Assembly: GCA_964016885.1 (NCBI GenBank)
Contig: OZ024743.1
Coordinates: forward strand, 10,230,001 to 10,294,000
Length of the DNA stretch: 64,000 nucleotides
Origin: Eledone cirrhosa
Taxonomy: Eukaryota
Direction of reading: 5' to 3'
The position numbers and the translations under genes were made by a program. This document shows, piece by piece, positions 1-64,000 of the stretch. Below the pieces are notes generated by a model. The model saw only the letters and a list, made by a program, of their open reading frames with translations, had not been told where the DNA came from and searched no databases. How positions within the stretch are numbered: position 1 is the first letter of the stretch; every line of letters begins with the position of its first letter.

Positions 1-289
1 CTTCTCCTCCTCATTCTGCAGACCTATCAAGTGCATGTCAGAGATCAACTTCTGATGAAGCTGGATGGATGTAGACATTGAATAAAGAAAAATTGGAATT
101 TATATACTGTTAATAACAAAAGAAGTGTTTGCTCTCCTGGAATCAGTTTACAGTAACAATTATTTTGGAGCAATTAGATGTTTGTATCAATAGGCTATTT
201 AAGGCTAAGATGAGAATTAAATAAAGGCTAAATGACGGAGAAAATATGGTAAAAACTGAATGATTGCATTATTATAAAATCATTAAAAT

Positions 290-610
290 ATGTGAAACTT
301 TGAATGAATAGAGAAAGGCAGAACTTGGATGAACTGAGAGAGAAACTGGATTTAATAGGAATCTGAAGTAGTGTGAAAAGATGAGACTGCATTGATACGG
401 GCATGTGGTGTGCATGGATGATCACTGGATGAAGAAGTGCCTGGAAATCCCAGTGGAAGGAAGCCACAATGGAGCTAGACCAAAGAAGAGCTGGTCAGAG
501 GTGGTGAGAGCTGATCTTAAATGCTGAAGGGATGCAGTAAGAGGAGAGGTTCTGTGTTGAAGAGGACCCATCCAACCCATGCAAGCAATATGAACATAAA
601 AATAATGACG
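290..610 (+). mobile_element. Decayed 3' end of an RTE-clade LINE
   Basis: Translates with stops/frameshifts as RERQNLDELREKLDLIGI...LH*YGHVVCMDDHWMKKCLEIPVEGSHNGARPKKSWSEVVRADL. This is colinear with the C-terminus of the RTE ORF at 42385-42963 (RERQSINELSEKLGIRGI...WYGHVMHM...GRPRKTWDDLIKSDL). It ends in an acccatgcaagca tail-like motif. Confidence 0.75.
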
Positions 611-1399
611 TCAATGAAGAAAATGATAATGAGCACAGAAGACATATATTTATAGGATGATGATGAAGAAACAGATTATGAGCAGCCTATAATTATGGAC
701 TTTTATGATAAAGAGAATCTGTATGATGGTATAACTCACTCTGACTATTATGAAGGTTTATTTAGTTCTGATGAGGATAAACAGTGTGATGATATAGAAT
801 TTTAATGGAATTTTTTGTTTGAATTCTTTAGGATTCATCTTGTAATCTTATTTTAAAGTCATTTTAAATATTTATTTTGTATTTTTTTCCTAATATATAA
901 AGTTTACAAATTAATTTTCATTCACCATATTTATCATTTTCATTTTGATATTTAAGCCATAACCCTTTCTAATGAAAACCACTGTCTATATATTTGAAGT
1001 GATTTTAAAAACGATGAAAATTTTGAATGAATTTATGGCAATGACGTTTTCATAATTAAACTGACGTTTGGAACATAACAAAACATTTCATAAATAAAAT
1101 TATGATCGAAGGTTTTAATCTGATGACCGTATCACTATCTACCACCTATGACCTGTTCTCTGACAGATCAGATCTGCTGGTTAATTGTGACATAAACAGG
1201 CATCTGCAAGACAAATAAGCAGTCAAGGACCAACAGCTGTAAAGTACAAGGGTAGATGGAGCAAAAGGTGACAACTTTAGCTTCCAAGAAAACACTCACA
1301 ACACAGTGATGTAGCTATGACAAGGTGAGCAAAAGCCACCTCTAAAGAAGCTTAGTCTTCACAGGTTTGAGAAAGTACCAGAATGGTGACTGGTGTGAA

Positions 1400-1935
1400 T
1401 AAGACCATCAAAACTGGTGTGGAGTAAGAAAAAGAATCATACTGCATTATCCTTCATGCAGGTTAACAAAAGAAGTGCTCATGCGTTAGGTAGAGGGACC
1501 TGTTAAGAAAATATATTGCACTCTCCATTTTCTTCAGAAAAAACTGGGAATGGGCCTGCAACCTGTTCGAGGATGTACACACAATGATTTTGTATCCTGA
1601 GACCCCAAAGTGTGTTCTGAATACAGCTGTTTCTTCCTTGAGGAAGTCACTAAAGCACTAGATGTAGTTATGACTGATTCATATAACCTAATGGGAGAAT
1701 TCAATGCACATGTTGGCACAGTCCACCAGATACAGAAAGGAATGGTGATCTCAATCTAAATATGAATGACAAGGCCTTATTAGACTCTACATGTGAATGG
1801 AGTTCCACTGAAGCAGGTGGAGATGTCCAAGTATCTCAGGGCCATGTTCACGAGTGACGGAATGCAGATGGCTGAATTAATTGCAAGAATTGCAGGAACT
1901 GGTGCAGTAATGTGCTAGCTTCAAAGTTCAGTAAG
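1400..1935 (+). mobile_element. Old, internally deleted RTE-like LINE relic (APE endonuclease piece joined to a post-RT piece)
   Basis: About 1675-1720 reads DSYNLMGEFNAHVGT (APE GDFNAHVG motif). About 1793-1930 reads VNGVPLKQVEMSKYLRAMFTSDG...IARIAGTGAVM, like the RTE QVEEFKYLG..FTS.G motif. Confidence 0.6.
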
Positions 1936-2195
1936 AAGAAGATTTTGATATATTCATGAACACTTTGAAATGGGCAGTTTCGTATAATAAGACCAGAGCC
2001 ATTTCTGAGTTAAACTGCATTAATTACGTAATTAGACATCAGGGTTTAGTGCATATCATATATATATATGAGTGTGAGGGTAACTTTCGCAAAGGTAATC
2101 TTTCAAGTATAACGGATACGAGTTAAACATCAAAAATAAATATTCAGAAGCACTACAGAGCAATATTTGCTTAGTAACATATATTATTTACTTTC

Positions 2196-2388
2196 TGAGT
2201 GGATTTGGTGGGATCGGTAGAGGGTCGGACGCCATGCTTTGATGTATAGAGTTACGGCCCTTGCCATTCTGAGTTAAAATCCCGCCGAGGTTAACTTGCT
2301 TTTCATCCTTACAGGGTCGATAAGATAAAGTACTAATAATGCACTGGGTCAATTGCTGGCCTTGTGCCAAAAGTAGAAACAATTATTT
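2196..2388 (+). mobile_element. tRNA-derived SINE, family A
   Basis: A-box-like tggtgggatcggtagag, B-box-like gagttaaaatccc, core cttttcatccttacagggtcgataagataaagtac, tail ccttgtgccaaaagtagaaacaattatt. More than 10 related copies lie in this window, and a degenerate partial copy follows at about 2432-2545. Confidence 0.85.
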
Positions 2389-3389
2389 AATACTTATACT
2401 ACGTATTTATTATCATTACTACTGTAATTCAAGGGTGGTGTATCGGTATAAACATTCAAACCCGACAGCACGTTTTATTGTTTTTACATTCTCAGTTCAA
2501 ATCTGCCTTTTATTCTTCTGGGTTTGATAAAATAAAATACCAGTTATATACTGATGTGAATAATACTGTCTATAATACACCAAGCTTTATGTCTGTGCTA
2601 GAAATTTTTCTGTTTTATATAGGACTAAAGAATCCATTTTTACACGTGTAGAAACGTTTTAGAAACAAAATCTTTGACTAAAAGCGTGAGTGAAACTTTC
2701 CGAAATATTTCCCCACTATTAAATGACTGAGCATTGATTGTACCACTTAAAGATTTGAGCGATAAAATTCGCACTCTGTTAATCAAAATAGCTTTCTAGA
2801 TAGTCAAAAATATATCATTGTTGCATGATTTCATGACATCAATAAAACCTTACTTATTTCTAATAAATAAACGTTATTTCGTTGCCAACTGATTGTCTCA
2901 GATAAAATTTGTTAAAATCCTCGCTAATATTGACAACTTCATATATAAATTCCATTGATATGAATTTATTACTTTGAAAATTACTATTAAAACTTTATAA
3001 AATATCATATAAGAGAACATTTTTAAAAGGAATTGGAAAGAAATCTAAATCACTAAATAAGATAAATCAATGAATTTAAAGTGAATCGTTTGTATGAGAG
3101 TTTATCTTCTTAAGGTTGTAAATTCCTTCGTTTTGAATAGCTACTAATTGTGTTCTGCCTCTGAGGTCAATGCTTGGTTATATTTTGCACATGGTGCTGA
3201 AATTATATAAGAAAATAGAGCACTGATCAACATCTAATTCAATCTTCAAAATATTGACAAAAGCATTACTGTATCCCTTTAATCAAATCACAAACAAACA
3301 TACACACACCCAATATATATAATGTAAGTATATAATGTAAGTATGTGTGTATACGTACATACATATATGTATACAGACGCACAGCAGCA

Positions 3390-3427
<38 letters not shown>

Positions 3428-4909
3428 CATACATACAGGCACACATACATATATGCACGTATCAGTTTAGCGGACGCTTATTATAACGCCGCTTTGTTCG
3501 TTTGTAAACAAACTGAACAGCCTGAATTTTTATGCCGTACGGTGTTAAGGCAACCACGTCACCTTTTTGTTCAACACTGACACAGGAACGATGTACTAGT
3601 TTCAAGCCCGTTAGCTATCATCAGCACCGTATACCCATCTGCCAGATAGTTGAACGTTCGAAAGTATATACTTTCCCTATGAAAATTAACGGCTGAGCAG
3701 CCTAATTTGCATATCGAGTGAGCTAAGTCGGCCAGGCATACCGAAAACGATAAGTTGAAATAAAATGAAAACGAAATTTCATTTCTCACTCCTAGTACGG
3801 CACTTACTTGAATGTAAGTATATATATATATATATATCAGGGAGAGAGAGAAAGAATAAAGACGTTTAAAATGCACTTTTAAGAAGATTTATTTAATTAC
3901 TTTACTGGTTTCAAGATTGGAGTTTGGAAATTCTCTTGTCTTAAAGAAAGAATACGATTCAAATGAGATTTGTACTTTAATATTTTATGTAGAACATTGT
4001 ATAATTATGTAAAGAAGAAGAAAGAGAGTGTGTGGATAAATGAAGTGTTAGTATCACCATATGGGTAAGGAGAAGAGATGCCTGGATCGCACGTTATAGG
4101 AGGTTGGGAGCGAGCTAGAATGGAGGTTTGTAAACTGTGCTTGGGGGCGAATGCATGCATGATGTTGAGACGAGTGCCGTGTGTGTCTGGGCACCCAAAT
4201 TCGATATCAGTGAAGGGGAAAAAAGGAGAAAGAAAAGAAAAAGAGAAAAAAATATTTCTTTAGAACAGTAATCACAAAGTCAAAGATGAGAGGAGATCGA
4301 AAATTGAAAAAGGATCCCTGGGATGCACCGAAACAAAGAAGTGCTGAAATGGATGCCGTCCGTGTGCGTGTGTACATGCATTCAGAAGAGTTCTGAGAAA
4401 TGTCAGAGACTGTGGAGGAAAAGCATGTAAATGATGCGTTCACGAGTTACGTGTCATGCACGATCACGAACAAAATGTCAAATCGAAAGTTCGTTCACTC
4501 AATCCTGACACATTTCTCCACCGGAAACTATCTTCATTTAAGTACAGGATTGGCACCAAACTGGGGCCTGAAACTGTTGATAAAAGAGTCCTTCTTTAAT
4601 TCAGGATGGTGTGGTGTGACCTGAAAGAGATTTCAGCGCCACCTCCAGCAGGTCAAGCAACCGCATAGAGGCCTGCAGTCCCTCACTTGAGACAAACACA
4701 ATTGTTATAGGGATTAAACATAAGACCCGTATACTGATGATTTCTTATTAGTAGTGGCAGTAGTAGTAGTATTATCATATGGTGATTGCTGGTATGATGA
4801 TGGTGTATATTTCCTGATGATGGTCTTGTTGATGTAGTGGGAGTGCTGGGTTTTTTTAAGATGCAATTAACTGGTTGATGATGATCACGTGATTAGAATT
4901 TTGTTAGTT

Positions 4910-5300
4910 ATCCATCACGCATGTGCATTCAACGTCATATGGAGGCTCAAATATATGAACAATCTAGAATAAAATACACCTTACACTTCCATAACAAATT
5001 GCTAGAAAGCTGGTAACGTGACTTAGATGACTGCCCAATTCTGTAGACACACACTTTTGACTAACTCAATTATTTCAAAACTTAAATTAACATTATAAAC
5101 TATACAATGCAATATAGTCAGGATCAACTACTACTGTTGGATATTCTAATCATAAAGAAGGACGCAAACATTGAATTTGATATCCACTATAACCCAATGG
5201 ACTTTATGCAATACTAAAGCCATCCACGATTTACAAAGAAAAATATTTCGTTTAATTAAAGAAAACCAGTTTGCACAATTATTTTAAATATTCCTTGAAA
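4910..5300 (+). mobile_element. Decayed Penelope-like element (Neptune-like), reverse transcriptase palm/thumb fragment
   Basis: Reads MEAQIYEQSRIKY...ESW*RDLDDCPIL* (RYLDD-type catalytic motif at about 5017-5034), then YTMQYSQDQLLLLDILIIKKDANIEFDIHYNPMD, and after a frameshift HPRFTKKNISFN*RKPVCTII. These match the PLE RT motifs FTME...LPFLD...TDI.YKPTD...HP.H.K.NIPF.LARRIC.I. Confidence 0.75.
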
Positions 5301-8300
5301 CATTACCTATTACCATTACCATTACCTATTACCATTACCTATTACCATTACCATTACCATTACCATTACCTATTACCTATTACCATTACCATTACCATTA
5401 CCTATTACCTATTACCATTACCATTACCATTACCATTACCTATTACCTATTACCATTACCATTACCATTACCGTTACCATTACCTATTACCTATTACCAT
5501 TACCATTACCTATTACCATTACCATTACCATTACCTATTACCTATTACCATTACCATTACCTATTACCTATTACCATTACCATTACCATTACCATTACCT
5601 ATTACCTATTACCATTACCATTACCTATTACCATTACCATTACCATTACCTATTACCTATTACCATTACCTATTACCTATTACCATTACCATTACCATTA
5701 CCATTACCTATTACCTATTACCATTACCATTACCATTACCATTACCTATTACCTATTACCATTACCTATTACCTATTACCATTACCATTACCATTACCAT
5801 TACCTATTACCTATTACCATTACCATTACCTATTACCATTACCATTACCATTACCTATTACCTATTACCATTACCATTACCATTACCTATTACCATTACC
5901 ATTACCATTACCATTACCTATTACCTATTACCATTACCTATTACCTATTACCATTACCTATTACCTATTACCATTACCATTACCATTACCTATTACCATT
6001 ACCATTACCATTACCTATTACCTATTACCATTACCATTACCATTACCTATTACCATTACCTATTACCTATTACCATTACCTATTACCTATTACCATTACC
6101 TATTACCATTACCATTACCATTACCTATTACCATTACCTATTACCATTACCATTACCATTACCATTACCATTACCTATTACCTATTACCATTACCATTAC
6201 CATTACCTATTACCATTACCTATTACCTATTACCATTACCTATTACCTATTACCATTACCTATTACCATTACCATTACCATTACCATTACCTATTACCAT
6301 TACCATTACCTATTACCTATTACCATTACCTATTACCATTACCATTACCATTACCATTACCATTACCATTACCTATTACCTATTACCATTACCTATTACC
6401 ATTACCATTACCATTACCATTACCTATTACCTATTACCTATTACCATTACCTATTACCATTACCTATTACCATTACCATTACCTATTACCATTACCTATT
6501 ACCATTACCTATTACCATTACCATTACCATTACCATTACCATTACCATTACCTATTACCTATTACCATTACCTATTACCATTACCATTACCATTACCATT
6601 ACCATTACCTATTACCATTACCTATTACCTATTACCATTACCTATTACCTATTACCATTACCTATTACCATTACCATTACCATTACCTATTACCATTACC
6701 ATTACCATTACCATTACCTATTACCTATTACCATTACCTATTACCTATTACCATTACCTATTACCTATTACCATTACCATTACCTATTACCTATTACCAT
6801 TACCATTACCATTACCTATTACCATTACCATTACCTATTACCATTACCATTACCATTACCTATTACCTATTACCATTACCATTACCATTACCATTACCTA
6901 TTACCATTACCTATTACCTATTACCATTACCATTACCTATTACCTATTACCATTACCATTACCATTACCTATTACCATTACCTATTACCTATTACCATTA
7001 CCTATTACCTATTACCATTACCTATTACCATTACCATTACCTATTACCATTACCATTACCATTACCATTACCATTACCTATTACCTATTACCATTACCTA
7101 TTACCTATTACCATTACCTATTACCTATTACCATTACCATTACCTATTACCTATTACCATTACCATTACCATTACCATTACCTATTACCATTACCATTAC
7201 CTATTACCATTACCATTACCTATTACCATTACCATTACCATTAACATTACCTATTACCATTACCATTACCTATTACCATTACCATTACCATTACCTATTA
7301 CCTATTACCATTACCATTACCATTACCATTACCTATTACCATTACCATTACCTATTACCATTACCATTACCATTACCTATTACCATTACCATTACCTATT
7401 ACCTATTACCATTACCATTACCATTACCATTACCATTACCATTACCTATTACCATTACCATTACCATTACCTATTACCTATTACCATTACCATTACCATT
7501 ACCATTACCTATTACCATTACCATTACCTATTACCTATTACCATTACCATTACCATTACCATTACCATTACCTATTACCATTACCATTACCATTACCTAT
7601 TACCATTACCATTACCATTACCATTACCTATTACCATTATCATTACCATTACCTATTACCTATTACCATTACCATTACCATTACCATTACCATTACCTAT
7701 TACCATTACCATTACCATTACCTATTACCATTACCTATTACCTACCTATTACCATTACCATTACCATTACCTATTACCATTACCTATTACCTATTACCAT
7801 TACCTATTACCTATTACCATTACCTATTACCATTACCATTACCATTACCTATTACCATTACCTATTACCATTACCATTACCATTACCATTACCATTACCA
7901 TTACCTATTACCTATTACCATTACCATTACCATTACCTATTACCATTACCTATTACCTATTACCATTACCTATTACCTATTACCATTACCTATTACCATT
8001 ACCATTACCATTACCATTACCTATTACCATTACCATTACCTATTACCTATTACCATTACCTATTACCATTACCATTACCATTACCATTACCTATTACCTA
8101 TTACCATTACCTATTACCATTACCATTACCATTACCATTACCATTACCTATTACCTATTACCATTACCATTACCATTACCTATTACCATTACCATTACCT
8201 ATTACCTATTACCATTACCTATTACCATTACCATTACCATTACCATTACCATTACCATTACCTATTACCTATTACCATTACCTATTACCATTACCATTAC

Positions 8301-11300
8301 CATTACCATTACCTATTACCTATTACCATTACCATTACCTATTACCATTACCTATTACCTATTACCATTACCTATTACCTATTACCATTACCTATTACCA
8401 TTACCATTACCATTACCTATTACCATTACCATTACCATTACCATTACCATTACCTATTACCTATTACCATTACCTATTACCTATTACCATTACCTATTAC
8501 CTATTACCATTACCATTACCATTACCTATTACCTATTACCATTACCATTACCATTACCTATTACCATTACCATTACCTATTACCATTACCATTACCATTA
8601 CCTATTACCTATTACCATTACCATTACCATTACCTATTACCATTACCATTACCTATTACCATTACCATTACCATTACCTATTACCTATTACCTATTACCA
8701 TTACCATTACCATTACCATTACCATTACCTATTACCTATTACCATTACCATTACCATTACCATTACCATTACCTATTACCATTACCATTACCTATTACCA
8801 TTACCATTACCATTACCTATTACCTATTAACCATTACCATTACCATTACCTATTACCATTACCTATTACCTATTACCATTACCATTACATATTACCTATT
8901 ACCATTACCATTACCATTACCTATTACCATTACCTATTACCTATTACCATTACCTATTACCTATTACCTATTACCATTACCTATTACCATTACCATTACC
9001 TATTACCATTACCATTACCATTACCATTACCATTACCTATTACCTATTACCATTACCTATTACCTATTACCATTACCTATTACCTATTACCATTACCATT
9101 ACCTATTACCTATTACCATTACCATTACCATTACCATTACCTATTACCATTACCATTACCTATTACCATTACCATTACCTATTACCATTACCATTACCAT
9201 TACATTACCTATTACCATTACCATTACCTATTACCATTACCATTACCTATTACCTATTACCATTACCATTACCATTACCATTACCTATTACCATTACCAT
9301 TACCTATTACCATTACCATTACCATTACCTATTACCATTACCATTACCTATTACCTATTACCATTACCATTACCATTACCATTACCATTACCATTACCTA
9401 TTACCATTACCATTACCATTACCTATTACCTATTACCATTACCATTACCATTACCATTACCTATTACCATTACCATTACCTATTACCTATTACCATTACC
9501 ATTACCATTACCATTACCATTACCTATTACCATTACCATTACCATTACCTATTACCATTACCATTACCATTACCATTACCTATTACCATTAAATTACCAT
9601 TACCTATTACCATTACCATTACCATTACCATTACCATTACCATTACCTATTACCATTACCATTACCATTACCATTACCTATTACCATTACCTATTACCTA
9701 TTACCATTACCATTACCATTACCATTACCTATTACCATTACCTATTACCTATTACCATTACCATTACCATTACCTATTACCTATTACCATTACCATTACC
9801 ATTACCATTACCATTACCTATTACCATTACCATTACCTATTACCATTACCATTACCTATTACCTATTACCATTACCATTACCATTACCATTACCTATTAC
9901 CATTACCATTACCATTACCATTACCTATTACCATTACCATTACCATTACCATTACCTATTACCATTACCATTACCTATTACCTATTACCATTACCATTAC
10001 CATTACCATTACCATTACCTATTACCATTACCATTACCATTACCTATTACCATTACCATTACCATTACCTATTACCTACTACCATTACCATTACCTATTA
10101 CCATTACCATTACCATTACCTATTACCATTACCATTACCATTACCTATTACCATTACCATTACCATTACCTATTACCATTACCATTACCATTACCATTAC
10201 CTATTACCATTACCATTACCTATTACCATTACCATTACCATTACCTATTACCATTACCATTACCATTACCTATTACCATTACCATTACCTATTACCATTA
10301 CCATTACCATTACCTATTACCATTACCATTACCATTACCATTACCTATTACCATTACCATTACCTATTACCATTACCATTACCATTACCATTACCTATTA
10401 CCATTACCATTACCATTACCTATTACCATTACCATTACCTATTACCATTACCATTACCATTACATTACCTATTACCATTACCATTACCTATTACCATTAC
10501 CATTACCTATTACCTATTACCATTACCATTACCTATTACCTATTACCATTACCATTACCATTACCTATTACCATTACCATTACCATTACCATTACCTATT
10601 ACCATTACCATTACCATTACCTATTACCATTACCATTACCATTACCATTACCTATTACCTATTACCATTACCTATTACCTATTACCATTACCTATTACCT
10701 ATTACCATTACCATTACCATTACCTATTACCATTACCATTACCATTACCATTACCTATTACCTATTACCATTACCATTACCATTACCTATTACCATTACC
10801 TATTACCTATTACCATTACCTATTACCTATTACCATTACCTATTACCATTACCATTACCATTACCTATTACCATTACCTATTACCATTACCATTACCATT
10901 ACCATTACCATTACCATTACCTATTACCTATTACCATTACCATTACCATTACCTATTACCATTACCTATTACCTATTACCATTACCTATTACCTATTACC
11001 ATTACCTATTACCATTACCATTACCATTACCATTACCTATTACCATTACCATTACCTATTACCTATTACCATTACCTATTACCATTACCATTACCATTAC
11101 CATTACCTATTACCTATTACCATTACCTATTACCATTACCATTACCATTACCATTACCATTACCTATTACCTATTACCATTACCATTACCATTACCTATT
11201 ACCATTACCATTACCTATTACCTATTACCATTACCTATTACCATTACCATTACCATTACCATTACCATTACCATTACCTATTACCTATTACCATTACCTA

Positions 11301-14300
11301 TTACCATTACCATTACCATTACCATTACCTATTACCTATTACCATTACCATTACCTATTACCATTACCTATTACCTATTACCATTACCTATTACCATTAC
11401 CATTACCTATTACCATTACCATTACCATTACCTATTACCATTACCATTACCATTACCATTACCATTACCTATTACCTATTACCATTACCTATTACCATTA
11501 CCATTACCTATTACCTATTACCATTACCATTACCATTACCTATTACCTATTACCATTACCATTACCATTACCTATTACCATTACCATTACCTATTACCAT
11601 TACCATTACCTATTACCATTACCATTACCATTACCTATTAACCTATTACCATTACCATTACCATTACCTATTACCATTACCATTACCTATTACCATTACC
11701 ATTACCATTACCTATTACCTATTACCATTACCATTACCATACCATTACCATTACCTATTACCATTACCATTACCTATTACCATTACCATTACCATTACCT
11801 ATTACCTATTAACATTACCATTACCATTACCTATTACCATTACCTATTACCTATTACCATTACCATTACATATTACCTATTACCATTACCATTACCATTA
11901 CCTATTACCATTACCTATTACCTATTACCATTACCTATTACCTATTACCTATTACCATTACCTATTACCATTACCATTACCTATTACCATTACCATTACC
12001 ATTACCATTACCATTACCTATTACCTATTACCATTACCTATTACCTATTACCATTACCTATTACCTATTACCATTACCATTACCTATTACCTATTACCAT
12101 TACCATTACCATTACCATTACCTATTACCATTACCATTACCTATTACCATTACCATTACCTATTACCATTACCATTACCATTAACATTACCTATTACCAT
12201 TACCATTACCTATTACCATTACCATTACCTATTACCTATTACCATTACCATTACCATTACCATTACCATTACCATTACCATTACCTATTACCATTACCAT
12301 TACCATTACCTATTACCATTACCATTACCTATTACCTATTACCATTACCATTACCATTACCATTACCATTACCTATTACCATTACCATTACCATTACCTA
12401 TTACCTATTACCATTACCATTACCATTACCATTACCATTACCTTACCATTACCATTACCTATTACCTATTACCATTACCATTACCATTACCATTACCATT
12501 ACCTATTACCATTACCATTACCATTACCTATTACCATTACCATTACCAATACCATTACCTATTACCATTATCATTACCATTACCTATTACCTATTACCAT
12601 TACCATTACCATTACCATTACCATTACCTATTACCATTACCATTACCATTACCATTACCTATTACCATTACCTATTACCTATTACCATTACCATTACCAT
12701 TACCATTACCTATTACCATTACCTATTACCTATTACCATTACCATTACCATTACCTATTACCTATTACCATTACCATTACCATTACCATTACCATTACCT
12801 ATTACCATTACCATTACCTATTACCATTACCATTACCTATTACCTATTACCATTACCATTACCATTACCATTACCTATTACCATTACCATTACCATTACC
12901 TATTACCTATTACCATTACCATTACCATTACCATTACCTATTACCATTACCATTACCTATTACCTATTACCATTACCATTACCATTACCATTACCTATTA
13001 CCATTACCATTACCATTACCTATTACCATTACCATTACCATTACCTATTACCTAACTACCATTACCATTACCTATTACCATTACCATTACCATTACCTAT
13101 TACCATTACCATTACCATTACCTATTACCATTACCATTACCATTACCTATTACCATTACCATTACCATTACCATTACCTATTACCATTACCATTACCTAT
13201 TACCATTACCATTACCATTACCTATTACCATTACCATTACCATTACCTATTACCATTACCATTACCTATTACCATTACCATTACCATTACCTATTACCAT
13301 TACCATTACCATTACCATTACCTATTACCATTACCATTACCTATTACCATTACCATTACCATTACCTATTACCATTACCATTACCATTACCTTACCATTA
13401 CCATTACCATTACCTATTACCATTACCATTACCATTACCTATTACCATTCCATTACCATTACCTATACCATTACCATTACCATTACCATTACCTATTACC
13501 ATTACCATTAACCTATTACCATTACCATTACCATTACCTATTACCATTACCATTACCATTACCTATTACCATTACCATTACCTATTACCATTACCATTAC
13601 CATTACCATTACCTATTACCATTACCATTACCATTACCTATTACCTATTACCATTACCATTACCATTACCTATTACCATTACCATTACCTATTACCATTA
13701 CCATTACCATTACCTATTACCATTACCATTACCATTACCATTACCATTACCTATTACCATTACCATTACCATTACCATTACCATTACCTATTACCTATTA
13801 CCATTACCATTACCATTACCATTACCTATTACCATTACCATTACCATTACCATTACCTATTACCATTACCTATTACCATTACCTATTACCATTACCTATT
13901 ACCATTACCATTACCATTACCATTACCTATTACCATTACCCATTACCATTACCTATTACCATTACCATTACCATTACCTATTACCTATTACCATTACCAT
14001 TACCATTACCATTACCATTACCTATTACCATTACCTATTACCATTACCATTACCATTACCTATTACCTATTACCATTACCATTACCATTACCTATTACCA
14101 TTACCATTACCATTACCTATTACCATTACCTATTACCATTACCATTACCATTACCTATTGCCATTACCATTACCATTACCATTACCATTACCTATTACCA
14201 TTACCCATTACCATTACCATTACCATTACCTATTACCATTACCTATACCATTACCAATTACCATTACCATTACCTATTACCATTACCTATTACCTATTAC

Positions 14301-17300
14301 CATTACCATTACCATTACCTATTACCTATTACCATTACCATTACCTATTACCTATTACCATTACCATTACCATTACCTATTACCATTACCATTACCATTA
14401 CCTATTACCTATTACCATTACCATTACCATTACCTATTACCTATTACCATTACCATTACCTATTACCATTACCATTACCATTACCTATTACCATTACCAT
14501 TACCATTACCATTACCTATTACCTATTACCATTACCTATTACCATTACCTATTACCTATTACCATTACCATTACCATTACCTTTACCTATTACCATTACC
14601 ATTACCTATTACCATTACCTATTACCATTACCTATTACCATTACCATTACCATTACCATTACCTATTACCATTACCATTACCATTACCTATTACCTATTA
14701 CCATTACCATTACCTATTACCATTACCTATTACCATTACCATTACCATTACCATTACCTATTACCATTACCATTACCATTACCTATTACCATTACCTATT
14801 ACCATTACCATTACCATTACCATTACCTATTACCATTACCATTACCTATTACCATTACCATTACCATTACCATTACCATTACCTATTACCATTACCTATT
14901 ACCATTACCATTACCTATTACCATTACCATTACCATTACCTATTACCTATTACCATTACCATTACCATTACCAATTACCTATTACCATTACCTATTACCA
15001 TTACCATTACCATTACCTATTACCATTACCTATTACCATTACCATTACCATTACCATTACCTATTACCATTACCTATTACCATTACCTATTACCATTACC
15101 ATTACCATTACCTATTACCATTACCATTACCATTACCATTACCTATTACCATTAACTATTACCATTACCTATTACCATTACCATTACCATTACCTATTAC
15201 CATTACCATTACCATTACCTATTACCTATTACCCTTACCTATTACCATTACCAATTACCATTACCATTACCTATTACCATTACCTATTACCATTACCATT
15301 ACCATTACCTATTACCATTACCTATTACCATTACCATTACCATTACCATTACCTATTACCATTACCTATTACCATTACCTATTACCATTACCATTACCAT
15401 TACCTATTACCATTACCATTACCATTACCATTACCTATTACCATTAACTATTACCATTACCTATTACCATTACCATTACCATTACCTATTACCATTACCA
15501 TTACCATTACCATTACCTATTACCATTACCTATTACCATTACCATTACCATTACCTATTACCATTACCTATTACCATTACCATTACCATTACCATTACCT
15601 ATTACCATTACCTATTACCATTACCTATTACCATTACCATTACCATTACCTATTACCATTACCATTACCATTACCATTACCTATTACCATTACCATTACC
15701 ATTACCATTACCTATTACCATTAACTATTACCATTACCATTACCATTACCTATTACCATTACCTATTACCATTACCATTACCATTACCATTACCTATTAC
15801 CATTACCTATTACCATTACCATTACCATTACCTATTACCATTACCATTACCATTACCATTACCTATTACCATTACCTATTACCATTACCATTACCATTAC
15901 CTATTACCATTACCTATTACCATTACCATTACCATTACCTATTACCATTACCTATTACCATTACCATTACCATTACCATTACCTATTACCATTACCTATT
16001 ACCATTACCATTACCATTACCATTACCTATTACCATTACCTATTACCATTACCATTACCTATTACCTATTACCATTACCTATTACCATTACCATTACCAT
16101 TACCTATTACCATTACCATTACCATTACCTATTACCATTACCATTACCATTACCTATTACCATTACCATTACCATTACCTATTACCATTACCATTACCAT
16201 TACCTATTACCATTACCATTACCTATTACCTATTACCATTACCTATTACCATTACCATTACCATTACCATTACCATTACCTATTACCATTACCTATTACC
16301 ATTACCATTAGCATTACCATTACCTATTACCATTACCATTACCATTACCTATTACCATTACCATTACCATTACGTATTACCATTACCATTACCATTACCA
16401 TTACCTATTACCATTACCTATTACCATTACCATTACCATTACCATTACCTATTACCATTACCATTACCATTACCTATTACCATTACCTATTACCATTACC
16501 ATTACCATTACCATTACCATTACCATTACCTATTACCATTACCATTACCATTACCATTACCTATTACCATTACCATTACCATTACCTATTACCATTACCA
16601 TTACCATTACCATTACCATTACCTATTACCATTACCATTACCATTACCATTACCATTACCATTACCTATTACCATTACATATTACCATTACCTATTACCA
16701 TTACCATTACCATTACCATTACCTATTACCATTACCTATTACCATTACCATTACTATTACCATTACCTATTACCATTACCTATTACCATTACCATTACCA
16801 TTACCATTACCTATTACCATTACCATTACCATTACCTATTACCATTACCATTACCATTACCATTGCCATTACCTATTACCATTACCATTACCATTACCAT
16901 TACCTATTACCATTACCTATTACCATTACCATTACCATTACCATTACCATTACCTATTACCATTACCATTACCTATTACCATTACCTATTACCATTACCA
17001 TTACCATTACCATTACCATTACCTATTACCATTACCTATTACCATTACCATTACCATTACCTATTACCATTACCATTACCTATTACCATTACCATTACCA
17101 TTACCATTACCTATTACCTATTACCATTACCATTACCATTACCATTACCTATTACCTATTACCATTACCATTACCATTACCTATTACCATTACCATTACC
17201 ATTACCTATTACCATTACCATTACCATTACCTATTACCATTACCATTACCATTACCATTACCATTACCTATTACCATTACCATTACCATTACCTATTACC

Positions 17301-20300
17301 ATTACCATTACCATTACCTATTACCATTACCATTACCATTACCTATTACCATTACCATTACCATTACCATTACCTATTACCATTACCATTACCATTACCA
17401 TTACCTATTACCATTACCTATTACCATTACCATTACCTATTACCATTACCATTACCATTACCATTACCATTACCTATTACCATTACCATTACCATTACCT
17501 ATTACCATTACCTATTACCATTACCATTACCATTACCATTACCATTACCTATTACCATTACCATTACCATTACCTATTACCTATTACCATTACCATTACC
17601 ATTACCATTACCTATTACCATTACCTATTACCATTATCTATTACCATTACCATTACCATTACCATTACCATTACCTATTACCATTACCATTACCATTACC
17701 ATTACCATTACCATTACCATTACCATTACCTATTACCATTACCATTACCATTACCATTACCTATTACCATTACCTATTACCATTACCTATTACCATTACC
17801 ATTACCATTACCATTACCATTACCTATTACCATTACCTATTACCATTACCTATTACCATTACCATTACCATTACCATTACCATTACCTATTACCATTACC
17901 TATTACCATTACCATTACCATTACCATTACCATTACCTATTACCATTACCATTACCATTACCTATTACCTATTACCATTACCATTACCATTACCATTACC
18001 TATTACCATTACCTATTACCATTACCTATTACCATTACCATTACCATTACCTATTACCATTACCTATTACCATTACCTATTACCATTACCATTACCATTA
18101 CCTATTACCATTACCTATTACCATTACCATTACCATTACCTATTACCATTACCTATTACCATTACCATTACCATTACCATTACCATTACCTATTACCATT
18201 ACCTATTACCATTACCATTACCATTACCATTACCTATTACCATTACCATTACCATTACCATTACCATTACCATTACCTATTACCATTACCTATTACCATT
18301 ACCATTACCATTACCATTACCTATTACCATTACCATTACCATTACCTATTACCATTACCATTACCTATTACCATTACCTATTACCATTACCATTACCATT
18401 ACCTATTACCATTACCATTACCATTACCATTACCTATTACCATTACCATTACCATTACCATTACCTATTACCATTACCATTACCATTACCTATTACCATT
18501 ACCATTACCATTACCATTACCTATTACCATTACCTATTACCATTACCTATTACCATTACCATTACCATTACCATTACCTATTACCATTACCTATTACCAT
18601 TACCATTACCATTACCATTACCATTACCTATTACCATTACCTATTACCATTACCATTACCTATTACCATTACCATTACCATTACCATTACCTATTACCAT
18701 TACCATTACCATTACCTATTACCTATTACCATTACCATTACCATTACCTATTACCATTACCATTACCTATTACCATTACCTATTACCATTACCATTACCA
18801 TTACCATTACCTATTACCATTACCTATTACCATTACCATTACCATTACCATTACCTATTACCATTACCATTACCATTACCTATTACCATTACCATTACCA
18901 TTACCTATTACCATTACCTATTACCATTACCATTACCATTACCATTACCTATTACCATTACCATTACCATTACCTATTACCATTACCATTACCATTACCA
19001 TTACCTATTACCATTACCATTACCATTACGTATTACCATTACCATTACCATTACCATTACCTATTACCATTACCTATTACCATTACCTATTACCATTACC
19101 ATTACCATTACCATTACCATTACCTATTACCATTACCTATTACCATTACCATTACCATTACCATTACCTATTACCATTACCATTACCATTACCTATTACC
19201 ATTGCCATTACCATTACGTATTACCATTACCATTACCATTACCATTACCATTACCTATTACCATTACCATTACCATTACCATTACCTATTACCATTACCA
19301 TTACCTATTACCATTACCTATTACCATTACCATTACCATTACCATTACCATTACCTATTACCATTACCATTACCATTACCTATTACCATTACCATTACCT
19401 ATTACCATTACCTATTACCATTACCTATTACCATTACCATTACCATTACCATTACCATATTACCATTACCTATTACCATTACCATTACCATTACCATTAC
19501 CTATTACCATTACCATTACCATTACCATTACCATTACCTATTACCATTACCTATTACCATTACCATTACCATTACCATTACCTATTACCATTACCATTAC
19601 CATTACCTATTACCATTACCATTACCATTACCATTACCATTACCTATTACCATTACCATTACCATTACCTATTACCATTACCTATTACCATTACCATTAC
19701 CATTACCATTACCTATTACCATTACCATTACCATTACCTATTACCATTACCTATTACCATTACCATTACCATTACCATTACCATTACCTATTACCATTAC
19801 CTATTACCATTACCATTACCATTACCTATTACCATTACCATTACCTATTACCATTACCATTACCATTACCATTACCTATTACCTATTACCATTACCATTA
19901 CCATTACCATTACCTATTACCTATTACCATTACCATTACCATTACCTATTACCATTACCATTACCATTACCTATTACCATTACCATTACCATTACCTATT
20001 ACCATTACCATTACCATTACCATTACCTATTACCATTACCATTACCATTACCTATTACCATTACCATTACCATTACCTATTACCATTACCATTACCATTA
20101 CCTATTACCATTACCATTACCATTACCATTACCATTACCTATTACCATTACCATTACCATTACCTATTACCATTACCTATTACCATTACCATTACCTATT
20201 ACCATTACCATTACCATTACCATTACCTATTACCTATTACCATTACCATTACCATTACCATTACCTATTACCATTACCATTACCATTACCTATTACCATT

Positions 20301-23300
20301 ACCATTACCATTACCTATTACCATTACCATTACCATTACCTATTACCATTACCATTACCATTACCTATTACCATTACCATTACCATTACCATTACCTATT
20401 ACCATTACCATTACCATTACCTATTACCATTACCATTACCATTACCATTACCTATTACCTATTACCATTACCATTACCATTACCTATTACCATTACCATT
20501 ACCATTACCTATTACCATTACCATTACCATTACCTATTACCATTACCATTACCATTACCATTACCATTACCATTACCATTACCTATTACCATTACCATTA
20601 CCTATTACCATTACCTATTACCATTACCTATTACCATTACCATTACCATTACCTATTACCATTACCTATTACCATTACCATTACCATTACCTATTACCAT
20701 TACCTATTACCATTACCATTACCATTACCATTACCTATTACCATTACCATTACCATTACCTATTACCATTACCTATTACCATTACCATTACCTATTACCA
20801 TTACCATTACCATTACCATTACCATTACCTATTACCATTACCTATTACCATTACCATTACCATTACCATTACCTATTACCATTACCATTACCATTACCTA
20901 TTACCTATTACCATTACCATTACCTTTACCATTACCTATTACCATTACCTATTACCTATTACCATTACCATTACCTATTACCATTACCATTACCATTACC
21001 TATTACCATTACCTATTACCATTACCATTACCTATTACCATTACCTATTACCATTACCTATTACCATTACCATTACCATTACCATTACCATTACCATTAC
21101 CTATTACCATTACCTATTACCATTACCATTACCATTACCATTACCATTACCTATTACCATTACCTATTACCATTACCATTACCATTACCATTACCATTAC
21201 CTATTACCATTACCTATTACCATTACCATTACCATTACCTATTACCATTACCTATTACCTATTACCTATTACCATTACCTATTACCATTACCATTACCTA
21301 TTACCATTACCATTACCATTACCTATTACCATTACCTATTACCATTACCATTACCATTACCTATTACCATTACCTATTACCATTACCATTACCTATTACC
21401 ATTACCTATTACCATTACCTATTACCATTACCATTACCATTACCATTACCTATTACCATTACCATTACCATTACCATTACCATTACCTATTACCATTACC
21501 TATTACCATTACCTATTACCATTACCATTACCATTACCTATTACCATTACCATTACCATTACCTATTACCTATTACCATTACCTATTACCATACCATTAC
21601 CATTACCTATTACCATTACCATTACCATTACCATTACCTATTACCATTACCATTACCATTACCTATTACCATTACCATTACCATTACCATTACCTATTAC
21701 CATTACCTATTACCATTACCATTACCATTACCATTACCTATTACCATTACCTATTACCATTACCTATTACCATTACCATTACCATTACCTATTACCATTA
21801 CCATTACCATTACCTATTACCTATTACCATTACCATTACCATTACCTATTACCATTACCATTACCATTACCTATTACCATTACCTATTACCATTACCTAT
21901 TACCATTACCATTACCATTACCTATTACCATTACCTATTACCATTACCTATTACCATTACCATTACCATTACCTATTACCATTACCATTACCATTACCTA
22001 TTACCATTACCATTACCATTACCTATTACCATTACCATTACCGTTACCTATTACCATTACCATTACCATTACCTATTACCTATTACCATTACCTATTACC
22101 ATTACCATTACCATTACCTATTACCATTGCCTATTACCATTACCTATTACCATTACCATTACCTATTACCATTACCATTACCATTACCTATTACCATTAC
22201 CATTACCTATTACCATTACCATTACCATTACCTATTACCTATTACCATTACCATTACCTATTACCATTACCTATTACCTATTACCATTACCATTACCATT
22301 ACCTATTACCATTACCTATTACCTATTACCATTACCATTACCTATTACCATTACCTATTACCTATTACCATTACCTATTACCATTACCATTACCATTACC
22401 TATTACCTATTACCATTACCATTACCTATTACCATTACCCATTACCTATTACCATTACCATTACCTATTACCTATTACCATTACCATTACCATTACCTAT
22501 TACCATTACCATTACCATTACCTTTACCTATTACCATTACCATTACCTGTTACCATTACCTATTACCTATTACCATTACCATTACCTATTACCTATTACC
22601 ATTACCATTACCTATTACCATTACCATTACCTATTACCATTACCATTACCATTACCTATTACCATTACCATTACCATTACCTATTACCATTACCTATTAC
22701 CTATTACCATTACCATTACCATTACCATTACCTATTACCATTACCTATTACCATTACCTATTACCATTACCATTACCATTACCTATTACCATTACCATTA
22801 CCATTACCTATTACCATTACCTATTACCTATTACCATTACCATTACCTATTACCATTACCTATTACCTATTACCATTACCATTACCATTACCTATTACCA
22901 TTACCATTACCATTACCTATTACCATTACCATTACCATTACCTATTACCATTACCTATTACCTATTACCATTACCATTACCATTACCATTACCATTACCT
23001 ATTACCATTACCTATTACCATTACCTATTACCATTACCATTACCATTACCCATTACCATTACCATTACCATTACCTATTACCTATTACCTATTACCTATT
23101 ACCATTACCATTACCTATTACCATTACCATTACCATTACCTATTACCATTACCTATTACCTATTACCATTACCATTACCTATTACCATTACCTATTACCA
23201 TTACCTATTACCATTACCTATTACCATTACCATTACCATTACCTATTACCATTACCATTACCATTACCTATTACCTATTACCATTACCATTACCATTACC

Positions 23301-24024
23301 TATTACCATTACCTATTACCTATTACCATTACCATTACCATTACCTATTACCATTACCATTACCTATTACCGTTACCATTACCATTACCTATTACCATTA
23401 CCATTACCATTACCTATTACCATTACCTATTACCATTACCATTACCATTACCATTACCTATTACCATTACCATTACCTATTACCATTACCATTACCTATT
23501 ACCATTACCATTACCATTACCATTACCATTACCTATTACCATTACCATTACCTATTACCATTACCATTACCATTACCATTACCTATTACCATTACTATTA
23601 CCATTACCTATTACCATTACCATTACCATTACCATTACCATTACCTATTACCATTACCTATTACCATTACCATTACCATTACCTATTACCATTACCATTA
23701 CCTATTACCATTACCTATTACCATTACCATTACCATTACCTATTACCATTACCTATTACCATTACCATTACCATTACCTATTACCATTACCATTACCATT
23801 ACCATTACCTATTACCATTACCATTACCATTACCATTACCTATTACCATTACTATTACCATTACCTATTACCATTACCATTACCTATTACCATTACCATT
23901 ACCTATTACCATTACCATTACCATTACCTATTACCATTACCTATTACCATTACCTATTACCATTACCATTACCATTACCATTACCATTACCTATTACCAT
24001 TACCTATTACCATTACCTATTACC
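5301..24024. repeat. 18.7 kb satellite of interspersed ATTACC (6 nt) and TATTACC (7 nt) units; minus strand [GGTAAT(A)0-1]n
   Basis: Directly visible, very few other variant units. It produces the spurious poly-YH/LP/IT ORFs in the ORF track. Confidence 0.99.
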
Positions 24025-24930
24025 GTTTATATATAACATAACAGACATGACAAAACAATAAATTTTCCAAGAAATATGGAAAACAAAAAACACTTCAGAT
24101 CCCATGAGGTACATTTTCATTTTTTTTTTCATTTCACCAACCTCATTTACAGTGAGTGCTGGGTGTTTTTTTGCCGTGGCGCCTACACGTCCACTTTGCA
24201 GTGGAATGATAGGGAGCCCAGTCCCTATCATCTCATTTCTACAGCTGAGTAAACTGGAGCAATGTGAAATAAAGTGTCTTGCTCAAGGAAACAACACATC
24301 ACCCGGTCTGAGAGTTGAACTCACAACCTTTCGATTGCAAGGCCAATGCTCTAACCACTAAGCCATGTGCAGATGTACAAAATATTATCCACTAGAACAT
24401 TCCACTATTGTGAGTAGACCCTAGAATGAAAAAAGCACTCGAAATATATAGAATAATCAAAAGCCAAAGATAACCCCAAAAGCTCTTAAAAAACTACTTA
24501 CCAGTGCCAAATTACCAAACACCAACAGTTAAAAATTGTGATTGCCCTAATAGCGGCGCACATAAATTTAAATCAGGACACATTTTTGTTGTAAAACATA
24601 ATTGTGTTTTTATTGGCATTATAACAATATAATTTTACTTGTTCTTAAAAAAATGTTCTATATGCTATTAAGTGTAAAGAATGTAACGAAGACTACATAA
24701 GACAAACAAAACTTATCTTCAGAGACAAAATGACTATTCATCGTTAACAAGTACGAGACTCCAGCACTAGACAGACTCCACTCAGTGGGTATCTAGAGTT
24801 GTGTGAGACAAATACGTCCCCCAAGTTCCAAGGGTTACCTTTGTTCAGATAATACCACAGACCAAACACGAATAAATAAATAAAATATATTTCTACAAAT
24901 ATACTAACCACGGCTGAATAAACTTTAACA
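24025..24930 (+). mobile_element. Continuation of the Neptune-like PLE: linker and GIY-YIG endonuclease relic, interrupted by a SINE
   Basis: LPFI at the array end, then after the SINE DVQNIIH*NIPLL*VDPRMKKALEIYRIIKSQR*P..KLLTSAKL, and TCS*KNVLYAIKCKECNEDYIRQTKLIFRDKMTIHR*QVRD (GIY-YIG with CxxC between the motifs). A possible degenerate hammerhead (cata atgaaga...aaacgtc tatg) lies at 25162-25189. Confidence 0.75.
24135..24370 (-). mobile_element. tRNA-derived SINE, family B (V-domain-like), joined to an RTE 3'UTR-like segment
   Basis: Minus strand: gcacatggcttagtggttagagc (A box)...gtgagttcaactctc (B box)...gtttccttgagcaagacactttatttcacattgctccagtttactcagctg. The head is nearly identical to the copy at 62063-62437. 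Segment 24137-24204 resembles 42137-42203. Confidence 0.8.
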
Positions 24931-26491
24931 AGTTACATTTACTAACAACTTCCTTCTTTCATACACAATTCTTGTTCATTCTGCCTTTTGAGATATTGTA
25001 GTTACACAGTCAACAACCACTGCTTTGAGCATAATGATGACTTTTTCTCACATTTCAGTAATGCAGGGCCATAGTAGAGAACTTTTATACACCCAAATCT
25101 TGTTCATTCTGCTACTTGACATATTGAATTTACAGATCCCTTATTTCTTGGAATGCATGGACATAATGAAGAACGAACAAACGTCTATGCTTAATCATAT
25201 GATCATCCTCAACCACTCATATTGTATCTTAAACAGAGCAATTTCACCCATGTTCTCTTCATAAAACAGCTTTTATTTTGCTTTTATTTTTTTAATTTTC
25301 TTTCTTTTTAAAGAAAGAGAAAAAAAAAAAAAATTTACAGTCGAGTGGAGAAATGAGTAGCTAACATGATTGAGGTAGTCAGACAAATGACAGAACAATT
25401 AAACTTTAACTAATCCTAGATAGAACAGCAGTAGCAGAAAGCATTTGAAAGAGGAGAAAGATCTGGGACCTGAAAGACCCTCTTGGGTGGGAATAAATTC
25501 AAGAAAGTCTGGCTTGATGCTTATTACAACAAAGAAGAGATAGAAACCTACAATATAAAGGTAAGTGGGGATTCCTGTGAGACAACTTGGATACATATGA
25601 TGTCTGTCTGCCTGCTTTGTGAAAGGTTCCAGGAAGATGGTGGGTAACATGTTGGTAGAAAGCAGCAGCTTAGCTCACTACATTATGTGTGCACTTCACT
25701 CATTGTTTTTCAGCAGAAGCTGCCTGGTGTATTTTCTTTACTCATCCACTTTTTAAAGTATCACATAGCTCAGTAGCATAATGACTTTAAAAGTTTAACT
25801 GGGAGAACAGATAGATTGATAGGTAGATAGTTAGTTAAATAGGTAATTTGCTACGTAGGCAGACAAATTGGCAGATAGAAGTGTATGGATAAAGTGCCAG
25901 GCTACTTTAGGGGCTGATTGTTTTGTTGTCTTCTAACCAGCACTGTGTTAGCATGTTCCTAAGGTAACCTTACATATATCTTCTATGTGGAGAATATTTA
26001 TGTCTAATCAACAGTGCCTCAGAAATACAGACTGCTAGACTATCAACTACTTTTGGTCTAAAATGGATTAACCAATTAGGAGGAAAGAAATTTCAAAGGT
26101 AGAGAAATGTTATACCACTCATTTCTAAGCTTTAAGAATATAGGTAATAGTCATATGTATTGGTTTTTAATACATGTTACTGTGTATAAAATAGTATGTG
26201 AATGGTTTCTTTATATCGATTTGCCAGAGTATTTCAGCATGTTAAATTTAGATTTCATTTGAGTAGGAATTCATATAATTAATATTTTGACTTGGTACAA
26301 AGTCAATTTTTTGAGGCGTATAATACTGGCATTTTATTTTAATGATTTTGTCAAGATAAAGTGAAGAGTCCACTACAACACGATTTGAATTCAAGACATC
26401 GATAATTAAACAAAATATTGATTTATTATTTAGGCAAAAGTCACATAGATGAAATTAGATTTTCTTTTTGATATCATTATTATCATAAAAT

Positions 26492-26712
26492 AGGATGGTG
26501 GATTGGCAGAATTGGTAGACTGTCGGGTAAAATGCCATTGCAATAATTGTTCTGGCTCTTTACATTCAGAATTCAAATCCCACTGAGGTCAACTTTGCTT
26601 TTCATCCTTCTGAGGTTGATCAAATAAAGTACCAGCCAAGTACTGGAGTGGACTTAATCAACTTTGCCTTCTCCTAAAAATTTGCTGGCTCTATACCTGA
26701 ATTAGAAATCAT
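26492..26712 (+). mobile_element. SINE family A, older variant
   Basis: ggtggattggcagaattggtagac...aattcaaatccc...gcttttcatccttctgaggttgatcaaataaagtacc...ttagaaatcatta. Confidence 0.8.
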
Positions 26713-28048
26713 TATAAAATGATTGAATAGTGAGATATTGTATTTGTATGTACAAAATGTCTAGCAGTAACATTTATTTGTTTGTCATGGCCTATTCTTA
26801 ATATTTTGGCTTCATGGAAAAGGATTGATATTAAAAGGTATCAGCCAACTGTCGTAACCAAACATGGAAACAAAATACTAGAAGACAATTCACCACTTCT
26901 ACTAACTGCCCACTTTTGAATTCTTACAATTAATAAATAAAGCTAATCTTGAAGTAGATGAAGAGAACAAAATAACACAAATGGCAACAACAACATGATT
27001 TATTAATTTCATAACAAACAGTATTAGAACAAGTAAACAGTAAAATATCATTAGAAAGCAGCAAGTGAAGCAAAGTTCTTGTAACCTATTGCAGAATGAC
27101 AACTAATTGACTTTCTTTTGTTGAATGTTCAGCTTTCAAATTCGTTCAATATTATTCAAAAAGAATTGATACTATGGACGAACGGAGAAAAAAATAATAG
27201 CCTTCCATTTTCATTGTTGATCAATCAATATCTCAACTTTTGAAGTTGATGCAAGCATTATTATGTAAAATAAGAAACAAAACATTAAACAACTGAATCA
27301 AACTTTAAGCAGACTTTAAGGAAATAAACATAAAGTGAAGCATTGAACCTAGTTGTTTCAATTAATATACATAAATATTCACAGACTGAGTGCATTGCAT
27401 GAAGCAGCATCACGTGCAGCTGTATTTTATGCAATCTAAGTTTCACATACTTCATACTGTGTTTGTGTTAGCCTTATTCAAATTATAGATTGGTGATATT
27501 TTCTTTGTTTTTTCTTATATTTAGAAATATTCTCTCATAAGTGAAAGCATTGAAATTCCTTTGTGTTGTGTATTTACTCTTTGTTACTATTGTTCTTGTG
27601 ATTTCTTAAACTCTATTTCTGATATGAAATTATCATTAGTTATAGTTCTACAAAGGTTATCAATGTCATATTCAGCTGAGCTGCCATGAAGCCTTGCATC
27701 AACTAGCATACCATATATTTATGTTGTTGGTGTAGTTTAGCCCAAGGCCTTCCTTGATCCAGTAGACATACAGCATGTAGTTTGAAAGTCTTATGACTAG
27801 GAACGTTATACATACCATACCTTTGCCTAGTTGGGGACTATACTGTACTCTCAGATATGACATGGAGTAAATTAAGAAAGTTAAGCTATTTTGGATTTTT
27901 TCTTACTGTGCTGTCTGCTTTTGTGTGCTTGTGAGTTTTACCCCATTCTCAAACAAATATAGTGGATTTGGTTAGAGTGATTCATTCATATTTTACCATT
28001 TGTCTACTTTAATACAAGCATGACATAATTGTTAATACTGATTTTCAT

Positions 28049-28100
<52 letters not shown>

Positions 28101-28309
28101 TTAATAATCAAACAGTTTGTATCAAAGAATCAATTTTCTTCTTGTTTTGGAATGAAGTTTTCAGTAATTTTAACAAGATGATACTTTGGTTTTATCTTTT
28201 ATAATCAACTATAATAATATACCATGTGTATATACCATGTGCATATCTATATATATTCATATTTTTATCTATCTATCTAATTATAGTCTTCACATTTATT
28301 ATTATTACT

Positions 28310-28369
<60 letters not shown>

Positions 28370-28499
28370 CTAATCTGAGTTTTTCGAATATTAATAATAA
28401 TATTCGATTCGTTTGCAATTATGCAAACAAGCCTCATTTTTAAAGCCATGTCAGTAGAATGAGTCCCTCATTCATGCTCTTGTGTTGGCATGTAAACAG

Positions 28500-28547
28500 A
28501 ATTACAGACATTAATGTTTCTGGGTGTTTCCCTTCATCAGTACAGTT
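28500..28547 (-). ncRNA. Minimal type I hammerhead ribozyme (inverted copy)
   Basis: Minus strand: aactgta CTGATGA agggaaacaccca GAAA cattaatg TC tgtaatt. Palindromic stem III ACATTAATGT and a GUC site. Confidence 0.75.
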
Positions 28548-28920
28548 CACTGTTCACCTGCCAACTGTCAGAGCTAGTGAAAATATATATTTTCTAAAAT
28601 ATACTGATCGGCCTGATTTGCATATTAGCAGACTGGCAGTCAGTCAGATCTGCATATTAGCAGATCCACTGATCAGCCAGATTTGCATATCAGCAGACTG
28701 GCCAGTCAATTGCCTGTATACGAGCGATTAATGGCCGGCTTTGCCAAATTCAAATAAAAAAAAAGATTTTTTTTCGCTGTACATAGCTGAATACAATAAA
28801 TGTAATCTGAGTTTTCAAATATTAATAATAATATTTGATTCGTTTGCAATTATTCAAACAAGCCTCATTGTAAATTTTATATATTCATATATTTTCACTA
28901 GCTCTGGCTGGTGAACAGTG

Positions 28921-28967
28921 AACTGTACTGATGAAGGGTAATACCCAGAAACATAGTGTCTGCAGTT
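28921..28967 (+). ncRNA. Minimal type I hammerhead ribozyme
   Basis: aactgta CTGATGA a gggt aat accc a GAAA catagtg TC tgcagtt. Stem I aactgta/tgcagtt, stem II gggt/accc, GUC cleavage triplet. Confidence 0.8.
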
Positions 28968-29126
28968 CTATTTACATGCCAACACAAGAGCAATAATGAG
29001 GGGCTCATTCTACTGACATGGCTTTAAAAATGAGGCTTGTTTGCATAATTGCAAATGAATCAAATATTATTATTGATATTCGAAAAACTTAGATTACATT
29101 TATTCTATTCAGCCATCTAGAGCGAA

Positions 29127-29500
<374 letters not shown>

Positions 29501-29503
<3 letters not shown>

Positions 29504-29678
29504 TCATCATCATAATCATTTAGCATCCACTTTTCCATGTTTGCATGGGTTAGATGGATTGTCGGCACCTGGAGGCAAGTTTGGTCAGAGTTGGCTATGT
29601 TGCACCTTACTCCAACTATGACTGTAAATTTGGCCAGGTATTTTACAGCTGGATGCCATTCCTAACACCAACCACATT
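29501..29678 (-). mobile_element. RTE-type 3' end with (GAT)n tail
   Basis: Reverse complement has gtggttggtgttaggaatggcatccagctgtaaaa...acccatgcaaacatggaaaagtggatgctaaatgattatgatgatg, like the RTE end at 41993-42215. Confidence 0.65.
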
Positions 29679-29719
29679 ATATATATATATATATACATCT
29701 CTTCTGTTCAGTCTTGTTG

Positions 29720-29982
29720 GTGATATGACAGAAAGTCTCCCATCCACCCTGTAAGGTGTTTGTGCTGGTGACAATGAAAAATCACACAGTCCATCCTCTT
29801 AGATGGCTATTTTGATGCCATGATATAAAGCACCCAATTCACACTGTAACATGGTTGGTGGTTAGGAAGGGCATCTAGCCATAGAAACCAAGCAAAAATA
29901 CATATCCAAACAACATGACAACCAGTCTAGCCATTGCAAGCATGGGAAGAAATGGACATTAAACAATGATGATGATAATGAT
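29720..29982 (+). mobile_element. RTE-type 3' end (LINE, or SINE with an RTE tail) with (GAT)n tail
   Basis: aagcacccaattcacactgtaacatggttggtggttaggaagggcatctagcc...gcaagcatggg...ggacattaaacaatgatgatg. Confidence 0.65.
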
Positions 29983-30304
29983 AAATTGTTACTCAATAAT
30001 CTACACACACATGTATGCAATTTAGATTTGTATCTCAGTTATGTTGTTACAATCAGAAGTTTGCTGTCCAGTCATAAGGTCGTGGATTTTAACCCTACAT
30101 TTCTCCATATAAATCGTTATTTCTCCAAAATTGTTAATCCTGTATGTCATTTGCTGAATATTTAATTTTATTTAAGAAATAAATTAAGATATTATATTTA
30201 TTCACTTCCACATTTGAGAAATCAAAATAAACTATGAGGTTTCTCTTATGGAAAAAAATTAGTTTATCAAAACATGAATTTTCCAGTTTATATAATTGCT
30301 CAAC

Positions 30305-30650
30305 AACATCATTTAACCTCCATTTTTCTAGCTAACACAGGTCATATCCAGTAGTCCTGGTGTATATGGTTCCTATTGCCATCTTATTGATACTTGTATA
30401 ATAAAAGGTGAAAAATACAACTTGGATTAATGAATCTATTTTTAACAGTTGTCATCCTTCTTAAGCATCACATGTCCATACCAATGCAATCTTCTCTCCT
30501 GCACACTACATCTGATCCCTCTTTTACTCAGTTTCACTCTCGGTTCAATTATGTTTTGCCATTCATATATATTACTGTCACACATCCATCAAAGCATGCA
30601 AGCAGGGAAAAGCGGACGTAAAATGATGATGATGAAAATGATGATGATTA
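30305..30650 (-). mobile_element. RTE C-terminal relic (minus) abutting an oppositely oriented RTE tail (about 30585-30650, plus)
   Basis: Minus strand about 30560-30449 reads RQNIIEPRVKLSKRGIRCSVQERRLHWYGHVMLKKDDN. The plus strand has gcatgcaagcagggaaaagcggacgtaaaatgatgatgatg. Confidence 0.6.
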
Positions 30651-30900
30651 TTGCAATGAGGGGCTAACTGACCAGGGATGCACAGACCATGGATTTGGTT
30701 GGATGAAAACTATCTAGCCATGATCCTCGGTGAAATATGTATCAGAGATATAAATAAACCTCAATTAACTGCATATGGCCTCTGGTCTTTTTAATACTAT
30801 ATGTATATATATACAAGGGAGAGAAATACAGTATAATCCCAATTGGAGACCCTATCAAGATTTACCGTGATTTATGTTAATCCCAGTTCATGAACCATGA

Positions 30901-33327
30901 ATGCATCACATTAAGCACCATAACCTTAAAATTGAATTTGATAACAACGTCAAACTAGCTAACTTCTTGGATTTATCCCTTAATCTTGACACTGGCCTAT
31001 ATTACCCTTACCATAAAAACAATGAAAATCTAAATTATATTAACTTTAAATCTAACCACCCCACTAATGTTAAAAATGCTATAGTCAGTAATATTGAAAA
31101 AAGAATCTCAAATCTATCCTCTAATAAAGTTATCTTCGACGCTAATGTCAATTACTATAATAATGCGCTTTCCAAAGCCGGTTATCCTGATAAAATTAAA
31201 TACAGTAAAGAAACCAATCATCGAAGGAATTATAGTAAAACAGTTAATTATGAACATTTCAATAAATTAAATAAAAAACCTAGATACAAAAGTATTATTT
31301 AGTATAAAGCTCCTTTTTCTCTAACTATAACTAATAATATTCCTAAACTATTCTTTAGGGCCTTAGATAAATGCTTCCCTCCCTTGCATATCTATAGTAA
31401 AATCTTTAACAAACATACAATCAAATTTTAGTATTCCACCACTTTCAACATCTCTAACATTATCTCTAAACACAATAATAAAATATTAAACAATAAATTA
31501 CATCCATCCAACACTGAGCGTCATAATAATAGCAGTAGTATACCCGACGTCATTGTTAACTCTAGGCTAGATTCAGTAAATTTAAATACGACGTCAAACG
31601 TAACTTCGTTCAATGTTCATAATACCAATCTAAATCAGGAAACTATAGTTCCTATAGTAAATAACTTCTCCAATCCAATTCCTTCTATAAATAATACTAG
31701 GTCACTTGCTACTAACTCTGTTAATTTCTCTAATCGTAATTGTAATTGCCCTGTTAGAACTAAATGTCCTCTTAAAAACTTAGTGTATGAATGTAAGATT
31801 ATAACTGGTACTAATTCTTTTACCTATTTCGGTTCCACTTCCACTTCTTTTAAAGCTAGATTTTATAATCACAAATCGTCTTTTAAATACCAACTCAAAA
31901 GAACTAACACGGCACTCTCGGAACTCATATGGTCCTTAAAAGACAAAAATATTAACTATAACATATCTTGGAGGAAAGTTTGCTACGCCTTTCCTTACCT
32001 GAATTCTTCCCTACCCAGAACATGTAATCTCTGCCTAGCCGAGAAATTTACCATTATATCCAATTTTAATTCTATAATAAATAGACGTACGGATTTATTC
32101 TCGCTCTGCTTGCATAAATCCCATAGAACCTTCCATAAAGTATACAGCTAAAATTTCAAATACATAATTAGTTTAAAATCTTTTTTCTCAAAGGCTTTTA
32201 TATCTATTACAAATATACCCATCTTTCTACCTTATTTCAGTATATTATATTATACAATTTACTCCTTCTATATCGTTAGAGGTCCCATATCTTTTTCTTC
32301 TTTTACCCTTTTTTCCTTTCTTTTCTTTTTTTCTTTTTTAATTTCTAATCTTTAATCTGTAACTTTTATTTCCCAATTACTTCTCAATTCATATTATTAC
32401 TCACTACAGCATTTTCCATTTTTCCATTTTCCTCATATTATTGGCCATAGAAACTATATTTTTTAATACATAATAATATTACCATTAGGAAATTTTTGTA
32501 AACATATATACTTTTTGACGTTAGATATCTTCTTCCTTAAATTTTCTTTTTTCTTCTCTCCTTCCGTACTCGTTTTAAACCTATTATTTACTTTTACATA
32601 TTACAATACATAAAAACAAACTTAAACCCTAACTAATTCCTCTAAGTTCATAATTCATTTATTCTTCTCCTTCTCTCTCATTATATCCTTAATATTATTA
32701 ATATTTTTATTTTAATAATACATATTAATAATTTTTTTCGCACATATTATTAAACCCTTCAATATATAAACCTTTAATACTATTCTTAATTCCTTTTTCT
32801 TTAATCATAAACATCAACATCAATAAACCTCATTAACTCTTAATTTCAAAATCTTTTTAAATTATCTATTATCTTCCAACGGTTTTTTTAAATTTCTCTG
32901 TTGTAAAGGCTATTTCTCTCTCTCTCTCTATCACTCATTTCTCCTCCTCTCTCATCCTTCCTTCTTATACTCCTCCCACTTCATCCTTTATTTTCTTTCT
33001 TCCTCTTCCTTACCATTTCCGACCCCCCCTCCTTTTTTTCCCAATCTCATATATCCATCTCATTTTATTTTTCATATGTTGATTTAAAACTTCACTGCTC
33101 ACAAGTGTTTTTTAAACTTCCTATAATGTTTCCCTATTTTATCTGATGAGTACGCAAATATCATCCCATGATGATATTTGTTTTTGAAATGCGCATAATA
33201 AAATACTTGGAACTCTTTTAACCATCTTTTGATCTTATATTATTTATACTCCAGTCCTATAAACTGTGGAGTGCTACTTATCCGATGCTTGCATTGCTTT
33301 ATTGTTGCTACAATAAAACTCACCTCC
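30901..33327 (+). mobile_element. 5'-truncated Naiad-like PLE (RT thumb, linker, GIY-YIG, long 3'UTR, pLTR)
   Basis: ORF 30901-31302: NFLDLSLNLDTGLYYPYHK...SNHP...RISNLSS...F...Y..AL.KAGY. It continues past stops as KAPFS...CFPP...KIFN. ORF 31783-32151 is preceded by CNC...CPL and reads VYEC...YFGSTSTSFKARFYNHKSSF...TALSELIWSLK...ISW...CNLCLAEK...NRR...CLH. Ends at (TA)n. Confidence 0.88.
33135..33205 (+). ncRNA. Minimal type I hammerhead ribozyme in the PLE pLTR
   Basis: tattttat CTGATGA g..caaatatcat/atgatatttg.. GAAA tgcgca TA ataaaata. Perfect 8 bp stem I, 10 bp hairpin in stem II, palindromic ATGCGCAT stem III, AUA site. Confidence 0.8.
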
Positions 33328-33335
33328 TATATATA

Positions 33336-33568
33336 TATATATATAAACACACAGTCCACGCTGTAATGTGGCCGTGTAGGTAACGCGGTAAAAACCTCCC
33401 AGTCCACACTGTAAACGTAGTTGGTGTTAGGAAGGGCATCCAGCCGTAGAAAACCCACCAGACAGTCCCGAGCAAGACAACCAATCTTGCCTCAAGTGGG
33501 ACAATTCCCGTCCAGACCCATGCTAGCATGGAAGATGGACGTTAAACGATGATGATGATGATGATGAT
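33336..33568 (+). mobile_element. Heavily 5'-truncated copy of the RTE LINE (3'UTR plus (GAT)n) in (TA)n
   Basis: Near-identical to the reverse complement of 41993-42215, with about a dozen differences by eye. Confidence 0.88.
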
Positions 33569-33605
33569 ATATATATATATATATGTATGTATGTATGTGT
33601 GTATT

Positions 33606-34210
33606 ATGTCGGGTCACGCTTGAGTGCTACTGGTAACATGTAACCCAGTACAATATGTTGCATGGTCAGTTCGTCGGTGACTAAATCGGCAACCCCGCCA
33701 AGTTAACTTGGTGAGGAGGGGGATTTTGGACACCCTGTAGGACAAAAATCAAAACCTGACAAAGGGCGGACGAACCCATAAGAGTCAACGGTCATCCAAA
33801 TGTGTGTAAATATATATATATACACATGTACATGTGTATATGCATGGGTCCATGTGTATGTATATGCACAGGGACATAGAAATAGTTAGGCTGGACACCC
33901 GATCGCGCGGTTAAACCACTGGGAGTGAAGGACCCCTAGCCTTTCTCAGGGCATTCTTCTAGGAGATGGCAACTCAGAAAACTGGGATAACTCCGATATA
34001 AAACTTGCGGCTCAGTAGTTACCGATGATGTTGATCTTTTCTTCTTTTCGGGTTATAGCTACTGTCACTCAGAGAGTGGGATTGGCTCAGTGCACAGTCT
34101 TTCCTCACTTTAAAAAATATCTTCAAGCATAGGCATTGCATGATAGAATTAATTAATAATTATTAATAATGGTATATTATACAAAGGGATCTGTGACAGA
34201 CAGGCTGAAA
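33606..34210 (+). repeat. GC-richer segment, possibly the 5' region of a non-LTR retrotransposon, split by a (TA)/(TG) tract
   Basis: Composition contrasts with the flanks and it is bounded by microsatellites. No ORF. The family is not firmly recognised. Confidence 0.25.
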
Positions 34211-34299
34211 AACACACGTGTATATTGTTATATATACACCCTCACTCTCTCTCTATATATATATATATATACACACACACTCCCTAAAACCATATTCTA

Positions 34300-34387
34300 A
34301 TAATTGTTTCTACTTTAGGCACAAGGCCAGCAAATACTCAGTGCATTACTGGTACTTTATTTTATCGACCCCGTAAGGATGAAAGGC
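34300..34387 (-). mobile_element. 5'-truncated SINE family A with TSD
   Basis: Matches the SINE 3' half. Flanked by the direct repeat attctaataat (34294-34304 and 34388-34398). Confidence 0.85.
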
Positions 34388-34837
34388 ATTCTAATAATAG
34401 AATTTCTCTTACACTCCTGCTACTGCCATAGAACTTACCTCTACCTTACAGTTCCCCATCCCCTTTTGAACTCTTGACCAGTCAATTAACACAATCACAT
34501 ATATACACACATATTTACATGATGTTTCGAAAAAACAACTTTGTTCTGTGAAGAAACACAGCTGCTGCTATCTTCACTACCACCTCTCTATTAACAAGAA
34601 CTCATTGTCCAGCCAAATTTTGAGCAGGAAAGATGGAAGAAAACTTACTCCAACATTTGATTTTAATTTCAAATCTTTAGTTTTTAACTCCTATTAATTC
34701 TTTTTAATTTTTATTTCAATACTCAACATTTGATAAGATGAATTTTAATAATACATCAACACCAGTAATACTTTATATATTTTATATATATCATAAAACT
34801 TTTTTTTTTTAAAGAATTATCCCTCTCATTTTTTCAA

Positions 34838-34969
34838 TAATTGTTTCTACTTTTGGCACAAGGCCAGCAATTACCCAATGCAATACTGGTACTTTATTTT
34901 ATCGACCCCGTAAGGATGAAAGGCAAAGTCAACCTCGGCGGGATTTGAACTCAGATCGTAAAGGGACGA
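34838..34969 (-). mobile_element. 5'-truncated SINE family A with 16 bp TSD
   Basis: Flanked by tcattttttcaataat at 34826-34841 and 34970-34985. Confidence 0.9.
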
Positions 34970-35087
34970 TCATTTTTTCAATAATGTTATCTTTTCAATA
35001 ATGTCACTTTGACGAATCAAAGAATGGATAAAAAAAAGAAAAACAGACCCTTAAATATATTTTCCGTACTATTTCCAACTTCACCTC

Positions 35088-35246
<159 letters not shown>

Positions 35247-35467
35247 ATAAATAAACAGTTTTAAAAATGCCGCATTAGCTAATACAACATCTTTAGCTGA
35301 AATAATTAATAATTATAGAAAGAGGAATATAGATTATGACCTGACCTGGAGTGTGCTCAAAAGGGCCACCCCTTATCAAAATAATAGATATGAATGTAGA
35401 TTGTGTTCCCAAGAACTTTTCGAAATAATGAAATCTAAGGATATCCTATTAAATAAGCGACAGGAAT

Positions 35468-35845
35468 TAATAGTTGTTTCTACTTTAGGCACAAGGCCAG
35501 CAATTATCCAGTGCATTACTGGTACTTTATTTTATCGACCCCGTAAGGATGAAAGGCAAAGTCAACCTCGGCGGGATTTGAACTCAGATCGTAAAGGGAC
35601 GTAACTATGCTGGAAAGCATGGCGTCCGACCCTCTACCGATACTGCCAATCCACCGGGAATTAATAATTGTTTCTACTTTTGGCACAAGGCCAGCAATTA
35701 CCAAGTGTATTACTGGTACTTTATTTTATCGACCCCGTAAGGATGAAAGGCAAAGTTAACCTCGGCGGGATTTGAACTCAGATCGTAAAGGGACGTAACT
35801 ACGCTGGAAAGCATGTCTGACCCTCTACCAATACTGCCAATTCAC
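35468..35845 (-). mobile_element. Two tandem SINE family A copies (about 35468-35656 and 35662-35845)
   Basis: Two consecutive near-identical reverse-complement copies, each preceded on the plus strand by ggaattaata. Confidence 0.9.
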
Positions 35846-36394
35846 AATATCATCTAATCATAAACTGAGAAAAACTTTTAAATATTATAAACCTAATTAA
35901 TATACACTTTAGAAATTATTATAATAACATTGTTTTTAATTTAGTTAACCTATAATTAATATTCTACTACTGATGAACTACATAATTTTATTTCCCTTTT
36001 ACAACTATCTTTTCCTAAAATTGATACCATTAAGTATACATATATACTGTTTTAATTTCAGGTTATGATTCTATGTTCCTTGTAATATCTGTTATTTCTC
36101 ACTAATAATTTAACCCCCCCCCCCCCCAATAATTATATTTTTTTTTATTTCCCCTCGTTTTTAACAGCATTCTTCAATTACATCTAACTCTTATTTATCA
36201 TATCTATATGCATTAATATAATTTTTTCAATATAAATATACCTATCAATTTATTTAATTTATTTTCTTTTCATAGATGTAAATTCCATATATTTTTTTCA
36301 CTAACACTTTTATCGTAAAATTTTAGTCTCCTTAGATATTTACAATGGCATTATTCTTTTATAACAGCAATTTTTCGTGTACTTTTTACCGACC

Positions 36395-36864
36395 TGACCT
36401 ATTTTCACCCTAAAATAACCTTTTCATTCATCACACTCCTTCCATTCAAAACTGAAATCTGCCTTCTTCTACCCCTAAATTAAAGTTCCATTACTACTAT
36501 TATACCATTTGGCCAGTTATTACCTTTCTACTGGTCAATTCAAAACCTGTTCCCAAACAGACCTATTATATTAAATCTTTGTTGGTTTTATTCAATGAAC
36601 AAATATAATTATTTCTGAAGACAGCATATGACCTATTTTCATCCCTAAAATAATCTTTCATTCATAATATTCTTTCCATCCAAAACTGAAATCTACCTTC
36701 CTCTACCCCTAAATTAAGGCTCTATTACTACTATTTTACCATCTTGACCTTCACTATCTTTCTATTGGTCAATTCAAAACCTGTTCCCAAACAGACCTAT
36801 TGTATTAAATCTTTGTTGGTTTTTTTTCAATAAACAAATATCATTATTTCTGAAGATAGCATAT
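36395..36864 (+). repeat. About 234 bp tandem duplication in the PLE 3'UTR/pLTR
   Basis: tgacctattttca...atttctgaaga(c/t)agcatat occurs at 36395-36628 and again at 36629-36864. Confidence 0.9.
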
Positions 36865-36978
36865 ATATGTGTAGGTATGTATATTCCTTCTGATAGTTTG
36901 TAAAATTTTTACATAGATCTATATGATATACATACCAACACTAACATATATATCCTAGAAACGATCGTAAAATGATGA
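36841..36978 (+). ncRNA. Type I hammerhead ribozyme with extended stem II
   Basis: tcattattt CTGAAGA tagcatatatatg...ggtatgtatat / atatacatacc...catatatatccta GAAA cgatcg TA aaatgatga. Palindrome ACGATCGT and a GUA site. Confidence 0.8.
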
Positions 36979-37050
36979 ATTTTTTAATATAAGGAACTGT
37001 TTCTTTGTTTATTCATTATTTTTATTAATTTATATATATATATATGTGTG

Positions 37051-37107
<57 letters not shown>

Positions 37108-37113
37108 GTATAT

Positions 37114-37183
<70 letters not shown>

Positions 37184-37189
37184 GTATAT

Positions 37190-37220
<31 letters not shown>

Positions 37221-37234
37221 AATATATATATATA

Positions 37235-37278
<44 letters not shown>

Positions 37279-37283
<5 letters not shown>

Positions 37284-38867
37284 CAAGAAAGAAGAGTGAC
37301 ATGGTTTGCTATACAATAAGGGCTTTATTCACATTGCTGACAATTGTTTCTCTGAACTGGTAGGTCTTTTAAAAAAAGATGGTATGTGCACAGACATACG
37401 ATGAAGAACCGTGCACTAATAGGTTCTACAATCCTCGCAAAAAAAAATCTGGGAACTTAAGGACAAAAACATCGACTACAATATCAACTGGTCGAGGTTC
37501 TCGGCCGCAAGGGCATATAGTACCGGTATGTCCCACTGTAGGCTCTGTGATCTTGAATTACTATATATCCTTAGGAACGATAAAAGGCTACTCAACAACA
37601 AGATAGAAAGATCAATTTTCTGCAGACATAGGATCGCTTCTAAATTCACAAGATTTAAGCCACCGTGATTCGAACCAACATAACTTAGCATTCAACATAT
37701 GAAATCCGCACTCTCACACAGACCACCACAGAACTATAATATTCTTTAAGCAGCTTCTAGCCTCCTTAATTCTATACCACAGTAATGTCTGCAAATATCT
37801 TATCAACCCATAAATATATCTCTTCTCGGCTGCTGTCAACACAACTTCCTCACTCTTGATTTTCAACAGATGAACTTAATTCCAAGTACATTATTTGACT
37901 ACTACCACAGACGTTGAAATATCACCTTCCCCCTGTTGTTATAATGACCACCCCAATGTATCCGTAATTGTAGTCATTATGTTCTCTCTATATATACCTT
38001 GCTTCTTAACCTCTGTATTAACTTACTTACTATATTGCTGTTATTATTATTATTGTTGTCTTATCCATGCATGATGTGTTATTGATGCTGTGAAAGCTAA
38101 ACAACCATATGATTCGAACTAACAATCCCTTCATCTAATATAGACCACTTAAATAATGAATCCGCTTTACACCACATAAAAATTGCCATCTTCACTACAA
38201 TGAAAATATTTTATCTGTCAGATAATAAATAACTCTTACGGTCAGCAAACCTACAGTAAAGTAAATGGTCCATTTTTTCAAGCCCCAGGTTATCTCTACA
38301 CTATATATAATACACCCCATGACAGCTTTTACATACATCTGCTTCGTATCAGCTCGTTTTACATGCTAAAGTCATCAGTATACTCTGTCTTACTTAGATT
38401 GATGTTGTGATTATTTTAAATATTTACGGTCTAGCTAATTTATTGTAGTATTGTTATTATTGTTATTATTGTTCTGATTTAATGCCACTACTATATATAG
38501 AAGCCATGCCTGTGTATTCCCTTCATTCTCACACGCTCTGATGAACTGACTGGTTATAACAAAGTATTGTTGATCGATTGACGCAAAAACAGGCGGGTAG
38601 CTAACTCTAGACCTACCAGTTCAGAGAAACAATTGTCAGCAATGTGAATAAAGCCCTTATTGTATAGCAAACCATGTCACTCTTCTTTCTTGATTTATTA
38701 TTACTCCAAGTGTAAACTACATAGAAATCACCGCGTCCTCGCAGCATCACTATGAAAACGTCTTGTTGAGTCAAACTTAACCAAGCGTTAATACTATCCA
38801 CTACTCGGAGTACCCTAACTGGACTACATCTAAGTGGACTACCTATAACAATAATTTGTTATCCCGT
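37279..38867 (+). mobile_element. 5'-truncated Naiad-like PLE with short inverted 5' pLTR (37279-37367 = reverse complement of 38610-38697)
   Basis: About 37372-37669 reads, with one frameshift in a poly-A run, KRWYVHRHTMKN...STILAKKIWELKDKNIDYNINW...AYSTGMSHCRLCDLELLYIL...LLNNKIE...CRHR. Flanked by (TA)n. Confidence 0.85.
38530..38649 (+). ncRNA. Type I hammerhead ribozyme
   Basis: cacacgct CTGATGA actgactggt...accagttcaga GAAA caattg TC agcaatgtg. Palindrome ACAATTGT and a GUC site. Confidence 0.75.
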
Positions 38868-39105
38868 ATATATATATATATATATATATATGGAATAACA
38901 AATTATCGTTATAGGTAATCCAGTTAGAGGTTGTGAGTACTCCGTATTATGGATAGTTTTAACGTACGGCGTTGTTTGACTGAACAAGAGGTTTCCTTAG
39001 TTAGGTTGCGAGTTCTCGAGAATTCCTATGCATGTTAATCATGGAGTAATAATAGTGAAAGAGTGAAAAATAACATAGTCAACAGTACAAATAGGGTTTT
39101 ATTTA

Positions 39106-39218
39106 CAGTATTAACAATAGTTTCATTGATTAGGGTGTCTAAAAATTGCTAATCACTTGAAGTTGTGTCACTCAATTTTAAATACAATGTATGCCTAATC
39201 AAATCATCAGAATAACTG
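39106..39218 (-). ncRNA. Type I hammerhead ribozyme (GUU site)
   Basis: Reverse complement of 40261-40373. Confidence 0.65.
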
Positions 39219-40260
39219 ATTAAAATCATACACGGCATTTGTAATATACTAAGAAAATTCAAATCACAATATCAGTAATAAAGAAAGAAAAAGAAAAATG
39301 AAAAAGAGAGAGAGAAAAATAAAAAATTAAATTAAAAGATAAAAAAAAATAAGTAAAAAAATATATGTGTGTGAAAAAAAGTGAACATAATGTGATTGTC
39401 GGAAACAGTTGTGGCAGCGGTGGTGGTGGTCAAAGTATAAAGATGTGGAAACATCAAACACACACACATGTATTGGTTAAATTATATTATGAAGAAATAG
39501 TACAGTGTTAAATAAAGGATAAATTAATAAATTGGAAGTTATGTGAGAGGTGAAGAGAACATGATAGGGTGTAATGGAAGAGGTGAAATAGTTTTAGGGA
39601 AAGAGAGTGAAAGAAAGAAAGGTTAGGAGGTTATGATGTTGATTCAGGGATTAGTTGATCTATTGACAGTTAATAATAATGGGTTATTATAATAGACTCT
39701 AAGTGGTTCAGTTTGAATAATGGGATTGTTGGATCGAATCATGTTGGTTCGAAATTAGCGAATTTAGTAGCTGCTTTGTGCCTACAGAAAATTGACTGTT
39801 CTATTTTGCTGTTAAGCAGCATTTTGCATACTTTAAAATATGGAGCAACTCCATATTGCAAAGTCTACTAGTTTCAACCAGCCAATAAAATCTGGCAGCT
39901 TAAAGATACAAACCAAGAATACAGGATTAGCTGGTCAAAACTGTTGGAGGCAAAGGCCTACAGAAATGGAATGTCCCACTGTGTGTGTTTGATGTTTTCA
40001 TGTTTATACTTTGACCACCACCACCGCCACAACTGTTTCCGACAATCACATTATGTTCACTTTTTTTCACATACACATATATATTTGTTTACTTCATTCT
40101 AACTTATATATTATATATTATTATTATTGTGCCAAAAAGTAGAAACAATTATTTATTTATTATTTTTTATTTTTTATTTTTCTCTCTTTTTCTTTCTTTA
40201 TTACTGATGTTGTGATTTGAATTTTCCTAGTATATTACAAACGCCGTGTATAATTTTAAT

Positions 40261-40373
40261 CAGTTATTCTGATGATTTGATTAGGCATACATTGTATTTA
40301 AAATTGAGTGACACAACTTCAAGTGATTAGCAATTTTTAGACACCCTAATCAATGAAACTATTGTTAATACTG
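40261..40373 (+). ncRNA. Type I hammerhead ribozyme in the inverted pLTR (GUU site)
   Basis: cagttatt CTGATGA tttgattagg...cctaatcaat GAAA ctattg TT aatactg. Confidence 0.65.
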
Positions 40374-40420
40374 TAAATAAAACCCTATTTGTACTGTTGA
40401 CCGTGTTATTCCTCACTCTT

Positions 40421-40760
<340 letters not shown>

Positions 40761-40904
40761 GGTAGGGGAGAAATAGACGGGTGAGAAGAGGGAGGTGGAA
40801 TTAAAAATACTTTAGTAGAGGAAAAGTGATAGAGAATCGTGATATATATGTATGTGCGTGTGTGTGTGCACATGCATGTGAATGTATATATATATATATA
40901 TGTA

Positions 40905-40954
40905 TACATATATATAGTAAGATATCTATATATATATATATGATATATAGTAAG

Positions 40955-40985
<31 letters not shown>

Positions 40986-41017
40986 TAGTAAGATATATAT
41001 ATATATGTATATATATT

Positions 41018-41059
<42 letters not shown>

Positions 41060-41196
41060 GTAAGATATATATATATAGTAAGATATATATATAGTAAGAT
41101 ATATATATAGTAAGATATATATATATATATAGTAAGATATATATATATAGATATAGTAAGATATATATATATATAGTAAGATATATATATATAGTA

Positions 41197-41252
<56 letters not shown>

Positions 41253-41490
41253 AGATATATATATATATATATATATATATAGTAGAATAATCGAGTATCG
41301 AAAAATCGGCGCACGAGTTCACGATAAACAAAATTCGATATGAGCGGCAGAGGGCTCCATAATTTAGATAAATCAGATATATATATATATATATATATAT
41401 AGTAAGATATATATATATATAGTAAGATATATATATATAGTAAGATATATATATATAGTAAGATATATATATAGTAAGATATTTATATAT
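40905..41490. repeat. Compound minisatellite (TA)n-GTAAGA; recurs at about 41950-41993 and 45968-46040
   Basis: More than a dozen tagtaaga punctuations separated by (TA) runs of variable length. Confidence 0.9.
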
Positions 41491-41947
41491 AAAATAAAAT
41501 AAAGTCAAATATTTAAAATTTGGCTTCGTTTATTACTGCTATAGATATTTCGGTGACAACTATCTTTGGCTGTGACCTTTTCAGGCAGTCCAAATTGGTG
41601 TGGGAGAGATGGGTACACATGTACTCCGTCAATACTCCGATATGCCCAATTCCTCAGAGAAATAACAACCCAACCAGCAGCTGGGCATATCGGAGTATTG
41701 ACGGAGTTAAACACCTCAACAACATGTGTACCCATCTCTACCACACAAAATCGGACTGCCTGAAGAGGTCACAGCCAAAGATAGCTGTCAACGAAATATA
41801 TATAGCAGTAATAAACGAAGCCAAATTTTAAATATTTGACTTATTTATTTTATTTTACATTACTCCGGAGTAAGCAAACCAACCTGCGCACTTCGTCGAG
41901 TGCTCCAATCTGCATACTTAGGTGTCGGTAAACATCCAACATATACT

Positions 41948-41950
<3 letters not shown>
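41491..41950 (+). mobile_element. Non-coding palindromic mini-PLE (inverted pLTR, pLTR and tail)
   Basis: 41491-41648 is the reverse complement of about 41682-41857, with a spacer of about 33 nt. Hammerhead in the right arm, TACTCC...GAGTGCT tail, flanked by (TA)n. Confidence 0.8.
41755..41809 (+). ncRNA. Minimal type I hammerhead ribozyme
   Basis: actgc CTGAAGA ggtcacagc caaagata gctgtcaac GAAA tatata TA gcagt. The inverted copy at 41535-41589 has the core mutated to CTGAAAA. Confidence 0.8.
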
Positions 41951-41987
<37 letters not shown>

Positions 41988-41992
41988 AGATA

Positions 41993-44900
41993 TCATCATA
42001 ATCATCATCATCGTTTAACGTCCATTTTCCACGCTAGCATGAGTCTGGACGGGAATTGTCCCACTTGAGGTAATATTGGTTGTCTTGCTCAGGACTGTCT
42101 GGCGGGTTTTCTACCGCTGGATGCCCTTCCTAACACCAACCACGTTTACGGTGTGGACTGGGAGGTTTTTACCGTGTTACCTACACGGCCACATTACAGC
42201 GTGGACTGTGTGTTTTTTGTCGTGACACCTACACGACCTCATTTATTTAGGACAGGATGTTGTGGTACCAACATAGCTTTACATCGAAAGGGGTGGTGTA
42301 GATGGCGGTGGGGGTAGGGGTAGTGGGAGACGGGGGTGTATTTGGGTTAAGAGGTGCCTGCTGATTGTAGGTTTCTCTTTGTACTTAGGCAAGGCGGGTC
42401 TTCTCTATTACTACGTAGCGCCAAAGATCTTGGTCCAGTGACATTGTCTTGGAGAGGTGTAAGTGTGTGAGGTCGGATTTTATCAAGTCGTCCCAGGTTT
42501 TTCTGGGTCTGCCTACTCCGTAGCTACCGTCTATTTTGATCGCCCTGCACTTTTTTATACAGCTGTCATCTTTCATGTGCATCACGTGACCATACCAACG
42601 TAGTATTCTCTCAAGTAAACAGCATCTGATCCCTCTTATTCCTAATTTCTCACTTAGTTCATTTATGCTTTGCCGTTCGCGTATATTACTATTACACATC
42701 CAGCGGAGCATGCAAGCTTCGTTCCTCTCCAGTCTGCGTAGATCCTCTGCACACAATGCCCAGGTCTCACTGCCATGCAACATTGCTGTTCGTATGCAGG
42801 CATCATACAGCCTGCCTTTTATTTTTAGAGAGAAACCTTTAGCGGCCAATAGTGGTATAAGCTCTCTGAACTTTTTCCATCCCGTTCGGACTCTAGCTAC
42901 AGTACTTTCGGAGCACCATTCACCACTGCTGATTTTGTCACCCAGGTAACAGAAGGTGTCCACTATTTCTATAGAACCATCTGGTCAATGAATGAGCTAG
43001 TATTCTGTGGGCATTTGCTGCTATTTTATTGCACCAGACCACCGGCCACATATAAAATCTATATTCTTAGTTAGCTTGCCTGTGATCCCACTACATCTTT
43101 TATGCACCCATACTTTGCATTTGGGACATAAAATGGAGTTTCTGTCTACTCCTTTCCTACACACTGATGGGACCAGTGCCTTATTTTCCTTCCTACATAT
43201 TAGGACTTTAATCTTAGACAAGTTAACTTTAAGGCCTTTTGATTCTAGGCTATGCTTCCATGTTTGGAATTTCTTCTCTAGTTAAGCCATTGATTCGGGT
43301 ATGAGTGTTAGATCATCTGCGTATAGGAGTTCCCATGGGCAGCCGGTCTTGAACTCCTCAATTATAGCTTGGAGGGCGATAATAAATAGGAGGGGGCTAA
43401 GGACGGAGCCCTGATGAACACCAACTTTTACGCTAAACTCTTCACTATATTCGTTGTTAATTCTAACCTTGCTGACTGTTTCTTTATACATGGCTTGTAT
43501 AGCTCTCACAAGCCATTCATCCACACCTACTTTTTTAAGAGCCCACCAGATAATAGAGCCGGGGACTCTGCCAAAGGCTTTCTCCAGGTCTACACAAGCT
43601 AAGTAGAGGGGTTTACTTTTAGCTAGGTACTTCTGTAGTTGTTGTACAATGAAAAGAGCGTCTGTGGTACTTTTACCTGACACAAACCCGAACTACATTT
43701 CATCTAGATCAATTCGCTCTCTGATTAGTTGCGCTATTACTTTTTCTGTGACCTTCATGACCTGGTCAATTAATTTAATGCCTCTATAGTTTCCTCTATC
43801 TAGGGCGTCTCCTTTACCCTTGTAGCAGTTAATGATGACGCTGCTACGCCTGTCCTTTGGTACGACCCCATTCTGTATAACTTGGTTTACTATCCGGGTG
43901 ACCATAGTGTGTCCCACCGTTCCAGATGCTTTCAGCATTTCAGCAACTATTTCCGAAAGCCCAGCCGCCTTGCCCGTCTTCATATCTTTGATTGCCTTAT
44001 TTATTATACTACCTTCAACTTGCACTGCTGGTCCTTCTATTGGATCGATGTGGGAGAGGCTGTTTTTCTCCCATTTATTCTCCTCATTTAGTAGACTTTC
44101 GTAGTGACACTTCCAGCGTCGATGATGGCAAGTACACCATCATCATTACGGACACACTTCTCCCCGACAATATCACGGTTCTCCTTGACACATTGTCTAG
44201 CAATCCTGAACACCTCACGTTTTTGGTCCTCGCGTTGTAGAACATGCTTGAACTTTCTTTCCTCTGCTTCCCTTCTTGCGAAGTACACTTGTCTCCTAGC
44301 CACTTGATAGTCTTCTCTACTTCCTCCATCCCGCCATACTTTCCAAGCCTGCTTTTTGGCCTTGATAGACTCCTCCACCTTACTGTTCCACCACTAAGTT
44401 ACTCTCCTCCTGCCTATAGGTCTGCTCCAGCCACAGATTTCATCTGTCGCCTTCAGCAGGTTAGCTTTCAGGAATTCCCACTGTTCCTCTATATTGTGCG
44501 ACTCTAATTGCTCTTCCTTACTGTCAAAAGCATCAAGTAATATGCTTTTAAATTTATTACTGGCTGTGAGGTCCTTTAACTTCCATATTTTTTCTGCTAA
44601 GGATAGTCCTCCTCTGTTGTCGAATACGTCTCGTCCTGACTATGAGTCTATGTTGGGAGGTGCATTCTTTATGGGGGAGGGATTTAGTGTTTATAACAGA
44701 CACTCTGTCTCGTCTTCTGGTAAGGATATAATCTATCTGACTGGCGTGTTCCCCTGATCTATAGGTGATCAAGTGATTGTCTCGTTTTTTGAAGTTTGTG
44801 TTACAGATAGTTAGATTATTTGCGTCACAGAATTCCAGGATTATTTGCGTCACAGAATTCCAGCCTTCCTCATTTCTAGTACTAAACCCATAGCCTCAAT

Positions 44901-45968
44901 GAATTCCGTCATAGCCGTCACAGTGTTGTCCAATGTGACCATTTAGGTCGCCAGCAATAATTATATAGTCACTGTCGGTTATTTGGGAGGTAATGAGCAT
45001 TAACGACTCATAGAATCTGTCTTTTATAATGCCAGGCAGTGCGGGTTGGGGTGCATACGCAGATATTATTGTCACAGTAGTTCTATTGAGGACAAGTCTT
45101 ATTTTAATTATTCTGTCGTTCACTCTATTTACGTCTATTATCTTATCTACCCATTTTTCCACCAAGCCCATTGTCATTTCCCACCCAGAAAAGCTTATAG
45201 CATCGTTTTTTACCCACAATGAATCTAGCAGATCCACCCTCCACCTGGTTTCTTGAATACAGCAAACATCAATCTCCTTACGTTCAAGCATCTCTACAAC
45301 CTCGTTAGAGCGACCTTTTAAGGTACCTACATTCATGGTACCATTTCTGAATTTTTGGATTGCGTTTGGTGGGTGGGAAGGACAGGGTGCAGTGAGGGGT
45401 GAGGGGGATGGGGCTATGTTAGCCGTCCGCGGCCTAAATAAAGAGGAGGAGTCCTTGCATTCTCGTCCGGCAGCATGAGGTGAATTTGTCTTTATCTTTG
45501 GCATTGTCACTGAGTGTCCAGATTTTTTCAGACTCTCCAGAATTCCGTAGTCCATCTATCTTATCGAAAAGCAACCAGGTCTAAACTTAAGAAGTGATAA
45601 TATACACCGCTGACTTATGATTTGTCCAAATAATAATGGTGGTCAGTGGGGCGGGGGGGATCTGGGATAGTTAGCGAGAAGGTTATAAAATAAAATCTAC
45701 GAAATTTTGGCCATAATTGAACGAGCATATAACTGTAATAAGGGAAGAATTATGGGATTTTAAAATACAAGAAGATTATTTTGAACGATCAGACAGAATT
45801 ATTGAATAGCATTGAAAAAGAAAAGGTTGTATTCTGGACGATATGATACAGATAGATGAATGGACCAGGTAAACATGGAGAGGCGAGAAAATAGGAATTT
45901 GTACATTACATTAGATTTCACAGAAGAGCGAGCGAGCGATGTAGCCAAGAATATGGGTCGACAAATTC
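41993..45968 (-). mobile_element. Near full-length, frameshifted RTE-clade LINE (APE endonuclease + RT, 3'UTR, (GAT)n tail)
   Basis: Consecutive minus-strand ORFs: 44896-45555 (TMNVGTL, CIQETRW, SAYAPQ, AGDLNGHIG), 44557-44853 (SQIDYIL), 43693-44025 (NYRGIKL), 43282-43683 (DLEKAF, GVHQGSVLSPLLF, LLYADD), 43021-43221 (Cys/His finger VHKRC), 42385-42963 (FCYLG, WYGHV, GRPRKTW). (TA)nGTAAGA repeat on both sides. Confidence 0.95.
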
Positions 45969-46482
45969 TATATATAATTCTATATATATATATATATAGT
46001 AAGATATATATATATATATATATATATATAGTAAGTTATTACATAGTATACAATATATAGTAGTCATTTTTTGCACTTTGAATTTAATAAATAGCAATCA
46101 TGGTATCCCAAAGTTGATTCAATTGACTCTATTGCTTCTGTGACAGCTGGTTTCCTTACAGTAATATGAGAACTATACATAATAATTTATTTTGGTTTTC
46201 ATTTGCAATTAACTGTTCACTCTCTTTATAAATCATGAGGTTGACATTTACTAAGAAATGATAATGATAATGCTTTGTCATTTCTCTCTATATATATATA
46301 GATATTTGTGATTTATTGAAATCTTTATTAAAAGCTGATGGTTATCAGTAAATATTTTTTTACTATATATATATTTATATATGCAGTACTGGGACCAGGA
46401 AGACCACAAATCAAAGAAGTACTCGATACATGATTAGATGCAGAGGTAACTACCCAAAATTACCAAGCTTGCAGTAGATCTA

Positions 46483-46566
<84 letters not shown>

Positions 46567-46604
46567 ATTAAATAAATGGAAAACTATATTTATAAAACCA
46601 TATT

Positions 46605-46670
46605 TATTTCATTATATATATTTCGGGGATATCATATTAACAATATGCTATGCCTTCATCAGACAAAATA
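46605..46670 (-). ncRNA. Type I hammerhead ribozyme (inverted copy)
   Basis: Reverse complement of 50122-50187. Confidence 0.7.
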
Positions 46671-48098
46671 CAATATAAACAGTTTTATAGATAAATATAT
46701 TCGACATACCGTAATAAACATCGACTTCATTTGAAGAGGTTTACGCTAGCAGTGAAAATACAGAGAGAAAGAAAGAGAAAAAGAAAAGAGGGAAAAAAAG
46801 AAAGAAAGACAGAACGAAGAAAAGGAAAAAAAAGAAGAAAAAGAAAAAGAAGAAATGCATGGAACAAAATAGAGAGATGGAAAAATAGATAAAGCGAAGA
46901 GCTTCATGTACAGAGACAGAAAGATATATATATATATAGAGAGGAAATAGAGATAGATACATATATATATATATAGAAAATTAGGTAGTGGGAGGTCATT
47001 TTGAGTAAGTGTATCAATGATACATTTATTTATTTATCTATTTATTTATTTATTTATTTAGCTCAAGTATTAATGTAAGGGAGATATATAGAGAGATATA
47101 GAGAGATATATAGAGAGAAAAAATTTAAAAATAGCCAGACATATTCGAGGCGTAGAAAACCCTATGTTTTAATGTATTAGTATTTATAAAACTTACACTA
47201 TATTGTAAATATCAGTATTCCTGAATTAAATAAGTATTCACAATGTGTGAAAATTCATTATCTTATGTTTAGTTTTAAAAAATTCATATGTTTATGTGAC
47301 AGCTACAAACATCAATGTGAATCCAACTGATTCACTCTGCAAACTCTAGGTTACCGGAAAACATTCTCAATGTGGTATAAAAATTTGAGCGTATTATTAT
47401 TCTTGCGATTACTCTACAAGATTATCTATCAAGCAGAAATAGAGAGCAGATTTCAATATACTAATCAAAAATATATATTATATTATAAACAAAACTAAAA
47501 ATAAAAAGATAACAATAATAATAATAATAAGTAAAAATATATAAAAATATAGAATAGAAAACTAAAAAAATATTACGAAAGAATATTACATAATAAAAAT
47601 ATTGCATATTAAAAATACTACGTATTAAAAAATATTACGTATTAAAAATTTACATATAAAGATATTAAAAATAAAATTAAAAATAAAAAATATTATAGAA
47701 TACTACAATACTAAAAGAATAAAAATAAAAATAAAAATAAAAATAAAAATAAAAATAAAAATAAACCACAAAGAACAACCCTTCAAAGTTAATTGACAAT
47801 ATATTGCCAAGTTCATTACAAGACAAAGCCAAAAATTATCTATCAAATCACATCTAGCAAAGAACATCTCAAAAAGATTATGATGTGCAATTATGTCTAC
47901 ATATGTTCCTATATTTAATATAGAAGTTTATTTAGTGTAAGGTTAATTCAAAAAATTTGGAGCATCGGCTTTTAGGGTAGCTTAATTTTTCATGAGGAAT
48001 GTTTAGATAAAAAAAACATTCTCAATGTGGTATAGGAGTTTGAGCGTATTATTGTTCTTGCGATTGCTCTACAGGATTATCTATCAAGCAGAGATAGG

Positions 48099-48665
48099 TA
48101 TCACTCAATCTTCAATAGGCATACAATTAAATTAACCTACTCATCCACCAAAAATTTAGCACAAAATATTAATAGAATAAATAATAGGAACTTAAAACCT
48201 ACTGATAATAGCATAAATAATATACAAGTTAACAAATGTAACTGTAGAGATAGATCTAAATGTCCGTTAAATAACAACTGCTTAGTTAAAAATATAGTAT
48301 ACAATTGTAATGTTAATACTGACTCTAATTCTTTTAACTACGTCGGTTCCACATCGACGGAATTTAAACTTCGCTATAATAACCACAAGAATTCTTTCAC
48401 AGATCCAAATAAAAAATCTTCAACGGCACTATCAGGCGTACTCTGGCAACTTAAGCTAGATAACGTTAGATACTCGACGGCTTGGAATATAGTCTCAAGA
48501 GGGATTCCTTTTAATTCATCCTCTGAGACATGTGACCTCTGCGCAGAGGAGATATTCTTTATACTAAAATCTAAAAATTCCCTTAACCTACGGACAAATT
48601 TATTCAGTTGTTGCAAACATAGATTAAACTCAACGTTTAAATATAAATTTAAATTTAAAATGTAG
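48099..48665 (+). pseudogene. Uninterrupted 3' part of the PLE ORF (linker + GIY-YIG); no start codon, so absent from the ORF track
   Basis: YHSIFNRHTIKLTYSST...KCNCRDRSKCPLNNNCLVKNIVYNC...YVGSTSTEFKLRYNNHKNSF...STALSGVLWQLK...W...CDLCAEE...LNLR...CCKH...KM*. Confidence 0.88.
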
Positions 48666-50121
48666 TATATTTAGTTTGATTTATATTTATATGAGAACTA
48701 GCCGATAAATTTTTTGATTCCTAAATCTTTGATTCCCTCTTTTTACTCTTTTTATTGTTTATTTTATTTTATTTATTTTTATTTTTATCTAAACATTCCT
48801 CATGAAAAATTAAGCTACCCTAAAAGCCGATGCTCCAAATTTTTTGAATTAACCTTACACTAAATAAACTTCTATATTAAATATAGGAACATATGTAGAC
48901 ATAATTGGACATCATAATCTTTTTGAGATGTTCTTTGCTAGATGTGATTTGATAGATAATTTTTGGCTTTGTCTTGTAATGAACTTGGCAATATATTGTC
49001 AATTAACTTTGAAGGGTTGTTCTTTGTGGTTTATTTTTATTTTTATTTTTATTTTTATTTTTATTCTTTTAGTATTGTAGTATTCTATAATATTTTTTAT
49101 TTTTTATTTTATTTTTAATATCTTTATATGTAAATTTTTAATACGTAATATTTTTTAATACGTAGTATTTTTAATATGCAATATTTTTATTATGTAATAT
49201 TCTTTCGTAATATTTTTTTAGTTTTCTATTCTATATTTTTATATATTTTTACTTATTATTATTATTATTGTTATCTTTTTATTTTTAGTTTTGTTTATAA
49301 TATAATATATATTTTTGATTAGTATATTGAAATCTGCTCTCTATTTCTGCTTGATAGATAATCTTGTAGAGTAATCGCAAGAATAATAATACGCTCAAAT
49401 TTTTATACCACATTGAGAATGTTTTCCGGTAACCTAGAGTTTGCAGAGGGAATCAGTTGGATTCACATTGATGTTTGTAGCTGTCACATAAACATATGAA
49501 TTTTTTAAAACTAAACATAAGATAATGAATTTTCACACATTGTGAATACTTATTTCATTCAGGAATACTGATATTTACAATATAGTGTAAGTTTTATAAA
49601 TACTAATACATTAAAACATAGGGTTTTCTACGCCTCGAATATGTCTGGCTATTTTTAAATTTTTTCTCTCTCTATATCTCTCTATATCTCTCTATATATC
49701 TCCCTTACATTAATACTTGAGCTAAATAAATAAATAAATAAATAGATAAATAAATAAATGTATCATTGATACACTTACTCAAAATGACCTCCCACTACCT
49801 AATTTTCTATATATATATATATATGTATCTATCTCTATTTCCTCTCTCTCTCTATATATATATATCTCTTTCTGTCTCTGTACATGAAGCTCTTCGCTTT
49901 ATCTATTTTTCCATCTCTCTATTTTGTTCCATGCATTTCTTCTTTTTCTTTTTCTTCTTTTTCTTCCTTTTCTTCGTTCTGTCTTTCTTTCTTTTTTTTC
50001 CCTCTTTTCTTTTTCTCTTTCTTTCTCTCTGTATTTTCACTGCTAGCGTAAACCTCTTCAAATGAAGTCGATGTTTATTACGGTATGTCGAATATATTTA
50101 TCTATAAAACTGTTTATATTG

Positions 50122-50187
50122 TATTTTGTCTGATGAAGGCATAGCATATTGTTAATATGATATCCCCGAAATATATATAATGAAATA
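50122..50187 (+). ncRNA. Type I hammerhead ribozyme
   Basis: tattttgt CTGATGA aggcatagcatatt gtt aatatgatatcccc GAAA tatata TA atgaaata. Stem I pairs with G-U wobbles and the palindrome is ATATATAT. Confidence 0.7.
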
Positions 50188-50318
50188 AATATGGTTTTAT
50201 AAATATAGTTTTCCATTTATTTAATATTGTAAATATACTCCAAATATTTGTCGAGTGCTTTTATATCAGTTATAAATATTTACTAGTTGTAACCCAACAA
50301 TTTTAAATATAACTTTAC

Positions 50319-50349
<31 letters not shown>

Positions 50350-50612
50350 GTCAGAAGGCATATTAGAATAAGTAAATTTAGGCAAGCCTTGGGCAATACT
50401 ATAGTCACCATATTATGTGTGTATGCCCCTCAAGCTGAACTTACCAATGAACAAAAATACCATTTCAATGAGGCCCTTTTACAGACTGCCCCAATGACAG
50501 ATAACAATGATCTTATGATTGCAGCTTGTAACCTCAATGGGCATGTTAGGAAACATCATGATGGATTTTTTGACACACTTTTGATACAATTTTAGCACAA
50601 GAAATGAGGAAT
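50350..50612 (+). mobile_element. RTE APE-endonuclease fragment
   Basis: ORF 50389-50595 TIVTILCVYAPQAEL...IAACNLNGHV parallels TVTIISAYAPQ...IAGDLNGHI in the RTE at 44896-45555. Confidence 0.75.
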
Positions 50613-51685
50613 TCAGTGCTCCAACATTTCATCCTGTTCCATACAAAGCTTCTTATGTTTCTGCTACTTCCTACATTTCCATAGTTTTTGTTATCCATGA
50701 GTGTGGTATCATTGTATCCTTTACAATAATCAATCCATGCCATACTCAAAGTTCCCTTTGTCCTCTGGAGCCTTCTCAGCTTCTTCATCCATTGTCCTTG
50801 GACTCCGTCCAGCTCTGTGTTCTTCCACTTTGGTATTTAACTTACTTGCCTGTTTATCTTTTCTCTAATTATTTGAATGTTGTCTTGAACTTGCATATTT
50901 CCTAACCTATCTTGGATTTCATGCAGCCACTCAGCATTATCATTATGTTCTAAGGGTGGTGAATTGGCACTATCGGTGGAGGGTCAGACGCCATACTTTC
51001 CAGCATGGTTATGTCCCTTTACGGTCTAAGTTCCAGTAATGTACTAGGTAATTACTGGCCTTGATCCAGAAGTAGAAACAATTATCATTATATTCTACAG
51101 GTTGATCCTAGATTTTTCACCAAAAAGTTCTGCTATCTTCTGCATCAATTTCTAATTTTTGGTGTAATTGCTTGTCTAATTCCTCAAACAGCTTTCTCTG
51201 ATTGGCTTTGAACTGTTTTGTTCTATTGTTGTATCTTTCCAATTATACCTTGATCACTACTGCTCTTTGTCTTACTTCTTTCAAAATCACATCATATCCT
51301 TCATCTTTTATTCTGTATGTTCTTTACAACCTCATTTTTGTGATTTCTTTCTGCATTTCCCTTTTTTCAATCTAGCAACTTCTCCCAAATCCCTTTTTAA
51401 CTTTGTTTCTCACAAATTTCTCTACACCAACATGGTTCTTTTTGTTCTGTTTGGCCTCTTCTTTTCTATCCAACTCTCTCTGCAGCAACATTGATAATCT
51501 TGTTGGTGTCAGATATATTTCCTGTCTAAAATAGTCGAAGAACAGCCCCTACTTTTTTGATTTCTGCTTTTGATACATCATCCTCATTATTTCTTGTTGA
51601 TCATCATCATATCCTTGCAATACTAATTCTGCTTCATTTTCTGACAACGTACTTACATCTTGATCTATATCTTCACTGCTACAAT
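50612..51685 (-). mobile_element. Old R4/Dong-like LINE relic (N-terminal region and start of RT)
   Basis: Minus strand LSMAWIDYCKGY...WITKTMEM...IRSF...MKCWST matches the R4/Dong LSMAWIDY.KAYD motif. HNDNAEWL spans the SINE insertion site. Confidence 0.65.
50954..51084 (+). mobile_element. Internally deleted SINE family A with about 17 bp TSD
   Basis: Flanked by attatcattatgttcta and attatcattatattcta. Another 3' SINE fragment lies at about 51695-51780. Confidence 0.8.
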
Positions 51686-51780
51686 TCATTTAGCACCAGT
51701 AATGCACTAGGGTCGATTTAATCGACTTTCACTTCCCCTAAAATGGTTGGCCTTGTGCCTAAATCAGAAACTATTATTAT

Positions 51781-53137
51781 TAAAATGTTGAATTTTATAT
51801 TTCAGTCACTGATGTTATTTAACCAGAAAATTCACTCAAAAGAACATCAAGCCACTACATGCAGCCTCAGATATTCAGGATGTATCAGAGAGTCCTTGCT
51901 ATTCCCAGTAGGTATGACTTTTGAATTGTTCCAAAAAGGGAGCTGGGCTAATATTCTTTAACTAGCCTTGGGAATGCATCGAGATAGAACCTAGTGCTCC
52001 TATGACAATGGGGACCAACTTGATTTTGTGTCTGTCCCAAATCCTTTTTTCAGTTCCCACTTTAAATCCTGATACCAGTTAATTTTCTCCTTCTCATTTT
52101 CTTGCACTCTTGTGTAAAAGAGACAAACTACATGTGTAATTATAATTATTGTTATTATTATTATTACTATTTTGAATTTGATATCTCAATCATTGTTCTT
52201 ATTTAACCGGAAAATTTGCCCAAATGAACATCAAGCCGCTACCTGAAGCCTCAGCTATTCAGGACGTATTGGAGGCTCCTTGCTATTCCCAGTAGGCATG
52301 CCTTTTGAAGTGTTCCAAAAACAGAGTGGCTGGGCTAATGTTCTTTAGCCAGACTTAGAAACTCTTTGAGATAGTACCTAGTGCTTCTATGACAATGGGC
52401 ACAACCTCAATCTCATGACAGTCCCAAATCCTTTTCAGTTTCCACTTTAGATCCTGCTACCAATTAATTCTCTCCTCCCTTTCTTGCACTCTTTTGTCAA
52501 AGGGGCAAGCTACATCTATAATCAAGCAAGATCATTTTCCTTGTCAAACACCACAAGCTTTTTTATACTCGGATTCGATATGATCCACAGTTTCCTCTCT
52601 CTCAACAGATCCTACAGAGCAGGCTAGCCTCCTCTTTGGCAATATGATGTTTTGTTCACTTTTTTCTAAGGGCTTACTCCTGTGCAGCCAGTTGCATTCC
52701 CTCTGTGGCTTTCTTAGGGTCCCTTTTCTTTCACCAGTCCCATGTCAGCAGATTTCTGAATTCTGTTTTCTTCAAGAAGCTGCTATAAAGGGCTTTTTCA
52801 TTCAAGTTGTTCTTCCTCTTTGTTGTTACTTCTTTCTTGGACATCCCCTGGCTATTATTTCCCCCTTCAATATAACCTTAAGCATATTTATGGAAACAGC
52901 TCTTCTCCATTTTAATACAATCCTCTACACTGATACGACCTCTCTCATCTTCAGATCTTCTTAAGTACAGTCCATCAAAATCACCCTCCTTATGAAACAT
53001 ACTGTAAGTAGTCGTTACTTTCCTTGTCTTTCTATCCAGTTCTTTGCTTACATTCCATTTACGAATTCCTGCACTGTACCTAATAATAGACACAGCTCAG
53101 TAATTTATTGTATTCATGGTGTTCCTACTATTTAGAC
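51781..53137 (-). mobile_element. Two stacked 5'-truncated R4/Dong-like LINE 3' ends (about 51781-52140 and 52170-53137), each ending in (TAA)n
   Basis: Both parallel 53505-53880 in sequence. ORF 52878-53093 (IRYSAGI..W...ELDRKTRK...LYLRRSE..RG) is the R4/Dong post-RT region. Confidence 0.8.
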
Positions 53138-53155
53138 ATTATTATTATTATTATT

Positions 53156-53502
53156 ACGTCCCTTTATGATCTGATTTCAAATCCCGCCGAGGTTAACTTT
53201 GCCTTTCATCCTTACGGGGTCGATAAAATAAAGTACTAGTAATGCACTGGGATAATTGCTTGCCTTGTGCCAAAAGTAGAAAAAATTATTATTATTATTA
53301 TTGTTCTTAGGGCGGTGGATTGGCAGTATTGGTAGAGGGTCGGACGCCATGCTTTGCAGCATAGAGTTACGTCCCTTTATGGTCTGAGTTCAAATCCCGC
53401 CGAGGTTAACTTTGCCTTTCATCCTTACTGGATCGATAAAAAAAAGTACCAGCAATGAACTGGAATAATTGCTGGCCTTGTGCCAAAAGTAGAAACAATT
53501 AT
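53156..53502 (+). mobile_element. Two tandem SINE family A copies (5'-truncated 53156-53290; full 53310-53502) in (ATT)n
   Basis: The full copy has gggcggtggattggcagtattggtagag (A box) and gagttcaaatccc (B box). TSD-like attatta(t/c)tgttctt. Confidence 0.9.
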
Positions 53503-53504
53503 TA

Positions 53505-54245
53505 CTGTTCTTTGAGTCTCAGTCATTGATGTTATTTAACTGGAAAGTTTGTTGAAATGAATATCAAGCCGTTACCTGCAGCCTCAGATATTCAGGACTT
53601 ATCGAAGGGTTCTTGCTGTTCCCAGCAAGCATGCCTTTTGAAGTGTTCCAACAAGCGGAGCTGGACTAATCTTCTTTAACCATCCTTGGAAACTTTTTGA
53701 GATAGTACGTAATGCACCTATGACAATTGGGACGACCTTGATTTCATGGCAGTTCCAAATCCTTTTTAACTCCTACTTTAATTCCTGGTTTCGGTTAATT
53801 TTCTCCCTCTCCTTTTCTTGCACTCTCATGTCAAATGGGCAGGCTACATCTACAATCAGGCACAACCTTTTTTCCTTGTCCCAAACCACCAGGTCAGGCC
53901 TGTTGTGTTCTAATTTCTTGTCCGTCTGTATCCTAAAATCCCATAGTACCTTCACCTGATCGTTTTCTATCACTGACTCTAGCTTATGCTCATACCACTT
54001 CTCAGAATGTGGTAAATTGTTTAGTTTGCATAGATGCCAGTGGTTCACTCTGCCTATCACATCATGTCTCCAGCCTTTATAGTGAGTCTGGGCTAGGGGT
54101 TTACACTCAGATACAATGTGAGCCACAGTCTCCTCTCTCTCTCCACAGATCTTACACAGTGAGCTAGCCTCCTCCTTGTCAATATGGTGTTTCACCCACT
54201 TCGTTCTGAGGGCTTGCTCTTGCGCAGCCATTAGCATTCCTTCTG
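53505..54245 (-). mobile_element. 5'-truncated R4/Dong-like LINE: CCHC finger + restriction-like endonuclease
   Basis: ORF 53773-54237: AAQEQAL...CKICGEREETVAHIVSEC...RHD...LWDFRIQTD...NRPDLVV...IVDVACP...KEREK. Confidence 0.9.
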
Positions 54246-54649
54246 TGGTGGTAGTGATGATGGAGTAGTGAAGGTGGTGATGGGGTAGTAGTACTGTAGT
54301 GATGGTGTTGTTGCTGCTGTTGATTTGTCTCTATCTAAATTTTGTGGTAGTGGTGGTGGTGGCGGCGGCAGTGGTGGTGTTGGTGGCGAAATTATTTGAC
54401 TGTTGTTTTCTTCCATTTGTGACCATTTGTAGCCATTTTCTTTTTTTGACTATAAAATTTCTGATACAAAATTAAATATTTGAGCCCTATGCCAGTGTTA
54501 TGTGTTGTCACTTCCTGAGAGTAAAGACTGGTGTCATGTCCCATTTGTAATAAGAATTATTCTATCACAATTGTTTTAAATATGTAAAAAAATCAAAAAC
54601 TTACGGGAGCGATTCAATAACACTCTATCCACGATATGCGTATTCTTCC

Positions 54650-54855
54650 CTCTTGTGCCTAAAGTAGAAACAATTATTATTATTAAGAGGTCGGACGCCA
54701 TGCTTTGACGTATAGAGTTACGGCCTTTGCCATTCTGAGTTCAAATCCCGCCAAGGTTAACTTTGTCTTTCATCCTTACGGGGTCAATAAAATAAAGTAC
54801 CAGTAATGCACTGGGTATTTGCTGGCCTTGTGCCTAACGTAGAAACCATTATTAT
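54650..54855 (+). mobile_element. SINE family A 3' stub (54650-54683) followed by a 5'-truncated copy (54686-54855)
   Basis: Both end in cttgtgcctaa(a/c)gtagaaac(a/c)attattatt. Confidence 0.88.
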
Positions 54856-55044
54856 TATTATTATTGAATGCCATGGTTGACGCTATAACAATTGTAAATT
54901 GTTTAAAACTTGAACCAAATTGTAGATAAAAACACCCTCCTCCCCGTGAGAGGGGTCTTTCTGTCCGTTATTTGGCCCTTTGGGGTTAAATAATCGCTTA
55001 TTGGGGTTTTGTACCCAATATTCATTTTAAACCGTAAAAAAAAC

Positions 55045-57163
55045 ATGGCTACAAAAAAGAATTTTCACAAGTCACTCCCACTCTTTCCGTCTTCTTCCTC
55101 AATCGTCATTACATCAGAGAGAAGATTGTCTCTCTCCCTCCCTTCTCTAAATGTGGTGTCGCCTCTTTCGCAAGCGACGCCTTTAAAGAAAAAGAAAAAT
55201 ATAGTTTCTGGTAGCTTTCACCAAGAGAACGTGCATACCGTGGAACATTTCTCCACGACGTCGACAACGACAAAAAATGTGTGCGGTAAATACGGAAAGC
55301 CATTTCATTCGTCTGACGTCATGAAGAATAGCAGCAGCAGCAACAGCCGTAATAACAGCAGCAGCAGCAGCAACAGTGAAAAGGAAAACACTAGTAGCAG
55401 CCGCAACAACATCACCAGCAGCATAAACAACAACAGCAGCAACAGCAACAACATCAGCAACAACAACAACAACAACCACAGCAACAGCGGCGGCGGCGGT
55501 CGTAGTACCAGTAGCAACAACAAAAGTAACAGCAGCTCTGACGACAACAACAACAACAAGAAAGAAAAACCAATCTCGTTTGCAGGTATCGCAAAGAACC
55601 TGGAAACCGTCCTTATAACAAATGAGGAATTACAGGAAGCAAAGAAGATGGTGACGAAAACCGGACACCGAGTAATCTGCAAGGCAGCCGAAAAAATGTT
55701 CGAAACCCAACAGCACAATACGGTCACGTACCGTACAGTAAGCACAAAATCACGTAGGATTGAAAGAGCCACAGAGGCTCAAATACAAAAAGCCTTAGGG
55801 TCTGTGTGGCAGCGGAAAACGCATATCACCCGAGGCAAGAAATATGCCACCGTCGACGTGCTTTTTGCCACACCCCAGGAGGCAAAGGCTCAATCCTTAG
55901 TGACCCTAAGGAGCGAGGAAATTGTGTTGGTGCCCTCCTAGTGCGGGCAAAATATTGTGAGAGTCAAACTGACCCAGGTCCCCCACTCCCACCCCGGGAT
56001 GGCCCCTTCTTGGCTGGCCGCATCTGTCCTCGTCGGAATCGAGGACAAAACAACTGTACTGCAAGTACAGAAAAAAGCACGAGAAGATTGGGTCGGCACC
56101 TCCATTGAGATGTTAATTCAAACCAACCAGGAGTGCATCGAAGCTATCCCGGATGTGATAGACTTCGATAACGGCACTCAACTTCCCATAAGTGTTGAGG
56201 GCAAACGCCCGAAATGCTTTCGCTGTGGGTCGAAGACTCACCTCAGGGCCTTCTGCAATGAGAAGACCCTGAGAAAGAAGAAAACCCTCCTCCTTCCGAA
56301 ACCGGCTCCACTGCTACCAGCAACAGGACAGGCGGCAAGCAGGAAGGATCGGTCCGTGGCACCCATACCCACGCCACGGAAATCAAGAACAGCAGCAGCA
56401 GCAGTGGAAGTATTAACAACGACAAAAGTAATACCAACTGCAGCTGCAACAGATACTCCACCGCAACCATCACCAACAAGAACAAGTTAAAGAGTGGAGG
56501 TGGTACCCCTCCCCGACCTCACAGAATCGGACATGGAGTGTGAGGTGGGAGAGTGATGGCAAAAGGTCGCAAGAAGGCACAAACGCAGAAGCAGCGCATT
56601 GTCACCTTCGAAAAAGGAGGGAAGAAATGAAAAAAAGGGTAAAGGCTACTGCAAAGAGACTTACAGCAGCAACACCCCCAACACCATCACCACCCACATT
56701 AGCACCACCATCACCACCGGCGGCAACCCCACCGCCAACAACAACAACACCTTCAACACCCCCACCACAAGCACCAACATCGCAAACACAACAACAAAAC
56801 ACACACACCGAGCAACAACGACAAGAAAATAGCAGAACCACACCCCACCCCCAGAAAGAGAAATGCACAGCAATAAATACACACAACAAGAAACTAATGA
56901 CTTACATAATTGAACACACAGACATTTCACAGCACGACTACATAATACCAGCAACAATCAAAACACCAACGAACATAAGACTATCACAGAAACAATACAC
57001 AAACATTAAAATGAAATTCCCCAACGCAGTTGGTGATTTCAGAGACCTAGGAGGGATACTCAACTGGAGAGTATATTCGGATATACTCACAGAAGAGCCG
57101 ACGACCAGCCGACGACCAGCCGAAGGGACGATTCAACGGTCCCTTCACCAGACGATCAAGTGA
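55045..57163 (+). pseudogene. Tx1-like ORF1 (disrupted), nucleic-acid-binding protein with zinc knuckle
   Basis: ATG at 55045, S/N low-complexity tract, SFAGIAK motif. The in-frame TAG at 55939 is followed in the same frame by VEGKRPKCFRCGSKTHLRAFC (CX2CX4HX4C). A further stop/frameshift lies near 56490-56560, then a P/T-rich tail. Confidence 0.8.
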
Positions 57164-57241
57164 AAAGGGATGGAGAAACCATCCTTCCTTTACGAGAAGT
57201 AAGGTAAGTGGTCTTTCCCATCTTTTCCACTCCATTTCAAC

Positions 57242-60200
57242 ATGACCTCACTCAGAATAGGCAGCATAAATGCGCGTGGCTTGGAGTCGTCATGGAAGCA
57301 GGGCCACCTGCTCAACGACCTCAGGTCACTAAACATAGATGTAGTGGCCATCAGTGAGACCAGAATCTCCGAAGCACGGGCCTTCGCACCGATCTTCGGC
57401 AGCTACGATGTGTACGCATCTCCCAGCCGTCCTGGATCGGGGGGGGGGGGGGGGGAAGTTGCTGTGCTTTTTCGGAAAGGTTTGGATCTCGCCATACGGG
57501 CCATCATCCTGGACACAGAAGGTAAGTTGGTGGTGCTGGACGTGACCAGCGGAGACGGGCAAGCTTTCAGGCTAGTGGCCGTCTATGCCCCGACAGGAGC
57601 AGGGCGGCCTGATTTCTTCCGACGTCTGGAGATCTTTCTTGGAACGTCCCGCTCTTTAGTGTTAGTGGGCGACTGGAACGGGATCTTAGATGCATGCTGG
57701 GACTGTGTGGGATTAGCGGATAGGGTAGGAGGGTGCAAGAGCCTCACCAACCTTCTCAGGCGTTTTGAACTGTCTGACAGGTACCGATTGGATTTCCCGA
57801 ATGTGCCAATGTGGACTTGGACAAACCGCATCGGGTCATCCAGATCATATCTAGATAGAGTATTTTGTAGGGAAATAGATAGGTCTAGCATAGGCTGTCC
57901 ACAATTCAAGATAGTCAGCTACACAGAGCATAAATTCGTGATCTGTGTGCTTGACTTAGATAGGCTTCATAGACGAGGACCCGGCTACTGGAAGCTAAAC
58001 GCGTCCTTACCAGCGCGCTTGGCCTACAGAGACCGGATTAGCGAACTTGTTAAGCGGGTGTTGACGGGAGCAATCGTCAACAACAAGTGGTGGTTTTCTC
58101 TGAAAAGAGCGATTAGAATAGAGTCCATTAGGTTTAGTAAGGCTTTAGCTATAGAGAAAAATAGAGCAGAGGGAGAATTAGTTAGAAAATTAGACGAGGC
58201 GCTTAGCAAAGGCATCGCGACCGACGTACTTGCGGCGAAATTGGCCCTTGACCAATTCTTCAATGCGAAACACGAAGGCTGCGTTGTCAGAGCTAGGGTG
58301 CGTGCTCTCAGACACGAGGGGACGAAAGCCGTTCAATGGGCCCGAGTGGCGGAGGCGCGTCCTGTTAACAAAGCCACGATCTGGTCTTTGGTCGACCACG
58401 ACGGGCGCATGATACTCGATCCCGGGCAAATGTGTGAAGCTTTTCAGCGACACTCCGCTCAGCTGATCGGAGGCAGCGGTGGGCCGAATCGAGGGATGGA
58501 CTTTAGTGTCTACCTCGACGGGCCGCTGCGGCTCTCGGCCGCTGAGGCGGAGTGTTGCGAAAAGCCGATAACAGCCACTGAAGTACGGGAGACAATGACT
58601 GGCTGCACAAGGGGTAAATCGCCTGGTCTGGATGGTCTGCCCTATGAACTTTACGTACAGATGCCAGACTTGTTCGGAGGCCTCTTGGCGGACGTCTACT
58701 GCAACTGGCAGCTCTGTGAGCCGAGGAGCGGTGGCGCTGCTGAGAAAGGATTCGAACAGGGGGATAACATAGATAATTTCAGGCCCATAACTCTGCTAAA
58801 CACAGAGTTCAAGATTTTGGCCAAGGTGTTAGCAAAGAGGTTGGCGCTTGTTTTTGGTGGTCTGGTGGGAGAGGCGCAGACATGCGTCATTCCCGACAGA
58901 TCCATCCACGACAACCTCCACCTCATGCGATACATCGTGGAGAGGGTAGCTAGGGAACCTGGCACGGGTGGGTCCTTGATAAATTTAGATCAGTCGAAAG
59001 CTTTTGATAGGGTCGACCATCGATACCTAGCGGCAGTCCTGAGGGCGGCTGGTTTTGAGCCCGTCTTCAGAGGCTGGATCGCAGCCATGCACAGCGACAT
59101 CTGCTCTGTGGTGAGAGTGAACGCTTACCTTTCGGAACCGTTCATCATGCGCTCGGTCCGCCAAGGATATCCCCTCTCGTCCCTCTTGTACGTATTGACT
59201 CTCGAGCCATTACTGCACAAACTGGAGACGTTGAAGGGGGTCCCGCGTGAACTAGGATACGGAAGATCTGTGTCAGCATATGCGGACGATGTCACCGTAG
59301 TGGTGTCGAACGCCAAACACATCGAGGCGATCGGCACTACACTAAGAGAATACGAAGCGGTGACAGGAGCAATGATCAACCAGGAAAAGTCAGTGGGCCT
59401 GCAGCTCGGCACCTGGAGAGGCAGGTCCATGCCATCCAACAGCATCGTCGGGCGCTGGACGGACGGACCTGTTAAATTGCTAGGGGTCTGGTTCGGTCCG
59501 GACCTCCAGACGGACAAAAACTGGGACGAGGTGACGAGCAGGGTGGCTTCTCTCACCCAGAAATGGGCGGAGAGGAAGCTATCCCTGAAAGGTCGAGCGG
59601 AGGTGGCTAACGCGTACATCGCGTCCGTCATCTACTACCACCTGACCGTCGTACCTTGTCCTAAGCCCTGCCTGACTGCGCTGGAGCGTTTGCTCTTTCA
59701 CTGTTTGTGGAAGGGACGCGCTCCAATGGTCAGGCGGTCCATCTGCTGTCAACACCCGCTACAGGGAGGGCTCGACATGCCGTGGCTGATGATGCGCAGA
59801 CACGCGCTCAGGCTACGACATCTCCACCTCTTCCTCGACGGTGAACAGGTGTGGTCGCCGTTTGCTAGACGCGTCTTTCCCCAGCTCGTCTCCTTGATGG
59901 AGCTGCAGTCCTGGGTCAAGCGAAGACCGAGAGGGAGCGCTTGGAGACTGGAATGTCTTCAGGCGCTCACAGCCCTCGACCAATCGGGCAATGTGATCGG
60001 TGGAAACTCCACCTCGGCGTTCTACAGAGGATTAGTGGAGGGGAAGAGCGATGACGTATTTGGGGAAACTCTAGGCGTCGACGAAAATCAACTAGCCAAT
60101 CTCTTCGGAAGAACTTTCAGGCGGGGGGCTATGGACAACTTCCAGAAATCCCTGGCCTGGCAGTGCTGCCGAGGAGCTTTGCCAGTTCGGGATAAACTCT

Positions 60201-60646
60201 ACAGGCATGGAGGTGCCGTCAGCTGGGCATGTCCGAGATGCGCGTAGGGCGACGAAACCGTCCTGCACGCACTCGTCCAGTGTCCGAGCATTGCTGACTT
60301 GTGGGTTTATGTCGAACACCTGCTGTCGCGTGTAGGACGGATCTGGCTATCAGCTGAGTCCATCGTGAGGATTGCCCCGCCCTCTTCCTTTAACCAGGAA
60401 GGGCAGGCAGTTTGTATCTGTCTGGTGGCCATGGCGAAAGAGATAGTATGGTGGACACGTTTGAAAGGGCTGAAGACGAGCACTTACCTCTTCGGTGATG
60501 CCCTGATTAACTTTTTCAAATTTCAATTGAAAAGGAAAATCAGAGTAGAGAGGGAAGTGCTCTCTTCCCAGCATTTTGTTAAAAGATGGGTGAGAGAAGC
60601 AAGTATGGCCCGAATGAATGGGCCTTCTCTGAGTATGTGTCTGTAA
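57242..60646 (+). pseudogene. Tx1-like ORF2 (APE endonuclease + reverse transcriptase + C-terminal Cys/His finger), disrupted
   Basis: SINARGL, ISET, VYAP, GDWN, SYLDR, YWKLN, KSPGLDGL, FRPITLLN, LDQSKAFDRV, VRQG.PLS, AYADD, LLGV. A premature TAG at 60245 falls inside CPRCA*GDETVLHALVQC and the frame continues to 60646. Confidence 0.93.
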
Positions 60647-60925
60647 ATTAAAGGTGGAAAACTGGGAGAGGGCACTTGCCCTGGTGGTCAGAGTCACTGT
60701 GGCCTTTTAATGGGGTTTCTCCACAAATGTCCCTCGAAAGTCTCCCCCCTATTGGGGAATTTTTCATTGTTATTTTTTGTTACATCCTCTGTTTTTGTTT
60801 TTTTCACGCAGAAATGCCCATTTGTACCGTCCTGTATTATCCTGTATTGTCCTGTACTGTCCTTAATGTCTACTTTATGTAAACCCTTGTGGTTAATAAA
60901 GAAAGCATTATTATTATTATTATTA

Positions 60926-60956
<31 letters not shown>

Positions 60957-62062
60957 GAAATCATATTGTATTTTAAAAATTATTTAGTTGTTTTTTTTTA
61001 TTTGTAAATATATGCATGTAGCTTGCTTCGCTTTATCAAATGTCTGTTGAGTTTCATTATCCCATTGATTAATTCTTAGTTGATGTGATGATCAACATTT
61101 CATAAGATAAATCATGTTTAATGTTTGTAAATTTGATTTTGGCGAATATATATTAATCAGAGTTACAGCTAGCCTAATAGATATATCAGGTTAAGGGTTG
61201 AAAGGTCAGTGACCCACATCTCTTTATCAGGATTACATTTCCTCCGTGGCCAAAACAATTATCTCTCATTGACTTAATTCTTCTAGTTATGTGTAAGTTT
61301 AATTTATATTCAGTACATGAAGAGTAATGTTTAATTATAAACTGTTTCATTAGCTTGCAAATACGACATTAAGTGCTCTTTGAGTAAAGAAAGAAAATAT
61401 AATTTCCTACACTTCATTGTTTTTTATACAATTTGATCATCTTTAAGCAATACCTTTGAAGGCAAAAGGTATATAAAAACAACTATAACCATTAAATATG
61501 GACATCTGTAGGCAGATATTTTAGCATCATGCTTTTATACATTGCTAATGTGGAACAATGTTTGAAATGCAATAATACTAAATTCTGTAATATTTGATAT
61601 CATCTAAATCATATATTACCAATTTAGAGACCATATTTGAACTAATAATTGAGGATTAAGTAACTTCTTTTATGAGAAACAAGTAACATTCTGTTTGTAA
61701 TTTTGAGAAAACTAGGAAACCACTTGAAAGCTTAGATCATATAAAATTTGCTCTAAAATGTTTGCCATTACAGCAAAATTGTAGTTGTTCATGAGACATA
61801 AGGATTACTATATTTTAGAGAATTTGTGACATTTATATCTTTCCCAGAGCTCCTAATTTAAATGAAGTGGTCTCAACTGAAAATCAAAAGCCCACCACAA
61901 ACTCAGGTTCATTAAAATTACAGCGTGTGTAGCAATCACACTTATCCTCACCCATATTATTTTAAATCCATCTTTCAACAAGCACACACACACATGCATA
62001 TATATATATATACATATATATATATGTGTATATATATATGTATATATATATGTATATGTATA

Positions 62063-62437
62063 TCACCTTGATCACCTTGACAGACCAGTCTGTCGGGCGC
62101 CATTCGGTGCCGCTGGTGACAGCCATCCCATTGGCTAGGCAGGCAGGCCATAAGTCTAAAGTCTGTCTTAAGCCAGAAGGCTCATTTGGCCGGTCTTTAT
62201 CCTGGTTTCATGGCGTGAAACGACTGAGAGTACAAAACTCCCCCCTGGACAGGATGCCAGACCATTGCAGGGTTAAACCTCCAGCTATTGCTGGTACTCA
62301 TTTTCAGCTGAGTAAACTGGAGCAACGTGAAATAAAGTGTCTTGCTCAAGGAAACAACACATCACCTGGTCCGAGAATTGAACTCACAACCTTTCTATTG
62401 CAAGCCTACTGCTCTAACCACTAAGCTAAGCCATGCG
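62063..62437 (-). mobile_element. Full-length tRNA-derived SINE family B (V-domain-like) with a caaggtgat tandem tail, in (TA)n
   Basis: Minus strand: gcatggcttagcttagtggttagagc...gtgagttcaattctc...ccttgagcaagacactt...aaccctgcaatggtctggcatcctgtccagggggg...gtcaaggtgatcaaggtgat. Confidence 0.85.
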
Positions 62438-62445
62438 TCTTCACA

Positions 62446-62533
<88 letters not shown>

Positions 62534-62568
62534 TATATGTATACATATATATATATATAAATATATAT

Positions 62569-62800
62569 GAAAAGTGTAATTTTCTACACAAAACGAAGGT
62601 TATAGAGAAAATTGAGGTTGGTAATGGCACATGGAATATATAAGAGACAGAATACTTTTTTGTGAAAAAACATAATTTTATAAGGTAAGGAAATAATAAA
62701 GGGTATAAAAAATGACCGGTTTCGATGGGTCTGCAAAAGCCATCTTTTCAAATGTTGATTAATATTAAGAAAAATTAATAATACGAAGAGTTAAAATTTG
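62569..62800 (-). mobile_element. PLE pLTR relic with a degenerate hammerhead (62709-62756)
   Basis: Minus strand: aacat TTGAAAA gatgg...ccatc GAAA ccgg TC atttt. Stem II, GAAA, the ACCGGT palindrome and GUC are intact, but the CUGANGA core is mutated. Ends at (TA)n. Confidence 0.55.
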
Positions 62801-63069
62801 AGACTTGAAAATTCAAGTATAAAATTCATTGTGGGATTTCATAGCAGTTTTCATCTAGGTAGCAACAACAGGTTGACTGCTGTGTCCCTTTCTGGTAGTG
62901 AATGAGAAGTTATTTAGGGTGTGGGTTATTTTATAAAGGTCAGATTTAGCAATCACCAACTGGCCAGCTGCTGGTCAGTGAGGGGGTGGAAGCAATATAC
63001 ATACACATATCTTCCTGTGATGGGTAGGAGAGTGGAGCGTGATAGAAAGGGATTTAGTGCACTTACACC

Positions 63070-63484
<415 letters not shown>

Positions 63485-64000
63485 GCAGTTCCAGGCTGCC
63501 CCTTGTATAGGAGCACATTTTGGAATAGAATAGAAAGAACTAGGAACAAGGCCAATAGAATAAACTCATGGTATGATAGCAATAAATACCAGAGTGTAAT
63601 GTTCATCAATACAACCCCTAGAGGCGAACTAGCCTACAAATTTAGAAGGGCCCTAAATAAACATAAACTCAATATTAAGATAGTAGAAAGACCAGGTACC
63701 TCCGTAAAAACACTTATTAGCAAGACATACCCGTTCCAAAGACCCTCATGTATAGATAAGAAATGTATAACCTGTAAAATAAGCCCCCATATTAACTGTA
63801 AAACTAGAAATGTAGTGTATAGCATAAGATGTACTGAAGGACAATGTAGAAACAAAAATATAGTGTACATAGGTGAGACAGCTCGTAGTATAGGGGAACG
63901 AATAAATGAACACTGGCGAGACCTTCAAGATAATAAAGAATCATCTGTGCTCTACCAACATGCTAAGATAGAACACAGGGGTAGATTAGAGAACATAGAA
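63485..64000 (+). mobile_element. 5'-truncated PLE, Nematis-like linker + GIY-YIG, open frame running off the window end
   Basis: 172 codons without a stop: [13 protein letters not shown]...[13 protein letters not shown]...IKIVERPG...PFQRPSCIDKKCITC...CKTRNVVYSIRC...C...YIGETARSIGERINEH...SVLYQH...H. Confidence 0.85.

Follow-up and report, generated by a model that had tools for sequence, protein, structure and literature searches.

The array and the element that carries it

The stretch of Eledone cirrhosa DNA analysed here (the window, 64 kb, with no ambiguous base) contains, as assembled, a tandem array of 18,723 nt on the + strand, from 5302 (or 5301) to 24024. The array is a mosaic of ATTACC (about two-thirds) and ATTACCT (about one-third), comprising about 2,960 units, all of one polarity; parsing gave 2,930 tokens, of which 1,955 were ATTACC, 918 ATTACCT, and 57 irregular. 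The coordinates, the mixture of units, and the junction letters agreed with a previous reading made from the sequence alone (the sequence-only reading). As assembled, the unit of less than 10 nt and the multi-kilobase length are those of an expanded simple tandem repeat. The run lengths of the units departed strongly from a memoryless order (P = 3e-39), and predicted folding of either strand gave 0 kcal/mol over 100 nt. Genome-wide pattern searches placed the ATTACC/ATTACCT array at a single position in the 3.0-Gb genome, on a 378.8-Mb scaffold and 10.2 Mb inward from its start: 381 out of 381, 89 out of 89, and 177 out of 178 matches fell inside the window, no second array with the 7-mer ATTACCT was found, and the 7-7-6 pattern occurred outside only once, as an isolated 20-mer. 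The literature search, which covered few subscription papers, found no report of the array or its unit.

Sequence comparison shows that both flanks of the array are one 5′-truncated, decayed Penelope-like element (PLE). As the sequence-only reading had proposed, the reverse transcriptase (RT) to the left and the linker/GIY-YIG region to the right belong to the same family, lie on the same strand, and follow the expected order, being co-linear in 26 of 35 loci; the host is indeed badly decayed, with 11 stops among 265 aligned codons. Beside the truncation point, part of the element's 3′ region recurs in inverted orientation (4855–4922, − strand); it matches 25192–25233 (83% over 42 nt, E = 1e-6) and also the relatives L005, L032, L034, and L038 in their own 3′ regions. 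The C-terminal part of the RT follows (4937–5289, + strand, six stops); 4939–5289 matches the L043 ORF by tblastn (56% over 125 aa, E = 5e-25), and the best DNA relative, L002, is 78% identical. Alignments show only an I-L-L-E codon remnant at 5290–5300 (+ strand), left after a deletion of about 39 nt and further 2-nt losses. The deletion, read from the alignments as 13 codons located 12 nt upstream of the array, gives partial support to the claim that the thumb segment upstream had been deleted, although the segment as a whole is not missing. As a single-sequence structure model of the L042 ORF (pLDDT 33) was set aside, and the one match of a PDB sequence search (E = 0.26) was taken as chance, we take the R-x-Y-P region to be the thumb on the basis of general PLE anatomy.

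To the right of the array the element resumes in register but decayed, with the codons L-I-D-N-G-I-E-R-A-K-A-I-D-I-Q-E-L-R-K (24025–24105, + strand; 79% identity to L097 over 76 nt). A tRNA-derived SINE-like insertion (24135–24370, − strand), with dispersed matches at unrelated positions of L003, L004, L006, L007, L017, and L020, stands in place of the family's L-P-Y linker motif; its Rfam tRNA match (24310–24365) is weak, with 27.3 bits against a cut-off of 29. The frameshifted linker and GIY-YIG endonuclease region runs up to the stop codon (24370–24928, + strand; tblastn E = 5e-42 for 24369–24925), and the 3′ non-coding part (24929–25262, + strand) matches sequence downstream of the ORF in L097, L005, and L020.

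In the relatives, the RT is followed by a C-terminal GIY-YIG in one ORF, as in EN+ Penelope-like elements. Pfam RVT_1 was found in L049 (32.6 bits, cut-off 29.6) and GIY-YIG in L042 and L043 (28.4 and 31.9 bits, cut-off 22.6). PMC8557442 describes a CX2-5CxxC linker in Neptune/Nematis, lacking in Penelope/Poseidon, and a CCHH motif in the endonuclease. Inspection of the L042 and L043 translations by eye revealed a C-X4-C-XX-C linker and an endonuclease CxxC..H..H, and the 5′ structure is likewise similar to that of Neptune/Nematis-type elements, with the inverted 3′ piece here and a partial tandem (an upstream 3′ copy) in L096. This likeness is one of motifs rather than of a tree, and an Rfam scan of six loci, all decayed copies, gave no hammerhead match at E values up to 0.5.

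Junctions and seed of the array

The array occupies the position of the family's R-Q-Y-P-S-M codons. The family reads E-R-Q-Y-P-S/P-L/M-L-I-D-N at this site, and the real linker motif, I-L-P/S-Y-I-S-T-H-N-P, lies 33 codons downstream. The sequence-only reading had collapsed the array to one ATTACC unit, read E-T-L-P-F-I across it as the LPF start of the linker, and taken the unit to equal the element's own coding sequence. The alignments and the spacing in the relatives rule out this junction and this collapse: E-T-L-P-F-I is a chance out-of-frame reading, a one-unit junction was found in none of 35 relatives, and ATTACC was present at the site in none of the 27 in which the site was resolvable, nor is it in the family consensus, where that reading had predicted it. 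A 13-nt collapse (ATTACCT plus ATTACC) instead restores the family spacing in 23 of the 27 resolvable relatives and in 17 of 18 motif-anchored relatives (of 25). Pairwise scoring mildly preferred the same collapse (mean 46.7, versus 43.8–45.7 for the others), with 8 out of 25 relatives uninformative.

Column counts place a putative seed, a 7-mer plus a 6-mer, at the start of the array (5301–5314, + strand), over the family's Q-Y-P-S-M codons. Against a family profile, the first 12 nt of the array ranked 10–17 among 1,119 sites (top 0.9–1.5%) in the actual phase, and the first 14 nt ranked 40–71 among 1,117, a modest match. The nearest relatives shared 10–11 of the 14 letters, the closer ones 8–11, and several 7. 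Among the 23 gapless relatives, the two C>T seed states were present in four and five and the T of the 7-mer in four, including L002, while letters 13 and 14 were present in none and one. The continuity of array and host is strong on both sides, whereas the derivation of the unit from the host sequence is partial; of the claimed local origin, the resemblance of the site to the unit stands in part and their identity does not. A partial match (top 1–6% of sites) fits a seed made by decay. No family-wide seed was evident: a seed-pattern search gave 53 matches versus 49 for the control, and when 29 of the 53 loci, all other than the window itself, were compared with the family, no match appeared at E = 1e-4. 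A subfamily pattern was found only at the site of L012 and at the window's own right junction, which suggests that there is no un-expanded haplotig; a search with 24019–24134 returned only itself, and no un-expanded allele was seen.

Two other sources of the first units bear on this junction. In one, a break was repaired by copying a pre-existing CATTAC-type repeat through CAGTACC microhomology, and the captured tract later expanded. A CATTAC-rich array is present on the same scaffold (C4:307.017–307.023 Mb), short (ATTACC)3 runs occur at nine other places, and microhomology would also account for a match that is only partial and for the two letters that disagree. However, the second unit of that array is CATTAT, with zero copies of ATTACCTATTACC, the 7-7-6 pattern elsewhere is limited to the isolated 20-mer, the T of the 7-mer is explained locally, and the net length change at the site is zero; we consider such a capture unlikely. 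In the other, a nearly fully truncated SINE supplied the first units from its tail, since a common SINE of this genome ends ..GAAAC(A/C)ATTA.., and these units then expanded. SINE ends in L066 and L077 do carry CATTACC-like tails resembling the left junction, GAAACATTACC, but no SINE body precedes the array, the left-junction letters align with the L-E-R-Q-Y-P codons of the element itself, and there is neither a target duplication nor a net change in length, making this origin extremely improbable.

Internal duplications and growth of the array

Nested duplications of 0.3–5 kb are present in the assembled array. The longest exact internal repeat, at an offset of 3,016, comprises 98 units, whereas 45 Markov simulations gave none longer than 30. 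A tandem duplication of about 3 kb with rare variants in common (7354–13355, + strand; copies 7354–10378 and 10397–13355) has 438 units matched of 474/460, and parts of the block are present in a further copy at a distance of about 1.96 kb. A second duplication (16881–20248, + strand; copies 16881–17488 and 19646–20248) has an offset of 2,765. In total, 7 of 29 tiles exceeded the maximum of 232 local-null tiles, and the other 22, including all beyond 20.3 kb, showed no duplication above the null.

The duplicated blocks share 92–95% unit identity and could in part be a product of assembly stitching. It might be argued that the array is real but that stitched haplotypes or an over-extended repeat account for some of its length or internal duplications, the array length and right junction being those of the assembly. 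In run X1, one array 31-mer class had about 24 times the flank depth (244.3/10.2), versus 59 assembly copies, and in the triplicated block the copy in the middle has altered forms of the shared rare variants. On the other hand, X1 and X2 contigs (one sample, possibly the assembly's own) cover the left junction over 4741–5330 without a difference; their depth there is that of a single copy, and inside the array the summed depth rises abruptly, to 689 and 495. The window has no N, and the flanks meet in register with the family, unlike a random misjoin. We regard such a partial artefact as quite improbable. RAD runs X4 and X5 gave five and one partial reads, leaving the junction uncovered.

We favour, as the probable explanation, that the array grew in place within the one decayed element by slippage, an option that the sequence-only reading had named, and block duplication. 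Two steps can be read at the locus itself: a 5′-truncated RT–GIY-YIG element was inserted and decayed, and the array now takes up its Q-Y-P-S-M codons, with zero net length change after collapse to a 7-mer and a 6-mer. The substitutions G>T, C>T, and C>T probably turned CAG TAC CCA TCA into the near-dimer ATTA-CCT-ATTA. Slippage probably produced 7-nt repeats and the loss of one T the 6-mer, and homogenization may have overwritten the last imperfect unit, leaving two letters not common to the relatives. Unequal exchange or replication-linked block duplication, of which the duplications in the assembly would be the product, probably brought the array to 18.7 kb. Growth after the decay of the element, as had been proposed, is supported: only 57 of 2,930 tokens are irregular whereas the host differs by at least 22% from the best relative found, so that the much cleaner array appears younger than the insertion. 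The element's own RT, probably dead by then, is not needed for this, and no function of the array is implied.

A second mosaic array, CATTAC/CATTAT (6.4 kb, with internal duplications), is that at C4:307.017–307.023 Mb, with no family match within 20 kb, showing that this genome makes such arrays independently of the family.

Relation to known repeats

Birth in place by ordinary slippage and block duplication would make the array a large case of a kind of repeat already known; it is not the telomere sequence of this genome. The closest known counterparts are the expanded simple repeats of mouse, among which Ms6-hm reaches many kilobases. These repeats have high germline mutation rates (PMC3419097). 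Tables in PMC9659126 and PMC6947457 give MaLR LTRs as the birthplace of Ms6-hm and Hm-2 and, for (GGCAGA)n, expansion of the dimer GAGGCA within B1 SINEs. The array resembles these, as so described, in its very short unit, great length, and origin from a near-dimer within a retroelement, but its host is a Penelope-like coding region, its seed is private to one copy instead of a family-wide dimer, and two unit lengths are mixed. Microsatellites are also born in the non-LTR elements Alu and L1 (e.g., the Friedreich GAA in Alu), where substitution creates a proto-repeat that slippage expands (PMC3812793); those arise mostly from A-rich tracts, whereas this array would have come from codons and has reached about 2,960 units. 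Even as an ordinary case, the locus is a clean natural record of the birth of a satellite: as many family copies stand for the pre-expansion state, the seed codons, the zero length change, and the layers of duplication can be read at one locus. Comparing individuals at this locus would allow a test of how a microsatellite becomes an 18-kb simple satellite.

Telomeres and reverse transcriptase

Seven of 27 scaffold ends carried TTAGGG/CCCTAA and none ATTACC/GGTAAT; ten-unit TTAGGG matches numbered 35,072 in the genome, and the array unit is identical to TTAGGG at four of six positions. The TTAGGG ends, interstitial site, single polarity, and co-linear flanks rule out an origin as a telomere or head-to-head fusion site. 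Schizosaccharomyces pombe telomerase reportedly yields heterogeneous products, GGTTAC(A), with which the array shares a core hexamer, an optional base, and a G-rich strand; unlike them, it is interstitial, is not the genome's telomere unit, is patterned, and is duplicated at the kilobase scale.

The sequence-only reading had put forward reiterative, telomerase-like copying as a possible builder. Such synthesis is unlikely as the main one, given the TTAGGG telomeres, the kilobase-scale duplications, and the related array in an unrelated context far from such elements; nor was the unit order set afresh without long copied blocks, as the 98-unit exact repeat and the 3-kb duplication show. These blocks still leave room for an RT to have made the first few units. 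A telomerase-type or Penelope-like RT might have seeded the array by copying an RNA template reiteratively at a break, with recombination enlarging it afterwards. The two unit lengths differ by one terminal base, the RTs of PLEs form the sister group of telomerase RT (PMC8557442), and a (GGTAAT)3 run, the one oddity for growth in place and one of nine dispersed matches, sits exactly at the 5′ break of family copy L180, while the family itself occurs about once in 304 kb of loci chosen independently of it. That run, however, is oriented opposite to the element's sense strand, the triple repeat was found at none of 30 unselected 5′ boundaries, and no other of the 35 family copies has such an array; the telomere repeat, the scaffold ends, the site 10.2 Mb inside its scaffold, and an array so much cleaner than its host also count against RT seeding, which we judge very unlikely. 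Equally slight is the chance that a Penelope-family RT adds GGTAAT/ATTACC at the broken ends of its own copies, giving both the L180 scar and the seed of this array, later enlarged by recombination. If true, it would show a Penelope RT adding repeats in vivo in the manner of telomerase, with a bearing on the origin of telomerase, but the evidence mostly points away from it.

Results and discussion

The ATTACC/ATTACCT array (window 5302-24024, + strand; GGTAAT on the other strand) is most likely a new case of expanded simple repeats born in a transposable element, unusually long but arising by an ordinary mechanism. Searches of the Eledone cirrhosa genome with each flank gave at least 41 and at least 43 matches, from which 35 distinct loci were compared, self and three duplicates being excluded. 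Both flanks were matched in order and on one strand in 26 of the 35, confirming the sequence-only reading that the host is one Penelope-like element (PLE). Less decayed relatives exceeded the Pfam cut-offs for RVT_1 (32.6 bits, locus L049) and GIY-YIG (L042 and L043), and relatives' proteins map to window 4939-5289 (E = 5e-25) and 24369-24925 (E = 5e-42). By eye, the relatives have a C-X4-C-XX-C linker and a CxxC..H..H nuclease; because the accessible part of PMC8557442 places linkers of this type in Neptune/Nematis and not in Penelope/Poseidon, these motifs point to a putative Neptune/Nematis-type family. Truncated at its 5' end, the window copy has an inverted stretch of the element's 3' region at 4855-4922; it also carries a SINE-like insert (about 24135-24370), shows 11 stops over 265 aligned codons and shares 78% identity with the best relative among the matches listed.

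Tandem Repeats Finder revealed a single array (window 5301-24024), and cutting at ATTAC yielded 2,930 tokens, comprising 1,955 ATTACC, 918 ATTACCT and 57 irregular ones, which bears out the array as a real feature. G is nearly absent from its + strand along the full length, no N occurs anywhere in the window, and the window lies at 10.23-10.29 Mb on a 378.8-Mb scaffold of the 3.0-Gb assembly. All 381 genome matches of an array 31-mer and all 89 of (ATTACC)6 fall inside the window, as do 177 of 178 for a 7-7-6 pattern and 664 of 675 for (ATTACC)4. The left flank is present in three sequencing runs, all of one sample, which may be the assembly's own. Contigs of runs X1 and X2 span 4741-5330 with zero differences, crossing the left junction at full depth (10.2 and 4.8, with 11 and 6 in the adjoining sequence), and no joint or loose end was seen there among those listed, six further loose ends lying outside that list; coverage in the RAD runs X4 and X5 stops short of the junction. 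Summed depth inside the array climbs to 689 (X1) and 495 (X2). Since one array word class in X1 reached about 24 times flank depth against 59 assembled copies, the assembly may overstate the length, or the second haplotype may have a shorter array.

The junction letters quoted in the sequence-only reading are those of the sequence, but the interpretation placed on them was wrong: its one-unit junction occurs in none of the 35 relatives, and ATTACC at the junction in none of the 27 with a resolvable site. By alignment, the family sequence at the site is N-Y-E-T-R-N-K-R-L-Q-E-L-K-E-I-L-L-E-R-Q-Y-P-S/P-L/M-L-I-D-N-G-I-E-R-A-K, and the array occupies the Q-Y-P-S-M codons, in what we take to be the RT thumb. 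The window copy lacks about 39 nt, located 12 nt upstream of the array, and a further 2 nt immediately before it; the peptide E-T-L-P-F-I is therefore an out-of-frame accident. It had been taken for the LPF linker motif, which we reject, the real motif (I-L-P/S-Y-I-S-T-H-N-P) lying 33 codons past Q. ATTACCT-ATTACC both opens and closes the array, and collapsing the array to these 13 nt gives the family spacing, gapless, in 23 of the 27 resolvable relatives (8 of the 35 have no resolvable site), and the family spacing again in 17 of 18 motif-anchored relatives (the anchor is absent in 7 of 25). Pairwise scoring lends this collapse mild support: its mean score is 46.7, compared with 43.8 when one unit is left and 45.6-45.7 under two further collapses, with ties in 8 of 25 relatives.

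Derivation of the unit from the element's own coding sequence held only in part. Array letters 1-12 differ from the commonest family letters in three columns, by one G>T and two C>T changes; of 23 relatives, 4 and 5 show the respective C>T states, while 0 and 1 have letters 13 and 14. The seed is matched at 10/14 in L002 and 11/14 in L004, and at only 7/14 in several relatives. When the family column profile was scored in every array phase and on both strands, sites scoring as well as the array start numbered 10-17 of 1,119 for 12 nt; for 14 nt they numbered 40-71 of 1,117. On this scoring the site is unusually unit-like (P about 0.01-0.06), and the unit, not itself family sequence, would derive partly from the element. 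A seed-pattern search stayed at control level (53 matches against 49), and none of the 29 non-self loci fetched belongs to the family. The seed is probably private to the window copy, a product of decay after insertion. An unrelated AT-rich dispersed repeat family (L064, L068, L078, L082, L087 and others) contains GAAAGACATTACCTATTA, whose resemblance to the left junction is, as far as tested, a coincidence.

The succession of 6- and 7-mers is not a memoryless process: their run lengths depart from a geometric distribution (P = 3e-39). The longest exact internal repeat is 98 units (offset 3,016 nt) and 11 repeats reach at least 30 units; across 45 Markov simulations of the array the longest was 30 units, and repeats of at least 30 units numbered 3 in total. 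Segments 7354-10378 and 10397-13355 align over 438 matched units of 474 and 460, with rare variants in common. Unequal exchange or replication-linked duplication generates nested block duplication. Seven of 29 array tiles scored above every one of 232 tiles simulated locally; duplication above the null was absent in the other 22, including all beyond 20.3 kb. The right part is thus either older, more heavily scrambled or differently built. Part of the duplication pattern could be assembly stitching.

A boundary pattern revealed a second array, a 6.4-kb CATTAC/CATTAT mosaic on scaffold C4 (307,017,010-307,023,387; L178 and L179), which lacks ATTACCTATTACC, encloses two near-identical SINE copies and has a longest repeat of 29 against a null maximum of 21 in 15 runs. 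The PLE family had no match in the 20 kb fetched around it; this genome thus makes multi-kb CATTAC mosaics without this element. Other CAA, CAT and CAC expansions surround this array.

Seeding of the repeats by the element's RT, the telomerase-like route proposed earlier, is very improbable. Nine dispersed (ATTACC)3 lie outside the two arrays, and one favours that route: (GGTAAT)3 stands precisely at another family copy's 5' break, between a SINE tail and the break (L180:1465-1490; C4:334699670-334699689). The family occurs once in 304 kb of loci picked irrespective of family, and chance placement of this repeat at a family break is of the order of 1 in 1,000, as estimated post hoc. With respect to the element, however, the L180 repeat runs in the opposite polarity to the window array, a triple repeat was found at none of 30 unselected 5' boundaries, and we read it as repair filler. 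The telomeres also argue against RT seeding: ten-unit TTAGGG has 35,072 genome matches and TTAGGG in telomeric polarity stands at 7 of 27 scaffold ends read, whereas ATTACC or GGTAAT dimers stand at none of the 27; the array unit shares 4 of 6 letters with TTAGGG. Moreover, with only 57 irregular tokens in 18.7 kb against a host with many stops, the array would be younger than the insertion, when the RT acted.

Growth in place by ordinary means has precedents. In the accessible parts of the sources, substitution and then slippage gives repeats born in place in Alu and L1 (PMC3812793), mouse Ms6-hm and Hm-2 originate in MaLR LTRs and mouse (GGCAGA)n in a dimer within B1 (PMC6947457; PMC9659126), all three with high mutation rates (PMC3419097), and satellites derived from Penelope elements are described in general (PMC12692304); nested block duplication is ascribed to unequal exchange or replication-linked duplication (PMC9659126). 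The E. cirrhosa array is of this documented kind, at unusual length. No account of it was found in a literature search whose coverage mostly excluded subscription papers.

A dense interstitial TTAGGG cluster lies at C1:217861277-218010708 and beyond, about midway along a 443-Mb scaffold; as four scaffolds measure 379-443 Mb and the others seen at most 137 Mb, past chromosome fusions are suggested. Degenerate TTAGGG-type interstitial repeat of about 1 kb (L039:8-1019; scaffold C3, about 239.53 Mb) lies at most 1.5 kb from a family copy. Window fragments 31432-32148 and 48036-48662 (both +) show C-N-C..C-P-L motifs together with a tail resembling GIY-YIG; they had no Pfam match and likely represent another Penelope-like family. 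A common SINE is frequently found in inverted or tandem pairs (L096:5790-6174, L097:5304-5614, window 35463-35845). At window 57203-60244 (+), within GC-rich sequence, an open reading frame of 1,014 aa encodes endonuclease and RT domains and marks a young and possibly intact LINE.
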